Part shown: positions 1-64,000 of the stretch, in pieces | Layout: every line of letters begins with the position of its first letter | How positions within the stretch are numbered: position 1 is the stretch's first letter | NCBI GenBank assembly: GCA_964357615.1 | Contig: CAYHMC010000007.1 | Location: 4,896-68,895 of the forward strand | DNA from: an uncultured Candidatus Saccharibacteria bacterium | Lineage (GTDB): Bacteria; Patescibacteriota; Minisyncoccia; UBA6257; JACOXY01 | Reading direction: 5' to 3' | Length of the DNA stretch: 64,000 nt | Made by a program: the position numbers and the translations under genes | The notes under the pieces: generated by a model | The model's input: only the letters and a program-made list of their open reading frames with translations | What the model was told of the DNA's origin: nothing | Database searches by the model: none

Positions 1-1823
1 GTCATAGATATTCCAACAAATAATCCTGATGTTATTGCTCCAATAAGTAGTCCGCCTAATGCAAATTTTCCAAAAAACAAAGCGACAACCAAAACTACAA
101 CGATGGGCAATAGGGTTGGCACAATCATTTCCCGAAGAGCAGCCTTTGTTACTATATCAACTGCCTTTTTATAATCCGGTTTAGCAGTGCGATCCATTAT
201 TCCAGGAATTTCTCTAAATTGACGCCTTACTTCTTCTACTACTGCACCAGCTGCTCGCCCCACTGACTTCATGGCCATACCACCAAACAAATATGGAAGT
301 GCCGCTCCCAAAAACAAACCTACCAACACCATTGGATCTCCGAGGTTAAAGCTAATCAATCCTTCTCCAGATTCTTTTGACAAAACTTCAACATAATCAG
401 AGAAAAGTATGAGAGCAGCTAGACCAGCAGATGCAATTGCGTAACCCTTTGTAACTGCTTTTGTAGTATTTCCAACAGCATCAAGCGCATCAGTAATTTT
501 ACGAATCTCATCAGGCGAACCAGACATCTCTGCAATTCCACCAGCGTTGTCAGTAATTGGCCCGAAGGAATCTATGGCTAAAATTATTCCAGCAACAGAA
601 AGCATAGCAACTGCAGCCAACGCGACGCCAGGCAAAAGGGCAATTGAATAACTTCCTAAAATTGCTGCTGCGATGATAACGATAGGCAATGCCGTACCTT
701 CCATACCAACAGACAAACCAACAATTATATTTGTTCCGTGCCCAGATTTAGATGCCTCCGCGATTGATTGAACTGGGCGGTATTTTTTTGATGTATAGTA
801 ATCGGTGGTTAAAACCATTAATATTGTTACCCCGAGTCCAATCAAGGTTGAAATAAATGCATCTGAAGAACTTACACCAGCTGGCAAAAGCTCTTCGAAA
901 TATTTAGTTGCAAAATAAAATAATACAGCAGATATTCCGATAGTTACGCTTAGCCCACGATAAAGAGCTCCCATTATCGAACCTGATTTTGGCAATGATA
1001 CAAACATACTTCCCACAAGAGATGCTAATATTCCTAAACCTCCTAATATCAATGGCAACACTCCTGCCTCAAGACTAGTGCTTAAAATAATTATAATAAT
1101 CGCGGCGGCGAGCGTTACAGCATAAGTTTCAAAAAGATCAGCGGCCATTCCATTAACATCGCCAACATTATCACCAACATTGTCAGCTATAACTGCTGGA
1201 TTCCTAGGGTCGTCTTCTGGTATTCCGGCTTCAACTTTTCCAACTAAATCAGCTCCCACATCTGCAGCCTTAGTAAATATTCCACCTCCTAATCTAGCGA
1301 ATACAGAAATTAAACTCGCACCAAAACCCAAGCCAATTAATCCAGAACGAAGCATTTCTGGATTACCTATTTGTAATCCCCAATAATAAAAAGCTGATAC
1401 AACGAGTAACCCCAAGGCAACAACTAAAAATCCAGTAACGGCTCCCGCTTTAAATGCAAGAGAAAGCGCACTACCAAGTCCATCTTTGGCAGCCGCGGTA
1501 GTCTTAGAGTTAGACCTAACGGCTATCATCATTCCGATGCAACCAGATGCGGCTGAGGCTATGGCTCCAACAAGAAATCCAACAACAGTAACCATTCCGA
1601 GCGAACCCAAAAACAACCAAAGTAAAATCGCCAAAATAACGGCTATTATAGCAACGGTGCTATATTGTCGTTTCAAAAAAGCAGAGGCACCATCTTGAAT
1701 TGCTTTTGAAATTTCTATTTGTTCCTCATTTCCTGATGGCTTATTTTTTAACCAGTTAATAATATATAAACTATATCCAATTGCTAGGGCGATTGGTAAA
1801 AATATTAATAATTGTATTTGCAT
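1..1823 (-). CDS. hppA: Membrane-bound proton/sodium-translocating pyrophosphatase, partial (N-terminus at 1823, C-terminus beyond window start)
   Basis: Minus-strand frame is open from 1823 (ATG) to the window edge. My translation starts [17 protein letters not shown] and contains [11 protein letters not shown], the H+-PPase signature, plus many transmembrane helices. The ORF track lists only small plus-strand ORFs here, which I treat as spurious. Confidence 0.88.
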
Positions 1824-1884
1824 AAAATTTAATTATTGATTTATAATAAACAACTCAAAAAATCTTTATTGTTTCTAAATAATT

Positions 1885-3147
1885 TTATTTATCTTCTTTA
1901 ACTTCAGGTGTGTCTATTTTAACTTCTGGTGTATCAGTTTTTATAGCTTCATCTTCAGTGGAAGCTACAGCCACTCCTTCAGCTTGCACTTCTTCTGGTC
2001 GAGATTGCGACCTAACATCTATTTTCCATCCTGTAAGTTTGGCGGCGAGTCTTACATTTTGACCACCACGACCAATCGCGAGAGAAAGTTGGTCTTCTGG
2101 GACAAAAACTCTAATTTCTCTCCTTGGAGAAATTTCGGTATAAGTTACTTTTGCTGGTGATAAAGAATTTGCAACAAATTTTTCTGGTTCTTCTTGCCAT
2201 TCAATAATATCTATTTTTTCATTTCCAAGTTCATTATTCACTGCCATTACTCTTGTTCCTCTCTGACCCACACAAGAACCAACTGGGTCAATATTTTCTT
2301 CAGTTGAGCTAACCGCTATTTTTGTTCGGCTTCCTGGTTCACGAGCTATGGCTTTAATTTGCACAATTCCATCCGAAATTTCTGGAACTTCCATTTCAAA
2401 TAATTTTCCAACAAATTGAGGATGCGCTCTAGATAAAATTATTGATGGTAGACGAGGTTCATTTTGCACAGCAACAACATAAAAACGAAGTCTTTCTCCA
2501 GACTTATAATGTTCTCCTGGGATAGTTTCGTTACCAAACATAACTCCGATTGCTCTTCCTAAATCAATATAAACATTTCCGCGCTCAAATCTTTGTACAA
2601 CTCCCGATGCAATTTCACCTTCTTTGTTTTCAAATTCAGAAAGAATTGCGTTCTTTTCTGCCTCGCGCAATTGTTGCAAAATAACCTGCTTCGCTGTTTG
2701 AGCAGCAATACGACCAAAATCATCATGAACCTCCAAGTCAAAAGTAAGCTCATCTCCAAGCTTAATATCTTTACCCATAGTTTCCTTTGCTTCGTCCATC
2801 ATAATGTGACGATCTGGATTATATCTTGGGAGTAAATCTTCTTCTGAATCTTCTATGATTGCTCTCTTGCTTGGAGTAGACTCTCTAGATTTATCATCAA
2901 TATCCTCTGGTTCTTCTTCTACGATACGAACAGTGCTTAAATCTACAACGGTTTTTACCTGCCAAAACTTAAGCTCTCCAGTCTCTGTGTTGAATTTTGC
3001 TTTAATAATTTCTCCACGCTTTCGATATTCTTTCTTATATGCAGCCGCAAAAGACGCCTCAATTGCACTAAGGATTACATCTGGCTCAAGTCCCTTTTCC
3101 GAAGCAATTTGAGAAATTGCGCGCGAAATATCTTTTAAGTTAAACAT
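1885..3147 (-). CDS. nusA: Transcription termination/antitermination factor NusA
   Basis: 420 aa. N-terminal MFNLKDISRAISQIASEKGLEPDVILSAIEASFAAAYKK matches the NusA N-domain. S1-like and KH-like central regions are present (GRGGQNVRLAAKLTGWKIDV). Confidence 0.9.
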   Translation of the reverse strand: MFNLKDISRAISQIASEKGLEPDVILSAIEASFAAAYKKEYRKRGEIIKAKFNTETGELKFWQVKTVVDLSTVRIVEEEPEDIDDKSRESTPSKRAIIEDSEEDLLPRYNPDRHIMMDEAKETMGKDIKLGDELTFDLEVHDDFGRIAAQTAKQVILQQLREAEKNAILSEFENKEGEIASGVVQRFERGNVYIDLGRAIGVMFGNETIPGEHYKSGERLRFYVVAVQNEPRLPSIILSRAHPQFVGKLFEMEVPEISDGIVQIKAIAREPGSRTKIAVSSTEENIDPVGSCVGQRGTRVMAVNNELGNEKIDIIEWQEEPEKFVANSLSPAKVTYTEISPRREIRVFVPEDQLSLAIGRGGQNVRLAAKLTGWKIDVRSQSRPEEVQAEGVAVASTEDEAIKTDTPEVKIDTPEVKEDK

Positions 3148-3352
3148 TTTTTATTTTAATTAATATTATATAAAAGCCCGCGCATCGGCGGACTTTCAAT
3201 CATCTTGTTAGATTCCACAATTTTACTCGCAATACAAAGACATCTAACAAAGTCAATATATTAACAATAACATAAGCAAATCTTAAGTCAAATCAGTTCC
3301 CAAATAAGAAAATTTATATTGCTACTAAGTTCTCTTGTCTTTTTTATTTAAT

Positions 3353-5431
3353 TTAGTGCCCCTCAATAATTGTCCCCACTTGAACAGTAACTTGTTTGAT
3401 TCTAACTACATCAGTACCAGCTTGGCTATTTTTGCATGAAAGGGTATAGGTTGTTGAATCTTCTGGATAAACATCATAAGTACCAGTGCATGTTCCCGCG
3501 CAGGGAGCGTCCGTAGAAATACCATGATCAATTGTATAATAATTAGAATTATCACATCTCCAAGTTAATTGAGATATCTGTTCAGACTTAACAAGGCTTG
3601 GATTAGCTGAAAAAGAAGCTATTGGTATATTAATTACACGAACATATTCTGAATCTCCGATATTAGTAACACCATCAGGGGTACACTGGATTATATATCT
3701 TAATAACCTAGTTAGTGGGCCACCAGTTGCAATGGTTGGAGTATTGAAAGTACGACTTCCGCTTACATTACCTGGGACGGCATTGGTATTAAGAATTGAA
3801 AAATTATTCCCATCTGTATCGCTGTCCCACCAATTAGTTCTATCACTATCTTCTGGTGGTTCTGGCAATGCTCTTTGTGCCTGACAACTAATCAAAGCGC
3901 TACCAACCCAATCAATAGTAATTGGATCTCCTTCATCTTTAATTAGAGGGTTACCGACTGGATTATCAGCATTATCAATTTCTAAATCAATTAGAGGTGT
4001 TGGGGTTGGGACGATTGGGGTTGGAGTGGGGACTACTGGGGTTGGAGTTGGCGTGGAAGGTAGCGCACCGCCTGAAGTTGTAAAGTACAAATGGCTATTT
4101 GTTCTTGCATAACGTGGGCTTCCATCACCTTCGTCCGTCGTTGATTTTAAATGTAATTTCCATCTATATGTTCTGTTTGGCTCCAAGTAAATAGTTCGTT
4201 GACTTGCACCAGAAGGAATAGACCAATCATTTTGCTTATTGGGTATACTTTTCTCCGTAGTTGCTCCATGCTGAAAATCAACAACTAAATCTTCACAATC
4301 ATTGGCATAGGTGCTTCTATCACCACACCTAGTAGCACCATCCATTCTTTCTGTATCAATTAATTCGATTCTATAATTTTCTTGTGTGCCACCTCCATCA
4401 GTATCAGCAAATGACCATTTTATAGTAACCGGCATTAGACCACCCACAAGTGGATCTGTGAGATTCGCATTATTCAATGGTTGCTGTATGCTCAGGGTTG
4501 GCTGATCTAAAGTAGCCGGCGGTGGTGTACCATCCATCATTTCATACTGTACTTCATTCGACTTAACTCCATTTACAACAACATAAGCTTTATAAAAGCC
4601 ATTTAGCGTACCGGCAGGAAAACCACGGACATTGGCCATATCATCTATATCTGGAAATGGTCCAGTAGTATCATTGCCAGAACCATCAGTAAAATTGCCA
4701 TAAGATCCATGGTCAAAGTGATTTCCCGACGGTGTAAGTGTGTGAAAACTAATTTCTAAATTTGGGGGTGCGTTTATTGTTTTTACCCATAAAGTTTGCT
4801 GAACTCCAACTGTATACTTTAGTTGTCCACTCGGAGAACTTATATACGCACTGGCTGGCGGTGGCGTTCTATCGTTAGAAACTGCCATAGTAAGTGTTGC
4901 CCTCAATACAGTGTATTTTACATTATTAGATTGCTTTCCATCTATTACAACATAAGCAGTATAAACACCCGCTGGCCAATTTGCGTCAATGCCATTGGAT
5001 GATCCATTAATATTTGGAAATGGGCCAGTAACATCAGCGCCAGCACCATTAGTTGTTTGACCATATGTTCCATGATTAAAATGGGAACCTCCCGGTGTGA
5101 TTGTATGAAACTCAACGCCCTTATTTGCGGCTGCGCCTACTGTAGTTAGCCAAATTGTATTTAAGGCTCCGGCAGTGACTTTAACTTGACCACCGGGAGA
5201 GGATACATATGAACTGGCTGCTGGAGCGGTTGCGTTATTGGACCTTGCAATAGTAAGAACTGGATCACCGGGTGCAGCAGCCGTTTTATTTAATGGAAAA
5301 ATTACCAAAATTAATAATCCAAGTGCTGTAGTAGCAATAATAGGTAAAAACGAGAAGTGAATTTTATTTATAAAATTTTTTTTCATATCATTTCCAATAA
5401 ATAATTGTTTTGATTTCAGGGGTAAAATCAC
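3353..5431 (-). CDS. Large secreted repeat-containing surface protein, paralog A. Likely true start is the ATG at 5386 (MKKNFINK...); the track start is a GTG.
   Basis: N-terminal signal/TM segment, then two tandem ~110-aa repeats (APAASSYVSSPGGQ... and PPPASAYISSPSGQ...). An FN3-like region (RTYRWKLHLKS) follows, then a PTPTP linker and a ~230-aa C-terminal domain. That domain is nucleotide-identical to the C-terminus of the 5911..8127 protein. Confidence 0.6.
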   Translation of the reverse strand: MILPLKSKQLFIGNDMKKNFINKIHFSFLPIIATTALGLLILVIFPLNKTAAAPGDPVLTIARSNNATAPAASSYVSSPGGQVKVTAGALNTIWLTTVGAAANKGVEFHTITPGGSHFNHGTYGQTTNGAGADVTGPFPNINGSSNGIDANWPAGVYTAYVVIDGKQSNNVKYTVLRATLTMAVSNDRTPPPASAYISSPSGQLKYTVGVQQTLWVKTINAPPNLEISFHTLTPSGNHFDHGSYGNFTDGSGNDTTGPFPDIDDMANVRGFPAGTLNGFYKAYVVVNGVKSNEVQYEMMDGTPPPATLDQPTLSIQQPLNNANLTDPLVGGLMPVTIKWSFADTDGGGTQENYRIELIDTERMDGATRCGDRSTYANDCEDLVVDFQHGATTEKSIPNKQNDWSIPSGASQRTIYLEPNRTYRWKLHLKSTTDEGDGSPRYARTNSHLYFTTSGGALPSTPTPTPVVPTPTPIVPTPTPLIDLEIDNADNPVGNPLIKDEGDPITIDWVGSALISCQAQRALPEPPEDSDRTNWWDSDTDGNNFSILNTNAVPGNVSGSRTFNTPTIATGGPLTRLLRYIIQCTPDGVTNIGDSEYVRVINIPIASFSANPSLVKSEQISQLTWRCDNSNYYTIDHGISTDAPCAGTCTGTYDVYPEDSTTYTLSCKNSQAGTDVVRIKQVTVQVGTIIEGH
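3359..4048. repeat. Approx. 690 bp direct repeat, copy 1, identical to 5917-6590. Encodes the shared C-terminal domain of the two large surface proteins.
   Basis: Direct comparison of the two stretches. They are identical from ...cctcaataattgtccccacttgaacagtaacttg... through ...ggggttgggacgattggggttggagtgggga. The boundary is estimated by eye. Confidence 0.8.
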
Positions 5432-5855
5432 TTAAAGAGCTTTTCTGTGAATATAATTCCAAAACAACTCCTTCGCCAATTTCTGAAATATTCCCTATCT
5501 CTAATTTATTATAATTTGGAGATTGTTCCTGATCTTTTCCTATCAATCTATAAACTTTCAAATCATCTTTAGCTAGTATTTTAAAGTTATTGTAATATCC
5601 ATCACTATCTTCGATTGTCAGTTTTATCAATCCATCTTTAGATTCCCATGATTCCAACTGACCTCTTGTCAAAAAAAATCCAAATTCTTGAGGGGGTTTG
5701 CTTAGAACAACTCCATCATTAAAACCCATATTAATTCCCGGCACACCTTTTTTAACTGCAAATAAAACTAGAGTTCCAACAACAACAATTATAAAAAGAA
5801 TGATTAGCCAAAGGTAAAAGTGGCTCGGCTTAGTAGCTCCAGAATTATTATTCAT
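5388..5855 (-). CDS. Small N-terminally membrane-anchored protein, paralog A of the 8131..8583 protein
   Basis: 155 aa. N-terminal MNNNSGATKPSHFYLWLIILFIIVVVGTLVLFAV is a TM segment and the C-terminus ends TIIYWK. It sits immediately upstream of large surface-protein gene A, with stop and start 1 nt apart. It is about 40 percent identical to the 8131..8583 product. Confidence 0.5.
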   Translation of the reverse strand: MNNNSGATKPSHFYLWLIILFIIVVVGTLVLFAVKKGVPGINMGFNDGVVLSKPPQEFGFFLTRGQLESWESKDGLIKLTIEDSDGYYNNFKILAKDDLKVYRLIGKDQEQSPNYNKLEIGNISEIGEGVVLELYSQKSSLSDFTPEIKTIIYWK

Positions 5856-5910
5856 ATTTTTAAATTATACTATATAGATATATTATAAAGTAGCTAAACT
5901 ATAAGTCAAT

Positions 5911-8127
5911 TTATTGTCCCTCAATAATTGTCCCCACTTGAACAGTAACTTGTTTGATTCTAACTACATCAGTACCAGCTTGGCTATTTTTGCATGAAAG
6001 GGTATAGGTTGTTGAATCTTCTGGATAAACATCATAAGTACCAGTGCATGTTCCCGCGCAGGGAGCGTCCGTAGAAATACCATGATCAATTGTATAATAA
6101 TTAGAATTATCACATCTCCAAGTTAATTGAGATATCTGTTCAGACTTAACAAGGCTTGGATTAGCTGAAAAAGAAGCTATTGGTATATTAATTACACGAA
6201 CATATTCTGAATCTCCGATATTAGTAACACCATCAGGGGTACACTGGATTATATATCTTAATAACCTAGTTAGTGGGCCACCAGTTGCAATGGTTGGAGT
6301 ATTGAAAGTACGACTTCCGCTTACATTACCTGGGACGGCATTGGTATTAAGAATTGAAAAATTATTCCCATCTGTATCGCTGTCCCACCAATTAGTTCTA
6401 TCACTATCTTCTGGTGGTTCTGGCAATGCTCTTTGTGCCTGACAACTAATCAAAGCGCTACCAACCCAATCAATAGTAATTGGATCTCCTTCATCTTTAA
6501 TTAGAGGGTTACCGACTGGATTATCAGCATTATCAATTTCTAAATCAATTAGAGGTGTTGGGGTTGGGACGATTGGGGTTGGAGTGGGGATGAGAGGCGA
6601 ACTTCCTGTGCTGAAAATTGCGCTAGTAGACCACCTGGTTCTATTTCCATTCGACGACCTCGCTTGAACACGCCATCTATAATTTTTATTTCTTTCAAGT
6701 GAAACTGTGCGAGAAGTTACCCCGCTACTTACATTTTCATTATTATAATTATCTAAACCACTAGTAGCGGTTGCGGGAAACCCATTTGTTCTAAAATCTG
6801 ATACCTTTTCCATACAATCCACATCATAATTCGTAGCTGAATTATCGCGACATAAATCAGCGCTAGGCAAATTAGAATCTAACTGATCTTGGTCTTGAAT
6901 TTGAATGCGGTATCTATTTTGAGAACCAGACCCGCCGAATGCAAAATTTGGTGGGTCGCTAAAAGTCCAATCTAGAGTCACTCTCATCCGACCATAAGCA
7001 TCCAAAGGCCCAGAAACTGGATCCGGTGGACCAACTATATTTACAATTGGGGGAGGTGGAAGTGTTGGAAGTGGTGCGAAGGGTGACGGTGATGCGCCAG
7101 CGCCACTAAGTGAAAATCGCCATCTTATTGTAAGAGCTTGATTAGCAATAATAGGTAATGTTACTAAATTGCTACTAGTATACGGTCCCGCTGTACAAAC
7201 TGGACCAGAGATTGGTCCATAACAATATTTATAACCATCTAATGTGTGACTACTGGGTATAGCCGAACTCGGTATTGATACCGTTACATTGGTTCCGTTA
7301 GCAATTCCAGCTCTCTCGTAAAAATATCCATTTCCTGAATCTGTAGGATATGAAACTGGAGAACCAGCGCCAACTGCTATATTGACTGATGTTTCAACTC
7401 CATCAAAAGTAATTGCTTCCATTGTCCATCCTATTACCGAACCAGTTCCTGGAGCTATAGTTGGTGTTGGAGATATTGGAGTTGGAGTAGAAGCGGGAAG
7501 TGGCGCATCAACACAAACATGGGCAGCTCTTCTAATTTCCCCGGCTCCATCACCAGAAAAACCAACAGACGATAAAACTGCTCTTAGGGCAATGCATTCA
7601 ACATAAGTCTCTGCGTCTTCATCTGGATCGACACCGCAACTTCCGTTGCATGTCATATTATTAATACTCGTTGCACTATTTAAGGGATTGAAACATTTTG
7701 CTGTAGCGAGATTAACACCACTGCCATCTGTCTTGAATCCAATACCTTTTAGTAACCAACCTAAAGGACAAACTGCCCAGTCTTCCATGTTGTCTGGTGG
7801 AGTTGAGTCATTATAACTGATATTGCAATCTGTGAAACTAGAACCACCACAGAACTGAATGCTAGTCTGAGTGCTTGGCAATCTATAACAACTTGCTCCT
7901 ATTCTCGTTACGGTATTGCCATCACCGGCAATGCCAACAGCTCTTAAGTATTCTCCTGAGGCACAACTAACCCAGCGCTCTGAAACCGATGAACTCTCAA
8001 AACAATCATCTGATCTGGTGCCCCAACAATGCACAGCTCCAGAAGAAGTAAAACTAGCTAGCGCAACATTAAAAACTAATAATATTAAAATTGGGGAAAC
8101 TAAAAATAAATATTTTTTGTAATTCAT
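5911..8127 (-). CDS. Large secreted repeat-containing surface protein, paralog B
   Basis: 738 aa with a signal peptide. Three Cys-bounded repeats (C..GEYLRAVGIAGDGNTVTRIGASC, C.LGWLLKGIGFKTDGSGVNLATAKC, C.ALRAVLSSVGFSGDGAGEIRRAAHVC). An FN3-like region (NYRWRVQARSS) precedes a PTPTP linker and the C-terminal ~230 aa, which is identical to paralog A. Confidence 0.6.
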   Translation of the reverse strand: MNYKKYLFLVSPILILLVFNVALASFTSSGAVHCWGTRSDDCFESSSVSERWVSCASGEYLRAVGIAGDGNTVTRIGASCYRLPSTQTSIQFCGGSSFTDCNISYNDSTPPDNMEDWAVCPLGWLLKGIGFKTDGSGVNLATAKCFNPLNSATSINNMTCNGSCGVDPDEDAETYVECIALRAVLSSVGFSGDGAGEIRRAAHVCVDAPLPASTPTPISPTPTIAPGTGSVIGWTMEAITFDGVETSVNIAVGAGSPVSYPTDSGNGYFYERAGIANGTNVTVSIPSSAIPSSHTLDGYKYCYGPISGPVCTAGPYTSSNLVTLPIIANQALTIRWRFSLSGAGASPSPFAPLPTLPPPPIVNIVGPPDPVSGPLDAYGRMRVTLDWTFSDPPNFAFGGSGSQNRYRIQIQDQDQLDSNLPSADLCRDNSATNYDVDCMEKVSDFRTNGFPATATSGLDNYNNENVSSGVTSRTVSLERNKNYRWRVQARSSNGNRTRWSTSAIFSTGSSPLIPTPTPIVPTPTPLIDLEIDNADNPVGNPLIKDEGDPITIDWVGSALISCQAQRALPEPPEDSDRTNWWDSDTDGNNFSILNTNAVPGNVSGSRTFNTPTIATGGPLTRLLRYIIQCTPDGVTNIGDSEYVRVINIPIASFSANPSLVKSEQISQLTWRCDNSNYYTIDHGISTDAPCAGTCTGTYDVYPEDSTTYTLSCKNSQAGTDVVRIKQVTVQVGTIIEGQ
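5917..6590. repeat. Approx. 690 bp direct repeat, copy 2, identical to 3359-4048
   Basis: See copy 1. Confidence 0.8.
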
Positions 8128-8130
8128 AAT

Positions 8131-8583
8131 TTAATCCCAATAAATAATTGTTGTGACTCTCGCTTCTAAGTTTTCATATAAATTATCTAGGTACAATTCA
8201 ATATACATTGCCTTTTTAATTTCACTTATTGATCCTACTTCAAATTTTCGATTTCCATCTACTCGCTCTTCATCATTACTTATATCTTTAAAATATTTTG
8301 TCTCATCGGATATATTTACAAAATATTTTTTAACTTTATTTTCATCAGATTCATCTTGAATTCCAACTGCCACGCGACCATATTTAGATTCTAAGGAATC
8401 TATTTGTCCCTTATCAATTAAAATTCCATATACAGAATCTTTATTTTGATTTCCGTTATTAATGTTAGGAACACCTTTTAAAACTGCTAGATAAACCAAA
8501 GTTCCAATAAAGACAACCAAAGAAAGAACTAAAATCCAAAGGTGGAAGTGACTCGACTTACCTGCTCCAGAGTTATTGTGCAT
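8131..8583 (-). CDS. Small N-terminally membrane-anchored protein, paralog B
   Basis: 150 aa. MHNNSGAGKSSHFHLWILVLSLVVFIGTLVYLAV is a TM segment and the C-terminus ends TTIIYWD. The stop lies 3 nt from the start of the downstream large surface-protein gene B. Confidence 0.5.
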   Translation of the reverse strand: MHNNSGAGKSSHFHLWILVLSLVVFIGTLVYLAVLKGVPNINNGNQNKDSVYGILIDKGQIDSLESKYGRVAVGIQDESDENKVKKYFVNISDETKYFKDISNDEERVDGNRKFEVGSISEIKKAMYIELYLDNLYENLEARVTTIIYWD

Positions 8584-9373
8584 AATATTATATTTTATAA
8601 AATATTTAATTTATTTATAAAATACTTTGTTACTTAAAAGTATAACACATTGGGGAATTATTCTATACTTTTTATTGTGAATATCTTTGTTAGAAAAAAC
8701 ATTAAATGATTGGGGCTGGGAATTCTATGAATAAAATATTAAATATAAATATCGCGCTTATGGCATACAAAAAAACTAATGTGCCTGTGGATAACTTGTT
8801 GATTTTGTATTGTATATCGATAAACATTGGTTCTTTTACCCCATAATAAAAACCAAATAAGTATATAGTTTTGTCTCGGTTATGACTTTTTTAAGCAAAA
8901 CAATAGATAAGTGCTAAGCTAATGCGAGAACTAGAGAACAAGCTTAATGGGAATTAAATAGAACATTGAAATTAAAATAAATAAATTAAAATAAATATTT
9001 TTAGTTAGTATCATTTGAAGTATAAAAATTATAAAAAATAAAGCCAAGTAAATTGTTTAAATTAAAAAAGTGTATTCAAAGCACATTCTCGCTCTAAAAA
9101 GCAAAATTTTAACCGAGATGCCCAGATTAAATATCGCAATTAAATTAAAGCTTAACTATTGAATTAATACGCCCGACAAATGTCTTAAACAAATAATTAT
9201 CGGAACAAAATATATTCAAAAGTAATAAACAAGTTCTTAAGGATTTTGAATTTTACCAAAAAAATAAATTGGGAATTGGGACTTTGCCTACTAAATAAAT
9301 ATCTGACTCAATTAGCTATGCATAATAAAATTCAAAAAAAATATATAATTTTCAATTTTGAAAATTAACATTT

Positions 9374-10413
9374 TGTTTATCAATAAACAATTTAGAAAAA
9401 ATATTCTATATAAAAATCTCGTAAATCTCCATAAAGTGTTTACCGATAAACATTTCTTTTTAAAAAATACTTAACAACGAACAACAACGCCGAAGCGTAG
9501 GCGCAAAAAATTATTAAAAACATCTTAATATTTTTGTAGATCAAACTAATTTAATATCCTAAATTTTAATCGAAGAACATTTTATTCAACTTAATAAAAG
9601 GTTTAACGATAAACAAAAAAGATTGGGGAGTCGACTTTGCAATATAAAAATATTCATCAACAAATGTTTGGCGATAAACAATTTTAGAAATATGAACAAA
9701 TAACTTTTTTGTGATTGACTGCCAATAACAAATTATAAAAATAGAACTTAAAAAATCATTTAAGCGATTGTTTAGAGTGATTAAGAAATTTATTTTTAAT
9801 CATGCAAATCTTAAAATAATAACTGCAATATTTTTTAATGAATGTTTATCGATAAACAATCAATTCTATTTCGTAAAATGTTTACCGATAAACATTTTAT
9901 TTTATTTAGCAGAATGTTTAACGACAAACAATTTTATTTTTTGAGAAAAATGTTTATCGTTAAACAAAATATTGACTGTTAAATTGAGAGGTTTAAATTT
10001 TTATATAAATTGTTTACTAATAAATATTTTATATAAGTGGAAATTAAATATTGATTAAATGATTATTGTTCTATAAAAAATATTTTTAATTACTGCTCTC
10101 CAGTTATATTAAAATAATTAGGCAATTAAAATAATTAGGCAATCAGGCAATTGCCTAATTTTACTATCGGCAACTAGTAATTTGTCGAAAATGTTTAGCG
10201 ATAAACATTTTTAAAATTCTATATCTAATATTAATTTCCAAAAACTTAATAAAATGTTTATCGACAAACATTTTATTTTATTTAGCAGAATGTTTAACGA
10301 CAAACAAATATATATTTAATTGAAAATAAAAAAAATTAATGTGAATGTTTATCGGTAAACATTTTTAATAATTTTGAATGAATTATTTATTTACGAGTGT
10401 TTGACGATAAACA
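9374..10413. repeat. Array of about 13 copies of a 16-bp perfect or near-perfect palindrome, TGTTTAnCGAnAAACA, often extended to a 20-22 bp palindrome AAATGTTTA.CGA.AAACATTT. A further degenerate copy lies near 10764.
   Basis: Hand-located copies begin at roughly 9374, 9427, 9600, 9665, 9843 (perfect TGTTTATCGATAAACA), 9879, 9915, 9951, 10192, 10255, 10291, 10346 and 10398. Spacing is irregular (33-240 bp). All lie in a gene-free AT-rich region. Confidence 0.85.
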
Positions 10414-10927
10414 AATAGCTCAAAAAAACTAGTTCTATAAAACTAGTAAATATATCTCTCTGACTCAGCCACTCCTATTTTTTGATTTTGCATTAGTTTA
10501 TATTAGTAACTAATATCGCTGTCAAATAGCCACATAAATTAGAACACGAATTCCTAAAAGATTTTCAATCTTCATAACCCAAATAAAGCTTGATCGCTAA
10601 GCTAACTAAGTTACAGCAATGAACATATAGATGGGCATTGCTGTATAAACCAGCTGCACAAAATGGATTACGGAACCAATAAATCTTAAATTATGATTAG
10701 ATAAAAATATCACTATAAACTATCAATAATTGAGTATTGGATTCAATTTTATGCATAATAAAATGTAAACCGACAAACAAAATATTTTAAATAGCCCAGT
10801 TTTTACTTGCTGGTTCATCTGTTAAACATTTTATTTGTTTAACAAGACTTGCTTCTAGACTATAAAAAATAATTCCTCGATTATGGTGAGCAAACTCAAT
10901 AACAATAAAAATAGATCTATAGAATAG

Positions 10928-11009
10928 TGGGCAGGGAGGGATTTGAACCCTCAAGGATTTCTCCATACGGTCCTAAGCCGTACGCGTATGCCAATTCCGC
11001 CACCTGCCC
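10928..11009 (-). tRNA. tRNA-Leu, anticodon TAG, type II with long variable arm
   Basis: Reverse complement folds as a cloverleaf. Acceptor stem GGGCAGG/CCTGCCC, D-stem GCG/CGC, anticodon stem TACGG/CCGTA with loop CTTAGGA (anticodon UAG). The variable arm is ~13 nt (GGAG-AAAT-CTCC stem-loop) and the T-arm is GAGGG-TTCAAAT-CCCTC. Discriminator A; no encoded CCA. Confidence 0.8.
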
Positions 11010-11125
11010 AAACTCAAACAATATAACCTTTAGCCAGTAATCACCCCCAACTAACAGGCGCTAATTTACTAGTATTTAAGATAACAATAATCACTTTCAC
11101 TTGATTGTACTCTATTTATCTTACT

Positions 11126-11154
11126 TTGACAAATTGATGCTTTTATTGTACAAT
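11126..11154 (+). promoter_or_regulatory. Sigma70-like promoter: TTGACA, 17-nt spacer, TACAAT
   Basis: TTGACA at 11126-11131, a 17-nt spacer, and TACAAT at 11149-11154. This lies about 75 nt upstream of the GTG start at 11229, which has an AAGGAAA Shine-Dalgarno. Confidence 0.55.
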
Positions 11155-11228
11155 GTTTTCAGTTCGTAGACAAAGCTGGATAATGTGAATTACAACGCTA
11201 AGCACCAAAACTAAGAAAGGAAACGCGA

Positions 11229-12308
11229 GTGACTGACAGCAAAGCATCAAAAAAAACCAAGCAACCTTGGTACAATGAGATTGGGATAATGATAGGACTA
11301 ATTGTTTTCGTCCTTTCTAGCTATTATTTTGGCATTGGTCCGGTTCCTGCACTTCTTGCAGTAATCGCAGCCATTTTGCCATCAGCTGTAATTATTGTAC
11401 CGCCACTTCATTATGCAGTGCATGATATTTTGGGAAAAAGAGTTAAAAGGGTTACCTTCGAAGGCCCTAAGCTTGTTCTTCCTTTTATGGAAAGCATTAC
11501 TCTTATTGAGAGGGAACTTAAGCGAATACCCTTCATCGCAATCTTTACTAGCGAAGACGAGCAAGAAATTCAAATCAAGGGCGAGCTACAATATCGTGCC
11601 GACCCTGAAGTAACCAATCGCGAAGGTTATAATGTTCACGCTGAAATTTCAGACGAAATTTTATCGCACGGCATCAATGAAGCCATCGAATCGAAAGTAG
11701 GCGCACTTGGTGGCCTTAAAGAACTTCTGGAATTTATTAAAAATAGAAATGCGATAGAAGATTTCTTAAATTGCTCTTTTCGATTAAGTAAGCCACCACA
11801 CCTAAACCACGATAGCAATAACTGCGGAATTGCAGACTGCAAATTGCCGGTGTGTGTTGATGCCTGTGACATTCCTGATTATTACAACAAGCATCATCGT
11901 GAAGTTAAGGCGCTCTTAGACAACGATAGCAAAAATACTAAAGACAGATCCAACATCGAAACTCGTTACGGTATCGATGTCATAAGTCTTCCACTTGGCA
12001 CAATCAGTTTTTCGGAAAAAACAAAAGAATCGATGGAAAAAAAGAAACAAGTGGAATTGAGAAGAGATGCTTTTGAAAGCACAGTCGCGATGATTAAAAA
12101 AGTTAGAGAACTTGGAGAAGATGTAACTTTCCAAGAGGCAGCTAATGCGGCTCATTGCGCGCTAGAACCAGAAATTGCTAAGAGCAAAAGAATTGTTTCT
12201 GTGGAAGGAGGACTTGGGATGCTGGGTGCCCTACTCACGAACATGGTCGGCATTACCGGCGACGAAAATCAGAATAAAAAAACTCAGCAAAAAACGGGTT
12301 CTAAATAA
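11229..12308 (+). CDS. SPFH/Band-7 (stomatin/prohibitin-like) domain membrane protein
   Basis: 359 aa with a GTG start. An N-terminal TM region is followed by GKRVKRVTFEGPKLVLPFMESITLIERELKRIPF...IQIKGELQYRADPEV, which resembles the SPFH core. The C-terminal half is charged and coiled-coil-like. Confidence 0.55.
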   Translation: MTDSKASKKTKQPWYNEIGIMIGLIVFVLSSYYFGIGPVPALLAVIAAILPSAVIIVPPLHYAVHDILGKRVKRVTFEGPKLVLPFMESITLIERELKRIPFIAIFTSEDEQEIQIKGELQYRADPEVTNREGYNVHAEISDEILSHGINEAIESKVGALGGLKELLEFIKNRNAIEDFLNCSFRLSKPPHLNHDSNNCGIADCKLPVCVDACDIPDYYNKHHREVKALLDNDSKNTKDRSNIETRYGIDVISLPLGTISFSEKTKESMEKKKQVELRRDAFESTVAMIKKVRELGEDVTFQEAANAAHCALEPEIAKSKRIVSVEGGLGMLGALLTNMVGITGDENQNKKTQQKTGSK

Positions 12309-12799
12309 TGGCTCACCGAGTAAAAATTTCAAACGACTACACGTCAATTAGCGCTCTCATTAAGTTAATTATCTTTGTTTCGATTGTTGTATTCGCATCT
12401 CATTGTTTTTATAAATCATCTAACGATAGTGATACGACAAATAATCCGTCCTCAACCGTTAGTGGAAAATGTAGCGAGTTTAGGATTTGGTCATTGACCA
12501 ACAGACGACTACATAATCGTGCTTATATAAACGAATCAATCAATGGCTGCGTTGATATTGATTTGATGGGAGATTATCCATTTACTTTGGAATTTTATTC
12601 AGCTGGACCTGCAATTCACTTCGATTGCACACCTCTTCAAAATGGTGTGTCGGTCGTAGCTATTAAATGTCCAGGAATGCAAAAGCCAATAATCTTGGAC
12701 TCAAATACTAAAGATTATGTTTTAGGCGGCGAATCCTGTGGACAGAGTCCGCTTAAAATTTATGGAACAGGAAGTTGCACATTAAAACTCATAAAGTAA
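12308..12799 (+). CDS. Hypothetical Cys-rich membrane-anchored or secreted protein
   Basis: 163 aa. Its start overlaps the stop of the upstream gene (TAATGG). It has an N-terminal hydrophobic segment and 8 Cys. No family was recognised. Confidence 0.4.
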   Translation: MAHRVKISNDYTSISALIKLIIFVSIVVFASHCFYKSSNDSDTTNNPSSTVSGKCSEFRIWSLTNRRLHNRAYINESINGCVDIDLMGDYPFTLEFYSAGPAIHFDCTPLQNGVSVVAIKCPGMQKPIILDSNTKDYVLGGESCGQSPLKIYGTGSCTLKLIK

Positions 12800-12805
12800 A
12801 ATTAA

Positions 12806-12835
12806 ACCCTCACCAGAATTGGTGAGGGCTTATTT
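12806..12835 (+). terminator. Rho-independent terminator
   Basis: Hairpin CCCTCACC-agaa-TTGGTGAGGG followed by a T-run (cttatttatatt). Confidence 0.7.
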
Positions 12836-12886
12836 ATATTCTAAAACTATATTTAGTTAAAAAAATATTTCTCTTGCTCAGGCAAA

Positions 12887-13234
12887 TTAACCAGCGCTAA
12901 TACCAAGAAAATCACGGACCAAGAAAGTAACCGAGGCGGCAAGGAGAGCTACGCCGATTGCTACTGCTGCATAAATGACTGCATTTGTAGCTTCAGAAAC
13001 TTTGCTAGCATCTCCACCAGAGGTAAGATATTTAAATGCTGCAATAAGCAAAAAGATTACTGCAACAATAAGAAATATGCTGAATAACCAACTTACCACA
13101 TTTTGCAAAAGACCTAATACATATTCAATATTAAAACCAGGAATTGGAGCTGGGGCAACGAGAGCTGCTCCGGCTATCATTGGTAGCAACAAACTAGCTA
13201 CTGCGATTACTCCAGAAATTTTTTGTAATTTCAT
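12887..13234 (-). CDS. VirB2/TrbC-like T4SS pilin paralog 1
   Basis: 115 aa. Long signal peptide MKLQKISGVIAVASLLLPMIAGAA, then two hydrophobic helices separated by a short polar loop (FKYLTSGGDASKVSEA). The small C-terminal tail ends ...GISAG. It is about 90 percent identical to the 14140..14487 product. Confidence 0.55.
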   Translation of the reverse strand: MKLQKISGVIAVASLLLPMIAGAALVAPAPIPGFNIEYVLGLLQNVVSWLFSIFLIVAVIFLLIAAFKYLTSGGDASKVSEATNAVIYAAVAIGVALLAASVTFLVRDFLGISAG

Positions 13235-13483
13235 AAATTTATAATTATTAACAATAATAAAATTTACGACCTTTAATGAATAAATTATTTAAGCCAACTT
13301 AAAATATAGATAAGTTGCCATATAAGTATTATATACTATATTACCTAAGATTTAATTAATACTGTGGATAAAAATTAAATAGAATAATTTTACAAATAAA
13401 AAACGCCGACCAGAAAATCAGCGCTTTTTATTTGTAATAAGTATTTCTTAGTTACTAACTTACCTAGCAATGAGCAATATATT

Positions 13484-13831
13484 TTACCCTGCAGATATGC
13501 CCAAGAAACTCTCCACCAAACTACGAACGCCACTAGCAAGTAGCGCTACACCAATTGCTACAACCGCAAATATTACTGACCTATTTGCTTCGGAAACCCT
13601 AGAGGCATCTCCACCAGAGGTAAGATATTTAAATGCTGATAAAAGAAGCATTACCACAGCAAAAATCATAAAAATAGCAAAGAGCCAGTTAACTGCTGTA
13701 TCTAAAATGCCCAAAAAAGTTCCAACATTCAAAGTAACACTTGGTGGTGGTGGTAAAGGAGCAGCACTTGCAATCATCGGCAAAAGCATGCTTCCTAAGA
13801 AAAATATTTTTGAAATTTTATTTAACTTCAT
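13484..13831 (-). CDS. VirB2/TrbC-like T4SS pilin paralog 2
   Basis: 115 aa with the same architecture. MKLNKISKIFFLGSMLLPMIASAA signal peptide, AFKYLTSGGDASRVSEANRSVIFAVVAIGVALLA, ends GISAG. Confidence 0.55.
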   Translation of the reverse strand: MKLNKISKIFFLGSMLLPMIASAAPLPPPPSVTLNVGTFLGILDTAVNWLFAIFMIFAVVMLLLSAFKYLTSGGDASRVSEANRSVIFAVVAIGVALLASGVRSLVESFLGISAG

Positions 13832-14139
13832 AAAAAATTTATCAAAACTACGACCTTTTCATAATTATGTTTTAACGATGAAGACTAAGTACCCGATTAA
13901 ATAGTTTAACAAAAAAATATTTAATCGAAAATAATTAATCACATTGTCATATATTAATTCTAAACCCTCAATTCCTGAATTGCAAATAAGTCAATAATGA
14001 TCTTCTATTCATAATTATATTTTATATATTTAACAAAAAATATATTTCCCTAACTAGGAATTAAACACAAAAGCGCTCTGGAACTAAACCAAAGCGCTTT
14101 TTATTATATTACATGGCTAGCTATACAATGTAACTCTAA

Positions 14140-14487
14140 TTAACCAGCGCTAATACCAAGAAAATCACGAACCAAATATTGAACTGAAGCGGCAAGGAGA
14201 GCTACGCCAATTGCAACTGCTGCATATATAACAGATTTGCTTGCTTCTCCTACCTTTGCTGAATCTCCACCAGAGGTAAGATATTTAAATGCTGCAAGAA
14301 GCAAAAAGATTACTGCAACAATAAGAAATATGCTGAATAACCAGCTTACTACATTCTGCAAAAGACCTAATACATATTCAATATTAAAACCAGGAATTGG
14401 AGCTGGGGCAACAACTGCTGCTCCGGCTATCATTGGTAGCAACAAACTAGCTACTGCGACTACTCCAGAAATTTTTTGTAATTTCAT
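14140..14487 (-). CDS. VirB2/TrbC-like T4SS pilin paralog 3
   Basis: 115 aa, near-identical to paralog 1. Confidence 0.55.
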   Translation of the reverse strand: MKLQKISGVVAVASLLLPMIAGAAVVAPAPIPGFNIEYVLGLLQNVVSWLFSIFLIVAVIFLLLAAFKYLTSGGDSAKVGEASKSVIYAAVAIGVALLAASVQYLVRDFLGISAG

Positions 14488-14705
14488 AAATTATTTTAAT
14501 TATTTGCCGACCTTTTAAAGCCTACTCATTAATAGTAACTAAAAAACAGGCATTCGAGCAAATGTGGATAAGTCTTAGTAAGAACAGAGGGCGCTTAATC
14601 ATAAAAATAATATTTAAAAATATCTAAACAAATCCCAACAATAAGTTAAAAAAACAAACTGCTCCTTGCTATGTTTGTGGTGTGAGCTCTATCAAGATAA
14701 GTTTT

Positions 14706-15026
14706 TTAACCAGCAAACCCTCCACCCGTTATAAGCTCTATGATGAGAGTTGTTATGCCTTTTGATAAATATGCGGTTAGCACTGCTAAAACTGCATAGA
14801 CTAGGGCTCGATTGGCAGTTCTAACTTCTTCTGCATTAGCACCTGCGGTAGCATATTTGAATGCAGAGTAAATTACAGCAATTACAGAAAAAATAATTAG
14901 AGAAGTAAAAACGAAGGCAATGATTCTATCGAAAATTAATAAGACTCCCGCGGAATCAATGTTTGAAACTGATCCAGCTGGATCAACGCCACCGCCAACT
15001 GCTGATTGAGCTAAATATTTAAACAT
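14706..15026 (-). CDS. VirB2/TrbC-like pilin paralog 4 (divergent)
   Basis: 106 aa with two hydrophobic helices and the loop FKYATAGANAEEVRTAN. Gly-rich C-terminus ITGGGFAG. Confidence 0.5.
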   Translation of the reverse strand: MFKYLAQSAVGGGVDPAGSVSNIDSAGVLLIFDRIIAFVFTSLIIFSVIAVIYSAFKYATAGANAEEVRTANRALVYAVLAVLTAYLSKGITTLIIELITGGGFAG

Positions 15027-15035
15027 AATTATATT

Positions 15036-15425
15036 TTAACCAGCCGCAGCACCACCGCTAATTATTTCCCTTACCAAAGTTATTATTCCTTTAGAAACAA
15101 GCACTAATGCAAATCCAATAATTGCATACATTATTGATTTGCTTCCTCTCCTAAACTGCTCGGCATTGCCACCAGCTGTTAACATTTGAAAAGATCCGAT
15201 TAAAATCATAATAACGGCAATGGGGATAGATATGGTTACCAAAAAACCAATTGCAATATTAATAATATCAACCAAGTTTTTGTCGCCTACAGGATTGGGA
15301 ACAGGAATTACTCCACCAGGCACAATGTCGCCAGCCTGCGCGTATATAAAATTTATATTTATAAATCCAAAAAGCACAACGAAGCTAAGTATTTTTAAAC
15401 TATTCATTACTAATTTAGTATTCAT
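15036..15425 (-). CDS. VirB2/TrbC-like pilin paralog 5 (divergent)
   Basis: 129 aa. Signal/TM segment, then SFQMLTAGGNAEQFRRGSKSIMYAIIGFALVLV. C-terminus ISGGAAAG. Confidence 0.5.
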   Translation of the reverse strand: MNTKLVMNSLKILSFVVLFGFININFIYAQAGDIVPGGVIPVPNPVGDKNLVDIINIAIGFLVTISIPIAVIMILIGSFQMLTAGGNAEQFRRGSKSIMYAIIGFALVLVSKGIITLVREIISGGAAAG

Positions 15426-15465
15426 AAATAAAAGTGATTTAATATTATTCTTATATATTTTGATT

Positions 15466-15813
15466 CTAACTGCCAGTTATAAGTTCGCGAATAAGAGTAG
15501 TCGAACCTCTAGCAAGCAACACAAGAGCAAAACCAACTATCGAATAAATAACTGTTTTGGTGCCTTTCCTAAACTGCTCAGCATTACCACCGGATGTTAA
15601 CATTTGAAAAGCTCCAATTAAAACCATCAGCACTGTAATAGGAATGGATACGGTTACTAAAAAATCTATGACTCTATTAATTACATCACTTATGGTCCCA
15701 GAAAATGGGGAAGCGGTTATTATTGGCCCTTGTGCGCTTACTATACTTGCATCCAAAAAAACAATTACCACTAAATAATAAACCAGAAAAATCCCAAGCA
15801 TTTTTTTTAGCAT
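15466..15813 (-). CDS. VirB2/TrbC-like pilin paralog 6 (divergent)
   Basis: 115 aa. AFQMLTSGGNAEQFRKGTKTVIYSIVGFALVLLA. C-terminus ELITGS. Confidence 0.5.
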   Translation of the reverse strand: MLKKMLGIFLVYYLVVIVFLDASIVSAQGPIITASPFSGTISDVINRVIDFLVTVSIPITVLMVLIGAFQMLTSGGNAEQFRKGTKTVIYSIVGFALVLLARGSTTLIRELITGS

Positions 15814-15913
15814 ACGAATAAAAATATTAGATGGAAAAAATTAATCAATTAAAAACACTTATACAAATAAGCATATCAATAAAAATATCTAAATCAAAAT
15901 CTATATACTGATT

Positions 15914-16834
15914 CTAAAATCTTATATCCCAGTGATTCGTCTCTCTGGCGTAAATATGTCCGGTGTTAGTATCTCTATACAAGGTAGCACCATCACTTCT
16001 AATTCCAGTCCTAACAAATCCATTAGCACCATTCCCAGTATTTCCTGCAATAAAGTTATCCACACAACTTGATAGTCTAAAATCTAATTTATTTCCACTC
16101 TGATGAGAATTCGGTCCAGTCGCATGTCCACCAGAAACTTCCGTGCCTCCAGTTATAACAATAGGACATCCACTCCTACTCTGAAAACTAACTGCTCCAC
16201 TTTGCGCAGATGTCGACAAGCCATCCAAACAAGTTTGTGGGCAATCATTATTAACTGTAATTTTTCCTCCGCTTGCGCTTAGCAATTGGGCTCTTATTAA
16301 ATTGCTTGCAGCTACATCATTACCTGTTCTACTTGTTGGTTGGGGTGCCCTACTACTATTAGGCAAAACAACTCCACCAGGTCCATTTGATGCTGTTAAT
16401 GTTTCTTCGGGTGGACAATCAATTTGATTCCACGGCTTACCAGTTACATTGTTTACTACAAGTAAATAAAAAACTTGATTAATAATGAGCCAAGAAACGA
16501 GCATTAAAATAACTCCTACTATAGCCCCAGTAATGGCACTTCTGCCTTGTTGGATTTTAGAAGGCATAGCTCCACCCAGCATTATTTGTATAGCACCGTA
16601 AGTAATAACAAGAACTGCCAAGATGGCGCCCACCTCAATCATATAGTTTGTGACTGTTTTGATTGTGTTTAGTCCATCGCAGAGGGTGCAATACTTAGTT
16701 CCGGGAGGAAAACTCAATGTTCCATGACACTGGTCTGGATCTATAATAGAAAAAGCATTTGTTGTAAAAGGTAGGAAGATGAGAAAAAGAAGCGGGAGGA
16801 GGAGAATTTTATTTTTGAGAAATATATTTTGCAT
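15914..16834 (-). CDS. Fusion protein: pilin-like N-terminal module plus C-terminal putative peptidoglycan peptidase domain
   Basis: 306 aa. The N-terminal ~165 aa has a signal peptide and two hydrophobic helices with a GG-containing loop (IQIMLGGAMPSKIQQGRSA), as in the pilin paralogs. It is identical to the N-terminus of the 16930..17985 product. The C-terminal domain contains SHQSGNKLD, an HxxGxxxD spacing reminiscent of M15-type peptidases; this assignment is weak. Confidence 0.45.
   Translation of the reverse strand: MQNIFLKNKILLLPLLFLIFLPFTTNAFSIIDPDQCHGTLSFPPGTKYCTLCDGLNTIKTVTNYMIEVGAILAVLVITYGAIQIMLGGAMPSKIQQGRSAITGAIVGVILMLVSWLIINQVFYLLVVNNVTGKPWNQIDCPPEETLTASNGPGGVVLPNSSRAPQPTSRTGNDVAASNLIRAQLLSASGGKITVNNDCPQTCLDGLSTSAQSGAVSFQSRSGCPIVITGGTEVSGGHATGPNSHQSGNKLDFRLSSCVDNFIAGNTGNGANGFVRTGIRSDGATLYRDTNTGHIYARETNHWDIRF
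16345..16810. repeat. Approx. 470 bp direct repeat, copy 1, identical to about 17495-17960. Encodes the shared pilin-like N-terminal module.
   Basis: The sequences run identically through ...ttcttcgggtggacaatcaatttgattccacggcttaccagttacattgtttactacaag.... The encoded amino acids are identical from KILLLPLLFLIF to GGVVLP. Boundaries are estimated by eye. Confidence 0.75.
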
Positions 16835-16929
16835 GAATAATTCTCTTCAATTCTAACACAAAAGAGCTCGGAGAAATATCACGCGAAAATACTTATTAAA
16901 GAAAAATTCTAAATATATAAAATCAAAAC

Positions 16930-17985
16930 CTAAAAACATTTTCCAAAATTGCAGGCTTTGCCTTTTATAAAACAAGCATTATATCTTCCTTCTCCTGGCC
17001 TTATTGGACATCCCCATTTTGGAATTGCTGGCCATCCATCTGACACCTTACAATCAACGCTTGAGCCACTTTGTCTTATGCCAGCATTATAAATTGCGTA
17101 AGTTAATTCTTCGACAGTAGCGGCGTTTCCGTAGCGAGATTTTAGCGATTTTGCTGAGGAATATGCATCTGCCAAAACTTTGGTTCCTTGCTGAATATTT
17201 GTATCAGGATTTAATGAACAAGCACCGATTGGTTGCATTAAACCACAGCTTAATCCATCTACAGATCCAGCATTAGGATTACATCTAGACTCCATAGCAA
17301 TGATTGCCTTGATTAGAGATTCTGGAACATTGTATATGTCAGAATATTTAGCTATAGATGTTTGCCACGGTGAAGTATCGCATGTCGGACAAGACCCAAT
17401 ACCAGCGCATATTTGGCCACCACCAGAAAGCTGAGCTTTTGCAGCATTAACATCAGCACACGAATCTCCTCCGCCAGGAGGGGGACTACCGCCAGGCAAA
17501 ACAACTCCACCAGGTCCATTTGATGCTGTTAATGTTTCTTCGGGTGGACAATCAATTTGATTCCACGGCTTACCAGTTACATTGTTTACTACAAGTAAAT
17601 AAAAAACTTGATTAATAATGAGCCAAGAAACGAGCATTAAAATAACTCCTACTATAGCCCCAGTAATGGCACTTCTGCCTTGTTGGATTTTAGAAGGCAT
17701 AGCTCCACCCAGCATTATTTGTATAGCACCGTAAGTAATAACAAGAACTGCCAAGATGGCGCCCACCTCAATCATATAGTTTGTGACTGTTTTGATTGTG
17801 TTTAGTCCATCGCAGAGGGTGCAATACTTAGTTCCGGGAGGAAAACTCAATGTTCCATGACACTGGTCTGGATCTATAATAGAAAAAGCATTTGTTGTAA
17901 AAGGTAGGAAGATGAGAAAAAGAAGCGGGAGGAGGAGAATTTTATTTTTGCCTTTCATATATAAAATAAGTTTAACACAAAGCAA
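16930..17985 (-). CDS. Fusion protein: pilin-like N-terminal module plus C-terminal lytic transglycosylase (SLT, VirB1-like) domain
   Basis: 351 aa. The N-terminal module is identical to that of the 15914..16834 protein. The C-terminus contains AIIAMESRCNPNAGSVDGLSCGLMQP, the SLT-domain catalytic Glu-Ser and GLMQ motif. Confidence 0.6.
   Translation of the reverse strand: MLCVKLILYMKGKNKILLLPLLFLIFLPFTTNAFSIIDPDQCHGTLSFPPGTKYCTLCDGLNTIKTVTNYMIEVGAILAVLVITYGAIQIMLGGAMPSKIQQGRSAITGAIVGVILMLVSWLIINQVFYLLVVNNVTGKPWNQIDCPPEETLTASNGPGGVVLPGGSPPPGGGDSCADVNAAKAQLSGGGQICAGIGSCPTCDTSPWQTSIAKYSDIYNVPESLIKAIIAMESRCNPNAGSVDGLSCGLMQPIGACSLNPDTNIQQGTKVLADAYSSAKSLKSRYGNAATVEELTYAIYNAGIRQSGSSVDCKVSDGWPAIPKWGCPIRPGEGRYNACFIKGKACNFGKCF
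17495..17960. repeat. Approx. 470 bp direct repeat, copy 2, identical to 16345-16810
   Basis: See copy 1. Confidence 0.75.
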
Positions 17986-18056
17986 AAAAATATTTATGAG
18001 CTGAAAAAATAATTTATCTAAATAAAATAAATGAACTAAATAAAGGATGGGCTTAA

Positions 18057-19406
18057 CTATCTCATGAGCAATGAAACTGCGTCCTCAGCCCTATCAATAG
18101 CAACTTCAGCAGATAATTCGCCCCTTATAACGGCACCAATCATTTCAGAAATTATTCCCTCAATTGAACCTGTGTCTTTTTGCCACCACGATTTTGCTGT
18201 TTGTGATTGACGAACAAAAACTCCAAGCTCTGGGTCATTTTTCTTTCTATCAATTAATGTAAGCAATGCTGGTGGCTTTCCGGTTTCCACTGAATATGCG
18301 TCAGCACTAACTTCGTTGGCCGTAATAGCTGCAATAAAATCCCAAGCCCATTGAGGATTTTCGCTTTGTCTTGATACTGCTAGTCCCCAATAATTTGCAT
18401 AATTTGTTGGTTGCACTGCATCGGCTGGCTGTGGCACCGGCGCAACTCTAAATTTAAGAAAGGCATTCTTAGCTTTTACGATAGGAATTGCATGAGCATA
18501 ATTAAACATAATTGCAGTATTTCCAGACGCAAAACTATCTATTGAATAAGGAAAGCGCTCACTCCATGTATAAAATTGAGAATACGGATTTGCAAACTGT
18601 GTATAAAACTTAAGTCCTTCTAATCCTGGGTTTGTTTTTTCAGTAGACTGAGAAAAAATAGCACTTGTATTTTTACTATTCGTAAATTTTGCTCCTCTCT
18701 GCATCATTATTAAAGAAACTAAATCTGTGGCACGATTGACGCTAAGCGTAGTTCCACCAATCGCAGCAGCTGATAATTTTATATTATTTGTGCCAGTGTC
18801 AATTTCTCTAATTTGCGAAACAACACTTTCAAAATCAGACCAAGTAGTTGGTACAACCGCAATGCTCTTTCGCGCAAATATATCTAAGTTATAAAACATT
18901 GCCAAAGAATCGAGATATAGTGGAAATGCATAAATTGCCGAATCTCTTGTAAAATCGTTCATAACAACCTCTGGAAATAAATCTCTATACTTAACAAATG
19001 GAAATTCAGTAGCCGTTTGCAATCTTTGATCAAGGGGTAAAATCTTACTTTCGTGCTTTGGAAGCCAATTATTTTGAACCATGAAAATATCTGGCCCTCT
19101 TCCTTCCGCCAATGCATTCACAAGGTCATTTTCATAATTTTCAACCTCACTTCGTCCATTGTTTTTTTGGACATAAGGAACATAAGTTATAGTTACATTT
19201 TTATTAGCCTTGCTATATACATCCACGATAGAATCAAATGCTCTTTTGTCATCAATTACACCCCAAACAACTAATTTCATTGTTGGTACACGAACAATAA
19301 TTTTCAACCCTATGATAAATAGAAAATATAAAAACAAAAGCGATCCTACTATAGCTATAATTATTTTTAGCTTTTGAAATGTTAATCCAAAGGGTAAATT
19401 ATTCAT
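18057..19406 (-). CDS. Extracellular solute-binding protein, family 1 (sugar/maltodextrin-type ABC transporter SBP), N-terminally membrane-anchored
   Basis: 449 aa. The N-terminal TM segment (IIIAIVGSLLFLYFLFIIGL) is followed by LVVWGV...DIFMVQNNWLPKH and an overall SBP_bac_1-like pattern. No permease or ATPase genes are adjacent. Confidence 0.5.
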   Translation of the reverse strand: MNNLPFGLTFQKLKIIIAIVGSLLFLYFLFIIGLKIIVRVPTMKLVVWGVIDDKRAFDSIVDVYSKANKNVTITYVPYVQKNNGRSEVENYENDLVNALAEGRGPDIFMVQNNWLPKHESKILPLDQRLQTATEFPFVKYRDLFPEVVMNDFTRDSAIYAFPLYLDSLAMFYNLDIFARKSIAVVPTTWSDFESVVSQIREIDTGTNNIKLSAAAIGGTTLSVNRATDLVSLIMMQRGAKFTNSKNTSAIFSQSTEKTNPGLEGLKFYTQFANPYSQFYTWSERFPYSIDSFASGNTAIMFNYAHAIPIVKAKNAFLKFRVAPVPQPADAVQPTNYANYWGLAVSRQSENPQWAWDFIAAITANEVSADAYSVETGKPPALLTLIDRKKNDPELGVFVRQSQTAKSWWQKDTGSIEGIISEMIGAVIRGELSAEVAIDRAEDAVSLLMR

Positions 19407-19662
19407 CCCGTTAGAAATAAGACGCAGACGCCAAAAGCGCCGTACATACTATTATATTAAATTGATATTCTGAAATTTTGATATTAAACATAAATTTTTA
19501 CATGCGTCCGCGAATTCTAACGGGATTCATTATAAATTTAATCGTAATTTATTTTAAATTAAAAAACGATATCTTTCCAAAATTTTTCAGACAAGTAATA
19601 GAAGTGTGATTTTATATCATTACCTCTATATCATTTGTAATTGTAACAAACTTACTTCTTCC

Positions 19663-22131
19663 TTATAAGCATACAATACCAGCGATCTTATCTCCAGGCT
19701 TCAAGGACATTATACGAACTCCCTGAGTATCACGACCAGCTTCGCGAATATCTTTAATGCTGGTTTTAATTATTTGTCCTCTTGTAGATAAGGCTAAAAG
19801 TTCTTCTTCATTAGTAATGATTCTTGCCGCAATAACTTGTCCAGTTTTTTGATTTATTTTTGCAGTTTTAATTCCAGAGCCACCGCGATTTTGAATTTTA
19901 TATTCATTGATACTTGTTCTTTTCGCATAACCCATAGACATTACTACAAGCAAGTAAACATTCTTATCTTCGCTCGCTTCTTTGGTTATGACATCGAAAG
20001 AGCTTACTTTATCTCCTTTCTTTAATCGAATAGCATTTACTCCGCTTGCGGCTCTACCCAGCGGACGAATATCATCTTCTTTAAATCTAATAGCCTGACC
20101 GTTTCTTGTTGCAATAAGCACATCGCTACCTGAACCAGCCATACTTACCCAACGCAATAAATCTTCGTCTTTTAATTTAAGAGCAATTATTCCAGAGCGT
20201 CTGACATTTTCGAAATCTTTAAGAGGAGTTTTTTTGATTACTCCATTTTCTGTAACCATAACTAAATTTAGTTCTTCTTTTTCTTTTCCAGAATATGCAA
20301 TAACCGCGCTTACATTTTCAGTTGTTGGAATTTCTAAAAAGTTATGAATTGCTTTGCCTTTGGACGTACGGGAGCCAACTGGAATTTCATATGCTTTCGT
20401 TTGAAACACCTTACCTCCAGTTGTAAAGAAAAGCATGTTGTCATGGGTATTTACACTTACAAAATGGGTAACGAAATCTTCTTCGCCCATCTCTCCACCA
20501 ATGATTCCCTTACCACCTCTTCGCTGAACTTTAAATCCCTCTGGGTTTATTCTTTTAATATAACCTCCGGCAGAAATTGTAATAACAGCCTCTTCTTCGG
20601 GAACTAAATCTTCTTCTCGAAATTCTTTTAATCCACCGGCAACAACTTTAGTTCTTCTGGCATCTCCAAATTTTTCTTTAATTTCTTTTAGTTCATCCTT
20701 AACGACATCTTTGATTTTTTCTGGATTCTTAAGAAGAAGCTCTAATTCCTTTATGAGTTTATGTTTTTCTTTAAGTTCTTCTTCGAGTTTATATCGCTCA
20801 AGCGCAGCTAAAGCTTGCAATCTCATTTCTAATATCGCGGTTGCCTGCAAAATGCTTAACTTGAAATTTTTAATAAGATTTGCGTGGGCTTCCTCTTTGT
20901 TATTCGATTTCTTAATCGTTGCAATAATTTTATCTATAACTGAAAGCGCCTTAACAAGGCCTTCTAATATATGGGCTCTTTCTTTTGCTTTCTTTAAATC
21001 AAATTCGGCTCTTCTTTTTACAATTTCTCTGCGGTGATCTAGAAATTGCTCTAACATGTCTTTAACAGACATTAGAACTGGCTGAAGTCCGCCTTCAAGA
21101 GAAATCAAATTCAAATGGAAATCTTTTTGTAAATCAGTATGTTTATAAAGTTGATTTAGAATTTTTTGTGGAGGAACATCATTTTTTAATTCAATTACAA
21201 TTCTTATTCCATCTTTATCAGATTCATCGCGAATATCACGAATGCCTTCTAGTCTTTTCTCTTCAACTAACTCTGCCATCTTAATAATTAGCTCTGACTT
21301 GTTAACTTGATAAGGAATTTCGGTAATTATAATCGAATATTGATTATTTTTTTTCTCTATAACCTCAGCAAGTCCTCTAACGGTAATCGGACCACGACCA
21401 GATGCATAACACTCAACGATAGACTTTCTATCATATATAATGCCTCCGGTAGGAAAATCTGGTCCCTTAAGAATCTCCATAATGTCTTCAATATTAGATT
21501 TTGGTTTATGAAGAATGAGCGTAGCAGCATCAATCACCTCAACGATGTTGTGTGGTGGAATCATCGTAGTCATGCCAACTGCGATACCCATCGAACCATT
21601 TAAAAGAAGGTTTGGTATTTTTGCAGGAAGCACTTTTGGCTCTTCACGACTACTATCATAGTTTGGTTGCCAATTAACGGTTTCTTTTTCGATGTCGAGC
21701 AATAATTCCTCGGCAATTCTAGAAAGACGCGATTCAGTATAACGCATAGCAGCGGCGGAATCTCCGTCGATAGAACCGAAGTTGCCTTGTCCTTCTATTA
21801 ATGGATAGCGCATCGAAAACGGTTGCGCCAATCTTACTTGAGCATCATAAACAGATGTGTCGCCATGAGGGTGATAACGTCCCAACACTTCTCCGACTAC
21901 ATTTGCAGATTTTTTAAATTTTGCACTATGAGTCAAACCCATATCCCACATAGCCCAAAGAATTCTTCTATGAACTGGTTTTAGGCCGTCTCTAACATCG
22001 GGCAAAGCGCGAGTAACAATTACAGACATCGCATAATCAAGATAAGACTCTTGAAGCTCGTCAGTAATTTCACGCCTTTCAATTTCTGCTACAATTTTTG
22101 GAATTTTAATTTCTTTATCCTTACTTGCCAT
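19663..22131 (-). CDS. gyrA: DNA gyrase subunit A
   Basis: 822 aa. [60 protein letters not shown], and C-terminal beta-pinwheel repeats. Confidence 0.95.
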
Positions 22132-22143
22132 AAAATAGTTAAA

Positions 22144-22497
22144 TTAGTTGCCTATATTTTTTTCAATCATTATATCATTACTTTTATTTGTAACACCAAG
22201 AATCATGGCTTTGATTTTATTATAAATCGCTCCTGAGTTTCGTTTAAAATTTGAAATGAGTGGATTTTCTTTAGTCTCATTTGTTCGAGTAATAGAAATA
22301 GAATTTTGTTCAACTTGCGCAGTTGGTATTTTTTCAATTGTTGCATTTATATAAAGCACCCAAAAAACAAAAACAATAAAAATGGATATCCCGCTTAAAA
22401 CCATAACCCATATCTTCTTTGCTCTCTCGTCTAAATTTCTTAAATAATCAATTAAGTTATGAATTGATTTTTCTTTATAGTGATAGGAGGTGGGCAT
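22144..22497 (-). CDS. Hypothetical membrane protein
   Basis: 117 aa with one TM segment (IWVMVLSGISIFIVFVFWVLYI). No recognised family. Confidence 0.35.
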   Translation of the reverse strand: MPTSYHYKEKSIHNLIDYLRNLDERAKKIWVMVLSGISIFIVFVFWVLYINATIEKIPTAQVEQNSISITRTNETKENPLISNFKRNSGAIYNKIKAMILGVTNKSNDIMIEKNIGN

Positions 22498-22529
22498 TTT
22501 AAAAAATACAATTATACATTAATTAATAA

Positions 22530-23132
22530 CTATGCATCAATGCATACAAGTTTTGCTTTATCTCCCATCTCAATAATATCTTTCTTCTTTATAACTAGTT
22601 TATCTATTTTTTCACATTTCTTTCCTAATTCATCCACATAAGAAGCGAGTTGTTTTGCTGGATATACAACCGTAATGCTTGGGTCGAACTGTTTAATTAA
22701 CTTATCGGCACTTTTAGGATCTAAGTATGTTTTTCCAACTGGAATAAAAAGTATATCGATGTCGCTAATTTTTCCCATTATTTCAGAAGACGGTGGGGCT
22801 GATATATTTCCCATAAAAAGAATGGAGACATTTTCAATCGTTACAAGATACATTGTATCAGCAAGACCACTTTTTAAATCTAGATTTGTTTGAAAACCAT
22901 GCACCAAAACCTCTTGAATTTCATATTCACCACCACCAGAAATAACCATCTCCCCTTTACTAGAAACAGAAGAAGATAGAGCCGGCACATCACCCTTGCC
23001 AACATTAACTAACTTGTTTTGAGTTAAAAGTGTTATGTCTGACTTAAATTTTTCACTAGTAGGATCAATTAAAACATTAATTTTGCCACTTCCAATCCTA
23101 AAGCAAGTATCATTGTGATATGTAATTACCAT
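22530..23132 (-). CDS. Metallo-beta-lactamase-fold metal-dependent hydrolase (UPF0173-like)
   Basis: 200 aa. The N-terminus MVITYHNDTCFRIGSGKINVLIDP resembles the MKITYLGHSCF... start of small MBL-fold hydrolases. Confidence 0.45.
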   Translation of the reverse strand: MVITYHNDTCFRIGSGKINVLIDPTSEKFKSDITLLTQNKLVNVGKGDVPALSSSVSSKGEMVISGGGEYEIQEVLVHGFQTNLDLKSGLADTMYLVTIENVSILFMGNISAPPSSEIMGKISDIDILFIPVGKTYLDPKSADKLIKQFDPSITVVYPAKQLASYVDELGKKCEKIDKLVIKKKDIIEMGDKAKLVCIDA

Positions 23133-23475
23133 TTTTTTACAAACTGCTAACTTAAATTAAATAATAAATATTGAAGGAAATTATGCATAGCCTTTACGAT
23201 TTTATTATTTATCGTTACCAGTTATGAGTTATTCATTATACATTACCTTAATTAAACTTGCTTTTCAACTCAAAATGGCTTATAGTGACATTCAACTAGT
23301 TATTACTAGATTGTAAGTATATGGCTATATTTAGCTGAAAATCTAAATATCCATTTAATTTCCAAAGCGACTAGTATGATTAAATCGATTTAGATAAATT
23401 TAAATCGAACATTATTATTAATATTAATTTGGAATAAAAACGAAATTTAATTTATCGTTTTCTGTCTTTATAAAA

Positions 23476-24555
23476 ATGAAAACTTCATTCGCAGATTTTG
23501 TAAAAAATGACGCCACGGTGTTAAAGCTTCCTCGCGAAGGCGAAGTAGTAGATGGCATACTAATTGAAAAGAAACCACGCAGAGCTTATTTTAATTTAGG
23601 CACTCTTGGAACTGGAATAGTTTATGGTAGAGAATATTTAAATGCAAAAGAAATTATTAAGGGATTAGCTGTGGGAGATAAAATGAGCGCTAAAATATCT
23701 GCCGTTCAGAACGAAGATGGCTATGTAGAACTTTCACTTGGCGCAGCAAGCGAAGAAAAACAATGGGGTGGGGTTCAAGACCTTAAAGAATCTGGTGAAA
23801 TTATCACCCTAAAAATAACTGGGGCAAATAGCGGAGGTTTAATAGCTGATTTAAGCAACTTAAAAGCATTTTTACCTGTATCACAATTATCTAACGAACA
23901 TTATCCTAGAATTTCTGGTAGCGAGAATCAAAAAGAGGCCATATTAAAAGAGCTTAAGAAATTTACAGGACAGGAAATGCGAGTAAAAGTAATAGATGTA
24001 AATCCCAGAACTGAAAAACTTATTATTTCCGAGCGTGAAATTACAGATGAAAATGTCAAAGAATTACTTAAAAAATATACGGTAGGCGATATAGTCGATG
24101 GCATAGTATCGGGCGTTGCAGATTTTGGAGCCTTTGTTAAATTTGTTGACAATCCAGCAATTGAAGGACTTATTCACATCTCTGAACTTGATCATAAACT
24201 AATAGAAGGACCGAAAGATGTGGTTAAGGTTGACGACCCAGTAAGAGTAAAAATTATTGATATAAAAGATGGCAGGGTATTCTTGTCTCTCAAAGCCCTA
24301 AAAGCCGACCCATGGGCCACCATTGCAGAAAGATACAAAGAAGGAGCAGAAGTTTCTGGAAAAGTTAAAAAGTTTAACCCTTATGGTGCGTTTATAGACT
24401 TGGGCGACGGCGAAATTCAAGGCCTAATCCATGTTTCTGAATTTGGGGGAACAGAAGAAATGAAAAAAGTGTTAGAGCTTGGAAATACGTATAACTTCAC
24501 AATAACAACACTAAAACCAGAAGAGAAAAGATTGCTTCTTAAGATAAAAAAATAA
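23476..24555 (+). CDS. rpsA: 30S ribosomal protein S1 (short four-S1-domain form)
   Basis: 359 aa with four S1-like repeats. GEVVDGILIEK..., GEIITLKITGANSGGLIADL, VGDIVDGIVSGVADFGAFVKF...GLIHISEL, AEVSGKVKKFNPYGAFIDLGDGEIQGLIHVSEF. Confidence 0.8.
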   Translation: MKTSFADFVKNDATVLKLPREGEVVDGILIEKKPRRAYFNLGTLGTGIVYGREYLNAKEIIKGLAVGDKMSAKISAVQNEDGYVELSLGAASEEKQWGGVQDLKESGEIITLKITGANSGGLIADLSNLKAFLPVSQLSNEHYPRISGSENQKEAILKELKKFTGQEMRVKVIDVNPRTEKLIISEREITDENVKELLKKYTVGDIVDGIVSGVADFGAFVKFVDNPAIEGLIHISELDHKLIEGPKDVVKVDDPVRVKIIDIKDGRVFLSLKALKADPWATIAERYKEGAEVSGKVKKFNPYGAFIDLGDGEIQGLIHVSEFGGTEEMKKVLELGNTYNFTITTLKPEEKRLLLKIKK

Positions 24556-24584
24556 TTCACTTTGTATTATTGAATTAAAAAAAA

Positions 24585-24612
24585 TCACGACTACCATGTC
24601 GTGTTTTTTTAT
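24585..24612 (+). terminator. Rho-independent terminator for rpsA
   Basis: Hairpin CACGAC-taccat-GTCGTG followed by TTTTTTTATTT. Confidence 0.6.
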
Positions 24613-24623
24613 TTAAATAAAAA

Positions 24624-24660
24624 AGGGAGGGTCGCACAGCGTACTGCTGTGTGCCCTCCC
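24624..24660 (-). terminator. Rho-independent terminator, minus strand, for the GC-rich gene 24682..25095
   Basis: Imperfect GC-rich hairpin GGGAGGGTCGCACAGC...GCTGTGTGCCCTCCC, followed on the minus strand by a T-run (complement of the aaaaaa stretch at about 24610-24622). Confidence 0.5.
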
Positions 24661-24681
24661 TGTGAATCAGAAACCCACTGA

Positions 24682-25095
24682 CTAGGCGGAGAAGAGTGCT
24701 TCGACTTCGTTCGCCTCGGTCACGCGACCCTGCGACCCCACGGTCGAAGTCTCGAGATCGGCGATCGCAAGACGAAGTCGCGCAATCTCGACTTCGGTCT
24801 CACGCTTCTCCTCGGCGTTCTGGGCTTGGAGCGAATCCTCGTTGACTCGGAGCTTGGCTGCGTCGGAGGCCACGGTGTTCTCGAGTCCGAGGACACCAAC
24901 CACGACACCCATGACAGCGCCAACTTGCTCTGGAGTGCTCGCGAACTTGGAAGTCGCGATTGCCTTCGCCAGGTCGAACACCATCGGCTTGGGCAACTTG
25001 ATCGACTCCTTGCCGGTTTTGATGCCGACCGCGAAAGTAAGTAGCGTCATCCCGATGAAAATCACTGTCCCGATGAAAATCGTGGGCATATCCAT
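24682..25095 (-). CDS. GC-rich foreign-looking gene: small N-terminally membrane-anchored protein with C-terminal coiled coil. The track ORF extends to 25140; the likely start is the ATG at 25095, preceded by an AAGGAGAG Shine-Dalgarno.
   Basis: Product MDMPTIFIGTVIFIGMTLLTFAVGIK...EIARLRLAIADLETSTVGSQ. Codon third positions are overwhelmingly G/C. GC is far above the surrounding genome. Confidence 0.55.
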   Translation of the reverse strand: MDMPTIFIGTVIFIGMTLLTFAVGIKTGKESIKLPKPMVFDLAKAIATSKFASTPEQVGAVMGVVVGVLGLENTVASDAAKLRVNEDSLQAQNAEEKRETEVEIARLRLAIADLETSTVGSQGRVTEANEVEALFSA

Positions 25096-25422
25096 TTGGT
25101 TCTCTCCTTTTCTTTGAGGGCTTCTGTGCCCTGGTCGCACTTTGAGGCTTTTGGAGCCTCCTAATCTCTTGCTTTTTTAATTATAGCATTTTTTCATGAA
25201 TTTGTCAATATTGAGTAACATTATCTTTATATAAAGGCTTTTATACTTGCTCATTTCAACAAATTACATAGCTATACAATAGAAATAGCTTATATGTCTG
25301 TGGAAAAAGACTGAATTTCTCTTATCAAACGCGATTTTTATGCTTAAAATACTACTAATTTTATACTATGACCCCCTTTTTAGAAGTCGCTATGACGCGA
25401 AGAACCCCTGCTTCTATCGGGG

Positions 25423-25451
25423 TTGACAAAAAGCTATTTTTTTGCTATAAT
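25423..25451 (+). promoter_or_regulatory. Consensus sigma70 promoter: TTGACA, 17-nt spacer, TATAAT
   Basis: ggTTGACAaaaagctatttttttgcTATAATgg lies about 110 nt upstream of the ATG at 25561, which has an AAGGAGA Shine-Dalgarno. Confidence 0.65.
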
Positions 25452-25560
25452 GGCCCCAGAACATAACGATCCTAACGGCTAGCTCTTCTTCTAGAGTTGC
25501 ATTGGTTGCAGCTCGAGAGCCTTAGTCTTAAGGACAAAACAACAAGAGAAGGAGAATTTC

Positions 25561-26478
25561 ATGACTCGAAACACGCGCAGTAGTAAGAGTTCCCGCGAAC
25601 AGCACGTGGACGCGAACTTCGACGGCGACCACAAGAAGGCCGAAGCGACCGAGCGACACGAAAAGGAAGGCACCTTCACCGGTGTCCACATCCACTTCGG
25701 CGTCGGTGTCTACGAAGGCCATGCCGACGAGAACACCGAGGTCAAGGAAGCTTGGCGCTTGAAGAAGTACGGCTTCGCGACCGTTCGGGCTCTCGCCGTC
25801 AACTTCGGCAAGATGATCGACGCTGGCACGATGGCCGCCGGCAAGCCGTGTGGTCGGTGTGGCGACTACGTTCCGGGCGACATCAACTCGCTCGAGACGC
25901 TCGAGACGCTGGTCACGATGGCGGTCAACTACGCGCAGAATCGTCCGATCACCAAGGACGAGTGCAACGAAGTCCTCGCCGAAGTCCGGGTCACCCTCGG
26001 TAAGCAGGCCAAGATGAACTCCCGGCTGTCCTTCGACGATCTCGTCGAGCGCTTCACGGCGGTGGACAACGAGGTCTTCGCCGTCAGCCACTCCGCAGTG
26101 GCGAACACCATCGACTACCGCAAGTACGTCGAGACGGTGGAGGCGGTGGAAGAGGAGTGTCTCACGCGTGTTCGCGACAACCTCGTGAACGGAATTCGTG
26201 AGCTCGCCGACGACCTCGGTGGCGAGAAGAAAACCGTCGTTCTCACGGCGGTCGAGCGTATCTTGGCGGAGGAGAGCAATCTCCGTCGTCAGATCGGTGC
26301 GCTCATGGCCGAGCGTCTGCAGTGTCGCCAGGCCGGCGCGAAGTACGCATCGCAGCGTGCGGACGAGCGCGCGTCGGAAGGTCGGCGCGAGCAACGCTTC
26401 ACCCCCCGTCAGGGACGGGGTCGGGGTCGAGGAACCCACGGTGGCGGTCGCTACCAGGCGCGGAGCGCCCAGCAGTAA
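25561..26478 (+). CDS. GC-rich foreign-looking gene: hypothetical protein with C-terminal RG/RGG-rich tail
   Basis: 305 aa. Strong RBS and GC3-rich codons. The C-terminus RFTPRQGRGRGRGTHGGGRYQARSAQQ is a possible nucleic-acid-binding tail. The antisense 303-aa ORF (25528..26439) is the expected spurious open frame of high-GC DNA. Confidence 0.6.
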   Translation: MTRNTRSSKSSREQHVDANFDGDHKKAEATERHEKEGTFTGVHIHFGVGVYEGHADENTEVKEAWRLKKYGFATVRALAVNFGKMIDAGTMAAGKPCGRCGDYVPGDINSLETLETLVTMAVNYAQNRPITKDECNEVLAEVRVTLGKQAKMNSRLSFDDLVERFTAVDNEVFAVSHSAVANTIDYRKYVETVEAVEEECLTRVRDNLVNGIRELADDLGGEKKTVVLTAVERILAEESNLRRQIGALMAERLQCRQAGAKYASQRADERASEGRREQRFTPRQGRGRGRGTHGGGRYQARSAQQ

Positions 26479-26512
26479 ACTAGGTACCTCGCCTAGTAGC
26501 AGTTGATGCGAA

Positions 26513-26564
26513 GGGGAGGCAGTAAGTTTCTAGCGCAAGCTAGAGCCTGCCTCCCCCTTTTTTT
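26513..26564 (+). terminator. Rho-independent terminator
   Basis: GGGGAGGCAG ... CTGCCTCCCC stem followed by TTTTTTT. Confidence 0.65.
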
Positions 26565-26910
26565 AAGAATTTTTAATTTTTGAATTTTTAAAAAAGGGAG
26601 TTAAGTCTCACAAGCTTAAAGTAATTCTGGATTTAATAGACCCTTTGCGCAATTAATTTCGTAGCGAGAATTCTGGATTTTCTGCGAGGCGAAGTAAAAA
26701 TTTTGAAGGTGTATACAAAGTTATACTTCAAGAAATTTTTACAAAGCCGTAGCTAAAATATGGAATTCGTTGTAGAAAAGTAATTGTGCAAAAGGTCTAA
26801 TATATTAGTTTGCGCTTGTGAAACTTGACAATCCCCATTCATTTTACGAAGGGACACAAACGCAGAAAAACCAGAAACAAAACTCGTAGCAAAGAGAGGA
26901 GAGAGTTCTG

Positions 26911-28359
26911 ATGATTTACACTATGCTTGGAGAAGATACCAGAGCTCCTGGAGGACCAGGCGCAACTTGCCATCTTCTGGAGTTGGCTGGAAAGACACTG
27001 GTAATAGATTGCGGTCTTAGATTTGAAAAGACGAGAGATGAAGAGAAAGTTTCTCTCGGCCCAGATCTTTCTAAAATCAAGAATAAAAGGGTAGATGCTG
27101 CATTCATTACGCATCTTCACCTTGACCACATGGGATGCTTCCCTGTATTTACAAGAGAACATCCAGATACGCCAATCTTTGCATCATGGCCAACCGCCCA
27201 CGGACTTCACATTCCAATCGAAGACACACTGAAGATTGGCCGGAGAGCGGAGCGTTGCGCCAGATTTTCTGGCAAAGATTATACCCCTCCGTTATATACG
27301 GCGGGAGATGCACATCGCTTTATGAATATGATTAATCCAGTCGATTGTCCGACATGGATGAATTTTATGGATTGGCCAGGCTGGCAAGTTGGGTTCTATC
27401 CAGCCGGTCACACCATAGGCGCAATGAGCATTTATATTGACTCTCCGGAAGGGCATTTCGTTATTACTGGCGATTGTTCGGCTCATAGCCAACCAATCAC
27501 TAGTGGAGTCCTTATTCCTCCCGCTGGATTCTTGGGAGAATTCATAAGTGAGTCTGCAAAAAGCAAATCGGGTCTCACGATTATTACCGAGGCCACGAAT
27601 GGTGCACGCACGCTTCCCGATATGTTGGCGCAGGAATCCGCAATGATTGCGGCATGTTCCGCAGCCAAAAATCGTGGTGGAGTTGCGATGCTTCATTCTT
27701 TTGCAGAAGGGCGCTCTGCTAATAATGCCATGCGCCTTGCCCCACATTTTCCAGTTCATATTGACGGACTGGCACGAGATTGGTGGCGCTTCTATGAAAG
27801 CGAAGACAGTTGCTGGGATGCCGGCGACGAAGAGCGCGCATTGATGATGCGCAAACTTCGCGAAGAAGGTCGCATCATCTTAATAGAAGGCACGAGTCGC
27901 GAAGACACAGAAGAACATCGCTTAAATCTCGCACTTGGAATGGATAGGTGCGGTAAAGAGGAATTCTCGCCGATTATTACACCAGCGGCAACTCTAGAGT
28001 CTGGCACAGCAATTTTCTATGGCCAGCATATTCTACGCAATAGAGATAATGTAGTCATCTCAACCGGACATCGCTTTCCGGACACCCCAGGAGATGCAAT
28101 CTTTAATGTAGAGAAGGGGCTAACAGTGAAGCTGGGCGAAGAGCATGTACCAGTCTCCTGCGAAACAGCTCACTTCGACTTCTCTGCTCACGATGGCGGA
28201 GACATACTCGCAAAGCGATGTGAAATCCTCGGAGCGAATCGAGTAATCATGCATCATGGTGATGACCGAAATCTCAGAGGCCTAGAAAATCGCCTTCTCT
28301 CGCTTACAAATCCTCCCGAAATCGCTTGGGGAAGATATGGAATTGTTTTTGAATTTTGA
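26911..28359 (+). CDS. Beta-CASP family metallo-beta-lactamase-fold nuclease (RNase J/CPSF-like)
   Basis: 482 aa. LVIDCG, THLHLDHMG (the HxHxDH motif), AGHTIGA, ITGDCS, and a C-terminal VIMHHGD beta-CASP histidine motif. GC is intermediate (about 45-50 percent by eye), above the genome background. Confidence 0.7.
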   Translation: MIYTMLGEDTRAPGGPGATCHLLELAGKTLVIDCGLRFEKTRDEEKVSLGPDLSKIKNKRVDAAFITHLHLDHMGCFPVFTREHPDTPIFASWPTAHGLHIPIEDTLKIGRRAERCARFSGKDYTPPLYTAGDAHRFMNMINPVDCPTWMNFMDWPGWQVGFYPAGHTIGAMSIYIDSPEGHFVITGDCSAHSQPITSGVLIPPAGFLGEFISESAKSKSGLTIITEATNGARTLPDMLAQESAMIAACSAAKNRGGVAMLHSFAEGRSANNAMRLAPHFPVHIDGLARDWWRFYESEDSCWDAGDEERALMMRKLREEGRIILIEGTSREDTEEHRLNLALGMDRCGKEEFSPIITPAATLESGTAIFYGQHILRNRDNVVISTGHRFPDTPGDAIFNVEKGLTVKLGEEHVPVSCETAHFDFSAHDGGDILAKRCEILGANRVIMHHGDDRNLRGLENRLLSLTNPPEIAWGRYGIVFEF

Positions 28360-28378
28360 TTTTTAGAAAATTACACGA

Positions 28379-28432
28379 CCACCCGACATTATTAGCGTTA
28401 TGCTAAATCACTCGGGTGGATTTTTTATTTTT
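28379..28432 (+). terminator. Rho-independent terminator
   Basis: CCACCCGA ... TCGGGTGG stem with a long loop, followed by TTTTTTATTTTT. Confidence 0.5.
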
Positions 28433-28512
28433 ATATACACATATAATCAAATAATATCTATTTGACACATATTGTTTATTATGGTAGAAAAAGACCAGAA
28501 AGAGAGGTTCCA

Positions 28513-29400
28513 ATGGAACAGAAAGCATTGCTAGACCCAAACAGTCGAAGCACAAAAGCCAGAGACAGAACATCATCTGGCCTCGCTGCCGCCATCAAAA
28601 CGGTGCGAGAAGAAGATGCAACTTTTAGCAGTATCAGACCACTTATTGGACTAGAAAAACTGCATATTCTTGTGGTTAGTAATAACAATTACAAAGATCA
28701 GGGGCGAGAATCAAATTTCGGAACATCCGATTATGGGAAACCTGCGGGAGTTGGTTTTCCGACTGGCGGTAGCGAAGCTCAAGAAGCAACAGAGCACGCC
28801 GCCGAAAGAGAAACTGCTTTCGAAAGTGGATTTCCTGTAAACCATACCATTCGCTTTATGGAAGAATATACAAACCTAAAGCGAGACCGAAGAATTGGCA
28901 TGGAAAAATATCATCCTCATTTTCTATACCTAATCGATGTCGACTCCGATTATGTTGGTCCTATTAGAGAGAAAAAAGAAATTAAGTGGGCCAAGTGGAT
29001 TACTTTTTGCGAAATTGTTGAGCGTCTAAAGCTTGGACAGAAGGCGCTTAAACTTATGCAAGAAAATCGATCGAATAAGTATAATAATCCAGAAGCATTC
29101 TACTTTAGTCATGCTAATAATTTTCTAATTCCTTTTTTTCTAAGTGTCTATTATATGACCGAAGAAGAAATTGATGAGATTACGAATAATCGTTATAGGA
29201 ATTGGATTAAGCGCTTTCGTCCTTATATTGTTCAGGAGATTGACGACCATGCCGAAGAGTTAATTGACCTCAGGCTAATGGATTGTGTCACAAATTCCGA
29301 AGATAACGGAACCGAAGAAACGATGAGTGATACTGGTGAATCGCCCAGCGAAAACAATAATTTCCCGCTTGAAATGTTCTGTGACATGTTTAACGACTAA
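28513..29400 (+). CDS. NUDIX hydrolase domain protein. The track ORF begins at TTG 28462; the preferred start is ATG 28513 with an AGAGAGG Shine-Dalgarno.
   Basis: GFPTGGSEAQEATEHAAERETAFESGF matches the Nudix box GX5EX7REUXEEXGU at all spacing positions except one (F for the first E of EE). A C-terminal acidic extension follows. Confidence 0.65.
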   Translation: MEQKALLDPNSRSTKARDRTSSGLAAAIKTVREEDATFSSIRPLIGLEKLHILVVSNNNYKDQGRESNFGTSDYGKPAGVGFPTGGSEAQEATEHAAERETAFESGFPVNHTIRFMEEYTNLKRDRRIGMEKYHPHFLYLIDVDSDYVGPIREKKEIKWAKWITFCEIVERLKLGQKALKLMQENRSNKYNNPEAFYFSHANNFLIPFFLSVYYMTEEEIDEITNNRYRNWIKRFRPYIVQEIDDHAEELIDLRLMDCVTNSEDNGTEETMSDTGESPSENNNFPLEMFCDMFND

Positions 29401-29416
29401 CAACCACCATATACAT

Positions 29417-29445
29417 GCTCTGCACTTTGCAGAGCTCTTTTTATT
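29417..29445 (+). terminator. Rho-independent terminator
   Basis: GCTCTGCA-ctt-TGCAGAGC followed by TCTTTTTATTT. Confidence 0.7.
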
Positions 29446-29518
29446 TCTTATTTAAAAACTCTCGCCATAAAACACGATATAAATTTAAAAACTACTAATA
29501 AAAACCATTAAAAAAAAT

Positions 29519-29546
29519 TTTACATAATGTGTTATCGTGGTACAAT
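29519..29546 (+). promoter_or_regulatory. Sigma70-like promoter with extended -10: TTTACA, 16-nt spacer, TGgTACAAT
   Basis: Located 28 nt upstream of the ftsH ATG at 29574. Confidence 0.5.
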
Positions 29547-29573
29547 GTTTGTAATAACCTTAAAAATAAATCT

Positions 29574-31436
29574 ATGAAAACTCCACTTATTAAAAAGCCC
29601 TCTCTTTTAAAACAAGCTGGAATGGCTTTTGGTATTTTTATAATAACTTTATCAATATTTTCGATGATTATGGAACAAGGAAAAGTTCCAGAAAAAATAT
29701 CTCTTGGTGAGTTAGTGAAAAGAGTTGAACAAGGAAAAATAGTTAAAGTGGCAATTTTAGGAAATGAACTAAATGCATTTATTCCAGAAAACAAAAGCGA
29801 TATTCCAGATGCCACATCTAAAAAAGAGCCTGGGGTAAGCATTACGGAAGTTTTTCAAAATTATGGAGTTGATTTAAAAACAGCAAACATAGAATTAGTA
29901 GTTGAAGACGAATCTCAGCTTTCTTTTTGGATGGGAAACCTTGCGCTTACCATATTACCCTTCCTTCTTATAGCTGGATTTTTTTGGTGGATGACACGAC
30001 AAGCAAGAGGGGGAATTAACCAGGCTTTTACTTTTGGAAAATCCAGCGCAAAACTTTTTGCTTCATTTAAAGATAAAATTACTTTCAAAGATGTTGCTGG
30101 GTTAAAAGAAGCCAAACAAGAGCTTGAAGAAATAATAGATTTTCTTAAAAATCCGAAAAAGTTTTTAGACATTGGCGCAAAAATTCCACGAGGCGTTCTT
30201 CTTATGGGACCACCTGGAACTGGAAAAACTCTAGTAGCAAGGGCCGTTGCTGGCGAAGCTAATGTTCCTTTCTTTTATATGTCAGCTTCAGAGTTTGTAG
30301 AAATGTTTGTTGGAGTGGGCGCATCTCGCGTTAGAGACCTTTTTGATACTGCAAAAAAATCTTCGCCTTCAATTATATTTATAGATGAAATCGATGCCGT
30401 GGGACGAGAAAGAGGGGCGGGACTAGGAGGTGGACACGACGAAAGAGAGCAAACACTAAATCAAATACTCGTTGAAATGGATGGCTTTGAGAGAGATACT
30501 CGCGTAATAGTTATAGCGGCAACAAACAGGCCCGATGTGCTAGACTCTGCGCTTCTTAGACCAGGAAGATTCGACAGGCGAGTAGTATTAGACCTTCCTG
30601 ACATAAATGATAGAGAGGCAATTTTACACATTCATGCAAAAGGAAAAATTTTAGATCAAGATGTTGATTTGCGACGAGTGGCTGTGCGCACTCCTGGTTT
30701 TTCAGGTGCTGACCTTGCAAACCTAATGAATGAAGCGGCAATTTTTACAGCGCGTGAAAATAAAAAAACAATTGCACAAATATATATTTTAGATGCGATT
30801 GAAAAAGTTATTCTTGGACCAGAGAGGAAGGGACGAGCAATACTTCAAAAAGAAAAAGAGATTACTGCCTATCATGAAGCTGGGCATGCATTGGTTGCAG
30901 CCTCTCTAAAAGATGCTGACCCCGTACAAAAAGTTTCAATTATTAGTCGTGGACGAGCGGGTGGCTACACACTAAAACTTCCTCTTGAAGAAAGACGCCT
31001 AAAAACAAAAAATCAATTTATTGCAGATTTATCGGTGGCTCTTGGAGGTTATGTTTCCGAACAATCAACTTTCGGAGATATAACAACTGGTTCTTCAAGT
31101 GATTTGAAAGAGGCATCGGAACTCGCACGATTACTTGTTACTAGGTATGGCATGTCTAATCTTGGCCCGCTTACTTACGGCAAACACCATGAAACAATTT
31201 TTATTGGTCGTGAAATTAATGCAGAAAGAGATTTTTCTGAAAAAACAGCGCAAGATATTGATAGCGAGGTTTCTAACATAATGAAGTCAGCCTACGATTT
31301 AGCAAAAAAAGTAATTACAAAACACAAAACAGCGCTTAAGGCAATTGCGGACACTTTAATTGAACACGAAACTTTAGAGCATGAAGCTTTTTATGCGCTC
31401 CTCAAAAGATTCAACCTAAAACCAATGGCGGTATAA
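29574..31436 (+). CDS. ftsH: ATP-dependent zinc metalloprotease FtsH
   Basis: MKTPLIKK... start with two N-terminal TM segments. Walker [10 protein letters not shown], Walker [11 protein letters not shown], second region of homology, and the HEAGHALVA zinc motif. The track start at 29529 would add an implausible 15-aa extension overlapping the promoter. Confidence 0.95.
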
Positions 31437-31455
31437 TGCGCAAACTTTAGGATTT

Positions 31456-31491
31456 AAAAATCCACCAAATACCTTGGTGGATTTTTATTTT
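31456..31491 (+). terminator. Rho-independent terminator for ftsH
   Basis: AAAAATCCACCAA-atacc-TTGGTGGATTTTT followed by ATTTT. Confidence 0.7.
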
Positions 31492-31580
31492 AATATTTGA
31501 ATATAAAATAGTAGGAGCCTCAATCATTGTTTTGCCTTGGCATTGTTTTTTATTATTTTTTCGGTATAATTTTTGAAAAT

Positions 31581-31653
31581 GCGCCTGTAGCTTAGTGGCT
31601 AAAGCACCGAGCTTATACCTCGGGGATCGATGGTTCGAGTCCATCCAGGCGCA
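31581..31653 (+). tRNA. tRNA-Ile, anticodon TAT (UAU)
   Basis: 73-nt cloverleaf. Acceptor GCGCCTG/CAGGCGC, D-arm GCTT-AGTGGCTA-AAGC, anticodon stem CCGAG/CTCGG with loop CTTATAC, T-arm GATGG-TTCGAGT-CCATC. Discriminator A. A TATAAT box sits 10 nt upstream. Confidence 0.7.
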
Positions 31654-31686
31654 CACTTCGGCAAGCTTAGTGCGAGCCAAAGTTAT

Positions 31687-31762
31687 GCGCGCTTAACTCA
31701 GTGGCCAGAGTGCCTCCTTTACACGGAGGAAGCCGGGGGTTCAAATCCCTCAGCGCGCACCA
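31687..31762 (+). tRNA. tRNA-Val, anticodon TAC, with encoded CCA
   Basis: Acceptor GCGCGCT/AGCGCGC, D-arm ACTC-AGTGGCCA-GAGT, anticodon stem CCTCC/GGAGG with loop TTTACAC, T-arm GGGGG-TTCAAAT-CCCTC. Ends ACCA. Confidence 0.8.
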
Positions 31763-31832
31763 AATAAATCCAAATAAATAAAGATAATTTTTATTAAATT
31801 GACAGCGGGTAAATATATTATATACTAGCTTT

Positions 31833-32102
31833 ATGAACGAAAGTGAATTAAAAAGTGCTTTAACTAAACTTATTTCAGAGTCTTCATTATCTCCAGAGGA
31901 CAAAGATCTTTGGAATAAATCACTAGAAAACTCTCCTTTTGAGATAATGCTTGCTGTTCATTCATTTCTCATTGATTATGGTGGTAAATTACAAGAAGCA
32001 ACCAACTTTTTAAAACGAAAAATTTCTGCAATTAATAGCAAAGACTCATCGGCATGGAACGGCATTCTAAAAGATGAGGATTTATTCTTAAATCAAAATT
32101 AA
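31833..32102 (+). CDS. Hypothetical small protein
   Basis: 89 aa, hydrophilic, no recognised family. Confidence 0.3.
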   Translation: MNESELKSALTKLISESSLSPEDKDLWNKSLENSPFEIMLAVHSFLIDYGGKLQEATNFLKRKISAINSKDSSAWNGILKDEDLFLNQN

Positions 32103-32110
32103 TTTTAATT

Positions 32111-33091
32111 ATGGCAGAACCAAAATTTGAAGGATTAGAACCTGAAACAAACAACGAAGAAACTGTCGAAGGCACAGCTAGTTTAGCTAACCCAGAAAAA
32201 AAAGCTCAGCAATTCACTCTAGAGGGAACAGCTGAAATGAATGCTGACATAGCACCAGAAGCATTCCAAGATGCAGTTGCAGAGTCAGCAGAAATGCAAA
32301 CAGAAAGAGCTTCAAAAGAAGGTGGTAAAAGACGCGTTGGTAGAGTGGCAATGGCCGCGCTTTCACTAATGGCGTTAATGATGATTACGCCAATGGATGT
32401 AGACGCTGGGGGAGGCAAACACAATCGAGAAGGACAACGAACTGAAAATATTAATACTAATAACTACAACTACAAATCTACTACCAGAGTAGAATATGGC
32501 CAGAGAGATTCATGGAAACGAGTGGGAATGGATGCAGCTAGAATGGGCATTGCAAGAGTTATGGGTGGCGGAGGACCAGTAGTATACGGTGGTGGCGGAG
32601 GGGGAAGAATGCTTGCGGGTGGTGTGTGGGTAGACGGACCAACAACTATTTATGAATCGAATATGGAACGCGCAAGAACTGACGCCATGAGAATAGGAGC
32701 TGAAGTTGAAAAAGCTAGAATTGAAGCGCAGGCTGCTATTGAGATAGAAAAAATTCGCGCTGGCAAAGGTTCTCCCCAAGGCGTTGAATTTGTTGAACGC
32801 GGAAATGCCGATGCTCCCAATCAAGATAATAACGCACACGAAGCAGCGCCAGAAAGACAGTCCGACGACGAAAGAGCAGTAGACATGGAACGCACTTATG
32901 ACGCAGGCGTTAAAGATGGTCTACAAGAAATTGCAATGGCGAAAAACTATGGCGGCGAACATCCAGTTATGACAAAAGGAAGATGGGAGCAAATTTTATC
33001 AGCGAATCAAAATAATAGAGATGCTGATAGTTACTATAAGGGATTTTTATATTCTTGGTCTACAGCTGGAGGAATTATTGATATAAAATAA
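32111..33091 (+). CDS. Hypothetical Gly-rich protein
   Basis: 326 aa. An acidic N-terminus is followed by a hydrophobic segment (VAMAALSLMALMMITP), poly-Gly stretches (MGGGGPVVYGGGGGGRMLAGG) and charged repeats. GC is noticeably higher than neighbouring genes. Confidence 0.4.
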   Translation: MAEPKFEGLEPETNNEETVEGTASLANPEKKAQQFTLEGTAEMNADIAPEAFQDAVAESAEMQTERASKEGGKRRVGRVAMAALSLMALMMITPMDVDAGGGKHNREGQRTENINTNNYNYKSTTRVEYGQRDSWKRVGMDAARMGIARVMGGGGPVVYGGGGGGRMLAGGVWVDGPTTIYESNMERARTDAMRIGAEVEKARIEAQAAIEIEKIRAGKGSPQGVEFVERGNADAPNQDNNAHEAAPERQSDDERAVDMERTYDAGVKDGLQEIAMAKNYGGEHPVMTKGRWEQILSANQNNRDADSYYKGFLYSWSTAGGIIDIK

Positions 33092-33130
33092 TATGTAGTA
33101 TGTACCAGATTTGAACCCAGTATATTAAAA

Positions 33131-33439
33131 ATGTCTAAAACACTTTATAAGCTTCTATCAGTATTATCGATCATTCCATTAGTTGGGACATTTCTATACT
33201 GGCAATCACTCGACGGATGGTCTGGATTGGGTGGATTTTTTTTATTTGGGTTTGTAGCACTTTTTTCTGCAATATTATCGGGGGTAATTGGGTTTTTAGG
33301 ATTGCAATTAATAATTAGAACAAAAAAACGCAACGAAAATATTGGTTCGCTATTATTTTATACAGTAATTGCATTTACTCCAGCTATACTAACAATTGTT
33401 TTATCAATCCATACATACTTAGGTAGTATTTTGTATTGA
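33131..33439 (+). CDS. Hypothetical small polytopic membrane protein
   Basis: 102 aa with three predicted TM helices. Confidence 0.4.
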   Translation: MSKTLYKLLSVLSIIPLVGTFLYWQSLDGWSGLGGFFLFGFVALFSAILSGVIGFLGLQLIIRTKKRNENIGSLLFYTVIAFTPAILTIVLSIHTYLGSILY

Positions 33440-33446
33440 TAACACA

Positions 33447-34349
33447 TTACGACCTTCTTCTGCCATGAAAAGTTTTATGAATCTCTTTTAGTTCTTTATT
33501 TGTAACATGAGTATATATTTGCGTTGTAGAAATATTTGCATGACCAAGTAGCGCCTGCACGGAACGAAGGTCGGCCCCATTCATTAATAAATCAGTGGCA
33601 AATGCATGTCGCATCATGTGTGGTGTTACATGGTCTTGTATTCCAGCTTTCCTCGCATAATGGTCTATCATTCTCTGAACAGACCTTGAGGATACCCTGC
33701 CAGTAGAAACTTCCTTCTTTTTTAGCGGATTGCCAGATGCAAAACTAACAAATAGTGCTTCCTCGGCATCAACTCGCTTAGCTAAATAATTTTTTACAGC
33801 AGTCACTGCTCGTGGAGAAAAAAAGACAACACGAATTTTTTCTCCCTTACCCCTGACGCTAATTTCGCCTCTTTCTAAATTTAGATATCTGTTTAGTGCA
33901 CACAATTCAGAAATACGAAGTCCGGTTGAAAAAAAAGTTTCGAGTATTGCTCTATCCCGTAATCCTCGCAATGTTTTGGTGTCAGGCGCATTCATTAATC
34001 TCTCTATATCACTACTTTCTGGAATTTCTATCTGACGCGAAGGAGTTCTGGGAAGCTCTATTTTATCTGGCGATAAAACTTCGAGATCTCTTTTTATTAA
34101 AAACTTCAAATAATTTCTGATTGATATAATATAATAGCTTTGCGTATTTTTCTTAATATTCCTGCGAGCTAAATTTAAACGAAATTCTCGCACAACACTT
34201 TCAGTAATATCACCCACATTTTTAATTTTTTGAACATCAAAAAAAACTTTTAAGTAACGCTCATAATTTTCGCGAGTTTTTATAGAGCGATTTTTTTCTA
34301 TTTCTAAATAATTTAAATACTCAATTAAATATTTTTGTACTTCGGTCAT
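33447..34349 (-). CDS. Site-specific tyrosine recombinase, XerC/XerD/integrase family
   Basis: 300 aa. An N-terminal SAM-like core-binding domain (YLNYLEIEKNRSIKTRENYERYLKVFF) precedes a C-terminal catalytic region: RGKGEKIRVV, HMMRHAFATDLLMNGADLRSVQALLGHANISTTQIYTHV. These supply the R, H-x-x-R and Y residues. Confidence 0.85.
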   Translation of the reverse strand: MTEVQKYLIEYLNYLEIEKNRSIKTRENYERYLKVFFDVQKIKNVGDITESVVREFRLNLARRNIKKNTQSYYIISIRNYLKFLIKRDLEVLSPDKIELPRTPSRQIEIPESSDIERLMNAPDTKTLRGLRDRAILETFFSTGLRISELCALNRYLNLERGEISVRGKGEKIRVVFFSPRAVTAVKNYLAKRVDAEEALFVSFASGNPLKKKEVSTGRVSSRSVQRMIDHYARKAGIQDHVTPHMMRHAFATDLLMNGADLRSVQALLGHANISTTQIYTHVTNKELKEIHKTFHGRRRS

Positions 34350-34359
34350 GCTCTAATGG

Positions 34360-34520
34360 TAACTCAAAAAGCCGTTTTGCGACAATTGAAATTTGTTGTA
34401 AAACGGCTTGAAATTTTGCGACAGTTAAGTAATGTAACTGTTGCAAAATATTTTGACATTTTGCGTCAAGTTTTGTTTTTAGAATTCGATGCAATAATGT
34501 TTGTTTTGCGACAATTGATA
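34360..34520. repeat. Cluster of four direct repeats TTTTGCG(A/T)CA(A/G)(T/G)T. Two are exact 15-mers, TTTTGCGACAATTGA, at about 34376 and 34505. Interleaved GTTG(T/C)AAAA motifs occur in the xer and rpsO divergent intergenic region.
   Basis: Read directly: ttttgcgacaattgaaat, ttttgcgacagttaagt, ttttgcgtcaagttttg, ttttgcgacaattgatat. Confidence 0.6.
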
Positions 34521-34591
34521 TTACAAACATTACAATTGGTTAAAATTGAAACTATTGCAAAAACCAAAATTATGTGCTAATATTCCAACTA

Positions 34592-34858
34592 ATGTTAACC
34601 ACTCGAAAAAAGCTCAATATCATAAAGGAAATTCAAGTTCATGAAACTGACACTGGTTCTGCTCCAGTACAAATTGGCATTTTGTCTCGCCAAATTGACG
34701 AACTTGCTGGGCATCTCAAGAAGCACCCAAAAGATAACCACTCTCGTCGTGGCCTTTTAAAAATGGTTAATAAAAGAAGGAAGCTTTTGTTATATCTTTC
34801 AAAAAACGATGAAAAGTCATACTCTCAAACAATTAAAAAACTTGGGCTAAAGAAATAA
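34592..34858 (+). CDS. rpsO: 30S ribosomal protein S15. An alternative GTG start lies at 34574.
   Basis: ETDTGSAPVQIGILSRQIDELAGHLKKHPKDNHSRRGLLKMVNKRRKLLLYL aligns with the S15 core, ...DTGS.EVQVA.LT.RI..L..H...HKKDHHSRRGLL.MV..RR.LL.YL. Confidence 0.85.
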   Translation: MLTTRKKLNIIKEIQVHETDTGSAPVQIGILSRQIDELAGHLKKHPKDNHSRRGLLKMVNKRRKLLLYLSKNDEKSYSQTIKKLGLKK

Positions 34859-34953
34859 AAACGACACCAATCTACTAATACATACTAATGATACTGACTT
34901 GTTTTTGGTTTCATTAGCATGCGTTTGTACATTGTTTATCGTTTTACAGATTA

Positions 34954-35517
34954 ATGTCAGCATCTCAATACAAAGACCAGCGAGTAGGCATCTTCATAGA
35001 TATTCAAAACCTCTATCACTCTGCGAAGCATCTCTATGGAGGTAGAGTAAATTACAAAGAGCTTATTAAGAATCTTGTTTTTGGAAGACGCCTAATTAGG
35101 TCTATTGCTTATGTAATTAAAAGCGAAGGCATAGAAAATACATCAGCGCCGAACTATGCACCACACGAAGAAGCTGGGGTAATTTCGGGACGCGAAGCAA
35201 CTTTCTTTGAAGCCCTTGAAAATGCTGGGATAGATTTAAGAATCAAAGACATTCAAATATTTCCTGGTGGAACAAAAAAGGCAGACTGGGATGTTGGCAT
35301 GGCAGTGGATGCAATTCGTATAGCGCCAATGCTAGATGTAATAATTTTAGTTACAGGTGACGGTGATTTTGTTCCTCTTGTTGAGTATTTAAAATGGGGA
35401 ATGGGTAAGCAAGTTGAGGTTGCGGCTTTTGGCAAAAGCTCATCGGCAAAATTAAAAGAAGTTGCAGACCAATTTATAACAATAGAAAAAATACCAAAAA
35501 GTATAATTAAAAAATAG
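34954..35517 (+). CDS. NYN/LabA-like (DUF88) PIN-fold domain protein
   Basis: 187 aa. VGIFIDIQNLYHS... and DVIILVTGDGDFVPLVEYLK are characteristic of the NYN domain. Confidence 0.65.
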   Translation: MSASQYKDQRVGIFIDIQNLYHSAKHLYGGRVNYKELIKNLVFGRRLIRSIAYVIKSEGIENTSAPNYAPHEEAGVISGREATFFEALENAGIDLRIKDIQIFPGGTKKADWDVGMAVDAIRIAPMLDVIILVTGDGDFVPLVEYLKWGMGKQVEVAAFGKSSSAKLKEVADQFITIEKIPKSIIKK

Positions 35518-35560
35518 CTGAAAAATATAATTTCATACGAAAATACGAAATAAAAAAATA

Positions 35561-35630
35561 GAAGTTTTGATTTGGAAGTCCAATGGCCGAGTATATACAA
35601 ATTACTTTACTATCGGACTTCCAAAACTTC
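35561..35630 (+). promoter_or_regulatory. Long imperfect stem-loop in the pnp 5' leader (candidate RNase III-type autoregulatory hairpin)
   Basis: GAAGTTTTGATTTGGAAGTCC ... GGACTTCCAAAACTTC inverted repeat, 40 nt upstream of the pnp start. No T-run follows, so it is not an intrinsic terminator. Confidence 0.45.
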
Positions 35631-35672
35631 CCTTCGTAAATCCGCGCGAATAATTACTTTTCAGCAAATAAA

Positions 35673-37787
35673 ATGTCACACAAAAAATACTCGATTGAGG
35701 TGGGTGGTCGTGAGTTAATATTAGATTTTCCAGGGTTTGCAGAGCAAGCAAATGGTTCCGTAATTGGAACATATGGAGAAACTGTTGTTCATGCCGCGGT
35801 TGTTATGTCCAAGCACGACAGAGAAGGTCTTGATTATTTTCCACTTACAATTGATTACGAAGAAAAATTCTACGCTGCTGGAAAAATACTAGGCAGTCGA
35901 TTTGTGCGTCGCGAAGGAAGGCCATCTGATGAAGCTATTCTATCCGCTCGTTTAATTGATCGCTCATTACGCCCATTATTTAATGGAAAAACACGAAGAG
36001 ACATTCAAATTACATTAACCGTTTTAGCATTTGATGAAGAAAACGATCCAGACGCAATCGGACTTATTGTTGCGTCAGCAGCGCTACACGCATCAGATAT
36101 TCCCTTTGCTGGCCCAGCCGCAGGTCTTCGTATTGCTAAAGTAGGAGATGAAATCATTATTAACCCCAAGATGTCTTTGTTAAAGAGTGGCACTCACCCA
36201 ATCGAAGTTTTTGCAGCTGGCACGAATGAACATATAAATATGATTGAAATGGAGGGATTAGATGCCAATGAAGAAGAGCTATTAAATATATTTGAGCTTG
36301 CTCAAAAAGAAATTACTAAAATTACAGAATTTCAGGAAAAAATTCGTACTGAAATTGGAGAAGAAAAAACTAAAGTATTTCTAGCGGAAACAGATGCCAA
36401 ACTTCATGAAGAAGTAAAAAACTTTATCAAAGATAAACTCGAAGGTGCTGTTTATGCAACAGAAAAAATAGAAAGACAAAGCAAAATGAATGTTCTAAAG
36501 CAAGAAATGCGTGAACATCTTAGAAGTAAAGAGTATAACGAAATTGCCGTAGATGCCTCTGAAGAATTATTTGAAGATGAGATTAATGATTTAATGCATG
36601 ACAAAGTATTAAATGAAGGAAAAAGACCAGACGGAAGAAAGCTAGACGAAGTTCGCACACTTTCTTCTGAGGTCGGGCTTTTTGCTCGCACTCATGGTTC
36701 TGCAGTTTTCACACGAGGAAATACTCGCTCGCTTGCAGTTGTAACCCTTGGTCCTCCTGGAGCCTACAAGATTATAGAAACCATGGAATCAACCGAAAAA
36801 AAGCGCTTTATGCTACATTATAATTTTCCTAAATATTCTACAGGAGAAACCGGTATGTCTCGCGGTCCAGGACGAAGAGAAATCGGTCATGGAGCACTAG
36901 CCGAAAAAGCAATTCGAAGACTTCTCCCAAAAGCAGAAAACTTTCCTTATACTATTCGCGTAGTTTCGGAAATTATGTCTTCAAATGGTTCATCTTCTAT
37001 GGCATCAGCTTGTGGAGCAAGCTTAGCTCTTATGGATGCCGGAGTGCCGATTCTAAAACCTGTTGCTGGTATTGCAATGGGACTTATAGTTGACCAAAAC
37101 GGAACAGATGATTGGTCAAAGAGAAAATTCAAAGTTTTAACCGATATACAGGGCCCAGAAGATCATCATGGGGATATGGACTTCAAGGTTGCCGGCACTA
37201 AAGATGGAGTAAATGCAGTTCAGCTGGATGTAAAAATCAAAGGACTTACTATAGAAATGATTGGAGCAACATTAGCTGATGCGAAAAAAGCACGATTACA
37301 TATTTTAGAATCAATGAATCAAACTCTAAGCGCTCCTCGCGCAACCCTTTCTAAATATGCACCGCTTATATTTACGCTTAAAATTAAACCAGAACAAATT
37401 GGCTCTATCATTGGTGCGGGAGGAAAAGTAATAAACAAACTTATAGAAGAAACTGGTGTTATTTCTATTGATATAGAAGAAGATGGGTCAGTGTTCGTAA
37501 CTGCTCCGAACCAAGAAACTGGAGAAAAAGCTCGCAAAGCCATTGAATCAATTCTTCGAGAATTCTTGCCGGGTGACATAGTTGAAGGACCAATCATAAA
37601 AGTGTTAGATTTTGGCGCCATTGTAGATTTGGGCGGCGGCAAAGATGGAATGATACATGTCTCCGAATTGAAAGAAGGTTTTGTTAAAAAAGTAACTGAT
37701 GTAGTGAAATTAGGTGATGTAGTTAAGGCAAAAGTGGTACATGTCGAAAATGGCAAAATAGGCCTTTCGATAAAACAATTAAAATAA
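35673..37787 (+). CDS. pnp: Polyribonucleotide nucleotidyltransferase (PNPase)
   Basis: 704 aa. Two RNase PH-like domains (RPLFNG..., FMLHYNFP...GE, SNGSSSMASACGASLALMDAG), a KH domain (IGSIIGAGGKVINKLIEETG) and an S1 domain (GDIVEGPIIKVLDFGAIVDL). Confidence 0.95.
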   Translation: MSHKKYSIEVGGRELILDFPGFAEQANGSVIGTYGETVVHAAVVMSKHDREGLDYFPLTIDYEEKFYAAGKILGSRFVRREGRPSDEAILSARLIDRSLRPLFNGKTRRDIQITLTVLAFDEENDPDAIGLIVASAALHASDIPFAGPAAGLRIAKVGDEIIINPKMSLLKSGTHPIEVFAAGTNEHINMIEMEGLDANEEELLNIFELAQKEITKITEFQEKIRTEIGEEKTKVFLAETDAKLHEEVKNFIKDKLEGAVYATEKIERQSKMNVLKQEMREHLRSKEYNEIAVDASEELFEDEINDLMHDKVLNEGKRPDGRKLDEVRTLSSEVGLFARTHGSAVFTRGNTRSLAVVTLGPPGAYKIIETMESTEKKRFMLHYNFPKYSTGETGMSRGPGRREIGHGALAEKAIRRLLPKAENFPYTIRVVSEIMSSNGSSSMASACGASLALMDAGVPILKPVAGIAMGLIVDQNGTDDWSKRKFKVLTDIQGPEDHHGDMDFKVAGTKDGVNAVQLDVKIKGLTIEMIGATLADAKKARLHILESMNQTLSAPRATLSKYAPLIFTLKIKPEQIGSIIGAGGKVINKLIEETGVISIDIEEDGSVFVTAPNQETGEKARKAIESILREFLPGDIVEGPIIKVLDFGAIVDLGGGKDGMIHVSELKEGFVKKVTDVVKLGDVVKAKVVHVENGKIGLSIKQLK

Positions 37788-37985
37788 TTTTTGTTTTAAT
37801 ATAAATAAAAAAGCATAGTTACACAACTATTGCTTTTTTATTTATATTTTAATTTTGCACATGTTAAATTATATATATGTTATACTAATATGGTCGTAAT
37901 ATATAATAAAATTACATAAAATAAATCTCTTGAAGATATACTTTGATTTTAATCAAAGTAATCAAAAGATGAGGCTATACAAACA

Positions 37986-39026
37986 ATGATTGTGTATCCC
38001 GATCCAAACGCTTCAAATAAAAGTGGGGGAGTGGGTCCGCCACCACAACCACCGATTACAGTTCGCACCATGGAATCAGACATAAAATCTATGCAGGAAA
38101 GTGGCGGTGGTGCTCCGCAAGAAGAATTATTAAATGCTCCTCGTGCTCCAATTAGACCAGAAACCCAAAACCCTATGGACGATGATATGAAAATTAAAAT
38201 TCCAGGATACGGAGGCCCAGAGAAGGGAGTTTTTTCTTCGGTATCTTTGCCGACCTCTGAAAGAGGAGTTAATTTGCCCAACCCTTCAGCTCCCAACAAT
38301 GCGCCACCGAAAGGTAGTTCGCTTGGGAAAATTATTGCCTTACTTGTAACAATTATCGTTGCCGCACTAATTGGAGTAGGTCTCTATTTTTATGTTTACC
38401 CACTACTTTTAAATCCAACCCCTTCACCAAGCCCAGTAGTCGAGGTATCGCCATCTCCAGAACAAACTGCCTCGTCTCCAACGCCATCAGCATCAACTCA
38501 TACAAGTTTTATAAAAGCTTCTAAAACAGAAGATGCTTCTTCAATTTCTGAAGCAAAAGCAGAAGTGGTCGGAGCCAGCTCAACTTTAATAAAAGAAATA
38601 GTCATAAAAAAAGATGGTAATAATGCTACTCTTTCTAGCTATCTTCCATCAATATTTCCAGAACTATCCGCAGAAGATGTTTCATTAATTTTTAATAACG
38701 ATTTCACAGCCTTTATATATTATGATGAAAATGGGGCTTGGCCAGGATATGTATTTAAGCGCAATAAAGAAATCACTCCATTTGTAGCGCAAAATACTTT
38801 TAGAAAAATTGAAATTTCAAAATCTTTTAGTAATTTATATTTATTTAATGTTGGAGAAAAAAAAGGAGAATTTAAAAGCGGTAACTATAACGGAATCGAC
38901 ACTCATTATCTAGTCTTTGAAACTAAGGGCGCGTCACTTAACTACGCATGGAAAGACGATTTACTAATTCTTACAACCACCTTCCCAGCCCTTAAAGCGC
39001 TAATTGACGGTGGACTTGCGCTTTAA
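37986..39026 (+). CDS. Hypothetical single-pass membrane protein with Pro/Ser-rich linker
   Basis: 346 aa with a TM segment near residues 120-140 (IIALLVTIIVAALIGVGLYFYV). No recognised family. Confidence 0.4.
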   Translation: MIVYPDPNASNKSGGVGPPPQPPITVRTMESDIKSMQESGGGAPQEELLNAPRAPIRPETQNPMDDDMKIKIPGYGGPEKGVFSSVSLPTSERGVNLPNPSAPNNAPPKGSSLGKIIALLVTIIVAALIGVGLYFYVYPLLLNPTPSPSPVVEVSPSPEQTASSPTPSASTHTSFIKASKTEDASSISEAKAEVVGASSTLIKEIVIKKDGNNATLSSYLPSIFPELSAEDVSLIFNNDFTAFIYYDENGAWPGYVFKRNKEITPFVAQNTFRKIEISKSFSNLYLFNVGEKKGEFKSGNYNGIDTHYLVFETKGASLNYAWKDDLLILTTTFPALKALIDGGLAL

Positions 39027-39049
39027 TTTAATAATTTTTTAATTTAATA

Positions 39050-41185
39050 ATGGCAAATCAACAGCTTCTTGATTACATTCGTGAGCAAACTAACGCTGGC
39101 ACAGCACCTGAAGAAATTAAAAATGCGCTTGCCAAAACTGGTTGGCCAAGTAAATACATAGATGAGGGATTTTCTGAATTAGGTCACGCGCCAGTCACTT
39201 CGCCCTTACAAATCAATCCCCAAACAATAGGACAGCCAATCATACAAGAAACCGAACCTTTACGAAACTCGCAATCATATACTCCCTTATCTACTAATGA
39301 CCAGACTTCGGAAAACTCAACTTACGCAGAACCAAACCACAAAAACAGGAGCGGATTAGGACTGGCTCTTTTTGTCTTTGGCTTAATTATTATATTGGGT
39401 AGCGCAGTTGCATATGGATACATAATGAAAATTGGACCATTTGCTAGCGTTGTGCCATACACTGAAGATAATTTATTTTCAGGTTTGCTCACCTCATCAA
39501 ATTTAATAAATAGCGCAACTTATGAATTTAAAAGCGCCTTAACCATTAATCCAAGGGATGCGAATGCTATGTCTTGGAAGGGGACAGACAAACCAAACCC
39601 CGACTTAGATGCTAAATATAAAAGAGATTACAAAAGATCTGAAGCAATTGCTGATATTCTTGGCGAATTAACGGGGAAAAAAATTCCATATCCAGCAACC
39701 ATACAAGAAGCGATTAGCTATAGTTCTTCTTCGTACTACCGCATCGAAATAAATGATCCAACCACAAATAAACCATTTGAATACAAAGCAACAGAGAATG
39801 GAAATAATTTTTCCATAACAGTTACCTTTGAAACAGATAATGCAATTTCGGCAATAAAAAAAGCATATAAATATTCTTCAACCTCAACGCCTATTTCTAA
39901 CAAGCAAGTTACTTTCACTAAAAATAGTGCAAATTATTTTTATCTTCCAAGTACTTTGCCAAAACCACTGATACTTCAATTAGAAGAATCTTTTAACTAT
40001 TTACCACCGGGCACTTCTGGAGATTTCTCAATTAGCGCCACAGCCGACCGCAATGAACAAAATACCGACTGGAAGTTTAATGTTACTGCAAATGGTGACT
40101 TTGGAGACTTAACTTATAAAGTAAATCTTGATACTCTTAGAAAAAATAAGAATTATTATTTCAAAATTAACAATTTTCCCGATATTTTCCTTGCCTTTAT
40201 ACCCTCAATTGCAGCACTAAAAGGTTCATGGATTAAAATTGCCGGAAATTCAACTTCAACCGCACCTCTTTCACTAGATCCACTATCGATGCTTGCGAAA
40301 GAAATTCCAGAAGCAGAAGAATCGTACAAAAAGAATAAACAAGAATTTGTAGATGCGCTTAAAAAAACAGCGGAAATTGCCGACAGCGAAAATTTAATAA
40401 GCTTTAAAAACTCGCCAAAAAGCGAGCAAGTCGATAGGCGTAATTTATATCGATACGACTTAAAAATAAACAAGGAGGCTATTTTACCATTTTATAAAAA
40501 AATTCTTAGTGAAAATAAAAAAATAAATGATAGCTGGCCAATTCTAGATGATGGTTATGTTGCATATTTAGAAAGTTCAGAATTTAGTGAAATTTTTGAT
40601 TTTTATGACAAAAATACTTCTCTAACTCTTTGGGTAGACCAAAATGGATTTCCTGCGATATTAAGTTACGATATACGCGTTACACCACCAGATTCTGCAA
40701 TTCAGCTAAAAGAGAAACAAATAAATATTGTTCTAAAACTTACATTAACTGATATTAACGAATCAATAGACATTGAGGAACCTAAAGATGCAAAATCACT
40801 AGAAGACTTAGCATCCTTAAATAATACTACTTCGACAAGTATCAAAAACAACAACAATTCCATAATTATGTGCAATGATGAAGTATGCTTTAATCCAGAA
40901 TTTAAGAAGTGTGCAACTGGGTCAAGCTTTACCAAAAAAATAAATACAGATGGAGTGAGCTTGCTCACTATTATTGGTGCCGAATCAGGGAAATGCAATA
41001 TTGAAACTAAAATTATAAAAAGCCCTCTTAAAAACTTTGAAAATAAAACGATGGTTTGCTTATTAAATAATTCTAAAAACTTTACCGATGCAGCAATTGA
41101 ACTTGACTCTCAATTGAATAGCAATCTTGGGCAGTCGCCTTGCAAAGGAGAATTATTTGAAATAATGAAAGCTCTAAAAAATTAG
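39050..41185 (+). CDS. Hypothetical large membrane-anchored extracytoplasmic protein
   Basis: 711 aa. A soluble N-terminal ~100 aa precedes a TM segment (GLGLALFVFGLIIILGSAVAYGYI) and a large extracytoplasmic region. No recognised family. Confidence 0.4.
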   Translation: MANQQLLDYIREQTNAGTAPEEIKNALAKTGWPSKYIDEGFSELGHAPVTSPLQINPQTIGQPIIQETEPLRNSQSYTPLSTNDQTSENSTYAEPNHKNRSGLGLALFVFGLIIILGSAVAYGYIMKIGPFASVVPYTEDNLFSGLLTSSNLINSATYEFKSALTINPRDANAMSWKGTDKPNPDLDAKYKRDYKRSEAIADILGELTGKKIPYPATIQEAISYSSSSYYRIEINDPTTNKPFEYKATENGNNFSITVTFETDNAISAIKKAYKYSSTSTPISNKQVTFTKNSANYFYLPSTLPKPLILQLEESFNYLPPGTSGDFSISATADRNEQNTDWKFNVTANGDFGDLTYKVNLDTLRKNKNYYFKINNFPDIFLAFIPSIAALKGSWIKIAGNSTSTAPLSLDPLSMLAKEIPEAEESYKKNKQEFVDALKKTAEIADSENLISFKNSPKSEQVDRRNLYRYDLKINKEAILPFYKKILSENKKINDSWPILDDGYVAYLESSEFSEIFDFYDKNTSLTLWVDQNGFPAILSYDIRVTPPDSAIQLKEKQINIVLKLTLTDINESIDIEEPKDAKSLEDLASLNNTTSTSIKNNNNSIIMCNDEVCFNPEFKKCATGSSFTKKINTDGVSLLTIIGAESGKCNIETKIIKSPLKNFENKTMVCLLNNSKNFTDAAIELDSQLNSNLGQSPCKGELFEIMKALKN

Positions 41186-41266
41186 AAAATAAATCTATTG
41201 CAAAAAAACTATTAAATGCTATTTTTAGTAGTGTTACTACTAAAAATCATAAAATTATTTAAAAAT

Positions 41267-41821
41267 ATGAAAAAAATTATTATTGGCTTAGCTGTAATTG
41301 CAGTTTTGTTTCTAGGATACGGACTATCAATTTACAATAGTTTAATTAGCTCGAATGAATCTATAAATAACGGGTGGGCTCAAGTAGAAACTCAATATCA
41401 ACGAAGATTCGATTTAATTCCAAACCTAGTTGAATCAGTTAAGGGAATAATGAAGCAAGAGCAAGCTATTTTTCTAGCAATCGCTGATGCGCGCACTCGT
41501 TACTCTGGAGCAAAAAGCGTGGATGAAAAAGCAGTGGCAGCAACAAAACTGGAAAGTGAGTTTAGTAGATTACTTCTTATAATGGAAAATTACCCAACGC
41601 TTAAATCTTCAGAAAGCGTAACCACTTTAATGACACAATTAGAGGGAACAGAAAACAGAATCAGCGTAGAAAGAAAACGATTTAACGACACAATAAAAGA
41701 ATTTAATCTAACTATAAAAAGATTTCCGAGTAGCATTGTAGCTAGTATGTTTGGTTTTTCAGAACGACAATATTTTGAATCAGTAGTTGGATCCGAAAAT
41801 GCACCAAAAGTTCAAATCTAG
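41267..41821 (+). CDS. lemA: LemA family protein. The track ORF starts at 41216; the preferred start is ATG 41267.
   Basis: MKKIIIGLAVIAVLFLGYGLSIYNSLISSNESINNGWAQVETQYQRRFDLIPNLVESVKG...LIMENYPTLKSSE...KRFNDTIKEFNLTIKRFPSSIVASMFGF is the classic LemA pattern. Confidence 0.8.
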   Translation: MKKIIIGLAVIAVLFLGYGLSIYNSLISSNESINNGWAQVETQYQRRFDLIPNLVESVKGIMKQEQAIFLAIADARTRYSGAKSVDEKAVAATKLESEFSRLLLIMENYPTLKSSESVTTLMTQLEGTENRISVERKRFNDTIKEFNLTIKRFPSSIVASMFGFSERQYFESVVGSENAPKVQI

Positions 41822-42707
41822 TTTTATTCTAAACTTTAAATACTTCATTTTTATTGGGACATTTTTTTTGTTGCCCATTCCAATTTTTGCCTACATAAAT
41901 CCCGGAGCTCCATCGGGCTTTGTAAATGACTTCGCCAAGATTTTAAACACCGAAAACGAATCCCTGCTTGAAGAAAAAATTGCTTCTTTTGAAAAAGCGA
42001 CAAGAAATGAAATTGCCATAGCGATAATACAAAACTTGAGTGGCGATACAATTGAAAATTATGCTGAAAAACTTTTTAGCGACTGGGGTATCGGTAAGAA
42101 AAATTCTGACAACGGCGTATTAATTCTTATTGCAATTGAAGATCGCCAAATGCGAATCGAGGTTGGGTATGGCCTTGAAGGCTCATTAACAGACGCTCAG
42201 AGCATTTGGATAATTAACAACTCAATGAAGCCAGCTTTTCAGAAAAATGATTTTTACATTGGGATAAACGATGCGATTGATAAAATTATTTCCGCAACAA
42301 AGGGAGAAATTATACCAAGCGAATCAGCAGATAATCCCCTAAGTATCGGAAATGGTTTTGATTTTTTTGAAGGAATTGTAGCTTTTATTTTTGTAGGGTT
42401 TTCTTTTTTAGGAAGTATTTTAAGTCGCTCAAAATCTTGGTGGGCTGGTGGTATTGTGGGTGCAATTATTGGCATCATAACAGGATTTTATGTTGGCTTT
42501 ATTCCTTTTGGAATTTTATTAACTATTACACTTACGCTTTTGGGTTTAGCTTTTGATCACTTAGTCTCTGGCAACTACGCTCGAATGAGGGCCCTGGGCA
42601 AAAACCCGTCATGGTGGGCTGGCGGTAGGGGGTTTGGCGGATCTAGTGGTTCCGGTGGATTTGGAGGTGGTCGTTCTGGTGGCGGTGGCGCAAGTGGTCG
42701 ATGGTAG
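41787..42707 (+). CDS. TPM-domain (YgcG/TLP18.3-like) membrane protein with Gly-rich C-terminus
   Basis: VNDFAKILNTENESLLEEKIASFEKATRNEIAIAIIQNL...NGVLILIAIEDRQMRIEVGYGLEG..TD matches the TPM phosphatase fold. TM segments and a GGGRSGGGGASGRW tail follow. This is the usual LemA-TPM gene pair. Confidence 0.7.
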   Translation: MDPKMHQKFKSSFILNFKYFIFIGTFFLLPIPIFAYINPGAPSGFVNDFAKILNTENESLLEEKIASFEKATRNEIAIAIIQNLSGDTIENYAEKLFSDWGIGKKNSDNGVLILIAIEDRQMRIEVGYGLEGSLTDAQSIWIINNSMKPAFQKNDFYIGINDAIDKIISATKGEIIPSESADNPLSIGNGFDFFEGIVAFIFVGFSFLGSILSRSKSWWAGGIVGAIIGIITGFYVGFIPFGILLTITLTLLGLAFDHLVSGNYARMRALGKNPSWWAGGRGFGGSSGSGGFGGGRSGGGGASGRW

Positions 42708-42764
42708 AAAGAATATTTTTATATTCTATTTGACAACAGTTGATATCTAAGTTATTTTATTCAC

Positions 42765-43103
42765 ATGATTTCAAAAGACTCGCTAACAAACTATAAAATA
42801 AAGCTGGAAGATGAGAAGGCAATTTTAGAGCAGGAAATAAAAGACTTGGAACAGAAGCCAGATTTTGGAGGAGATTCAGTTGATATTGAAACAGAAGAAT
42901 CTGACGAATCGGAAGTTATATCAACAAATCTTGCATTGGCACAACCACTAAAAGAGCGACTGAGTGAAGTTAATGACGCACTTTCTAAAATTGTAAATGG
43001 TGGCTTCGGGGTTTGTGAAAAATGCAAAAATGAAATTGACGAAGAGTTACTTTCTATAAATCCAGAATCTAGACTTTGTAGAAAGTGCAAACTAGAGCTT
43101 TAA
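42765..43103 (+). CDS. DksA/TraR-family C4-type zinc-finger protein
   Basis: 112 aa. Coiled-coil N-terminus, then CEKCKNEI...RLCRKCK with four Cys arranged as in DksA/TraR. Confidence 0.6.
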   Translation: MISKDSLTNYKIKLEDEKAILEQEIKDLEQKPDFGGDSVDIETEESDESEVISTNLALAQPLKERLSEVNDALSKIVNGGFGVCEKCKNEIDEELLSINPESRLCRKCKLEL

Positions 43104-43158
43104 ATTTATAAATCTTGTTATTAAACTGCTCTAAATAAAAATTGGGGCTGAATTTTTT

Positions 43159-44712
43159 ATGTCTTCTTTTTCTAAAGTATTTTCAGCTGAACTTGAGGGA
43201 ATTAATGCCAGATTAATTGATGTGGAGGTGGACACTTTAGTCGGCCTACATTCTTTTAATATTGTAGGCCTTGCCGACAAAGCTCTCTCCGAAGCAAAAG
43301 AGAGAGTTAACTCAGCTTTAAAAAACTCTGACATTAAACCACCCAACAAAGAGAATAGGAAAATAACAGTAAATCTTGCTCCAGCGGACATAAAGAAAGC
43401 TGGATCGCAATACGATCTTGCTATTGCGATTGGTTACGCGCTTACCACAGAACAAATAAGACCATTTGATACAAAAGATAAAGTTTTTGTTGGGGAACTT
43501 GCGCTAAACGGAGAACTTCGCCCAATAAGTGGAGCACTAAGCATAGCTGAAATGGCAGAAGGACTTGGATATAAATATTTATTTCTTCCAAAAACCAACG
43601 CTGAAGAAGCGAATATAATAAAAAGAATAAATGTTATTGGGGTAGAGACACTAAAAGAACTGATAAGTTTTCTTGAAAATCCAGAGAAACTACACATTTC
43701 ACCAAAAGAAAACACGAAAACAAAAAATGAAAGTAATGAATTCAAAATCACGCTAGACGATATTCGTGGCCAAGAAAATGCAAAACGGGCGCTAATCATC
43801 TCGGCTTCTGGTGGTCATAATCTGCTAATGACAGGCACTCCTGGCGCCGGCAAAAGCATTATAGCCGAGAGTATAATATCTATTTTACCAGAAACAACAC
43901 CAGAAGAATCAATTGAGATAACAAAAGTTTGGAGTGCCGCAGGCCTTAATAAAGGAGGGTTAATAAGTGTTCGTCCTTTCCGATCACCACACCATAGCGC
44001 TTCAATTATCTCTGTGGTTGGAGGAGGCTCAAACCCAAAACCAGGAGAAATAAGCTTAGCGCATCGTGGTGTTTTATTCTTAGATGAAATGCCAGAATTT
44101 CCGCGAAGCATCCTTGAGTCTCTTCGTCAGCCACTAGAAAATGGCGAAGTTCGTGTCGCAAGAGCAAAAGCCACGCTAACATTTCCCGCACGCTTTATAC
44201 TTGTTGCCGCCATGAATCCATGCCCTTGTGGTTACTTTGGAGACAAAGAACATGAATGTCGCTGTAGCGCCAACGAAGTTTTTAAATATGAAAAAAGAAT
44301 TTCTGGACCATTACTTGATAGAATCGATTTACAAATATTAGTGCCAAGAGTAAGTGTTGGTGAATTAATGGAAAAAAGACCTAAAAACAACGGCTCGGAA
44401 ACTAAAAAATCTAGGGAACAAATCCAAAGAGCCAGAGATATTCAAACAAAAAGATTTTCTGGACTTAAGGGTCAAAGGAAAATTTTCACTAATGCTGAAA
44501 TGTCATCAAAGGAATGCGAGGAACTAATTCAACTTTCGTCTGACTCTGAAATATTTCTAAAAAAGATTTTAGAAGACAATCTTGTTTCTGCTCGCGGGTA
44601 TTATCGAATTTTAAAAACGGCAAGGACAATTGCAGACCTTGAGGCTTCGTTAGAAGTAAAAAAAGAGCATCTCGCAGAGGCATTTTCATACAGAATAAGA
44701 AACAGAGAATAG
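43159..44712 (+). CDS. comM: YifB/ComM family Mg-chelatase-like AAA+ ATPase
   Basis: 517 aa. An N-terminal Lon-protease-like domain (SAELEGINARLIDVEVD) is followed by Walker A MTGTPGAGKS, Walker B VLFLDEMPEF, and the C-terminal ChlI-like region. Confidence 0.85.
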   Translation: MSSFSKVFSAELEGINARLIDVEVDTLVGLHSFNIVGLADKALSEAKERVNSALKNSDIKPPNKENRKITVNLAPADIKKAGSQYDLAIAIGYALTTEQIRPFDTKDKVFVGELALNGELRPISGALSIAEMAEGLGYKYLFLPKTNAEEANIIKRINVIGVETLKELISFLENPEKLHISPKENTKTKNESNEFKITLDDIRGQENAKRALIISASGGHNLLMTGTPGAGKSIIAESIISILPETTPEESIEITKVWSAAGLNKGGLISVRPFRSPHHSASIISVVGGGSNPKPGEISLAHRGVLFLDEMPEFPRSILESLRQPLENGEVRVARAKATLTFPARFILVAAMNPCPCGYFGDKEHECRCSANEVFKYEKRISGPLLDRIDLQILVPRVSVGELMEKRPKNNGSETKKSREQIQRARDIQTKRFSGLKGQRKIFTNAEMSSKECEELIQLSSDSEIFLKKILEDNLVSARGYYRILKTARTIADLEASLEVKKEHLAEAFSYRIRNRE

Positions 44713-45000
44713 AGGCGCGAAAGTAAAAATGCTATAATTTAAATATGGATAATAATGATAAGGTACCTCAATTTGCTAAAGAAATTTTTCTTGCTTTTTC
44801 AGTTTTTGCAATTTGCAATCTTACCACTCAAGTAGTATTAGGAACTTTTTTTGATAATAGTTTAATATATTCCGTTCCCATAGCATCGTTTCTAATTATC
44901 TTTTATAAAAAAGGCGCGGAGTGGTAATAAAAAATATAATAATGACGATAATTAATGTTAATTATTTACGCTCATCTTCGATGAGATATCTCTAAGTGGA

Positions 45001-45573
45001 ATGAATAAAAATCGAACCATTACACCTAATGCCATTTTGATGGTCATCATAGTAGTTTTAGGAATTATAATTTTTGTAATTGCTAAAAACTACAAAGAAA
45101 GCACACTAAATAATATTGGTCCAAATTGCGAACTCGGAAAATGCTCGGAAGTAAATACCAAAACAAAAGATTGGCAAACCTACGACAACAAGGAATATGG
45201 ATTTGCGGTCAAATTTCCATCTGAATTAAAAAGCCAAGAAAAAACAGAAGGAAGTGGCATTAATTTTTTGGGTGAACTAAATGGTAAAAACTTTTTTCTA
45301 AATTTTGAATACATTTCGCAAAATACGCTCAATTTAATGGGAATAACGGCCTGTGAAGCACATCCAGAAAGCCCCGCTTGCGAGCATTTTTCTTATAATG
45401 GTTTAAATTTCATAATTAGTTGGAATACAGAAAATGAAGGAATGTACTCGGGGTCTAGAGCCGAAATTTTAAAACCTGATGGTGGTAAAATTGTTATCAG
45501 CACTCTTTATTCGCCAAGCCAAGAAATCAAAACGCTTTTTAGATTAATGCTTTCCACATTTAAATTTTTATAA
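45001..45573 (+). CDS. Hypothetical membrane-anchored or secreted protein
   Basis: 190 aa with an N-terminal TM segment (AILMVIIVVLGIIIFVIA). No recognised family. Confidence 0.35.
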   Translation: MNKNRTITPNAILMVIIVVLGIIIFVIAKNYKESTLNNIGPNCELGKCSEVNTKTKDWQTYDNKEYGFAVKFPSELKSQEKTEGSGINFLGELNGKNFFLNFEYISQNTLNLMGITACEAHPESPACEHFSYNGLNFIISWNTENEGMYSGSRAEILKPDGGKIVISTLYSPSQEIKTLFRLMLSTFKFL

Positions 45574-45646
45574 AAATCAGCAATTGCTATAACCCTACAT
45601 ACATGCTAAAAAAATAATAGCTCTGTTGCTTAGCTGGTGGTAATAA

Positions 45647-46216
45647 ATGGAAGTGGTGAATCGAAGATCTTTGCTTATAGCAATGTTTTTAGGAGTTTTT
45701 TATGGATGTGTAAATGCTATGAAAGCAATTCGTAGCACAATAAAACTAGGTATTAAACTATATGATAAGGGTGATATGCTTTTTGAAACTCAATACTGGT
45801 ATGCATCATTAAAAAATGATCAAACATACCTAGGAAGTGCATTTCTTAGACTTAGGAGAGTAGAAAGTAATTTTGGAAACTTAACAAACGAAGAAATGCT
45901 TGAGCTACTAAAGATAATCGATATGATAGAGCGAACAACTAAAAAAATCTTTGGCTCTTCTCATGCCAATTGGTTTTGTTTAATGAATCATGCATATCGC
46001 ATTCATCCACCAATTCCATTAGTGCATATTCATCTTCATCCAAGATATATGCAACAGAAAATTATTTTTGCGGGATATGAATTTACAGATAACGCTCCTG
46101 CGGAGCTTTTTGAATCAAAAGATGTGATTGTACCAGATAGCGTGCGCAAAGAAATTATTCGCGCATACCAAGAAGAATTTAGAAATTACGAACTACTGCC
46201 GACTAATTTTAACTAG
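45647..46216 (+). CDS. HIT (histidine triad)-like domain protein
   Basis: The C-terminal region contains LVHIHLHPRY, matching the HxHxHxx histidine-triad motif. The ~100-aa N-terminal portion is unassigned. Confidence 0.45.
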   Translation: MEVVNRRSLLIAMFLGVFYGCVNAMKAIRSTIKLGIKLYDKGDMLFETQYWYASLKNDQTYLGSAFLRLRRVESNFGNLTNEEMLELLKIIDMIERTTKKIFGSSHANWFCLMNHAYRIHPPIPLVHIHLHPRYMQQKIIFAGYEFTDNAPAELFESKDVIVPDSVRKEIIRAYQEEFRNYELLPTNFN

Positions 46217-46631
46217 TCGGTTTTTTATATGTTAAACATCTGTTGTTTAACATATAATCTGTTTGTTGATAAACAAATTCTAATCTGTATTTATAAAATT
46301 AAGTGGACTCGCCTCAATCAAACACGATAACCTTATTATCAAATAATTCAGATTTTGATTATTTTAAAAACGGATTCGGAGAATCACTTTGCTAAATACT
46401 TGAGAGTGAGTTGCGAGATTAAATTAAAAAATTCTAGGCTTGTCGACACTGCTGTATCCACTGCGATACAGCAGTGAGGCATAATGAAGAAATTTTTAAT
46501 TTTAACCGCAACCCAAGGGGACATACTAATTTTTGGTAATCGCTACGTTGCTCCTCGTCGTCGTATAGCTATGGATACGCCTTCTTCGTCGCGCCTTGCA
46601 CTTACAAAAAATTAGCTATGTCGCGCTTCAA

Positions 46632-47714
46632 TTATTTAGTAAAGGGATTCCTAGCTCCGTGAACTTCAAAGTGAACATGACACCCTGTGGCTTTGCCTGT
46701 TTTACCAATTTTAGCAATAGTATCGCCTTTTTCTACATAACCACCAATTTCTACTAGATTCTCAAGTGTATGAGCATATAGAGTTTCAGTTCCGTTTTGA
46801 TGTTCTAAAACAACATATCCTCCGTATCCACCATTCCATAGACTTGGATTGCCTACTTTGGTTACCATGCCCGAAGCAGATGCCGTTATTTTAGTCCCGC
46901 AAACATTGGCGAAATCAACTGCATTACTACTATGAAGAACGCCCCAATTTAAACTATTAGATGGTACTGGATAAGCAAAAAAACCCGCTAAACTTGGGAG
47001 ATTATTTTGGCTTTCTTTTGCTATAGCAGACAATGACCTAAGTGGCTTACCGTTAGGAATGATTAACTTAGCTCCAGGCATTATTTCATTTGGATTTTCT
47101 ATATCGTTGGTCTTTATAATAGTTGACTCAGAAATACCAAACGATGCAGATATAGATTCAATAGTATCTCCTGGCTTTGCCTCATAAATAACACCAGAAA
47201 CTGGAAGGATTATAAGTTCACTACCTTCTTTTAATGAGCTATTTTTACTCAATCCATTTGCCCAGATAATTGTATTCAATGATATTCCAAACTGAGAAGC
47301 TATTTTTGAAAGATTATCGCCATCTTGCACCGCATAAGTTAAAACATCACCATCATGATTTGCAGTTGACTCTCCAGAAACTGCTACGCTATTTAAAAGA
47401 ATTGCATTTTTAACGATATAAAGCTCTGGGATATCATCCTCAATAAAAATAGTACTATATTCTTCGCTGAAAACATCTCCAGACGGCGATACTGCTTTAA
47501 GAATTGTGCCATTATTTGAAATATCGCCAGATTCAAGTAAAAGGTCTTCTGGCCCACCCATCGCAAAGCTATTTCTAACGCCCACTAAAAGCTCAGAGGA
47601 CAAAAACCCGCTTACAATAAGCCCGGAAAGCAAAACCAGACCTAAATAGAAATGAATTTTCTTAAAACGCAACTTCAACCTGCTAAAAACCATACTTAAA
47701 CTAGGCTCGGTCAT
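46632..47714 (-). CDS. Peptidase M23 (LytM-type) murein endopeptidase with two LysM domains
   Basis: 360 aa. N-terminal TM segment. LysM repeats YAVQDGDNLSKIASQFGISLNTIIWANGL and YEAKPGDTIESISASFGISESTIIKTNDI. C-terminal M23 core HTLENLVEIGGYVEKGDTIAKIGKTGKATGCHVHFEV. Confidence 0.85.
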   Translation of the reverse strand: MTEPSLSMVFSRLKLRFKKIHFYLGLVLLSGLIVSGFLSSELLVGVRNSFAMGGPEDLLLESGDISNNGTILKAVSPSGDVFSEEYSTIFIEDDIPELYIVKNAILLNSVAVSGESTANHDGDVLTYAVQDGDNLSKIASQFGISLNTIIWANGLSKNSSLKEGSELIILPVSGVIYEAKPGDTIESISASFGISESTIIKTNDIENPNEIMPGAKLIIPNGKPLRSLSAIAKESQNNLPSLAGFFAYPVPSNSLNWGVLHSSNAVDFANVCGTKITASASGMVTKVGNPSLWNGGYGGYVVLEHQNGTETLYAHTLENLVEIGGYVEKGDTIAKIGKTGKATGCHVHFEVHGARNPFTK

Positions 47715-47955
47715 AATTAAAATCTTTTTAATTTTATAGGAGATTTTAATAGATAAAATCTATTAAATTACTTTTTAATACTATCTAAATTACTCTTTTG
47801 ATTGTATTATCGAGAAAAAAGCTTATTTAGTGTATAATTGATTGGAATTACAATCGAATAACACCTTTTTATTATTTGTTACTTGTTTAACAATAAGTAA
47901 CTGTGTTTATAACTAAGAAGTCTAACAAAAAAGTCGCTTATGCGACCCTAAGATT

Positions 47956-49791
47956 ATGATAGCACACAACCTAAACTCAAAGCAACTTGAAGCTGTAGAA
48001 AGCTCAAGCGGGCCACTACTTATAATAGCGGGCGCTGGCTCTGGAAAAACAAAAACTCTAACAAATAGACTCCGTTTTTTAATTCAAAGTGGAATAGCAC
48101 CAGAGTCAATTATTGCCATAACCTTTACAAACAAAGCTGCAAATGAAATGGTTGAGAGAATTTATTCGTCAGATGCCTCAAATTTAAATATGGGAGGCAC
48201 TATCGCAAGAACCAAAATGCCGTATGTAGGAACTTTTCATTCTTTTGGAGCCAGAATTTTAAGAACCGAAGCTCACAACTTAAACCGCAACACAAACTAT
48301 ACAATATATGACGGGGATGACTCTCTAGCAGCCCTAAAAAGAACAATTAAAAGTTTAGGGTTGGCCAAAAAAGAAGCTATGGGACCATCTCTTCTGCGTT
48401 ACTATATTTCAAAAATTAAAAGCGAACTTTTAACGCCAATCGATGTCATCGATGACGATAAACTACCCATGCTAAAAGCGGTTTTTGAAGAATATGAGAA
48501 AGAACTAGAACGCAATAATGCCTTTGATTTTGACGACCTTATTCAAAAACCAGTTATGCTTTGGAGGGGAAGTATTGAGCTTTTGCAAAAATACCAAAAT
48601 AAATATCAATATATTTTGGTAGATGAATTTCAAGATGTGAATACTGCTCAATATGAGTTCGTTAGGCTTCTTGCAAAAGTTCACCAGAACATAAATGTAG
48701 TTGGTGACGACGCGCAAGCAATTTACGGCTTTAGGTATGCTAACTATAAACATTTCCTTAATTTTGAAAATGATTGGCCTAACACAAAAATCATTCTTCT
48801 CGAAGAGAATTACAGATCAACCGGAAACATATTAGAAGCAGCTAATGCCATAATAGCGAACAATAAAACTCAAAAACCAAAGAAGCTGTGGACTCAAAAT
48901 AAAAAAGGTACTCTTTTAAAAGTTAAGGAACATAACGACGGAGTTTCTGAAGCAGAATGGATTGCAGAAATCATTAAGTCAGGCGGAACAGATATAGAAT
49001 CCACTGCCATTATTTATAGAACCAATGCTCAATCTAGAGCTATAGAACAAGCTTTAATTGAACAAGATATTCAATATAAAATTTTCGGCAGTATTAGGTT
49101 TTATGATCGTAAAGAAATTAAAGACATCGTTGCCTGTCTTAGGTATGCAACAAACCCAAGAGACGCGGTAAGCGCCGATCGCATACAAAAAAGTTTTTAT
49201 GCAAAACCATTTCGCGAGTTAATTATGAACCTTCCATCTAAAGCAAAAGAATTATCTCCGTTTGAACTTATAATTTATTGCATTAAAACAACAGACTACT
49301 TTGAATACTTAAAGAAAAATTATCCCAACGCAGAAGAAAGGATAGGGAACTTAGAAGAACTTATGGGATTCGCAGAAAAATACACCGAACTCTTTGAGTT
49401 CCTAGAAAAAATTTCTCTATTACAATCAACTGATAACGAAAATGCTAAAGACAATAAATATCAAAGCAAGCTGGGTAGCAATCGCACAATTTCGCTTATG
49501 ACTATTCACATAGCTAAGGGTCTTGAGTTTGACAGAGTAATAGTTTCTGGAGTAAATGAAGGAATCCTGCCACACCAAATGTCTTATGGAACATCAGAAG
49601 AAATTGAGGAGGAGCGCCGATTAATGTATGTAGCAATGACGCGGGCAAAAAAAGAATTGTCTCTAAGTTTTTATGATTTGGGATCGCGCTTTTTATATGA
49701 AATACCACCAGAACTTATCAATTTTGAATCTTCGCTTGGTAATACAGCTGACTTCGTAGACGACGAAGAACGATATATATCCTTTGATTAA
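47956..49791 (+). CDS. UvrD/PcrA/Rep-family ATP-dependent DNA helicase
   Basis: 611 aa. LNSKQLEAVESSSGPLLIIAGAGSGKTKTLTNR (Walker A), ITFTNKAANEM, VDEFQDVN and further helicase motifs. Confidence 0.85.
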   Translation: MIAHNLNSKQLEAVESSSGPLLIIAGAGSGKTKTLTNRLRFLIQSGIAPESIIAITFTNKAANEMVERIYSSDASNLNMGGTIARTKMPYVGTFHSFGARILRTEAHNLNRNTNYTIYDGDDSLAALKRTIKSLGLAKKEAMGPSLLRYYISKIKSELLTPIDVIDDDKLPMLKAVFEEYEKELERNNAFDFDDLIQKPVMLWRGSIELLQKYQNKYQYILVDEFQDVNTAQYEFVRLLAKVHQNINVVGDDAQAIYGFRYANYKHFLNFENDWPNTKIILLEENYRSTGNILEAANAIIANNKTQKPKKLWTQNKKGTLLKVKEHNDGVSEAEWIAEIIKSGGTDIESTAIIYRTNAQSRAIEQALIEQDIQYKIFGSIRFYDRKEIKDIVACLRYATNPRDAVSADRIQKSFYAKPFRELIMNLPSKAKELSPFELIIYCIKTTDYFEYLKKNYPNAEERIGNLEELMGFAEKYTELFEFLEKISLLQSTDNENAKDNKYQSKLGSNRTISLMTIHIAKGLEFDRVIVSGVNEGILPHQMSYGTSEEIEEERRLMYVAMTRAKKELSLSFYDLGSRFLYEIPPELINFESSLGNTADFVDDEERYISFD

Positions 49792-49820
49792 ATAATGTTT
49801 GAATTTAAACCCAAAACATA

Positions 49821-51356
49821 ATGATAAATTTAATTGTAAAAAATAAATTTGCGTTTATATCTTTTGTTAGTGGATTTACATTGATGGCTGTTGAAATAAT
49901 TGCATCTAGAATAATTGCTCCGATTGTTGGGTCATCACTATATACTTGGACAGCCATTATTGGCATTGTACTTTTGGGAATTTCGCTAGGCAACTACTTT
50001 GGTGGAAAAACTATTGATAAAAATCCAACGCAAAAAGTTATATCTTACTCACTTATATCATCAGCAATTTCAATTTCTTTAATTCCGCTTTTAGCAATTA
50101 TTGTTGAACCTATAGTTTTTTGGAATATTAGTCTTTTGCTAAAAGTTTCTCTCATTGCTATATTTCTTTTCTTTCTCCCTTCCTTTTTTCTAGGCACTAT
50201 TTTCCCATCTATTATAAGACTAAACCTAAACATTCTTTCGAGTGCCGGTCAGAATGCAGGGATAATTTCTGGACTTGGAGCGCTTGGAAGTATATTCGGA
50301 ACTTTTTTTACAGGATTTTTTCTTATTGGTTTTATTGGAAGCTCTATTTCGCTATATATTTTAGCTACAATTCTAGTGTTAACTTCTTTTATTTTTAACC
50401 AAAATATCAAAAATACTTCCTTAGCATTCTTACTAATTCTAACAGTTTGGATTATATACTCATACCAAACAAACAAAAAAGAAAATCTTATATTTGAATC
50501 CGAAAGTAATTACTACAATATCAAAGTCGCAAAGACCACATACAATAACACTGATACAAAAGTTTTGTTTTTAGATCTCGACAGTCACTCGCTAGAGGGG
50601 ATGGATGACAAAAAAATTGGTATTTATCAAGAAATTTCTCCAATTTTAAATGCGTTTACCAAAGATATAAAAAATGCGCTTGTAATCGGCGGTGGCTCCT
50701 ATCAAATACCAAAAGACTTAGTTAGATTGTTTGGAGCGAATGTAACTGTTATTGAAATCGACCCAGAAGTTACAAGAACTGCGGACAATTTTTTTGATGC
50801 AAAAAAATATAATATGCAAACTCATAATCTAGATGGACGCTTATTCTTAAAAACAAATGGAAAAAAATATGATGTTATTTTTGCAGATGCATTTAATTCA
50901 TTTATATCAATGCCTTGGTATATGGCCACAGAAGAAAATTTTGAATTATCGAGAAAGTCTTTGAGTAAAAATGGAATTTATGCGCTAAGCTTAATTTCAA
51001 GCATCGACGAAAAATATAATAGGCTATATCAAAGCTTATTAAAAACCTTCGCTGAAGTTTTTGATAACTATACTGTTCTAGCTTTAGGAAAAGAAAACAA
51101 CGACATTCAAAATATTATTATAATTGGAAAAAATTCAGATGAAAAAATAGACGAAGAAAAACTTAATTTTTTTATTTCTGAGTTTGCCAAAGAAGAAAAG
51201 GGCGGTATGCGAGTTAAAGCTTTTTTACATCCAAATCCAAACGCAGATGCTATTGTCCTTAGAGACGATTTTGCGCCAGTTGAAAGATTGACTTCAAAAC
51301 TAGTGGATGGTTATATAAATCAATATACTCGTTGGGCCTATTCAATAATTAAATAA
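49821..51356 (+). CDS. Membrane-anchored spermidine-synthase-like (class I SAM methyltransferase-fold, PF01564-like) protein, paralog 1
   Basis: 511 aa with about 8 N-terminal TM helices. The C-terminal domain has ALVIGGGSYQIPKDLVRLFGANVTVIEIDPEVTRTA...DGRLFL...KYDVIFADAFNS, the spermidine-synthase Rossmann pattern. Confidence 0.6.
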   Translation: MINLIVKNKFAFISFVSGFTLMAVEIIASRIIAPIVGSSLYTWTAIIGIVLLGISLGNYFGGKTIDKNPTQKVISYSLISSAISISLIPLLAIIVEPIVFWNISLLLKVSLIAIFLFFLPSFFLGTIFPSIIRLNLNILSSAGQNAGIISGLGALGSIFGTFFTGFFLIGFIGSSISLYILATILVLTSFIFNQNIKNTSLAFLLILTVWIIYSYQTNKKENLIFESESNYYNIKVAKTTYNNTDTKVLFLDLDSHSLEGMDDKKIGIYQEISPILNAFTKDIKNALVIGGGSYQIPKDLVRLFGANVTVIEIDPEVTRTADNFFDAKKYNMQTHNLDGRLFLKTNGKKYDVIFADAFNSFISMPWYMATEENFELSRKSLSKNGIYALSLISSIDEKYNRLYQSLLKTFAEVFDNYTVLALGKENNDIQNIIIIGKNSDEKIDEEKLNFFISEFAKEEKGGMRVKAFLHPNPNADAIVLRDDFAPVERLTSKLVDGYINQYTRWAYSIIK

Positions 51357-51361
51357 AATAA

Positions 51362-53476
51362 ATGGAAAATAAAGTAGATTCACATAAGAATTTAACTCTG
51401 TATTTCGCAGTTTTTGTTTCTAGCACTGCTATTATGGCGCTAGAAATTTTAGGCTTTAGTATAATTTCGCCACACTTTGGAAATGGATTAGCTGTTACTT
51501 CGAATCTTATTGCGTTGGTACTATTGGGGTTAGCGTTAGGTTATTATCACGGCGGAAATATTGCTAATCAAAAATCAAACACAAAAACTCTATCGGATAT
51601 ATTTTTTTTAGTAGCAATTTATGTTGGTATAGTTTTTTCGCTTAGAGACCACATTAGCTCGTTTATAAGAGTGGCCATTCCAAGCATTCCAATTGGATCA
51701 TTGGTCACAATAACCATTCTTTTTGTTCCAATAAGTTTTTTCTTTGGAATTGTTTTACCATACTCAATTAAATTAGTGGTTAAAAATATTAAAAATTCCG
51801 GCAAATCATCTGGGGTAATTTATGCCCTTTCTTCTTTTGGTAGTATAACCGGCACATTAGTAGCTGGTTTCGTACTCATTCCATATTTCAGCTTAACCAA
51901 CTCTTTAACATTAATTATCGCTTTAATTTTACTTACTGGAATTTTTCTTCAGCCCAAAAAAGCTTATTTTCTTTTGTTTATTCCTGTTATTTATGGATCC
52001 TTGGAATTTACAAAAAACTATAATTTTGAAAAAGTTTTGTATGGCGGAAATTCAACCGCGTTTGAGGGCGCGATTAAACTCAATAGAGAAAAAATGGTTA
52101 AAATAGATGATATTTTTAGTCAGTATAATAGAATTCGTATTTACGAAGGAGTCGACGAAACAACCAACAGAAAACTCAGGTTGCTTAGGGTTAACAAAGA
52201 AATCCATTCTGGAACATTCTTAGACAGCAATGAATTAATTTTCAAATATGCGAAATTTAATAAATTAGCTGGACATTTTAATTCCAAAGCAAAAAAAGCA
52301 CTATTAATCGGTGGTGGTGGATATTCTTATGCTAAATTTTTTCTTGGCGACACTCCGCTTCATGACACGCTTAAAGAGTGGTCGTTAAATGGAAAAATTT
52401 ACTCAAATGACAACAAAGTAACCGTGCCGATACTTATATCATCGAATGCGGACTTGGTTTCCAAAAAAAGAATTTTGATTGGCGAATCGCTACTTAAACC
52501 ACTTGGTTCGGAGCTAGAAGGGACTAAAAATTTTCTTGAAGCCGAAAATCAATTTCTACAATCAGTAAACAAAACTTCGAGCTCTACTGTCATTGCAAAA
52601 AAAGCAGAAATATATGACACGGGACTACCCTGTAATGATGGTTATGTTCATGTTCACGAAATAAGCAAAAATGGAATGCCAGAGGATGGCAAAATTATCA
52701 GCCCAAACATACCAATTAACGCCGAGGTAAACAAACAGGGCCTTGTAATTGGCCACAGCAAACTATTTACTGGAGCAACGACATCTATATCAATTACTCT
52801 TGATAGAAAAATTAAAGATAACGAAGTTCTAAATGTGATGTTGCACCGAGATAATTGCAATGGGAGATTTGACCCAATATTAGTCGATGGCTACGAAAAA
52901 ATAGAATCTCTGGATGTTGTAGAAATTGATCCCAAGATGCGAGAGGTGGCAGTAAAATATTTCGGCTTAATCGAAAACGACCCAAGGCTAAAAATATTCG
53001 AAGAGGATGGCAGAACTTATATAAATAACACAAAAGAAAAATATGACAATATTTATATAGATGCGATGTTGAGTTTTTATAGTATGCCATATCAATTAAC
53101 TACAACAGAAGCAATAAGTCGCCTGTACAATATCTTAAACGATAACGGCTTGGTAATTGTAAACATTCCAGGAGCACTAACTGGTGAATATAGTAAATTT
53201 TTTCAAGCTGAATATTTAACTTATAAAAAAATCTTTCCTGTTGTGCAAGCATATGCAGTCTCTTCATTAGAAAAAGAAACTACTATTCAAAACATAGTGT
53301 TAATTGCATTTAAAGCGGATAAAATAAGAGAAACTTTAAATGACGAACAAGAGATTAGTGCCATGCTAGATAATGCCTGGAGGGGAAGCGTAGAGAAAGA
53401 AACTCCGATATTAACAGACGACTATGCTCCAGTAGATTATTTTAATAATGCCCTTGTAAATATACCGACATTATAA
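51362..53476 (+). CDS. Membrane-anchored spermidine-synthase-like protein, paralog 2, with a large insertion
   Basis: 704 aa. The N-terminal TM domain is homologous to paralog 1. The C-terminal region has ALLIGGGGYSYAKFFLGD ... VEIDPKMREVAVKYFGL ... EDGRTYI ... YDNIYIDAM. Confidence 0.55.
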   Translation: MENKVDSHKNLTLYFAVFVSSTAIMALEILGFSIISPHFGNGLAVTSNLIALVLLGLALGYYHGGNIANQKSNTKTLSDIFFLVAIYVGIVFSLRDHISSFIRVAIPSIPIGSLVTITILFVPISFFFGIVLPYSIKLVVKNIKNSGKSSGVIYALSSFGSITGTLVAGFVLIPYFSLTNSLTLIIALILLTGIFLQPKKAYFLLFIPVIYGSLEFTKNYNFEKVLYGGNSTAFEGAIKLNREKMVKIDDIFSQYNRIRIYEGVDETTNRKLRLLRVNKEIHSGTFLDSNELIFKYAKFNKLAGHFNSKAKKALLIGGGGYSYAKFFLGDTPLHDTLKEWSLNGKIYSNDNKVTVPILISSNADLVSKKRILIGESLLKPLGSELEGTKNFLEAENQFLQSVNKTSSSTVIAKKAEIYDTGLPCNDGYVHVHEISKNGMPEDGKIISPNIPINAEVNKQGLVIGHSKLFTGATTSISITLDRKIKDNEVLNVMLHRDNCNGRFDPILVDGYEKIESLDVVEIDPKMREVAVKYFGLIENDPRLKIFEEDGRTYINNTKEKYDNIYIDAMLSFYSMPYQLTTTEAISRLYNILNDNGLVIVNIPGALTGEYSKFFQAEYLTYKKIFPVVQAYAVSSLEKETTIQNIVLIAFKADKIRETLNDEQEISAMLDNAWRGSVEKETPILTDDYAPVDYFNNALVNIPTL

Positions 53477-53479
53477 AAG

Positions 53480-54070
53480 CTATGCGGATCTAAGCGAAAT
53501 AACTGAATTAACTAACGACGCCAGTGAAAGAATAATGACTATTGTTGTATTGCCATAATTAGGAATAAGAAAAAAACTAACTAAGATAATTCCTAAAATA
53601 CTCCCAATTGTTCCAATTCCATACAAAAGTCCGCTAACTGAAGCAACGGAGTCTATATTTTTTGTTGCTAACCGAATAGCATATGTTGTTGTCATGCTTA
53701 AAAAAAATGTGGGCAATGCAAGTAAATAAATCGCAGCAATGAGCCCGCTAAGTCCATAGTTAGAAGAATTAACTAAAACATGAACTGAATCTTTAAGTGG
53801 CAAAATAAGAAGAATAAAAAAACCAGCCTCGAAAGATATTGTTGCTAAGATTTTTCTGCTAATTTTTTTATCGGCAATATAACCGCCGATGTAATAGCCG
53901 AACGAGGATGCAAATAAAATAACCCCAATCACTGCAGACCAAACCGTAATTGTTGTTCCAACAAATGGAGCAAGAATTCGCACCCCCAAAATTTCAAGAG
54001 CCAAAATAACTGCTCCATTTATAAACAGTATATAATGAATACTATACTTTTTTGATATAAATTTGCTCAT
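53480..54070 (-). CDS. Polytopic membrane protein homologous to the N-terminal membrane domain of the two upstream spermidine-synthase-like proteins
   Basis: 196 aa. ILALEILGVRILAPFVGTTITVWSAVIGVILFASSFGYYIGGYIADKK parallels MAVEIIASRIIAPIVGSSLYTWTAIIGIVLLGISLGNYFGGKTIDKN of the 49821 product. Confidence 0.5.
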   Translation of the reverse strand: MSKFISKKYSIHYILFINGAVILALEILGVRILAPFVGTTITVWSAVIGVILFASSFGYYIGGYIADKKISRKILATISFEAGFFILLILPLKDSVHVLVNSSNYGLSGLIAAIYLLALPTFFLSMTTTYAIRLATKNIDSVASVSGLLYGIGTIGSILGIILVSFFLIPNYGNTTIVIILSLASLVNSVISLRSA

Positions 54071-54140
54071 AATTTTTTGACTAACTTATGAAGTTTATCT
54101 TTTGTATTTTGCTTAAGTCAAATAATATTGTATAAACCTA

Positions 54141-54971
54141 TTGAATCATAAATTCAAAAAAATACAACCACAAATGCAAAAACTAGGCCAACATTTTTTA
54201 AAAGATAAATCTGTTTTAGAAAAAATAATTACAGCAATTGATTTTGGAATCAACGAAAATATAATTGAGGTTGGCCCAGGTCATGGAGAACTCACAAATC
54301 TTATTGTAAGGGAGTTAAAAAAAAATAATGGGAAATTGGTAATGATTGAGAAAGATAGCAAGCTATTTTTAGAACTGCAGGAAAATTTCAATAATTCTAA
54401 TCACATTATCTTAGAAGGCGATGCTTTAAAGATTGTACCAAAGCTAGTAGACAGCAAAGAATTTAAAAATAAAAAATACAAAATAGTAGGCAATATTCCA
54501 TACTATATAACTGGATACCTCCTTAGGGTAATTGGCGAATCTAAGTCAAAACCTCAAATATGCGTGTTCACAATTCAAAATGAAGTAGCAGATCGAATAA
54601 ATGCTAAACCACCACATATGAATTTGCTTGCGGCCTCGGTTCAAATATGGGCTGATACAAAAATTATTTCTAGAGTTCCACGCGGAGCATTTAGCCCACC
54701 GCCAAAAGTACAAAGTGCTGTTATAAAACTCACAACTAAAACAATGGGGATTCCAAAAAGTGATTTACTTAATTACTATAAATTTTTACACACAATATTT
54801 AAACAGCCGAGAAAAACCATATTAAACAATTTGGTGTCTGGTTTAAATAAAAATAGAGAAGAATTAGTTTCTGGCCTTATTCAGCTTAATTTAGACCCTA
54901 TTATTAGACCGCAAAACTTAAAAATTGAAGAAATAATCAAACTTTTTGAATTATTTTACAAAAATGATTAG
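54141..54971 (+). CDS. rsmA: 16S rRNA (adenine1518-N6/adenine1519-N6)-dimethyltransferase
   Basis: LGQHFLKD, VGPGHGELT and GNIPYYITG are KsgA/RsmA signature motifs. Confidence 0.85.
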   Translation: MNHKFKKIQPQMQKLGQHFLKDKSVLEKIITAIDFGINENIIEVGPGHGELTNLIVRELKKNNGKLVMIEKDSKLFLELQENFNNSNHIILEGDALKIVPKLVDSKEFKNKKYKIVGNIPYYITGYLLRVIGESKSKPQICVFTIQNEVADRINAKPPHMNLLAASVQIWADTKIISRVPRGAFSPPPKVQSAVIKLTTKTMGIPKSDLLNYYKFLHTIFKQPRKTILNNLVSGLNKNREELVSGLIQLNLDPIIRPQNLKIEEIIKLFELFYKND

Positions 54972-55057
54972 GGTCAGCGGACACAATTAACCTTATTTAG
55001 TTAAATTGGCATAGTTATCCCCATGTGGCTATATATTAGAATGCTATAATATAGGGG

Positions 55058-55933
55058 ATGTTAATCTATGTGAAAAAGTTCACCGTTTTCGCACTTATTT
55101 CAGTGGGTGCGAGCTTTGTACTCTTCTTATTTTTTGGTAATGCTAACCCAACAATCAACTCATTTGATGTTTTGGGGAACAAAAATATCTCGCTATCCGG
55201 ACAATCTCAGCCAACTGGCATATTCAATAGATTTATTGATGGTGCATCAATGGTGCTTGGCATCAGTAGCTCAAACACAACGGCTAATAATAGCATCGAC
55301 CAAATAAACAATGTATCAAACCTAACCGAAATCTTTGCGAAGCTTATTGCCGGTAAAATGATCGAGGGTAATCCTAATGGATCGCAACAAATCGGTGGGC
55401 AAGAATCATTTATTTTACCAGGCAACTTAAATTTGGCAGACCCAGGACTTCAACAAAAAATGATTGCGTATAAAAATGAAGCATTATCTCCCTTCGTTGA
55501 CATAAAAAAATTTAATACAACAGAAACAACAAAGAAAGAAGATCTTACTAAATACATCCTACTTATTCATAGCAGCTACAGAGAAATTGTTGATATGGCT
55601 GAACACAATTTTAATGCTGATTCTTTCGGCGATGTTATAAAAAATTATTTAGTCCTTGGTCAAATTTCTGAAAAATATTTAAGCGCGCTCTACAGCATTC
55701 AAGTACCCACAGTTTTAATTGATTTTCATAAAAAAATAACAATGGCTAGTGAAGCTCAAAAAAATATTGCTTTTGCATTACTTGACCATAAAAATGATCC
55801 GCTTAAGGCAAGTATGGTTGGTGAACTTCAAGAAGAATTAAATGCGCTATATATTAAACTTGCAAAAGAAGAAATAGGGCTTGTAGCAAAATTAGAAATA
55901 CCAGTCAATCTAAAACTTTTAATTTCGGAATAA
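55058..55933 (+). CDS. Hypothetical secreted protein
   Basis: 291 aa with a signal peptide/TM segment (FTVFALISVGASFVLFLFF). No recognised family. Confidence 0.4.
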   Translation: MLIYVKKFTVFALISVGASFVLFLFFGNANPTINSFDVLGNKNISLSGQSQPTGIFNRFIDGASMVLGISSSNTTANNSIDQINNVSNLTEIFAKLIAGKMIEGNPNGSQQIGGQESFILPGNLNLADPGLQQKMIAYKNEALSPFVDIKKFNTTETTKKEDLTKYILLIHSSYREIVDMAEHNFNADSFGDVIKNYLVLGQISEKYLSALYSIQVPTVLIDFHKKITMASEAQKNIAFALLDHKNDPLKASMVGELQEELNALYIKLAKEEIGLVAKLEIPVNLKLLISE

Positions 55934-55941
55934 AAATAGCT

Positions 55942-57363
55942 ATGCTTAAGAATACAATTATAATTTTATTACTGTTTTCAATTAGTATCGCCTCCGTTGT
56001 GCCACGCACAGCACATGCCATTCCAGTGCTTGATTTACCAGATATAGCAGCAAATGTAGGCAAATGGATTCTCGGACAAATTGAAGCTCAATATAAAAGA
56101 GCTTTGGATAAATGGTTTCAATATGTTTGGAAAGTACTTTTGGAAGAATTTAAGCTTAAAGTTTTAGATATTTTAAATGAGCAAATAGTGAGTTGGATTA
56201 CCGAGGGTGAAAATGAAGTAGCTAAATTTATTGGAAATTGGGAAACATATCTAGGCGGAGCTTATAAATATGGCTACAATAGCGTCGGCGGTGAACTTAG
56301 ACTGTCTACTATGTGTGGTCAATTTAAAGACGCTATCGTAAATACAAATTGGGAATTTTCAGACCAACCAGCAACCTTAAATTCATTGTTTGTAGATAAA
56401 GTAAATTGCTCACTAGACCCACTTTTAGCAAACTTAGGCACCACAATACAAGATTATCAAAAAGATTTTAGAAATGGTGGTTGGATTGCATACCGAGAGC
56501 AAAAAATGAAACTTCAAAATACTTATTTGGGTTCTTATTTTCTTGCATCAGACGAAGCTATTAGTCGTGGTCGCACAAAAGAAAACGCAGCCCTACAACA
56601 AGGTGTGGCGAGTAAAGGTTTTATTCCGGTAAAACGCTGTATCGAGGATTTAGCGCCTGGTGCTGCTGGACCACCAAATCCAAACGCTTGCGCAGAATTT
56701 CAAATTACTTCTCCAGCTTCAGTTTTTGAAAGTGCATTGGATGCTGCCACACAAGGAAGATTTAGTTATGTTATAAATGCAGATCAAATGGTTCAGATGG
56801 TACTCGTTGTTGCTGAATCATTTGCAAATAAATTAATTAAGTCCGGCGTGGATGGGTTATTTAATTATGGGGGAGGAAACACTCCGTCTAGCGGATATGT
56901 AGATAACACTTCAGCAAACGATTGCTTAGCACTCGACCCAACAGGAGAACTCTGCAGACATCAAGCGGGGTCCGGACCAACCGCTTCTGGTGTTCCCCAA
57001 GATGCGAAACAAGATGGCGGAACATGTACAGCGAATACTGATTGCTTTTCTACAATCTGTGGAGCTGGAGGAGTATGTATTTCTCCGGTTTCAAACGGTT
57101 CTGGTTGTAATGAAAATCGCGAATGTAAGTCAAGTTTATGCGGTCCAACAAACACTTGCATTGATACCTTGGCAAATGGCGCTGGCTGTAATCAAGATTA
57201 CCAGTGCCGAACAGGTTACTGCTCTCCATCAACTAATAAATGTGCCGATGTGCCACCCGCAAATGAAGGCTTATTAGGAGGTCCCTGCAAACAACCAGGG
57301 TCCACCTGCAATTCTGGCGCAAGATGTAATTTCTCGACATTCATTTGTGTTCCAGTAATATAA
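55942..57363 (+). CDS. Secreted protein with four C-terminal Cys-rich modules, adjacent to the T4SS-like genes (candidate surface or pilus-associated adhesin)
   Basis: 473 aa with a signal peptide. Repeats GGTCTANTDCFSTICGAGGVC, GSGCNENRECKSSLCGPTNTC, GAGCNQDYQCRTGYCSPSTNKC, GGPCKQPGSTCNSGARCNFSTFIC. Confidence 0.45.
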   Translation: MLKNTIIILLLFSISIASVVPRTAHAIPVLDLPDIAANVGKWILGQIEAQYKRALDKWFQYVWKVLLEEFKLKVLDILNEQIVSWITEGENEVAKFIGNWETYLGGAYKYGYNSVGGELRLSTMCGQFKDAIVNTNWEFSDQPATLNSLFVDKVNCSLDPLLANLGTTIQDYQKDFRNGGWIAYREQKMKLQNTYLGSYFLASDEAISRGRTKENAALQQGVASKGFIPVKRCIEDLAPGAAGPPNPNACAEFQITSPASVFESALDAATQGRFSYVINADQMVQMVLVVAESFANKLIKSGVDGLFNYGGGNTPSSGYVDNTSANDCLALDPTGELCRHQAGSGPTASGVPQDAKQDGGTCTANTDCFSTICGAGGVCISPVSNGSGCNENRECKSSLCGPTNTCIDTLANGAGCNQDYQCRTGYCSPSTNKCADVPPANEGLLGGPCKQPGSTCNSGARCNFSTFICVPVI

Positions 57364-57436
57364 ATTATTTTCTAAGCTAGGTTACCCTACCAACCGCAAA
57401 AAAATAATCGCTAATAAAATTTCTAAAATTCAAATA

Positions 57437-59626
57437 ATGTTTTACTCTTTAAAAAAATACTTAAATAAATACAGAAATTCTCTAATTTTTTTGGTTTTTT
57501 TGTTTTTGGTTGTGGGGACTGTTTTTGTTTCTTATCCAAATGATGTTTTGGCTGCAGTTAGTATTGACGGCGCTGGAAATGACGGCAAAACTCTTCCGCC
57601 CTCAGATACTGCTGGTTGTGGCGAAGGAATTACAAGCTTTTTAGAAATTGGATGTTTAATTGCAAGAATTAATGGGTGGATTGGATGGGCTGCTGGATGG
57701 ATGATTATGCTTGTTATGTCGATACTAGAAATTGCCCTTGAAATCAATGGTAAGGTTTTACAACTACCCGCAGTACAATTAGGATGGAGTTTTACTCGTG
57801 ATGTAGCAAACATGGGTTTTGTTCTTGGAATGATTGTTATTGCTTTTGCCACTATACTTCGAAGCCAATCTTATGGAGTTAAACAACTAATAGTTAGATT
57901 AATTGTTGCCGCTGTTGCCGTAAACTTGAGCCTTAGCGTGGCGGGCGTTTTTATGGATGTGGCGGCAATTCCTACTCAGTTTTTTATGGACAAAATAACA
58001 GGGCCACTAGATAGTGGTCCAGGTGGCTTTTCTAAAACACTAAGCGCAGCTTTTAACATTCAAAACATAGAAACTATTAATGTAACTTCCCAAACCACAC
58101 TTAGTGGAACCGCAAAGGCAACCGGCATTGTTGCGAGTGTCTTTTTCTCGTTAATTTTTTCATTTGTAATCTTGATAACTCTAATGACTCTGACTTATAT
58201 GTTTCTTCATAGATTCATTGCTTTAGCCATTTTAATGATCTTAATGCCACTTGCAATACTTTCCTGGGTTTTTCCTGGGTTGCGTGGAAGATGGAGTACA
58301 TGGCTCGGAAAATTTATGCAGTGGACTTTTTTTGCACCAATTTCTATGTTCTTTCTGCACTTGGCAGTCTACACCGTGAAAGCCCAAGGTGGTTATATTA
58401 CTAGCGCCGCAAACACATTAAAAACAGCGGCACTTGGTTCTGGAACAGCTTTTGAACAATCAATTTTAATTGGAACAAATGACCCAGTATTGCTTGTGAC
58501 AAATATGGTTTTAATGGTTCTACTAACATTGGGTGGATTGTTTGCCGCTCAATCAATGAGCATACAGGGAGCTTCGTACGGAATGAAATTAGCAACATCT
58601 GGATCGCAAAGAATCTTAAGGGGTGGAACAACTGTACCAGCAGCAGCAGTTGGTCGTTGGGCTGGAAATCGCGCTATGACATATGGATCTACGGTTGGTG
58701 AAGATGGGAAATCTACCACAAATTCGTACGCACAAAGTATGGCAACTAGACTAGCCTCAGTAAAAGTTGCGGGCATGAACGTGGGACGCTTCTTTAGTGG
58801 CGCCTCTGAAAAAATTAATAAAAAAGTTACTGAGGTGCAGAAGGGCGCCGAGGAACAGCGCACGCGTTTTGACACTCAAACAAAAAGCTATAGAGCTGCG
58901 ACTCTTGATCGCCTAACCACCGTGGCAAACCCAGAAATGGCTTCTGGATTACTACTCGCCATGGCAAAGAAAGGTGAGCTTCGCGACGCCGACCCAGAAA
59001 AACAAAAGGCAATAGACGAGAAAATTACAGAGCTTTTGGGCAAGCTTATTGAGACGAATAGCGGAAAAGAATTCGCTAGCTATTTGCCAGAATACGCAAG
59101 TGTGCTTGGTCAAGAAATTAGTAAAATTATGCCGAAAACAAACACTGAAACTTATGCCGAGATGAAAGCCAGCACATTTAAGTCAGATAGTGGTGATTCA
59201 GGCAGGGATAAAGCCGCGACTGACGCAGTTCTTTATGCTTCATCTTCGGGGCTTAAAACAATTGCTGACCGCAACCCTGAAGCTGTTGGTGAAATAATGA
59301 AAACATTTGAAAAAATTAGATTAAGTTTTGAGGGATTTGATGAAGCAAAAACGCGCAAAGACATAGCCGACAATGCTAACTCGACGGACGAAAAAGTAAA
59401 AGAGCAGGTCAAAGCGGATAACAAAAAACTACTGGAATACTCTCGCTACAGAACTCAAAAAGAAATACTTTATACTGACCCTGGTTTTTCTGGTGCTGCG
59501 GTTAATCAAAAAACGGTAGAATCCTTCCGTGATGAAAGATTTGCGAGAATGAATGGTGGCGGTGGCAACCAAAAGAGAACAGAAAAACCCGAAAATCTTG
59601 ACGAGCGTGGCCGAAGAATGAATTAA
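57437..59626 (+). CDS. VirB6/TrbL-like polytopic inner-membrane protein of a type IV secretion/conjugation system, with hydrophilic C-terminal extension
   Basis: 729 aa. Signal/TM segment, then at least seven further hydrophobic helices (GWIGWAAGWMIMLVMSILEIAL, MGFVLGMIVIAFATIL, LIVAAVAVNLSLSVAGVFMDV, VFFSLIFSFVILITLMTLTYMFL, IALAILMILMPLAILSWVF, WTFFAPISMFFLHLAVYTV, LLVTNMVLMVLLTLGGLFAAQ). A ~340-aa charged tail follows, as in TrbL. Confidence 0.55.
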   Translation: MFYSLKKYLNKYRNSLIFLVFLFLVVGTVFVSYPNDVLAAVSIDGAGNDGKTLPPSDTAGCGEGITSFLEIGCLIARINGWIGWAAGWMIMLVMSILEIALEINGKVLQLPAVQLGWSFTRDVANMGFVLGMIVIAFATILRSQSYGVKQLIVRLIVAAVAVNLSLSVAGVFMDVAAIPTQFFMDKITGPLDSGPGGFSKTLSAAFNIQNIETINVTSQTTLSGTAKATGIVASVFFSLIFSFVILITLMTLTYMFLHRFIALAILMILMPLAILSWVFPGLRGRWSTWLGKFMQWTFFAPISMFFLHLAVYTVKAQGGYITSAANTLKTAALGSGTAFEQSILIGTNDPVLLVTNMVLMVLLTLGGLFAAQSMSIQGASYGMKLATSGSQRILRGGTTVPAAAVGRWAGNRAMTYGSTVGEDGKSTTNSYAQSMATRLASVKVAGMNVGRFFSGASEKINKKVTEVQKGAEEQRTRFDTQTKSYRAATLDRLTTVANPEMASGLLLAMAKKGELRDADPEKQKAIDEKITELLGKLIETNSGKEFASYLPEYASVLGQEISKIMPKTNTETYAEMKASTFKSDSGDSGRDKAATDAVLYASSSGLKTIADRNPEAVGEIMKTFEKIRLSFEGFDEAKTRKDIADNANSTDEKVKEQVKADNKKLLEYSRYRTQKEILYTDPGFSGAAVNQKTVESFRDERFARMNGGGGNQKRTEKPENLDERGRRMN

Positions 59627-59662
59627 GTTATGTAAAAAGTGTAAAGTAATTTTATTAAAAGT

Positions 59663-60853
59663 ATGAATAATTCAATAACCCTTAAAAATATTCCACCAGA
59701 AATTCGTTCTTGGCTTGCATCGGCCGCAACAGCGGACGAAATAAGACGAATAAATGTTGAACTTAACTTACAGGAAAACGACATAGTGTTTATTCCTTTT
59801 CTTATTTTTAAACTAGCCTCAAAGGATATTGAGCCAGCGAACTTTGCTCAAGAATTAAGCGATTGGATTAGTATACCCATTGGATCAGCGCGCACGATTG
59901 CTGCGGAAATTAAGGAAAAAATTCTTACACCTATTGCTTCGCCTCTTAAAGAGTTTGGGGTTGACATAAGTCTTATAAGCCAAGTAGAAGATTCAATTAA
60001 ACACCCTGTTATTGCTCCAATACCACCTCCGCCACCAATAAAAATATCCTACCAACCACCACCACCTCCGGCTATGGGTGGATCAATTAATACAAACTTG
60101 GGTGGTGGAGCAGTTGTTGAAATTCAAAAAACTAAAGGAAAAATTCACATTATTGGTGATGCTCACGAACATAGCGCCAATGAAAAAATTGCAGTCGATG
60201 ATGGTGTTATTGCTCCTTTAATTAATCAAAAAAATATTGCTCAAAATTTACCGGTATCTCCCGCGCTAAAAGAAGAAAAACACTCAGCGTGGCCACCCGC
60301 ACCACAACCAACCAACCAAACAAAGCCAGAAATTAAAAAAACGGCCGCTGAAACCAATACAGAAGGGGAGGCTGTTCCATTTATCCTACACAAAGAAACT
60401 CCATTTACTCCAGTTTTAAAGGAACATGAGTGGAAACCGCCCGCCATGAATAAGCCACTAACTAGCACTCCACCTTTTAAACCAAGCGCAAATGCTAGCT
60501 TCACTGCAATCAAACCTCCACCACAAGGACCTGTTGTGCCCGTAATTCCAGGAACAAACTTTAACCCACAACAAAAAATTACTCCACCTGCACCACCAAA
60601 CAACTTATCCTCGGGACTACCAAAAAAAATCGTGGAGTTACCTAGGATTGTAAATTTTGATGCCGACAGTAATTTGCCAAATGCGCCTATAAGCAAAAAT
60701 CCAATTGTAAATCTTAAAGCCGAACCTCAAAAAACTGATATGAAAACACCTCACAATCTAAACCAAGAACTTGTAAAACCAAGTGTGGCTCCAGTTAAGC
60801 CACAACTCGAGCCAACACCAAGCACAAAAAACAATACAGTAGACTTAAGGTAA
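59663..60853 (+). CDS. Proline-rich hypothetical protein within the T4SS-like locus
   Basis: 396 aa. APIPPPPPIKISYQPPPPPAM and many PP/PxP stretches. No recognisable catalytic domain. Confidence 0.4.
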   Translation: MNNSITLKNIPPEIRSWLASAATADEIRRINVELNLQENDIVFIPFLIFKLASKDIEPANFAQELSDWISIPIGSARTIAAEIKEKILTPIASPLKEFGVDISLISQVEDSIKHPVIAPIPPPPPIKISYQPPPPPAMGGSINTNLGGGAVVEIQKTKGKIHIIGDAHEHSANEKIAVDDGVIAPLINQKNIAQNLPVSPALKEEKHSAWPPAPQPTNQTKPEIKKTAAETNTEGEAVPFILHKETPFTPVLKEHEWKPPAMNKPLTSTPPFKPSANASFTAIKPPPQGPVVPVIPGTNFNPQQKITPPAPPNNLSSGLPKKIVELPRIVNFDADSNLPNAPISKNPIVNLKAEPQKTDMKTPHNLNQELVKPSVAPVKPQLEPTPSTKNNTVDLR

Positions 60854-60888
60854 ATAGTTTTCTTAAATTTTATCGGTTAGATTAAACT

Positions 60889-61572
60889 ATGGCACAGTTT
60901 CAAGTTCCACAATTTATTGAGATTGAACAAAAAATTATTGGCGGAGCATTTACTATGCGCCAATTCTTAATAATGGCCTTGGGTGCAGGTTTGGTTTTTT
61001 TACTTTTTTTGGTATTAAACTTTATTGTTTGGGTGTTTTTTGCAGTTATTATTGGAGTTGGAATTTTTGCCGTGGCCTTTTTGAAAGTAAGTGGTAGATC
61101 ATTTGGCCTTTTGCTTAAAGCTGCTTTTTTTTACTATTGGAATCCATCTTTTTATCTCTGGAAATCAGAAGATGAATACGGGGTTAAAATACCAGAAACC
61201 AAACAAATCAAAACTACCAACCCCGAATCCACAGAAGAAAATAGCTCTCAAACAGTAACCACAAGAAGATTTGGTGTTTTTTCAAAACCAGAAAATAGAC
61301 TACAAATCAACGACAAAACAAAAGAATCGCCGAAAAATTCTAAACCAAGCTATGATTCAAAGTCTCTTAATCACAAAGAAACAAGAGAAAAACTAAAAAT
61401 TGGAGATCAAATTCAAAGCTTGTGGGAAAAAATCTCCACAACAAAAGACTTAATTCCAAAGCGAGAAAATAGAATGAATCCATTTCAAAAAGAAAGAGCA
61501 GAGGCGGGTTACGAAGCTATGAGACGATCAACCGGAGAAGTTGAAATGGCAAAACGGGTTGATTTTACGTAG
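60889..61572 (+). CDS. PrgI/VirB3-like small membrane protein of a T4SS
   Basis: 227 aa. MAQFQVPQFIEIEQKIIGGAFTMRQFLIMALGAGLVFLLF... resembles the PrgI-family N-terminus (M..V..DI...KI.GLT.RQ). There are two TM helices. It sits immediately upstream of VirB4, the canonical VirB3-VirB4 order. Confidence 0.55.
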   Translation: MAQFQVPQFIEIEQKIIGGAFTMRQFLIMALGAGLVFLLFLVLNFIVWVFFAVIIGVGIFAVAFLKVSGRSFGLLLKAAFFYYWNPSFYLWKSEDEYGVKIPETKQIKTTNPESTEENSSQTVTTRRFGVFSKPENRLQINDKTKESPKNSKPSYDSKSLNHKETREKLKIGDQIQSLWEKISTTKDLIPKRENRMNPFQKERAEAGYEAMRRSTGEVEMAKRVDFT

Positions 61573-61646
61573 TCGCTAATCATTAAAACATTTTATTAGG
61601 GGAGGGTATTTAATCGAAAAAACCATTTATCTGGTATACTACTACT

Positions 61647-62282
61647 ATGGCAACAGAAGAATCTCTACCATCACAAGATTTTATCGCAATCAGTGAAATT
61701 AAAAACGATGTAATATATTTAAAAAACGGAGGAATTCGAAAAGTACTTCTTGTCTCTGGAATTAATACAGAACTAAAATCTGAAGACGAACAAAATACAG
61801 TCTACTTTCTATTTCAAAATTTTTTAAATAGCGTAGACTTTCCGCTTCAGTTTGCAGTTCATTCGCGCAAATTAAATGTAAATGGATATCTTGCGTATCT
61901 AGAAACTCGTCGAGTCGCAGAAACAAACGAACTACTAAAAAGTGGCATAGAGGAATACATTGAGTTCGTTAAGTCATTCGTTCAAGAAAATGCAATTATG
62001 ACAAAAAATTTTTTTGTAGTTGTTTCTTATAATCCACTTATAGCTTCCTCAAAAACAAGCTTGGCAAGCTCAATACCGATTATTGGTAAAAAAATGGGTG
62101 GGGATGACAAACAAAAAAATGAGACTGAAATGATTGAACAACTCACACAAAGGACAGAACAAGTTACTTCGGGACTGCATGGAATTGGACTTCGAGCTAT
62201 AGCTTTAAATAGTAGCGAACTAACTGAATTATTTTTTAATCTCTACAATCCAGAAACCATCGAGAAAAAACTTTCTCAATAA
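61647..62282 (+). CDS. VirB4/TrbE/CagE family N-terminal domain, encoded as a separate ORF
   Basis: 211 aa. DFIAISEIKNDVIYLKNGGIRKVLLVSGINTELKSEDEQNTVYFLFQNFLNSVDFPLQFAVHS matches the CagE/TrbE/VirB N-domain pattern (report, then LNSLDFPIQI). It terminates at a TAA, 39 nt before the ATPase ORF. Confidence 0.6.
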   Translation: MATEESLPSQDFIAISEIKNDVIYLKNGGIRKVLLVSGINTELKSEDEQNTVYFLFQNFLNSVDFPLQFAVHSRKLNVNGYLAYLETRRVAETNELLKSGIEEYIEFVKSFVQENAIMTKNFFVVVSYNPLIASSKTSLASSIPIIGKKMGGDDKQKNETEMIEQLTQRTEQVTSGLHGIGLRAIALNSSELTELFFNLYNPETIEKKLSQ

Positions 62283-62321
62283 TTTTAAAAATTGGTTATT
62301 TAAATATTTAACAAAAACGAT

Positions 62322-64000
62322 ATGGAAAAAGATGCTAAAAACTTAATCGCTCCGGCCGCCGTAAAAGTTAATCCCAATAATATGAAAATTGGGGACAAGT
62401 ACATTAAAACCCTTTTTGTGTTTGCATATCCGCGCACCCTAGTTTCGGGTTGGTTAAACCCAATAATTAATGTTCCTGAACTTTTGGATATTTCAATTTT
62501 TATGCACCCAGTCGATACTTCAGTAGCCTTAAAAAATCTAATGAAAAAGGCGGCCAGGTTAGAGGCGGAATTAATTGAACATCAAGAAAAGGGGCTAGTT
62601 CGAGACCCACAACTTGAAACCGCATATAAAGATGTTGATATGTTACGAGATGCGCTTCAACAAGCAAGAGAAAAACTTTTCAATGTTGGGCTGTATGTAA
62701 CAATTTACGCTGACTCTGTTGAGGCTTTAAATAAATTAGAGGCAAAAATTACTGCAATGTTCGAGAATCAACTTGTGTATGTTAAAAATGCTATTTTTCA
62801 AGAAAACGAGGGATTTACTGCCACATTGCCATTGGGCAACGACGAACTTTACATTAATAAACCTATGAACTCTGGGCCACTTTCGAGTTTTTTCCCTTTT
62901 ATTTCAACCGATCTTACTAGCGACAAAGGAATAATGTACGGCTTAAACCGACACAATAGCACCTTAGTTATATTTGATAGATTTTCTTTAGAAAACGCCA
63001 ACACCGCAATCTTTGCAAAATCAGGAGCGGGCAAATCTTATGCAGCTAAATTAGAAATACTTAGAATGCTAATGACGGGTACGGATGTTTTAGTTATAGA
63101 CCCAGAAAATGAATATGAAATGTTAGCAAATGCAGTAGGTGGAACAATTTTTAAAATCGGGCTCCACTCAAAAGACCACATTAATCCACTAGATATTCCA
63201 CCAATACCAGAAGACGAAGTTCCTGGCGAGGTTTTAAAGTCACATATATTAAATTTAACTGGCCTTCTTAAGTTAATGTTAGGCAAAATCACCTCAGAAG
63301 AAGACGCTATTTTAGACCAGGCTCTTACCGAAGTTTACGCGGCTCGTGGAATTACTGCCGACCGTGACTTTAGAAATCTAGAACCACCTAGGCTTCAAGA
63401 TTTTCGAGTTGTTCTTGAAAACATGTCTGGTGGACGCGACCTAGCCCAAAGATTATATAAATTCACGGATGGTAGTTTTGCTGGTTTTGTAAATCAACCA
63501 ACCAGCGTTGATGTTAAAAACCGCTTTATTGTTTTTTCAATCAGAGACCTCGAAGAAGAGCTGAGACCGGTTGCTATGTATATAATTCTAAACTTTGTGT
63601 GGAACCTTGTTAGGTCCGAACTAAAAAAGAGAGTTATTGTTTTGGATGAGGCGTGGTGGATGATGCAACACGAAGAAGGAGCTAGATTTTTATTCGGCTT
63701 AGTTAAGCGTGCGCGTAAATATTATCTAGGCGTGACAACAATAACTCAGGATGTTGAGGATTTTATTAGCTCGCCTTACGGCAGACCCGTAATAACAAAT
63801 TCGTCGTTACAATTATTATTACAACAGGCACCAGCCGCAATTGACGCCGTTGCAAAAACTTTTTCACTTACTACCATTGAAAAAAATCTTTTAGTTGAGG
63901 CGGAACCAGGGCATGGAATATTTTTTGCAGGACTTCGCCATGTTGCTATTCAGATTATTCCCTCTTATTTTGAAAATAAAATTATAACTACAAATCCAGA
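62322..64000 (+). CDS. VirB4-like T4SS ATPase domain, partial (continues beyond window end)
   Basis: My translation from ATG 62322. Walker A FAKSGAGKSY, Walker B VIVLDEAWWMM, GVTTITQDVEDF and NSSLQLLLQQ, the VirB4 sensor and C-motifs. The frame is open to position 64000. It is not in the ORF track, presumably because no stop is reached. Confidence 0.75.
   Translation, partial: MEKDAKNLIAPAAVKVNPNNMKIGDKYIKTLFVFAYPRTLVSGWLNPIINVPELLDISIFMHPVDTSVALKNLMKKAARLEAELIEHQEKGLVRDPQLETAYKDVDMLRDALQQAREKLFNVGLYVTIYADSVEALNKLEAKITAMFENQLVYVKNAIFQENEGFTATLPLGNDELYINKPMNSGPLSSFFPFISTDLTSDKGIMYGLNRHNSTLVIFDRFSLENANTAIFAKSGAGKSYAAKLEILRMLMTGTDVLVIDPENEYEMLANAVGGTIFKIGLHSKDHINPLDIPPIPEDEVPGEVLKSHILNLTGLLKLMLGKITSEEDAILDQALTEVYAARGITADRDFRNLEPPRLQDFRVVLENMSGGRDLAQRLYKFTDGSFAGFVNQPTSVDVKNRFIVFSIRDLEEELRPVAMYIILNFVWNLVRSELKKRVIVLDEAWWMMQHEEGARFLFGLVKRARKYYLGVTTITQDVEDFISSPYGRPVITNSSLQLLLQQAPAAIDAVAKTFSLTTIEKNLLVEAEPGHGIFFAGLRHVAIQIIPSYFENKIITTNP

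Follow-up and report, generated by a model that had tools for sequence, protein, structure and literature searches.

Predicted cell wall hydrolases fused to a VirB2-like pilin module at the head of a Patescibacterial pilin array

By analysing a stretch of 64,000 nucleotides of DNA (the window) from a Patescibacterium, an ultra-small bacterium from groundwater which belongs to the candidate phyla radiation (CPR), we found two adjacent genes, here called gene A and gene B, which join one and the same pilin-like membrane module to two different predicted cell wall hydrolases. We suggest with moderate confidence that both gene products are membrane-tethered, VirB1-like wall cutters which serve a pilus of the type IV secretion system (T4SS) type, and that the DNA repeat shared by the two genes is a gene-conversion tract. 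The two predicted peptidoglycan hydrolases would be located outside the cytoplasmic membrane, each tied by a flexible linker of about 20–30 residues to the same two-helix membrane hairpin of the VirB2/T4SS_pilin type. The protein of gene B, an SLT lytic transglycosylase by its predicted activity, would cut the glycan strands, and the protein of gene A, a predicted LAS-type zinc peptidase similar to VanX/VanY/MepA, would cut the peptide part. Jointly they would provide both activities which in Gram-positive conjugation systems are found in single multidomain VirB1-type hydrolases. With the N-out/C-out topology that is predicted for the anchor, the enzymes would face the wall. Through the anchor they may become part of the pilin pool or be placed where the Patescibacterial T4SS-type pilus is assembled. 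There they could make way for the pilus in the wall of their own cell and perhaps also open that of the host at the contact zone.

Domain organization of the two proteins

Genes A and B adjoin each other on the minus strand (Table 1) and code for proteins of 306 and 342 aa. For gene B we take the ATG at position 17958 as the likelier start, the open reading frame list having a longer frame (16930–17985) with a TTG start; an exact-match look-up of the gene B protein in three start variants returned no record. As assembled, the longest exact DNA match between both genes is 457 nt long and encodes 152 identical residues, namely K7–P158 in gene A and K4–P155 in gene B. A previous sequence-only reading of this DNA had described a shared module of identical DNA with a size of roughly 470 bp and about 165 aa; the identity is real, and both sizes were slightly too high. 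The same reading had stated that the C-terminal parts differ completely. Outside the repeat only 19–32 of 60 nt are identical, which is the level of unrelated sequences.

Table 1. Positions of the gene pair, its domains and neighbouring genes in the window
Feature	Position	Strand	Description
Gene A	15914..16834	-	Signal peptide, VirB2-like hairpin, disordered linker and LAS-type zinc-peptidase-like domain
Gene B	16930..17958	-	Signal peptide, VirB2-like (T4SS_pilin) hairpin, Gly/Pro linker, SLT lytic transglycosylase and Cys-rich tail
Repeat copy A	16361..16817	-	457 nt, codons 7–158 of gene A; read as gene-conversion tract
Repeat copy B	17494..17950	-	457 nt, codons 4–155 of gene B
Gene A TM hairpin	16454..16684	-	Residues 51–127, homologous to the small pilins (Pfam, AlphaFold, hhalign)
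Gene A LAS-like domain	15917..16324	-	Residues 171–306, Hedgehog/DD-peptidase fold (conservation, AlphaFold model)
Gene B SLT domain	17071..17355	-	Pfam match PF01464; AMES, GLMQ, IYNAG
Six small VirB2-like pilin genes	12887..15813	-	15466–15813, 15036–15425, 14706–15026, 14140–14487, 13484–13831, 12887–13234
Membrane-anchored solute-binding protein gene (SBP_bac_1)	18057..19406	-	Directly upstream; same place in all related loci
T4SS core genes	60889..63998	+	PrgI/VirB3-like 60889–61572; 211-aa ORF 61647–62282; VirB4-like ATPase from 62322, incomplete at window end

The shared module starts with a predicted signal peptide, which is probably cleaved after TNA27, and continues with two long helices (residues 51–86 and 91–127, pLDDT >90 in the AlphaFold model) connected by the positively charged loop GGAMPSK. 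Hydropathy segments and the AlphaFold model both give the arrangement of a pilin, a signal peptide and two hydrophobic helices with a short loop, just as had been read from the sequence. Both proteins exceed the Pfam threshold of the family T4SS_pilin (PF18895, 26.6 bits), gene A with 30.8 bits and gene B with 30.9 bits, and this family is matched by 79 of 83 homologues, TrbC (PF04956) also by 16. When the profile of the module was compared with the adjacent small pilins by hhalign, both were aligned over 69 columns with a probability of 98%, an E-value of 2.7e-13 and an identity of about 22%. The kinship to the neighbouring pilins, with which the sequence-only reading was to stand or fall, is therefore established. 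In searches of the PDB with the N-module profile and with the small-pilin profile, no solved conjugative pilin was matched by sequence.

By their full length both proteins lie outside the size range of about 90–140 aa of the small single-domain pilins. The module also occurs on its own as a pilin-like protein of 136–144 aa at the same position of the locus (L004/L009, P0008). Four conserved cysteines (C36, C49, C52, and C140 in gene A numbering) flank the hairpin and are confined to the predicted outside parts of the protein. Because of these cysteines and the low identity the module forms a class apart from the small pilins. Judged by its sequence, the anchor is a paralogue of the adjacent pilins which has become specialised and carries cysteines.

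The C-terminal part of gene B had been called an SLT lytic transglycosylase, and this assignment stands: Pfam PF01464 is matched with 39.5 bits (threshold 21.3, E 4.8e-10), and the motifs AMES (221–224), GLMQ (239–242), and IYNAG (289–293) are all present, AMES comprising the putative catalytic residue Glu223. We take E-S, GLMQ, and AYNxG to be the signature motifs of the SLT/GH23 lytic transglycosylases. Sequence and profile searches with the SLT region against the PDB gave no match.

In the C-terminal part of gene A an HxxGxxxD motif had been noticed. This motif (H244…D251) is real, and all of 83 homologues possess the residues H244, G247, K249, D251, H301, and D303, with E298, R279, H237, and E232 conserved in at least 90% of these sequences. 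H244-x6-D251 together with H301, the putative zinc ligands, follows the pattern H-x(3–6)-D plus distal H of the LAS peptidases, and to judge from this conservation the residues are the LAS H-x6-D…H triad plus the VanX-like ExxH (E298…H301). The AlphaFold model of the domain (pLDDT 92, pTM 0.87) displays the Hedgehog/DD-peptidase fold of the LAS metallopeptidases. Members of these zinc peptidases are the MEROPS M15-type enzymes VanX/VanY, MepA, and phage L-Ala-D-Glu endopeptidases, and the N-domain of hedgehog has the same fold. At E<=1 the domain was recognised by no model of Pfam or NCBIfam, the M15/VanY/MepA models included; it found no match in the PDB by sequence or profile, and Foldseek searches of the PDB with the full-length and C-domain models returned nothing significant. 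A tblastn search against phages gave no match either.

Conservation of the gene family and its locus

When the N-module, the C-terminus of gene A and an alignment of the N-module served as queries in word-indexed protein searches, 0, 0, and 2 matches were obtained, respectively; informative was the exhaustive HMMER search, which detected 564 cluster representatives at E<=1e-10. The hits to the family number 3701 in all. Among the best 150 of the 564 representatives, 120 combine the pilin-like module with the LAS-like peptidase domain and 20 possess the LAS-like domain without pilin module. Going by these matches, module plus peptidase is not a rare architecture; it predominates in a family that comprises hundreds of 50%-identity clusters. 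The pilin-like fold and the cysteines are kept across hundreds of clusters.

The location of the genes is conserved as well. In relatives from the CPR (Patescibacteria) the genes are arranged in the order gyrA, solute-binding protein (SBP), pilin-hydrolase gene or genes, pilin array (L002, L003, L004/L009, L006, L008, L012), and pilin neighbours of the fusion genes are also found in L013 and L014. Adjacency to a pilin array is seen in 9 of the 10 related loci examined (L002, L003, L004/L009, L006, L012, L013, L014, and the window), and the fusion genes always head the array; in L015 a family member stands alone without pilin neighbours. In the window, the array of six pilin genes follows directly downstream of the gene pair and five of its members exceed the T4SS_pilin threshold, which bears out the earlier description of a locus beside a pilin gene array. 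The recognisable T4SS core (VirB4, PrgI) is encoded in the same window about 45 kb from genes A and B. The gene pair is surrounded by core genes (NusA, GyrA, S1, FtsH, PNPase), for which reason we rejected the idea that it is cargo of a mobile element. An Rfam scan of the window detected tRNAs only, and a promoter scan was not above background. Terminator-like hairpins are present after the last three pilin genes only.

It had been proposed to look for additional fused C-terminal variants in other genomes of the lineage, and such variants do exist. The N-module is found with an SLT domain, with LAS domains of type 1 or type 2, with a Cys-rich HxH domain or without any C-terminal domain, and N-modules bearing different C-termini are 42–100% identical, the similarity being independent of the type of the C-terminus. 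A natural fusion in L012 comprises a membrane-anchored SBP of 450 aa, the pilin module and the peptidase and has a third transmembrane segment. This fusion of SBP, hairpin and peptidase is consistent with the proposed topology.

Origin of the identical repeat

Within a genome the N-modules of the paralogous proteins are very similar, with amino acid identities of 100% in the window, 89% in L002, and 84% in L011. Between the window and L002 the identity is 60% for the N-module, 56% for the SLT domain, 58% for the LAS domain, and 57% for the SBP. As the N-modules are 84–100% identical within a genome and only about 60% between genomes, we attribute the repeat to gene conversion and not to the assembly. 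The 457-nt identity indicates a recent gene-conversion tract, and on comparison of the sequences the N-modules appear to evolve in concert whereas the enzymatic domains diverge independently. The locus offers a clean case of concerted evolution that is restricted to one domain, the anchor being homogenised and the enzymes being free to diverge.

Nevertheless, an exact repeat of this length is difficult for short-read assemblers, and two strain variants could have been joined in series or near-identical copies could have been polished to one consensus. The sequence P0004, a copy of gene B, begins inside the repeat as if the assembly broke there, and the ENA contig that matches the locus has a 2x coverage only. 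However, the sequence upstream of copy A differs from the sequence upstream of copy B, therefore both junctions exist in the data. The ENA contig (Hainich H41, 1766 nt), which may stem from the same reads, corresponds to positions 15539–17271 of the window with 100% identity over 1733 nt and spans the 3′ end of gene B, the intergenic spacer and the whole of gene A with its repeat and C-terminus before it runs into the next pilin. For the Hainich H41 0.1-um sample the assembly is ERZ1292625. In addition, the same tandem layout with non-identical repeats is present in two other assemblies from other samples (L002 and L011), and diverged repeats cannot have been collapsed. Taken together, the distinct junctions and the recurrence of the layout make it unlikely that the arrangement arose by assembly, and we regard the artefact, which the sequence-only reading had named as its own weak point, as extremely improbable.

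Possible roles of the fusion proteins

The homology to pilins is compatible with a hairpin that stays in the membrane, as we prefer, and likewise with a hairpin that enters the filament. In the latter case, which the sequence-only reading had suggested, the fusion proteins would be true minor pilins, their hairpin being pulled out of the membrane and built into the tip or the shaft of the T4SS-type pilus, and the enzymes would be displayed on the filament and cut the wall of a host or partner cell. We consider this possible but not probable. The homology itself, the invariable first place of the fusion genes in the pilin array and the stand-alone module at the same position are in favour of such a display on the pilus, and the concerted evolution of the N-modules would suit two proteins which both have to fit into one filament lattice. 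In the solved conjugative pili both termini of the pilin point to the exterior of the filament, therefore a C-terminal domain would be exposed. It also agrees with this possibility that Patescibacteria live attached to host cells and that no role is known for their T4SS (PMC11665869). On the other hand, the module of L012 is located between the membrane-anchored SBP and the peptidase, so this protein could hardly leave the membrane. Moreover, a globular domain of 140–190 aa on each subunit would be hard to pack, save in a rare or tip subunit, and the cysteines and the low identity set the module apart from the small pilins. A more specific picture is that the fusion proteins are minor or tip subunits and that a filament tip bearing both a glycan and a peptide cutter first bores through the wall of its own cell and afterwards breaches that of the host. 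This picture is doubtful; if it were true, a route for the nutrient extraction of the epibionts would be opened, and gene conversion would keep both subunits lattice-compatible.

Conversely, the proteins could be housekeeping autolysins for growth and division with an anchor that is merely derived from a pilin and has no functional tie to a T4SS or pilus. The chromosomal location beside gyrA and far from virB4, the solitary family member of L015 and the LAS domains lacking the pilin module would fit this explanation, but it is unlikely given that the fusion genes lie beside pilin arrays in nearly all related loci examined and that the pilin-like fold and the cysteines are retained over hundreds of clusters. 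In addition, the anchor evolves in concert, which suggests selection on the anchor itself. The sequence-only reading had seen in the architecture the logic of polymorphic toxins or effectors. In such a system the N-module would act as delivery domain, and the variable C-termini would act as interchangeable toxins, exported by the T4SS into competitors and accompanied by cognate immunity. The architectural part of this proposal stands, as at least four kinds of C-terminus occur on one type of N-module and the similarity of the N-modules does not track them. The other part is not supported: the gene that comes after gene B is gene A, the one after gene A codes for a pilin, and neither place is taken by a small immunity-like gene; there are no orphan hydrolase fragments or C-terminal cassettes in the region of 12.8–18 kb of the window, all assignable C-termini are predicted peptidoglycan hydrolases (the Cys-rich HxH type being outside the assigned set), and the place on the core chromosome beside gyrA is conserved in all genomes seen. 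The orthologous SLT and LAS domains have diverged to the same degree as the other parts of the locus (56–60% identity), and this speaks for vertical descent. A stable two-helix membrane hairpin, to our knowledge, resembles no secretion signal of a T4SS. The polymorphic-toxin reading is thus weak and in our opinion very unlikely, and a classical polymorphic toxin is rejected since an immunity gene is absent.

Comparison with known systems

The explanation that we prefer, membrane-tethered wall cutters of a T4SS-type pilus, relates genes A and B to the VirB1-type hydrolases of Gram-positive T4SS, for example, TraG of pIP501, PrgK of pCF10, TcpG, and CwlT, which are T4SS-associated wall cutters. 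These four proteins combine SLT- or lysozyme-like cleavage of the glycan with cleavage of the peptide, and an N-terminal hydrophobic segment fixes them to the membrane. In contrast, the two predicted activities are divided here between two proteins, and a VirB2-like two-helix pilin module takes the place of the single-helix anchor. The putative peptidase is of the LAS type and not of the CHAP, NlpC/P60, or M23 type, and the genes head a pilin array instead of lying beside virB4. The VirB1-type hydrolases of Gram-positive T4SS have been summarised by Quinonero-Coronel et al. (2025, PMC12102498), who also report that most Patescibacterial genomes with VirB2 pilins are without detectable VirB1. 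Our results suggest that the missing VirB1 hydrolases of Patescibacteria may be found in the fusions to a pilin-like module which head the pilin array. In that place they escape VirB1 profiles and the Pfam peptidase models, and Pfam has no entry at all for the peptidase domain.

The T4SS and the pilin arrays are essential in the one Patescibacterium that is genetically tractable, and their function has been called completely unknown (PMC11665869; Wang et al. 2023, PMC10633639). The fusions would provide a physical link between wall degradation and the pilus apparatus, and clearing of the own wall and attack on the wall of the host become separable models. Tandem arrays of 2–11 divergent pilin genes are known from Patescibacteria (PMC10633639, PMC12102498), and the six small genes downstream of gene A constitute a typical array of this kind. 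The modules of genes A and B belong to the same Pfam family (PF18895) as the VirB2-like pilins of these arrays and share with them the signal peptide and the two-helix hairpin (Wang et al. 2023; Quinonero-Coronel et al. 2025). However, the described pilins are small and single-domain, whereas genes A and B add enzymatic domains of 140–190 residues and the four conserved cysteines. Pilin-hydrolase fusions are not mentioned in these two papers, nor in the further papers searched on Patescibacteria or T4SS biology, which describe pilin arrays and VirB1 homologues, in agreement with the earlier remark that such fusions are not a described arrangement. The design is common in the sequence databases, and we found no paper describing it.

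With polymorphic toxins such as CDI, Rhs, and MafB the gene pair shares a conserved N-terminal part, alternative C-terminal enzymes and recombination at the boundary; it differs from them by the lack of an immunity gene and of orphan cassettes, by the narrow range of its C-termini, which are wall hydrolases, and by its core position and vertical descent. In type IV pili, modular minor pilins also consist of a pilin module and a globular functional domain and are encoded together with the major pilins. Their extra domain is C-terminal, and they are located at the tip of the pilus. This likeness is an analogy only, as type IV pilins form an unrelated superfamily, distinct from the VirB2-like pilins, with a different assembly machine. 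The LAS-like domain itself is also encoded on a Streptomyces conjugative plasmid (hhalign E 1e-32), where it forms one protein with two PG_binding_1 domains, next to a GH25 lysozyme.

The gene pair and its shared module

Adjacent genes A and B encode the same pilin-like N-terminal module followed by different enzyme domains. Their common 5′ part, seen already in the sequence-only reading, is a 457-nt repeat encoding 152 identical residues, and its two copies are identical base for base in the assembled sequence according to a direct-repeat search, pairwise alignment and an exact-substring search. The repeat starts a few codons past each start codon and ends within the linker, after ...GPGGVVLP. 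Past the repeat the genes match at 19–32 positions per 60 nt, the level of unrelated DNA, and the sequences upstream of both genes are also unlike each other. Both its alignment to gene A and the residues MKGKNKILLL favour the ATG as the start of gene B. A similar motif, TTTGTGTTA(G/A)A, is located 20–30 nt upstream of the ATG in both genes and resembles an extended −10 element (TGnTAGAAT / TGnTAAACT); the two genes might thus be transcribed from separate promoters.

An assembly artefact, which the earlier reading had considered, is unlikely for this arrangement. The junctions upstream of the repeat copies are distinct, the tandem layout is found elsewhere with diverged repeats, and a separate ENA contig, possibly from the same reads as the window, is 100% identical over 1733 nt. 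The matching stretch begins at the 3′ end of gene B, takes in the spacer and all of gene A with its repeat copy, and extends into the next pilin. We therefore take the arrangement to be real and reject an artefact as its cause.

The proposed relationship of the module to the pilins was borne out. The Pfam family PF18895 (T4SS_pilin) matches genes A and B with 30.8 and 30.9 bits (curated threshold 26.6), and five of the six small downstream genes also score above the threshold. When a module profile from seven close relatives was compared with one built on 14 small pilins of the window and related loci, hhalign gave a probability of 98% and an E-value of 2.7e-13 over 69 columns spanning both helices and the loop. 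In addition, the module HMM matches the adjoining small pilins in every related locus. By these profiles the module is a pilin homologue, but it is set apart from the small pilins by four conserved cysteines (C36, C49, C52, and C140) and by an identity of only ∼22% to them in the hhalign alignment. The AlphaFold model of gene A (83 homologues, mean pLDDT 84) has long helices at residues 51–86 and 91–127 and a disordered linker at 148–165. Given the signal peptide, the positively charged loop and cysteines found only in the outer segments, the topology should be N-out/C-out, with the enzyme domain facing the wall.

The cysteine-bearing segment before helix 1 (PDQCHGTLSF..KYCTLCDG) is weakly SRCR-like in a PDB profile search (PIT54, whole-sequence E-value 1.8e-4, single repeats each insignificant), which is probably chance. 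A pilin-like protein of 106 aa lacks a signal peptide and falls short of the T4SS_pilin cut-off. The counterparts in loci L002, L003, and L006 share its N-terminus KYLAQSAV, and it seems to represent a separate class of pilins with a different kind of leader.

Features in the window and in related loci (L numbers, loci in other assemblies or contigs; SBP, solute-binding protein)
Feature	Sequence	Position	Strand	Remark
Gene A	window	15914–16834	−	306 aa
Gene B	window	ATG at 17958	−	342 aa from ATG; TTG at 17985 in ORF list
Repeat copy A	window	16361–16817	−	457 nt
Repeat copy B	window	17494–17950	−	457 nt
Upstream motifs	window	16835–16870, 17959–17990	−	
Cysteine-bearing segment	window	about 16664–16738		gene A residues 33–57
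Match of ENA contig	window	15539–17271		
SBP gene (SBP_bac_1)	window	18057–19406	−	membrane-anchored
Six small pilin-like genes	window	12887–15813		
Pilin-like protein	window	14706–15026	−	106 aa
Band_7/SPFH gene	window	11229–12308	+	
Band_7/SPFH gene	L013	3098–4267		
Gene in Band_7/SPFH position	L003	11263–12435		390 aa
Fusion protein	L012 (GCA_042568045.1)	1327–3567		SBP, T4SS_pilin and LAS, 746 aa
Shortened SLT gene	L011 (Hainich H43 contig)	64–870		268 aa
gyrA	L003 (Candidatus Liptonbacteria MAG)	2191–6489		1432 aa
LAS-like domain protein	L016 (Streptomyces sp. NBC_00334 plasmid)	176386–177393		
PrgI/VirB3-like and VirB4-like genes	window	60.9–64 kb		
VirB4-like ATPase	window	62322–63998	+	P-loop_TraG, AAA_10
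ORF ahead of VirB4-like gene	window	61647–62282	+	211 aa
Four ORFs	window	55058–60853		
GC low	window	8001–10000		GC 0.25
GC-rich region	window	24001–28000		GC 0.47–0.50
Overlapping long ORFs	window	25528–26478	both	
tRNA-Ile (TAT)	window	31581–31654	+	

The enzyme domains

The C-terminus of gene B was correctly recognized as a lytic transglycosylase domain (SLT, PF01464, E-value 4.8e-10, with the ES, GLMQ, and YNAG motifs). The C-terminal domain of gene A has no match in Pfam or NCBIfam and no PDB match by sequence, and a Pfam scan of 83 aligned members found no C-domain match in any of them; its family is without a Pfam model. The domain is modelled with high confidence (pLDDT 92, pTM 0.87), and VanX, VanYB, LysB4, Ply500, the T5 and RB49 endolysins and LdcB are its lower-ranked matches. 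A Foldseek search with the gene A models found nothing, hence the relationship is distant. Among the 83 homologues H244, G247, K249, D251, H301, and D303 are invariant, and E232, H237, R279, and E298 are kept in at least 90%. H244-x6-D251 and H301 correspond to the LAS zinc triad, and E298-x-x-H301 resembles the ExxH of VanX/VanY. A conjugative Streptomyces plasmid offers independent context: its copy of the domain (hhalign E 1e-32) comes after two PG_binding_1 domains, and a GH25 lysozyme is encoded next to it. This context, the conserved residues and the fold support the earlier guess of a metallopeptidase, and we infer a putative new LAS-like family acting on peptidoglycan. Replicons of Streptomyces, Nonomuraea, and Deinococcus carry the domain as well.

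Distribution and conservation of the locus

With gene A as the query, HMMER was run exhaustively against 1.84 billion cluster representatives and yielded 3701 matches at E ≤ 1e-3, of which 564 reach E ≤ 1e-10, mostly of about 300 aa and aligned end to end. Among the best 150 of the 3701, the pilin-like module is joined to a LAS domain in 120, the LAS domain stands without it in 20, several of actinobacterial look, and the module is alone or has another C-terminus in 10. Thus, the architecture is common.

Gene order in related loci (N, shared module; LAS1, LAS-type zinc-peptidase-like domain as in gene A; LAS2, divergent form with HVEF at its end)
Locus	Genes in order
Window	gyrA, SBP, N+SLT, N+LAS1, six pilins
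L002	gyrA, SBP, N+SLT, N+LAS1, three pilins
L011	N+SLT, N+Cys-rich HxH type
L003, L006	SBP, N+LAS2, pilins
L008	SBP, start of a gene like that of the homologous protein P0005
L004/L009	gyrA, SBP, module alone (136 aa), pilins
L012	gyrA, methyltransferase, SBP+module+LAS1 in one protein, six pilins

The same anchor thus carries differing enzymes across genomes. All C-termini assignable to a type are predicted wall hydrolases, the Cys-rich HxH type being outside this count. Pilin genes also neighbour L013 and L014 and do not neighbour L015.

The SBP gene precedes the pilin-hydrolase gene or genes wherever a related locus includes the upstream gene. The fusion in L012 suggests that the SBP is functionally linked to the pilin-hydrolases, perhaps in the capture of wall fragments. 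Both the window and L013 have, at the far end of the array, a Band_7/SPFH gene that is convergent with a small uncharacterized gene; a gene of L003 is alike in size and position. The Band_7/SPFH gene may be part of the conserved neighbourhood. The shortened gene of L011 ends within the SLT domain and leaves about 325 nt to the following gene; it is a pseudogene or else reflects an error of this 2x-coverage contig. In L003, homing-endonuclease-like sequence breaks up the conserved GyrA blocks and the gene appears to carry intein insertions.

Probable gene conversion of the anchor

Compared with L002, the window has 83% identity in GyrA, 60% in the module, 58% in the LAS part, 57% in the SBP, and 56% in the SLT part. 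Both enzyme genes are orthologous between the two, so the duplication predates the split of the genomes. Despite this the modules are alike within each genome (100% identity in the window, 89% in L002, where they are 88% identical in DNA over about 480 nt, and 84% in L011), which indicates repeated gene conversion restricted to the anchor. The identical segment of the window would then show a very recent conversion tract. Module similarity tracks the genome lineage and not the type of C-terminus, as in L003 (LAS2) and the homologous protein P0003 (LAS1) with 71%.

Possible function

We suggest that genes A and B encode a membrane-tethered pair of wall hydrolases, predicted to be one glycan cutter and one peptide cutter, which the VirB2-like anchor would bring to the pool of pilins or to the site of T4SS assembly, while gene conversion would keep the two anchors alike. 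The pair would then be the VirB1 equivalent of this system. Alternatively, the fusions might be minor or tip pilins displaying the enzymes on the filament. In favour of this, the module is truly homologous to pilins, always stands at the head of the array and exists in a stand-alone form; we nevertheless regard filament display as unlikely. The L012 protein has an extra transmembrane segment and the 450-aa SBP before the hairpin, so that by its domain order the hairpin must operate within the membrane, at least in this protein. Display, if shown, would sharply raise the interest of the finding.

The sequence-only reading also saw the logic of a polymorphic toxin system in the variable C-termini. 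Its pilin-related module, wall-hydrolase C-termini and anchor with varying enzymes stand, but a toxin system does not fit, as no immunity-like gene is present at the pilin-hydrolase loci, the neighbourhood is a stable part of the core genome, and the assignable C-termini are all predicted wall hydrolases. We prefer the tethered pair.

Pilin arrays of 2–11 genes in Patescibacteria and their essentiality are already described (PMC12102498, PMC10633639, PMC12857230), and the supplement of PMC10633639 lists pilins of small size. Most VirB2-bearing genomes are without detectable VirB1, and VirB1 homologues at times carry M23 or LysM domains (PMC12102498). The limited set of Patescibacteria and T4SS literature searched does not mention a VirB2-hydrolase fusion, in line with the earlier claim of novelty, although an earlier description elsewhere is possible. 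Both kinds of component, a VirB2-like pilin module and a VirB1-like hydrolase, are known; the finding is their widespread fusion, with one enzyme domain missing from Pfam and an anchor under clear domain-restricted concerted evolution.

Genomic surroundings

With a GC content of about 37%, the window is AT-rich, and it encodes the core proteins NusA, GyrA, S1, an RNase J-like protein, FtsH, and PNPase. The public assemblies closest to it are CPR/Patescibacteria from groundwater, with a Candidatus Liptonbacteria MAG and contigs of the Hainich aquifer among them. The PrgI/VirB3-like and VirB4-like genes show that the organism has a T4SS core, away from genes A and B. The separate ORF ahead of the VirB4-like ATPase has no Pfam match and may represent the N-terminal domain of VirB4, split off from the rest; four further ORFs without Pfam matches could be more T4SS parts. 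The GC-rich region at 24–28 kb, with long ORFs overlapping on both strands, matches no Rfam family, and a GC low lies at 8–10 kb. The tRNA-Ile gene adjoins a tRNA-Val gene (TAC).

Follow-up and report, generated by a model that had tools for sequence, protein, structure and literature searches.

Our sequence comparisons imply that the GC-rich gene ORF2 is not a fresh import into the genome that carries it, and that its GC content of about 60% is an equilibrium value at which the coding sequence has been kept in at least eight lineages. The window, by which we mean the whole analysed stretch of 64 kb, belongs to a groundwater CPR bacterium of 37% GC and has a GC content of 36.6%. ORF2 is a protein-coding gene, and its relatives indicate that it evolves very fast and is lineage-restricted, occurring in CPR of the Paceibacteria type (Parcubacteria). 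The explanation that we put forward, tentatively and at close to an even chance, is that ORF2 is a fast-evolving, highly expressed Parcubacteria gene for a protein with a nucleic-acid-binding tail, and that selection, probably acting on the mRNA, keeps its coding sequence GC-rich. Horizontal transfer is the routine reading of compositional outliers, which in CPR also serve as pointers to the host. For ORF2 this inference fails, which is a caution that GC islands are unsafe for inferring CPR hosts: something besides ancestry seems to hold the ORF2 coding sequence at a third-position GC content (GC3) of about 0.8 in genomes with a GC3 of 0.2-0.5.

Table 1. Features of the ORF1/ORF2 island and of its surroundings (window coordinates).
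Feature	Position	Strand	Remarks
rpsA (ribosomal protein S1), conserved left anchor	23476..24555	+	Pfam S1, E 5e-39
Small rpsA terminator	24586-24603		
ORF1 terminator	24626..24661	-	GC-rich hairpin, then U6; -27.6 kcal/mol, z -5.9
ORF1	24682..25095	-	137 aa; 58.5% GC; GC3 0.74
ORF1 5'UTR	25096..25173	-	about 50% GC; AAGGAG Shine-Dalgarno
ORF1 promoter	25180..25208	-	TTGACA-17-TGcTATAAT, 12/12 match
Common AT-rich control region between the divergent promoters	25209..25422		GC 0.31-0.37
Small palindrome in the control region	25263-25280		repeats I4, I21
ORF2 promoter	25423..25451	+	TTGACA-17-TGcTATAAT, 12/12 match
ORF2 5'UTR	25458..25560	+	about 103 nt; 43% GC; AAGGAG Shine-Dalgarno at its end
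ORF2	25561..26478	+	305 aa; 63.3% GC; GC3 0.80
ORF2 terminator	26513..26564	+	hairpin, then U7; -30.4 kcal/mol, z -4.1
Beta-CASP metallo-beta-lactamase ribonuclease (CPSF73/Ysh1/TTHA0252-like)	26911..28359	+	48% GC, moderately raised
NUDIX hydrolase	28462..29400	+	Pfam NUDIX, E 6e-8
ftsH, conserved right anchor	29529..31436	+	Pfam

The earlier note on this DNA had reported a jump in GC content across two divergent ORFs with third codon positions that are mostly G or C, and both statements hold on objective recalculation by sliding-window GC and codon usage (Table 1). In a scan of the 64 kb by 500-bp windows (standard deviation of GC 6.0%, maximum 64.6%) values above 52% occur only at 25.5-26.5 kb, and the GC fractions at codon positions 1, 2 and 3 are.61/.41/.74 in ORF1 and.66/.44/.80 in ORF2. 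The background GC3 of the 35 other window ORFs of at least 200 aa is 0.26 (standard deviation 0.04, maximum 0.41); both genes are thus atypical for the host, and ORF2 lies about 13 standard deviations out. The codon usage of ORF2 is approximately the inverse of the background: AAG is chosen in 15 cases out of 16 (background 19%), CTC in 13 out of 18 (background 6%), and AGA and AGG never (background 58%). The spacer between the genes had rightly been called AT-rich, as its core has 31-37% GC, but it measures 465 bp and not 300 bp. In all family members of ORF2 the GC enrichment is confined to the coding sequence, with GC fractions of.50-.70 against.31-.38 in the promoter regions and.36-.46 in the 5'UTRs, and downstream of the coding sequence GC falls back to the background.

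The regulatory signals described for the two genes are confirmed. Where one TTGACA-17-TATAAT promoter had been noticed in the spacer we find two, one per gene, both with a TG extension, and these are the sole 12/12 matches in the 64 kb. AAGGAG Shine-Dalgarno sites are present ahead of both ATGs, and the hairpin terminators said to flank both genes were recovered as well. Perfect promoters precede five of the seven family members with upstream sequence (the window gene and its homologues in loci L004, L089, L090 and L093), and one more, in L084, has an 11/12 match. Terminators lie 3' of all eight members, and the ORF2 5'UTR has sequence blocks in common with the UTRs of L004 and L089; no Rfam family reached its gathering score in it (best match osmY, 25.6 against a threshold of 46.9). 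ORF2 may be a monocistronic unit built for maximal expression: its sigma-70 promoter is perfect and has an extended -10, about 100 nt of 5'UTR lead up to a consensus Shine-Dalgarno site, and a strong terminator closes the unit. These consensus signals suggest a high level of expression. As a side observation, 7 of the 17 perfect promoters in the fetched loci precede sequence at least 9 GC points above their own locus.

The description of the ORF2 product as a 305-aa protein with an RGRGRG tail is correct. The protein lacks transmembrane segments; its core is acidic, and the C-terminal tail has a pI of 11.9. A small alpha/beta domain that carries a CxxC hairpin makes up its N-terminal part and is followed by a helical bundle and by the tail, which is disordered, basic and rich in RG. 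It is probably cytoplasmic, and the tail suggests that it binds nucleic acid; RGR repeats are found in the window protein and in its relative P0005 and are not conserved across the family. As had been stated before, neither product falls into a known family: Pfam, PHROGs, NCBIfam, PADLOC and PDB sequence and fold searches were negative, and the fold search with ORF2 returned generic helical bundles only. Residues 23-106 of ORF2 are weakly similar, over 85 aa, to the repeat unit of a protein from a marine bacterium of 59% GC. The opinion that the genes look functional is supported for ORF2 by protein-level conservation: nucleotide identity within the family is higher at codon positions 1 and 2 than at position 3, and the pLDDT of the AF2 model rises from 44 to 81 once the family alignment is supplied.

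A HMMER pass that was exhaustive over 1.84 billion cluster representatives gave six true relatives of ORF2 (P0003 and P0005 to P0009; E 2e-47 to 2e-5, the best match having 44% amino-acid identity), and a seventh was found by HMM in L004. All of them come from AT-rich contigs, the gene content of which is CPR-like, and ORF2 appears to belong to a tiny family seen solely in CPR-type contexts. Two relatives bear taxon labels, Liptonbacteria (P0003, locus L086) and Wolfebacteria (the protein cluster of L090), and the nearest labelled rpsA loci come from Parcubacteria-group and Liptonbacteria MAGs; judged by these labels, the genome is Parcubacteria-like and not from Saccharibacteria. The family reading frame is open over 248-308 aa in all eight members, with a Shine-Dalgarno site and a start codon in place in the seven for which the 5' end is available. 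In each of the eight lineages the gene has 54-68% GC and a GC3 of 0.60-0.83, against flank GC3 means of 0.21-0.49, in a set that may carry a detection bias, since a GC-rich query favours GC-rich and GARP-rich relatives and AT-rich ones were possibly missed. The amino-acid composition is GC-shifted too (GARP.27-.40 against.15-.25 in the flanks), which is also expected from neutral GC pressure or a foreign origin. Third-position identity is 0.35-0.46 within the ORF2 family and 0.39-0.47 in S1, which has a protein identity of 71-82%. Synonymous sites are saturated, and therefore the GC3 of each gene is its own equilibrium.

The ORF2 homologues of L004, L086 and L089 follow rpsA at the same locus as in the window, and the S1 proteins of these relatives are 71-82% identical. 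The gene order is gyrA-hyp-MBL-rpsA-...-FAM in L086 and L089 (FAM standing for the ORF2 family), rpsA-AbiEii-DUF6922-FAM-X-NUDIX-ftsH in L004, FAM-betaCASP-NUDIX in L084 and FAM-X-ftsH in L090, X being an unrelated protein of 260-340 aa, partner X, that replaces the beta-CASP RNase in four lineages. The family genes of L090 and L093 stand in differing contexts with an unchanged regulatory design. In the distant relatives L009, L010 and L012 ftsH comes directly after rpsA, with a gap of 80-870 nt. The rpsA-ftsH slot is variable, and in relatives it holds toxin-antitoxin or defence-like genes. In L095 and L097, which were found by a probe with partner X only, X adjoins a gene that is GC-rich and encodes an RG-rich or basic tail, the one in L095 having the same promoter, UTR and terminator design as the ORF2 family; GC-rich genes unrelated to ORF2 occupy equivalent positions in L095, L097 and L011.

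The gene downstream of ORF2 in the window encodes a beta-CASP ribonuclease, as judged by its domains and by its full-length similarity to CPSF73/Ysh1. Pfam Lactamase_B scores above its cut-off (E 2.5e-14), Beta-Casp (8e-5) and RMMBL (1e-3) score just below theirs, and in the PDB CPSF3, TTHA0252 and Ysh1 match at E 1e-13, Ysh1 aligning over residues 16-464 (E 4e-13). The NCBIfam models aCPSF1, Cas14 and RNase J stay below cut-off (aCPSF1 72 against 580), so that no subfamily is assigned. The gene adjoins the ORF2 homologue in L084 and L094 also. The NUDIX gene, kept in the module in L004 and L084, is weakly matched at best by the YtkD/RppH type (TIGR02705, E 1e-3, 18.6 bits against a cut-off of 154). 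PADLOC gave no match for ORF1, ORF2, NUDIX or partner X and a weak LmuA-like match for the MBL protein. Beta-CASP RNases and NUDIX RNA pyrophosphohydrolases (RppH/YtkD) act together in Bacillus-type RNA decay. The locus resembles such 5'-end-dependent decay modules in that the two genes just 3' of ORF2 encode a CPSF73/Ysh1/TTHA0252-like beta-CASP enzyme of full length and a NUDIX protein, but the scores for aCPSF1 and for the YtkD/RppH type are far below the cut-offs and partner X takes the place of the RNase in four lineages. From this arrangement we infer a possible functional link of ORF2 with the neighbouring RNase and NUDIX hydrolase.

Selection on the transcript seems the most likely cause of the GC-richness of ORF2. 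Per nt, the minimum free energy of the family mRNAs lies at about -0.37 to -0.65 kcal/mol, whereas that of ordinary genes is near -0.2; its z value in the family relative to synonymous shuffles is negative in all eight members and lies between -6 and -13 in four, and perfect local hairpins number 6-7 in L084, L093 and L094 against 0.6-1.4 expected. The mRNA of the window gene is unremarkable in both respects (z -2.1, inside the control range of +1.7 to -5.8; one perfect hairpin against 0.7 expected), and thus the RNA-level argument draws on composition and on those relatives in which the structure is more extreme. In the proposed mechanism ORF2 would sit in the variable rpsA-ftsH slot as part of a module with the beta-CASP ribonuclease (elsewhere partner X) and the NUDIX hydrolase, and its GC-rich, heavily paired mRNA would escape AU-directed, single-strand-specific RNA decay. 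The pathway that it escapes is possibly the one encoded next door, which would be recoding for self-avoidance. Transcripts that lack ACA escape MazF, and the known cases of this kind avoid single short motifs. ORF2 as proposed would be similar in that recoding of the gene lets its own transcript escape a nuclease or binder specific for sequence or composition, and different in that the shift, of 25 GC points, runs through the entire coding sequence and takes in the amino acids. The locus draws attention to a probably abundant, uncharacterised protein with RNA-enzyme neighbours in a major uncultured group.

It is also possible, if doubtful, that ORF2 represents a class of Parcubacteria cassettes with coding sequences that are actively kept GC-rich, so that composition is a functional trait, reflecting either immunity to decay or a GC-maintaining mechanism. 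In such a cassette a perfect promoter and a long UTR would precede the GC-rich coding sequence, a strong terminator would follow it, and the product would be a fast-evolving, basic-tailed protein. In the immunity version their transcripts would be immune to AU-directed decay or silencing by the module itself (beta-CASP RNase or partner X, NUDIX and the RG-tail protein); in the other version a gene-specific mechanism would maintain the GC content. If this holds, it would amount to a new principle, compositional recoding as self-immunity, together with a new protein family and module. More such genes could be sought by their signature, a GC-rich coding sequence between a perfect promoter and a strong terminator.

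One could also argue that the genes are repeatedly imported, or replaced as alleles, from an unsampled GC-rich CPR pool of plasmids or viruses by homologous recombination in the flanks, in which case each chromosomal copy would be young though the slot is old. The ORF2 family tree departs from that of S1, the window gene having 43% identity to that of L086 at an S1 identity of 71% and 26% to that of L004 at 81%; hence lateral replacement among CPR is possible. The divergence is extreme in comparison with the neighbours, as L004 and L089 share 66% identity in partner X but only about 28% in their family genes. The unrelated GC-rich genes in equivalent positions, to which ORF1 can be added, also speak for this scenario. 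However, pattern scans of IMG/VR and the phage and plasmid searches found no circulating GC-rich element, and the GC-rich tract ends at the boundaries of the coding sequence. In the window, in L004 and in L089 conservation extends from the coding sequence to the AT-rich promoter and UTR, so it is the entire cassette that is inherited as one. Additionally, the regulatory design is the same in the other contexts of L090 and L093. Thus we regard repeated import as unlikely.

Neutral local GC bias, either from GC-biased gene conversion (gBGC) at a recombination hot spot or from transcription-coupled repair of GC-to-AT lesions in a unit under extreme transcription, is decidedly unlikely as well. 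The perfect promoters imply extreme transcription, and those in the fetched loci precede GC-richer sequence in the 7 of 17 cases given above; all three codon positions and the amino acids are shifted, as directional mutation pressure predicts, and the fast and incongruent evolution of ORF2 would fit frequent recombination. However, the 5'UTRs are transcribed too and stay AT-rich, the boundaries coincide with the ends of the coding sequence, and rpsA, a gene that is normally well expressed, remains at the background GC3 (0.26). The hairpins beyond codon composition in three members suggest selection, and to our knowledge a GC3 shift of +0.3 to +0.55 far exceeds the gBGC effects reported in bacteria. 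If either transcript selection or local GC bias proves true, the locus would be a clean natural system for the study of gene-by-gene base composition in bacteria.

The earlier note had seen in the composition an acquisition from a high-GC donor, with an actinobacterial host as the candidate. A recent import of both genes from such a host or its phage, bearing an imprint that has not yet ameliorated, is very unlikely and for ORF2 already largely refuted. It is true that the positional GC fractions and codon table of ORF2 resemble those of genes in genomes with a GC content of about 63%, that its amino-acid composition is GC-shifted, that the slot is variable, that ORF1 is without any relative and that there is the weak local similarity to the protein of the 59%-GC bacterium. 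However, neither the 1.84 billion representatives nor IMG/VR, INPHARED and PLSDB contain an ORF2 homologue in high-GC organisms, phages or plasmids, actinobacterial ones included. The homologues are syntenic and GC-rich in 8/8 lineages despite saturated synonymous sites; a donor imprint is ruled against, because it would have ameliorated and would not have stopped at the boundaries of the coding sequence. The GC-rich DNA consists of two coding blocks split by a native-like AT-rich control region, with a promoter and UTR conserved in the homologues. The organism is a Parcubacterium, and we know of no established actinobacterial host of Parcubacteria.

The amelioration model of compositional outliers, reportedly due to Lawrence and Ochman, is the usual frame for horizontally acquired islands. 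The locus is like them in its sharp compositional break, its orphan genes and a variable slot with toxin-antitoxin or defence-like genes in relatives. It is unlike them in that the ORF2 anomaly is kept in eight lineages with saturated synonymous sites and sits within the coding sequence under native-like AT-rich regulatory DNA, and in that the searched databases hold no donor lineage and the locus no mobility genes or att-like repeats. Four related candidates were rejected: ORF2 as a recently acquired island, since it is present at the same locus in L004, L086 and L089; ORF2 as donor-derived, since its closest homologues are all on AT-rich CPR-like contigs; the island as a transferred GC-rich block, since the core of the spacer is AT-rich; and the island as a mobile insertion, since the neighbours scanned gave no integrase-like Pfam match, no tRNA gene lies within 5 kb and the only flanking repeat, the 12-nt D20 inside terminator A-runs, is at about chance level.

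GC-rich islands in AT-rich genomes are often structured RNAs, and the stretch could in principle be a large non-coding RNA or hide an overlapping gene, with ORF2 incidental. This has very little chance of being true. Like such islands, the locus has a transcribed block that is GC-rich and stands between a strong promoter and a strong terminator; several family members are dense in hairpins and have strongly negative z values, and the '+3' frame has 39 stops against 73 expected (the ratio in ordinary genes is about 0.89). However, ORF2 is protein-coding and conserved at the protein level (E 2e-47, frame open in 8/8, GC3 > GC1 > GC2), the confidence of the AF2 model depends on the family alignment, and Rfam gave no match. 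The position of the open '+3' stretch varies along the family alignment. The antisense ORF at 25528-26439 (303 aa) is a by-product of codon composition, since 200 of 200 synonymous shuffles of ORF2 are open over an equal length. That foreign high-GC reads were joined into a CPR contig, as an assembly chimera or contamination, has practically no probability left: two independent short-read assemblies do have a break within ORF2, near 25.70-25.75 kb and at about 4x coverage, but the same assemblies cross both junctions at 99.95-100% identity, the ORF2 frame runs through the break with full-length homologues aligned across it, and the AT-GC-AT architecture was found again in unrelated studies and samples. 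The junction continuity that the earlier note had wished to see verified is provided by three independent assemblies, which together cross both AT/GC junctions: ENA contig L001 (window 25751 down to 17494, 99.95%), Logan contig L002 (25699 down to 22823, 100%) and ENA contig L003 (25723-33893, 99.99%).

The second gene of the island, ORF1, is indeed a small membrane-anchored protein, with an N-terminal transmembrane segment followed by a C-terminal region that is acidic and helical. A search of 5.8 billion proteins returned itself alone, relatives are absent from all fetched loci, including L004, L086 and L089, and there is no family, PDB or phage match; ORF1 appears to be a true orphan. Its divergent promoter is of identical design, and it probably joined the rpsA-ftsH slot as a lineage-specific gene under common regulation with ORF2. 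Given its zero relatives, a recent transfer is possible for ORF1.

H-NS and Lsr2 combine a helical oligomerisation domain with an RGR 'AT-hook-like' motif that binds AT-rich DNA. ORF2 is like them in its helical bundle followed by a flexible basic RGR tail and in a promoter that suggests an abundant product, and unlike them in the lack of a PDB sequence or fold match and of RGR conservation across the family. An H-NS/Lsr2-like silencer was rejected as a candidate identity of ORF2, on the grounds of no sequence or fold similarity and no conserved (Q/R)GR motif. The gene after rpsA in E. coli, ihfB, is a nucleoid protein gene as well.

ORF2 is an unusual compositional island in an uncharacterised Parcubacteria module: it is old and syntenic, does not extend beyond the coding sequence and is shared by the whole family. 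The window has a GC content of 36.6%, and among its 500-bp windows (standard deviation 6%, maximum 64.6%) only those at 25.5-26.5 kb exceed 52%. The GC jump which the earlier note described for two divergent genes is real, with a GC3 of 0.74 for ORF1 and 0.80 for ORF2 compared to 0.26 ± 0.04 (maximum 0.41) for the 35 remaining ORFs of 200 aa or more. The third codon positions are indeed G/C-rich and codon usage is close to the reverse of that in the genome: AAG occurs in 15/16 cases, CAG in 11/12 and CTC in 13/18, whereas AGA and AGG, 58% of the arginine codons elsewhere, never occur in the GC-rich coding sequence. The region between the genes is AT-rich with a perfect promoter and AAGGAG, as was claimed, but the spacer between the coding sequences measures 465 bp rather than 300 bp and holds two perfect TG-extended TTGACA-17-TATAAT promoters, one per gene, rather than one. 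These are the only 12/12 promoter matches in 64 kb. Both genes have AAGGAG Shine-Dalgarno sites, and the hairpin terminators seen at both are strong (-27.6 kcal/mol for ORF1 and -30.4 kcal/mol for ORF2). The anticipated membrane anchor of ORF1 is an N-terminal transmembrane helix and the ORF2 protein combines an acidic core with an RG-rich tail (pI 11.9); neither could be placed in a known family, with no match in Pfam, PHROGs, NCBIfam or PADLOC.

Coordinates and gene orders of the island, its relatives and minor features (L-handles, fetched loci or contigs; FAM, ORF2 family gene; X, partner protein)
Locus	Feature	Position	Strand	Description
Window	ORF1	24682-25095	minus	137 aa, 58.5% GC
Window	ORF2	25561-26478	plus	305 aa, 63.3% GC
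Window	5'UTR	25458-25560
Window	ORF2 residues 23-106	25627-25878
Window	ORF2 terminator to beta-CASP gene	26600-26880		nested inverted repeats: 26 nt, 81% complementarity; 16 nt, 94%
Window	beta-CASP RNase gene	26911-28359		48% GC, GC3 0.41 vs 0.26
Window	MBL (minus)/rpsA (plus) spacer	23133-23475		22.7% GC
Window	T4SS-pilin (PF18895) paralogue array	12885-17985
Window	AT-rich region	8583-11229		24.8% GC over 8-10 kb
Window	tRNA-Leu	10927-11009
Window	tRNA-Ile (UAU)	31581-31654		adjoins tRNA-Val(UAC)
L004	5'UTR	12582-12705
L004	ftsH with insertion	16668-19817		~1.1 kb, intein-like
L004	gene order			rpsA-AbiEii-DUF6922-FAM-X-NUDIX-ftsH
L086, L089	gene order			gyrA-hyp-MBL-rpsA-...-FAM-X
L086	gyrA with intein	2662-6960		LAGLIDADG type
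L089	gyrA with intein	44-3847		LAGLIDADG type
L089	5'UTR	6699-6813
L084	FAM with hairpins	3029-3883		HepT/MNT-278aa-FAM-betaCASP-NUDIX
L093	FAM with hairpins	10001-10756		MazE-FAM-...-ParE; 30%-GC genome
L094	FAM with hairpins	34-780		FAM-betaCASP
L090	gene order			FAM-X-ftsH
L011	promoter and 338-aa ORF	9767-10878		GC 0.54 vs 0.43
L083	GC-rich island	9048-9900
L077	GC-rich island	9200-9800

An assembly artefact is ruled out by junction-spanning contigs, an unbroken reading frame and full-length homologues. Independent Hainich groundwater assemblies (contigs 4170 and 7164 of ENA ERZ1292624 and the Logan assembly of ERR3858121) encode an identical ORF1 protein as well as the adjacent beta-CASP protein. 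Compared with the window as a check for a chimera, their contigs show 99.95-100% identity and extend across both AT/GC junctions. These contigs break only within ORF2, at about 25.70-25.75 kb and about 4x coverage; the ENA contigs overlap there by 29 nt, the reading frame runs on through, and full-length homologues align across the break. The copy number of the T4SS-pilin array differs between the window and the ENA contig L001, of which 1-8258 corresponds to window 25751-17494 and 7802-11070 to window 16817-13549.

The source genome is a Parcubacteria/Paceibacteria-type CPR: two ORF2 relatives are labelled Liptonbacteria (the family protein of L086) and Wolfebacteria (the protein cluster of L090), and the nearest labelled rpsA loci come from Parcubacteria-group and Liptonbacteria MAGs. 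The gene order in the window is gyrA, a hypothetical gene and MBL (all minus), then rpsA, ORF1 and ORF2, beta-CASP, NUDIX and ftsH. In the more distant relatives L009, L010 and L012 ftsH directly follows rpsA, and therefore the 5 kb between them represent a lineage-specific insertion slot. Among the neighbours, the beta-CASP RNase and the NUDIX hydrolase are conserved; the former is CPSF73/TTHA0252-like, and the weak best match of the latter is of RppH/YtkD type. The beta-CASP gene is itself raised in GC, as are the genes of partner X in L004, L086 and L089 (GC3 0.52-0.66), a family of 257-341 aa without a match in Pfam or PDB.

A 12-nt flanking direct repeat was rejected as a target-site duplication, since it sits in terminator A-runs at about chance expectation, and an integron cassette was rejected because the 3' hairpin has no attC-like core by eye and the UTR is inherited together with the coding sequence. 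Downstream of the ORF2 terminator, the nested inverted repeats and a long AT-rich hairpin may represent either a small mobile element or a structured leader. At the MBL/rpsA spacer the direction of the genes and the GC skew both switch and cumulative GC skew has its minimum, which places the island about 1.2 kb away from a possible origin of replication; a DnaA-box scan found no cluster at this switch, with perfect boxes at 8786, 13363, 14563 and 16056. Elsewhere in the window, the very AT-rich region has no ORF of at least 100 aa and a tRNA-Leu as its sole content, and the tRNA-Ile with UAU anticodon implies an unusual reading of AUA without lysidine. The gyrA inteins of L086 and L089 were typed by Pfam and the insertion in ftsH of L004 was inferred from a split alignment; gyrA and ftsH of the window are without inteins.

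Word-indexed protein searches with ORF1 and ORF2 returned self matches only, and with the family profile P0009 alone was recovered. Exhaustive HMMER over 1.84 billion representatives yielded six true ORF2 relatives (248-288 aa, 25-44% identity), and with the HMM built from these a seventh came up in L004, the nearest relative (E 1.6e-17). JGI metagenomes and IMG/VR gave no match in pattern scans, for which the query was limited to an alignment of ORF2 and the relative P0003 because the full family is too divergent. ORF2 residues 23-106 weakly resemble a unit repeated 4-5 times in P0004, a 1401-aa protein of a 59%-GC marine bacterium (metagenome contig L098); this likeness (85 aa at 29% identity) could have arisen by chance or reflect an old relationship between domains.

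The earlier note had explained the composition by acquisition from a high-GC donor, with an actinobacterial host as a candidate, and for ORF2 this is not supported. The high-GC or phage relatives then to be expected did not appear in exhaustive HMMER, phage tblastn or plasmid blastn, and the relatives found are syntenic and GC-rich. In 8/8 independent lineages the family gene has 54-68% GC and a GC3 of 0.60-0.83, compared to mean GC3 values of 0.21-0.49 for the flanking ORFs, a comparison in which AT-rich relatives may escape detection by a GC-rich query. Among four syntenic genomes S1 has 70-82% protein identity but a third-position identity of only 0.39-0.47; therefore synonymous sites are saturated, those of the family gene likewise. 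The GC3 of each gene has thus been able to settle at an equilibrium of its own, about 0.26-0.49 for rpsA and 0.71-0.83 for the family gene only a few hundred bases from it, which a donor imprint cannot explain. Additionally, the GC-richness is confined to the coding sequence (promoters 0.31-0.38, 5'UTRs 0.36-0.46, coding 0.50-0.70, downstream at background). The tree of the family does not agree with S1, so there may have been lateral replacement among CPR. ORF1, for which word-indexed protein, fetched-locus, family, PDB and phage searches found no relative, may be a recent acquisition. No described precedent for such a compositional island was found in the literature.

ORF2 is a protein. All family members have open frames of 248-308 aa, nucleotide identity is higher at codon positions 1 and 2 than at position 3, and the first 60 nt are GC-poorer than the remaining gene in all members tested (6/8), as expected around a translated start. 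Supplying a 7-sequence alignment raised the AF2 pLDDT from 44 to 81 (pTM 0.60), and in the model a small N-terminal alpha/beta domain, which includes a hairpin, precedes a helical bundle and an RG tail that is disordered; a structural search with it returned only generic 3-helix bundles. The family as a whole does not share the CxxC motif of residues 97-100, and the locus has no match in Rfam. An antisense ORF of 303 aa was discarded as a composition artefact. Stop codons in the "+3" frame of ORF2 and the 7 homologues are depleted (39 vs 73 expected from synonymous shuffling; ratio about 0.89 in ordinary window genes), but the open stretches lie at inconsistent positions and an overlapping gene is unlikely.

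The family shares a cassette design. Among the seven members with upstream sequence, the sigma-70 promoter matches 12/12 in five and 11/12 in a sixth, the UTRs span 85-180 nt and six have an AGGAG-type Shine-Dalgarno; in 8/8 members the stop codon is followed by a terminator made up of a GC hairpin and a T-run. About 1.3 Mb of fetched loci contain only 17 perfect promoters, 7 of which precede sequence at least 9 points GC-richer than its own locus. From this design and the rarity of perfect promoters we infer that the family genes are probably very highly transcribed. The 5'UTRs of the window, L004 and L089 have the block ...GCTGCAATGGTTGC... in common; a second block, ...TCTAAAGGACTAACCCCC..., occurs in L004 and L089, where it runs into a stem-loop immediately upstream of the Shine-Dalgarno site, and its window counterpart is TCTTAAGGACAAAA. 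A conserved 5'UTR structure was rejected, with only 6 weak pairs and weak covariation support.

Selection at the RNA level that keeps the coding sequence GC-rich has some direct support. Per nucleotide, family mRNAs have about twice the stability of ordinary mRNAs (-0.65 kcal/mol per nt in L094), and the MFE z against synonymous shuffles is negative in 8/8 (-1.2 to -13.3; controls +1.7 to -5.8). L084, L093 and L094 have 6-7 perfect local hairpins of 7-15 bp vs 0.6-1.4 expected (MFE z -7 to -13). Hairpin enrichment is confined to these three: the window ORF2 has 1 vs 0.7 expected, and its mRNA is unremarkable beyond composition (MFE z -2.1). The RNA stability, the hairpins, the RNase/NUDIX neighbours and the RG-rich tail lead us to propose that the transcript may be kept GC-rich and base-paired and would thereby be protected from AU-directed decay or binding that is specific for single strands and possibly exerted by its own module. 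One could argue instead for a DNA-level cause, where an abundant product would bind AT-rich DNA and its own gene must remain unbound. gBGC, or mutation linked to transcription, would match a shift that affects every codon position as well as the amino-acid composition, but not the boundaries coinciding with the coding sequence. Translational selection is unlikely, as the preference for the G-ending AAG, CAG and GAG is as strong as that for C-ending codons and no such codon bias is seen in rpsA.

Partner X served as a family-independent probe and led to the JGI loci L095, L096 and L097, of which L096 is the same strain as L090. In L095 and L097 X adjoins a GC-rich gene (GC3 0.65 and 0.83) whose product ends in a basic or RG-rich tail; neither gene shows homology to the family by hmmsearch or hhalign. 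L011, a Jorgensenbacteria MAG, has a perfect consensus promoter immediately behind rpsA. The ORF that follows this promoter encodes a K/G/P-rich basic tail and, although without detectable homology to ORF2, may be its positional analogue. Thus the slot repeatedly holds GC-rich, fast-evolving genes, and ORF1 is another example. GC-rich islands of 600-800 bp also lie just upstream of rpsA in L083, where a perfect promoter precedes the island, and in L077; they contain no coding-like ORF and no Rfam match, and may be novel non-coding RNAs.

Follow-up and report, generated by a model that had tools for sequence, protein, structure and literature searches.

From position 55058 to its end, the 64-kb window, that is, the whole stretch of DNA that was analysed, contains a locus that is very probably a chromosomal type IV secretion system (T4SS) of the Patescibacteria (CPR), belonging to a clade nested in the monoderm MPF-FATA class and showing the Paceibacteria arrangement, and that would act as a machine for host contact and not for conjugation. 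The gene content comprises a VirB6-like and a PrgI/VirB3-like protein, a split VirB4 and VirB2-like pilins, with an SLT hydrolase elsewhere in the window. It is a vertically inherited chromosomal system and not an integrative conjugative element (ICE), because the same 12-gene order is found in about 45 Paceibacteria species genomes between rsmA and dnaA. The dnaA-proximal T4SS is carried by most ultra-small Patescibacteria and was published in 2023-2025, so that the finding is correct, not new: the present locus is a typical Paceibacteria example of the published system, in a reduced genome of the episymbiont type.

Gene order and borders of the locus

Up to the window end, the T4SS core consists of seven tightly packed genes on the forward strand. 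The gaps between them measure 8-74 nt, and with such short distances the genes look like an operon. The core and the gene directly upstream of it are as follows:

54141-54971: RsmA (rsmA/ksgA), named from sequence
55058..55933, forward strand: protein A, 291 aa, bitopic membrane protein with one N-terminal TM segment, first gene of the conserved block
55942..57363, forward strand: protein B, 473 aa, secreted, with a signal-like hydrophobic N-terminus, 4.7% Cys and C-terminal Cys repeats
57437..59626, forward strand: protein C, 729 aa, extended VirB6/TrbL-like polytopic membrane protein with 7 hydrophobic segments
59663..60853, forward strand: protein D, 396 aa, Pro-rich (14.9% Pro), without TM or hydrophobic segment
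60889..61572, forward strand: PrgI/VirB3-like membrane protein, 227 aa (Pfam PrgI PF12666)
61647..62282, forward strand: TrsD-like protein, 211 aa, VirB4 N-terminal domain as a separate gene
62322..64000, forward strand: ATPase body of VirB4, about 571 aa, of which the first 559 are inside the window

A 12-gene block is conserved across Paceibacteria species loci, of which 45 have enough upstream flank and 48 enough downstream flank to be counted; each component is present in 38-46 of these 45 or 48 loci. In relatives, the block lies between rsmA and yidC-rnpA/dnaA. Past virB4 they have four more system genes, one of which carries a pilin domain, and then yidC-rnpA and dnaA-dnaN, with dnaA at a median of 5.1 kb past the VirB4 end (45/48 species loci). 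Among the downstream proteins, d2 has Ig-like repeats and d4 is a beta-propeller. For the present genome, we infer both the downstream genes and the proximity of dnaA from the loci L006 and L007, with VirB4 96% and 82% identical, respectively; at the nucleotide level L006 is only 80% identical to the window.

The initial annotation had described a T4SS gene order here. The ORFs are as it described them, but VirB4 consists of two ORFs and the block starts one gene earlier, at 55058. Likewise, the PrgH-PrgI-PrgJ order that it recognized is present, but the system is not the minimal Gram-positive-type T4SS for which it was taken, being a conserved block of 12 genes. Its expectation that the locus continues beyond 64000 was right: about 12 aa of VirB4 follow, and then presumably the additional genes known from relatives.

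Components of the system

The VirB4 ATPase body matches Pfam P-loop_TraG (E 7e-24), AAA_10 (E 1e-13) and DUF87 (E 6e-9), and it is 27% identical to residues 224-772 of pCF10 PrgJ (E 2e-42), as against E 1e-5 for R388 TrwK. The 120 best homologues are 65-96% identical, and those with a source name are assigned to Patescibacteria lineages or to 'bacterium'. By pairwise sequence comparison, this VirB4 falls among those of Patescibacteria and is closer to MPF-FATA than to the diderm classes. Across named Paceibacteria lineages VirB4 identity amounts to 55-70%, which argues for strong purifying selection.

VirB4 is genuinely split, as is usual in the clade. Between the TrsD-like ORF and the ATPase ORF there are 39 nt with three TAA stops, and the same split occurs in 5 independent assemblies; homologues of the ATPase body measure 566-609 aa. 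The two parts are fused in only 2/80 species loci and in 7 of the 120 best homologues. Over its whole length, the TrsD-like protein aligns with residues 1-216 of a fused VirB4 of 792 aa at 47% identity (E 3e-64), and it has a precomputed match to PF26593 (TraC-like). Furthermore, the 14 best PDB matches of its AF2 model (pLDDT 66) are all TrwK/VirB4 of R388, with probabilities of 0.99-1.0. Judged from the fused homologues and the modelled fold, 'TrsD' is the VirB4 N-domain detached as a gene of its own.

The PrgI/VirB3-like protein, the gene of which adjoins virB4 in 44/45 loci, matches PF12666 over residues 10-80 (E 2.2e-7; 31.7 bits, cut-off 27) and has a long hydrophilic C-terminal extension. 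In protein C (syntenic in 42/45 loci), the last 330 aa or so form a hydrophilic domain. The window copy itself has no Pfam match, TrbL included. TrbL (PF04610) is matched by 6/24 syntenic orthologues, 1 of them above the curated cut-off: the L066 orthologue, with E 6.2e-6 and 26.6 bits (cut-off 25.9) over profile positions 17-209 of 215. For the L007 orthologue, which is the closest one (37% identical), E is 0.003. When 10 block families were compared by hhalign with 23 T4SS proteins of pCF10 and R388, the sole pair above 5% probability was protein C with TrwI/VirB6, over the invariant R259-P301 region of the family. The putative VirB6 identity of protein C is thus supported transitively, via its orthologues. 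Profile searches, on which the initial annotation had made its assignments depend, match VirB4 and PrgI directly and VirB6 in this indirect manner.

The remaining proteins of the core are non-canonical. Protein A has orthologues in the same position in 38/45 species loci with enough upstream flank, and 11/25 of them contain a bacterial TSP3 (Ca-binding) repeat; the window copy has no match in Pfam or PDB. Protein B, syntenic in 41/45 loci, combines a conserved N-terminal domain (about residues 55-330) with a C-terminal Cys-repeat module that varies by lineage; in some orthologues PKD or InlB-type repeats occur at the C-terminus. The family counts 5147 cluster representatives (E<=1e-3), with no relative in Pfam or PDB. 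The AF2 model of protein B is poor (pLDDT 56) and gave no significant Foldseek match. It is a candidate surface or tip component. Protein D, also syntenic in 41/45 loci, is conserved mainly in an N-terminal domain of about 100 aa and has no Pfam match.

A second cluster lies at some distance and on the other strand:

12887..15813, reverse strand: array of six VirB2-like T4SS pilin genes (PF18895), with ORFs at 12887-13234, 13484-13831, 14140-14487, 14706-15026, 15036-15425 and 15466-15813
15914..16834, reverse strand: pilin-module fusion protein, 306 aa (PF18895, E 3e-7)
16930..17985, reverse strand: pilin-module fusion to an SLT lytic transglycosylase (SLT PF01464, E 4.8e-10; PF18895, E 2.9e-7), with the ATG at 17958 as its likely start

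All six small proteins have a signal peptide and two TM helices. Five of them pass the T4SS_pilin PF18895 cut-off (E 7e-8 to 3e-10), and one pilin of the array also matches TrbC/VirB2 weakly. The sixth, 14706-15026, has no significant PF18895 match; it is built in the same way and shares 33-38% identity with the ORFs next to it. At 12.9-18 kb the window thus holds seven pilin-module genes that pass PF18895, with this small ORF as the eighth. Identity is 90% between paralogues 1 and 3, about 60% between paralogue 2 and either of these, and 24-49% for the rest. The first 152 aa of the 306-aa fusion protein recur unchanged at the N-terminus of the product of the next gene (99% identity at the nucleotide level). 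Its C-terminal domain has no sequence match in Pfam or PDB; an HxxGxxxD...ExxHW motif allows only a guess at a peptidoglycan peptidase. For the SLT fusion a VirB1-like activity is predicted.

The PF18895 and SLT matches bear out the pilins and the VirB1-like transglycosylase that had been proposed at 12.9-18 kb. Their separation from the core had been stressed as well; the array does lie about 40 kb off, but the point was overstated, since in relatives the block has its own pilin-domain gene past virB4. As a side observation, the most notable one in the window, the AT-rich stretch at 8.8-10.4 kb is without ORFs and contains 14 parS-like palindromes.

Possible role and alternative readings

By analogy to R388 and pCF10, a VirB4 hexamer would be docked at the membrane via its separate N-domain, the PrgI/VirB3-like and the VirB6-like protein, and would pull VirB2-like pilins from the membrane into a polymer, which may be a pilus or a conduit across the monoderm wall. 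On the same analogy, the membrane-anchored SLT protein and the second pilin-fused enzyme would open the wall locally. Proteins A, B and D, together with d1, d2 and d4 of relatives, would form the extracytoplasmic part, with the variable C-terminus of B as a candidate host-contact module. The machine would thus establish contact with the host cell and transfer macromolecules to or from it without a coupling protein, and would not serve conjugation. Its main role is possibly the import of host material, and protein export is equally possible; a role in adhesion only is doubtful. It could also be imagined, somewhat tentatively, that A, B, D, d1, d2 and d4 constitute an undescribed monoderm envelope-spanning T4SS, in which a VirB2-type pilus tipped by the C-terminus of B imports host macromolecules, for example, RNA, and the detached VirB4 N-domain acts as a regulatory or assembly switch; such a detailed scheme is unlikely to hold as a whole.

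So far, Southlakia epibionticum is the sole species in which a requirement for epibiotic growth has been shown, by Tn-seq (PMC10633639). Its T4SS and pilin genes are essential for such growth, and the coupling-protein homologue and comEC are not (PMC10633639, PMC12857230). Tubular structures, maybe T4SS pili, reach the host in one cultivated member, in which host RNA is taken up (bioRxiv 10.64898/2026.06.21.733656). The class is important: no other T4SS is known to be indispensable for the growth of its owner, and it is the only monoderm one with VirB2-type pilins.

Conjugation genes seem to be missing around the locus. A Pfam run covered 51 window ORFs; these comprise every annotated gene of 90 aa or more, apart from three that were named from sequence (GyrA, 19663-22131; an S1-domain protein, 23476-24555; and RsmA). 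It found no relaxase or coupling-protein (T4CP) domain. A coupling protein of the VirD4/TcpA type is absent from all 64 kb of the window and from the loci of relatives within +/-10 kb; for most Patescibacteria, the literature places a homologue elsewhere in the genome. Similarly, neither the block nor its immediate neighbourhood, with the downstream DNA in relatives included, contains a relaxase, coupling protein or integrase, and the remainder of the window consists of housekeeping genes. The outer-membrane core VirB7/VirB9/VirB10 and the VirB11 ATPase gave no Pfam match. By hhalign, the block families have no match to TrwH, TrwF, TrwE or TrwD, nor to the VirB8-like PrgL, PrgD and TrwG, a comparison in which single-sequence templates have low power and even PrgI-PrgI was missed. 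The lack of relaxase and VirD4 in the window had been correctly noted before, and the suggested use other than conjugation is probable.

A dedicated competence machine of the ComB type, a coupling-protein-free T4SS that imports environmental or host DNA and feeds ComEC, would be in keeping with the absence of coupling protein and relaxase near the locus and with the presence of ComM in the window (43159-44712), and it would have a precedent in Helicobacter pylori ComB, an importing T4SS without T4CP. In the ABY1 class, moreover, the T4SS co-localises with comF, recG and radA (PMC12102498). Nevertheless, this is improbable: ComM is 11 kb off with unrelated genes between, and components of the VirB8/9/10 type, as in ComB, were not detected. 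In Southlakia, deletion of comEC ends competence, not viability, whereas the T4SS is essential, and competence relies on type IV pili (PMC10633639, PMC12857230).

Far less probable is the mating-pair-formation module of an ordinary ICE or integrated plasmid, with relaxase, coupling protein and integrase just past the window, a reading that is already largely refuted. The VirB6-VirB3-VirB4 order does equal prgH-prgI-prgJ of pCF10, VirB4 is closest to the conjugative MPF-FATA type, and a tyrosine recombinase is encoded in the window (33447-34349). However, this sole recombinase is XerC/D-like and 21 kb distant, with housekeeping genes between; the window is without T4CP or relaxase domain; and the locus, with a GC content of 0.37-0.41, differs little from its surroundings. 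In nearly all species loci, the block is bordered by rsmA on one side and by yidC-rnpA/dnaA on the other: rsmA is the left border in 38/45, and d2-d3-d4, then yidC, rnpA, dnaA and dnaN follow virB4 in 45-46/48. Mobile elements do not show the observed VirB4 identity together with a class-wide fixed synteny. Inspection downstream of the window, which the initial annotation had proposed as a check, reveals in relatives system genes, yidC-rnpA and dnaA-dnaN, and no ICE.

A decaying, functionless remnant of an ancient conjugative system, to which the stop codons interrupting VirB4 in the same reading frame and the canonical parts not seen (VirB8, T4CP and relaxase among them) might point, is just as improbable as an ICE, in view of a two-gene VirB4 that is the norm in thousands of homologues with both halves highly conserved, of block genes that are all intact in 38-46 species loci out of the 45 or 48 whose flanks suffice, and of the essential homologous system of Southlakia (PMC10633639). 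Counted modulo 3, the start codons of the two VirB4 genes are offset by 0 in the window, by 1 in L006 and by 2 in L007; the two are therefore independent genes and not the result of a recent nonsense mutation.

Comparison with known systems

The vertically inherited host-contact system favoured here shares with MPF-T (Agrobacterium VirB, R388 Trw) the VirB2-type pilins, a VirB6/TrbL-type protein, the fold of the VirB4 N-domain and an SLT VirB1-like hydrolase. Unlike MPF-T, it has no detected VirB5, VirB7, VirB9, VirB10 or VirB11, and its VirB4 is much more distant (E 1e-5). As in Helicobacter ComB (DNA uptake) and Bordetella Ptl (toxin export), no VirD4 partner is found near the locus; these two indicate that T4SS import or export is possible without a coupling protein. 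Ptl and the Brucella T4SS are coupling-protein-independent (PMC12857230). However, ComB and Ptl are diderm machines with VirB8/9/10 cores, related in sequence to the window only in VirB4 and VirB6, and the likeness concerns a possible way of working, not membership.

With MPF-FATA (pCF10 PrgH-PrgI-PrgJ; pGO1 TrsC-TrsD-TrsE) the locus has in common the VirB6-VirB3-VirB4 order, a VirB4 27% identical to PrgJ, a monoderm architecture without VirB7/9/10 and, as in pGO1, a separate TrsD-type protein (PMC12102498). In contrast to MPF-FATA, neither relaxase, coupling protein, PrgK-type multi-domain hydrolase nor PrgB-type adhesin adjoins it, it is not on a mobile element, and no VirB8-like protein was recognised (in the low-power hhalign comparison). 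Furthermore, VirB2-like pilins are present here and absent from Gram-positive conjugative systems.

The closest likeness is to the Patescibacteria-clade T4SS, for which the same component set, no relaxase and a dnaA/ksgA/rnpA neighbourhood were reported (Quiñonero-Coronel et al. 2025, PMC12102498). VirB4 with an adjacent TrsD, PrgI/VirB3 and VirB6 are shared (PMC12102498; SEML1_0006-0019 of S. epibionticum, Wang et al. 2023, PMC10633639), as are VirB2-like PF18895 pilins, arrays among them, the absence of a relaxase and the chromosomal location; as in the Paceibacteria reports, the locus is near dnaA, dnaN, rnpA, rpmH and ksgA. Here about 40 kb separate the pilin array from the core, whereas Southlakia has it within the cluster, and the window pilin pair is 90% identical, as against a reported within-array maximum of 54%. 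There is no essential difference, and only details are added. These useful details include a clear definition of the 12-gene block and its borders, in a fixed order with six unnamed conserved components, and the evidence, from fused homologues and fold, for 'TrsD' as split-off VirB4 N-domain. They also include pilin-module fusions, to SLT and to a second C-terminal domain, that would anchor wall hydrolases in the membrane, and a very large secreted family, B, which is tied to the system and merits a family definition and a structure.

A conserved chromosomal block

[quoted passage not shown] All open reading frames listed in the initial annotation were found at the coordinates assigned to them, with spacers of 8 to 74 nt, and its descriptions of a secreted Cys-repeat protein, a polytopic protein, a Pro-rich protein, a PrgI protein and a VirB4-type ATPase are borne out by composition and by Pfam matches.

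T4SS genes of the window, and genes that follow virB4 in the relatives' loci L006 and L007
55058-55933, plus strand: A, 291-aa bitopic protein
55942-57363, plus strand: B, 473-aa secreted protein with a hydrophobic N-terminus; Cys 4.7%, mostly within C-terminal repeats
57437-59626, plus strand: C, 729-aa polytopic VirB6/TrbL-like protein; seven hydrophobic segments, then a hydrophilic tail of about 330 aa
59663-60853, plus strand: D, 396-aa Pro-rich protein (Pro 14.9%) without membrane segment
60889-61572, plus strand: PrgI, 227 aa; Pfam PrgI match (E 2.2e-7) exceeding the curated cut-off
61647-62282, plus strand: TrsD, 211-aa VirB4 N-domain
62322 to window end, plus strand: VirB4 ATPase body; Pfam P-loop_TraG (E 7e-24), AAA_10 (E 1e-13) and DUF87 (E 6e-9)
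After virB4 in L006/L007: d1, small membrane protein with 2-4 TM segments
After virB4 in L006/L007: d2, 230-350 aa
After virB4 in L006/L007: d3, PF18895 pilin module with a variable extension
After virB4 in L006/L007: d4, about 400 aa

The window ends about 12 residues short of the VirB4 stop, and the downstream genes were read from two relatives with a VirB4 that is 96% (L006) and 82% (L007) identical. Exact matches to proteins of the window came from Hainich contigs of no more than 8.6 kb, and a 59-mer taken at the window end had no exact match in JGI metagenomes. Past d1-d4, the opposite strand carries jag, yidC and rnpA in both loci, with dnaA and dnaN beyond. One genome per GTDB species was scanned, which yielded 80 Paceibacteria loci, the ORFs of which were searched with iterated profiles. 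Upstream sequence of at least 9.5 kb is available for 45 loci; among these, rsmA and A are each found in 38, B and D in 41, C in 42 and PrgI in 44. For 48 loci, at least 9.5 kb is available downstream; d2, d3 and dnaA are each found in 45 of them, and d4, yidC and rnpA in 46; the median distance from the end of VirB4 to dnaA is 5.1 kb. It follows from these synteny counts that the locus is a fixed 12-gene chromosomal block beginning at 55058, and not the 'minimal' three-gene core that had been proposed. Scans of the locus for promoters and terminators gave counts not above those in shuffled sequence.

Several of the proteins have domain matches in some of their orthologues: a bacterial TSP3 repeat is present in 11 of 25 A orthologues, Ig-like or BiPBP_C domains are matched by 9 of 22 d2 orthologues, and PD40 beta-propeller repeats by some d4 orthologues. 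In the Paceibacteria loci that were examined, the gene for B immediately precedes the VirB6-like gene. The C-terminus of the protein is variable, with knottin-like Cys repeats in the window; in orthologues it consists of coiled coils or of repeats of the PKD or InlB type. Two word-index searches with B gave only 11-12 matches. A conserved N-terminal domain defines the B family, which comprises 5147 representatives of clusters at 50% identity (E<=1e-3) and has neither a Pfam model nor a solved structure. No relative of this domain was found in the PDB with profiles of 22 or of 137 sequences. An AF2 model of B built from 13 sequences reached a pLDDT of 56, and a Foldseek comparison of this model with the PDB gave nothing below E 0.69, with faint knottin-like matches confined to the Cys repeats. 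The idea that B might be a VirB5 (TrwJ) was dropped at an hhalign probability of 1.9%.

VirB4, VirB6 and the distal pilins

The identification of the last gene as a VirB4-type ATPase stands, while its description as a single gene does not, as the N-domain is a separate ORF. The reading frame is broken: the 211-aa ORF stops at a TAA, two further TAA codons follow, and the ATG at 62322 opens the ATPase. The split is not an assembly error, for five assemblies obtained independently, from Hainich groundwater and other places, have the same 211-aa protein and a separate ATPase gene. Fused forms (783-807 aa) account for only 7 of the best 120 ATPase homologues, and the other 113 have a length of 566-609 aa. 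The 211-aa protein aligns end-to-end with residues 1-216 of a fused 792-aa VirB4 (47% identity, E 3e-64). Its AlphaFold model has a pLDDT of 66, and the 14 best PDB matches of this model are exclusively R388 TrwK/VirB4 chains with a probability of 0.99-1.0, after which there is a sharp fall. The ATPase ORF in turn aligns with residues 224-772 of pCF10 PrgJ and thus lacks exactly the VirB4 N-domain. Since the offset between the start codons of the two genes (modulo 3) differs, being 0 in the window, 1 in L006 and 2 in L007, they are two genes without read-through. The 211-aa protein has been named TrsD, and its remote likeness to the VirB4 N-terminus has been remarked upon (PMC12102498).

Protein C of the window has no Pfam match, and its family profile found no relative in the PDB, the tail giving coiled-coil noise only. 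TrbL/VirB6 is matched by 6 of 24 syntenic C orthologues, one of which exceeds the curated TrbL cut-off and covers profile positions 17-209 of 215; the nearest orthologue (37% identical) matches at E 0.003. When ten families of the block were compared by hhalign with 23 T4SS proteins of pCF10 and R388, a screen that is low-powered because the templates are single sequences, C with TrwI/VirB6 was the sole pair above 5% probability, with the match located on the invariant R259...P301 stretch of the C family. Compared with PrgH, C gave a probability of 4.6%. C is accepted as a VirB6 by transitive homology, and may be called an 'extended' VirB6 in view of its long hydrophilic tail.

Candidate pilins and a VirB1-like transglycosylase had been placed at 12.9-18 kb, and both are confirmed in the minus-strand cluster at 12887-17985. 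Five of the six small ORFs (12887-15813) exceed the cut-off of Pfam T4SS_pilin (PF18895), and the pilin module is also part of the 306-aa and 351-aa proteins at 15914-17985, the latter of which carries an SLT domain (E 4.8e-10). There are six VirB2-like pilins in the array, all of which combine a signal peptide with two TM helices. The identity between pilins 1 and 3 is 90%; pilin 2 is about 60% identical to these, and the rest range from 24 to 49%. At the DNA level pilins 1 and 3 are 88% identical, and their upstream spacers are duplicated, each with a perfect DnaA-box 9-mer (13363, 14563). The sequences thus bear signs of a recent duplication within the cluster. A pilin module of 152 aa is identical in both larger genes (99% at the DNA level), the C-terminal domains of which differ; such a 5' module joined to different enzyme domains suggests module swapping. 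The C-terminal domain of the 306-aa fusion, without sequence match in Pfam or the PDB, might, to judge from a motif, be an M15-type peptidase.

The distance of this array from the core was correctly noted, while the core itself is not devoid of pilins, d3 carrying a pilin module in relatives. Within 10 kb of virB4, none of the 80 species loci has an array of small pilins and d3 alone is present; the distal array therefore looks normal for the class.

Genomic surroundings

The window contains neither a relaxase nor a coupling protein, as had been observed before, and an element-type integrase was likewise not found. The sole recombinase, at 33447-34349, is of XerC/D-like type; 21 kb separate it from the locus, the GC content of which resembles that of its surroundings. 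Between named lineages, among them Wolfebacteria, Harrisonbacteria, Liptonbacteria, Kaiserbacteria and Zambryskibacteria, the identity of VirB4 is 55-70%. The remaining genes of the window are housekeeping genes, some matched in Pfam (nusA, ftsH, rpsO, pnp, comM, uvrD/pcrA and an M23-LysM peptidase) and others (gyrA, an S1-domain gene, rsmA) named from their sequences. The possibility of an ordinary integrative conjugative element, raised in the initial annotation, is therefore answered in the negative.

The most striking feature elsewhere in the window is an ORF-free region of 2.3 kb (8584-10900, GC about 0.25) adjoining a tRNA-Leu. The 16-bp palindrome TGTTTAnCGnTAAACA occurs there in 14 copies (8811-10413, at most one mismatch), as against 0.39 expected by chance in the whole window, with several copies in a tandem register of 36 bp, and 12-14 of its 16 positions agree with the parS consensus TGTTNCACGTGAAACA. 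The array may serve as a centromere-like array for ParB, as an origin or iteron region, or as an operator array. Like arrays with a spacing of 36-37 bp exist on seven metagenome contigs (L093-L099); none was found near dnaA in the T4SS relatives. Three single copies with two mismatches lie at or beside gene boundaries (29387, 34933, 46260).

The genes of the first 23.1 kb are all on the minus strand and those to the right nearly all on the plus strand. It is at this switch (23132-23476) that the cumulative GC skew is lowest, and no DnaA-box cluster is present there; as the skew tracks the coding strand, it cannot place the origin. DnaA boxes with at most one mismatch show no enrichment across the window, with 23 observed and 18 expected. 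The T4SS block points towards yidC-rnpA/dnaA in relatives and would be head-on to replication if oriC is located at dnaA.

A GC-rich island (0.47-0.50, compared to about 0.35 elsewhere) may have been acquired horizontally. A permissive Rfam search of the high-GC region at 24.4-27 kb gave sub-threshold noise only, and none of the coding features of the island matches Rfam above threshold.

Coding features of the GC-rich island
Within 24600-28400: 152-aa membrane or coiled-coil protein
Within 24600-28400: overlapping ORF pair (about 305 aa) on opposite strands, ambiguous, with an Arg/Gly-rich tail
Within 24600-28400: metallo-beta-lactamase/beta-CASP nuclease

A 163-nt non-coding element at 26638-26799 is bounded by terminal inverted repeats, about 20 nt long (TAGACCCTTTGCGCAATTA ... 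TAATTGTGCAAAAGGTCTA), and resembles a MITE. The Liptonbacteria relative has an 82%-identical copy in its rpmH-dnaA spacer (L007, 17356-17518); the coding DNA of this relative and the window share only about 70% identity. ARAGORN detects a tRNA-Ile with anticodon TAT (UAU) at 31581-31654; such a tRNA is uncommon in bacteria, AUA being usually read by a lysidine-modified CAU tRNA. Just upstream of rsmA and the T4SS block, adjacent tandem paralogues of 511 and 704 aa (49821-53476) each have a spermidine-synthase-like domain in the C-terminal half, and a 196-aa polytopic membrane protein is encoded beside them on the opposite strand. The runs of large ORFs at 3353-8583 (692, 155, 738 and 150 aa) and 37986-41185 (346 and 711 aa) have no Pfam family, the sole match being a weak Ig-like one in the 738-aa protein; they may encode lineage-specific surface proteins.

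Function and relation to known systems

Gene content, split virB4, synteny and the lack of conjugation genes nearby are direct observations. By analogy with R388 and pCF10, the ATPase hexamer would be docked via its separate N-domain, PrgI/VirB3 and the VirB6-like protein, and would power the extraction of pilins and their polymerisation through the wall. The opening in the wall would be made by the anchored SLT protein and the wall-spanning part built of unnamed extracytoplasmic proteins, with the variable C-terminus of B as a candidate contact module. Import and export are rated about equally likely, and conjugation as the function of this T4SS very unlikely.

With three corrections, the initial observation is correct and well made, and the literature already explains the locus. 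Southlakia epibionticum has an unusual T4SS with a pilin array inside the cluster and without recognisable coupling or relaxase proteins, which is indispensable for epibiotic growth (Wang et al. 2023, PMC10633639). In a cultivated member, described in a 2026 preprint, host RNA is taken up and tubular structures are possible T4SS pili (10.64898/2026.06.21.733656). In a survey of 3,035 genomes, the Patescibacteria VirB4 proteins form a monophyletic clade within MPF-FATA, TrsD, PrgI/VirB3, VirB6 and VirB2-like proteins are widespread and relaxases rare, and the T4SS of Paceibacteria is situated near dnaA, dnaN, rnpA, ksgA and rpmH (Quiñonero-Coronel et al. 2025, PMC12102498). The locus in the window is a typical member of this published kind of Patescibacteria T4SS.
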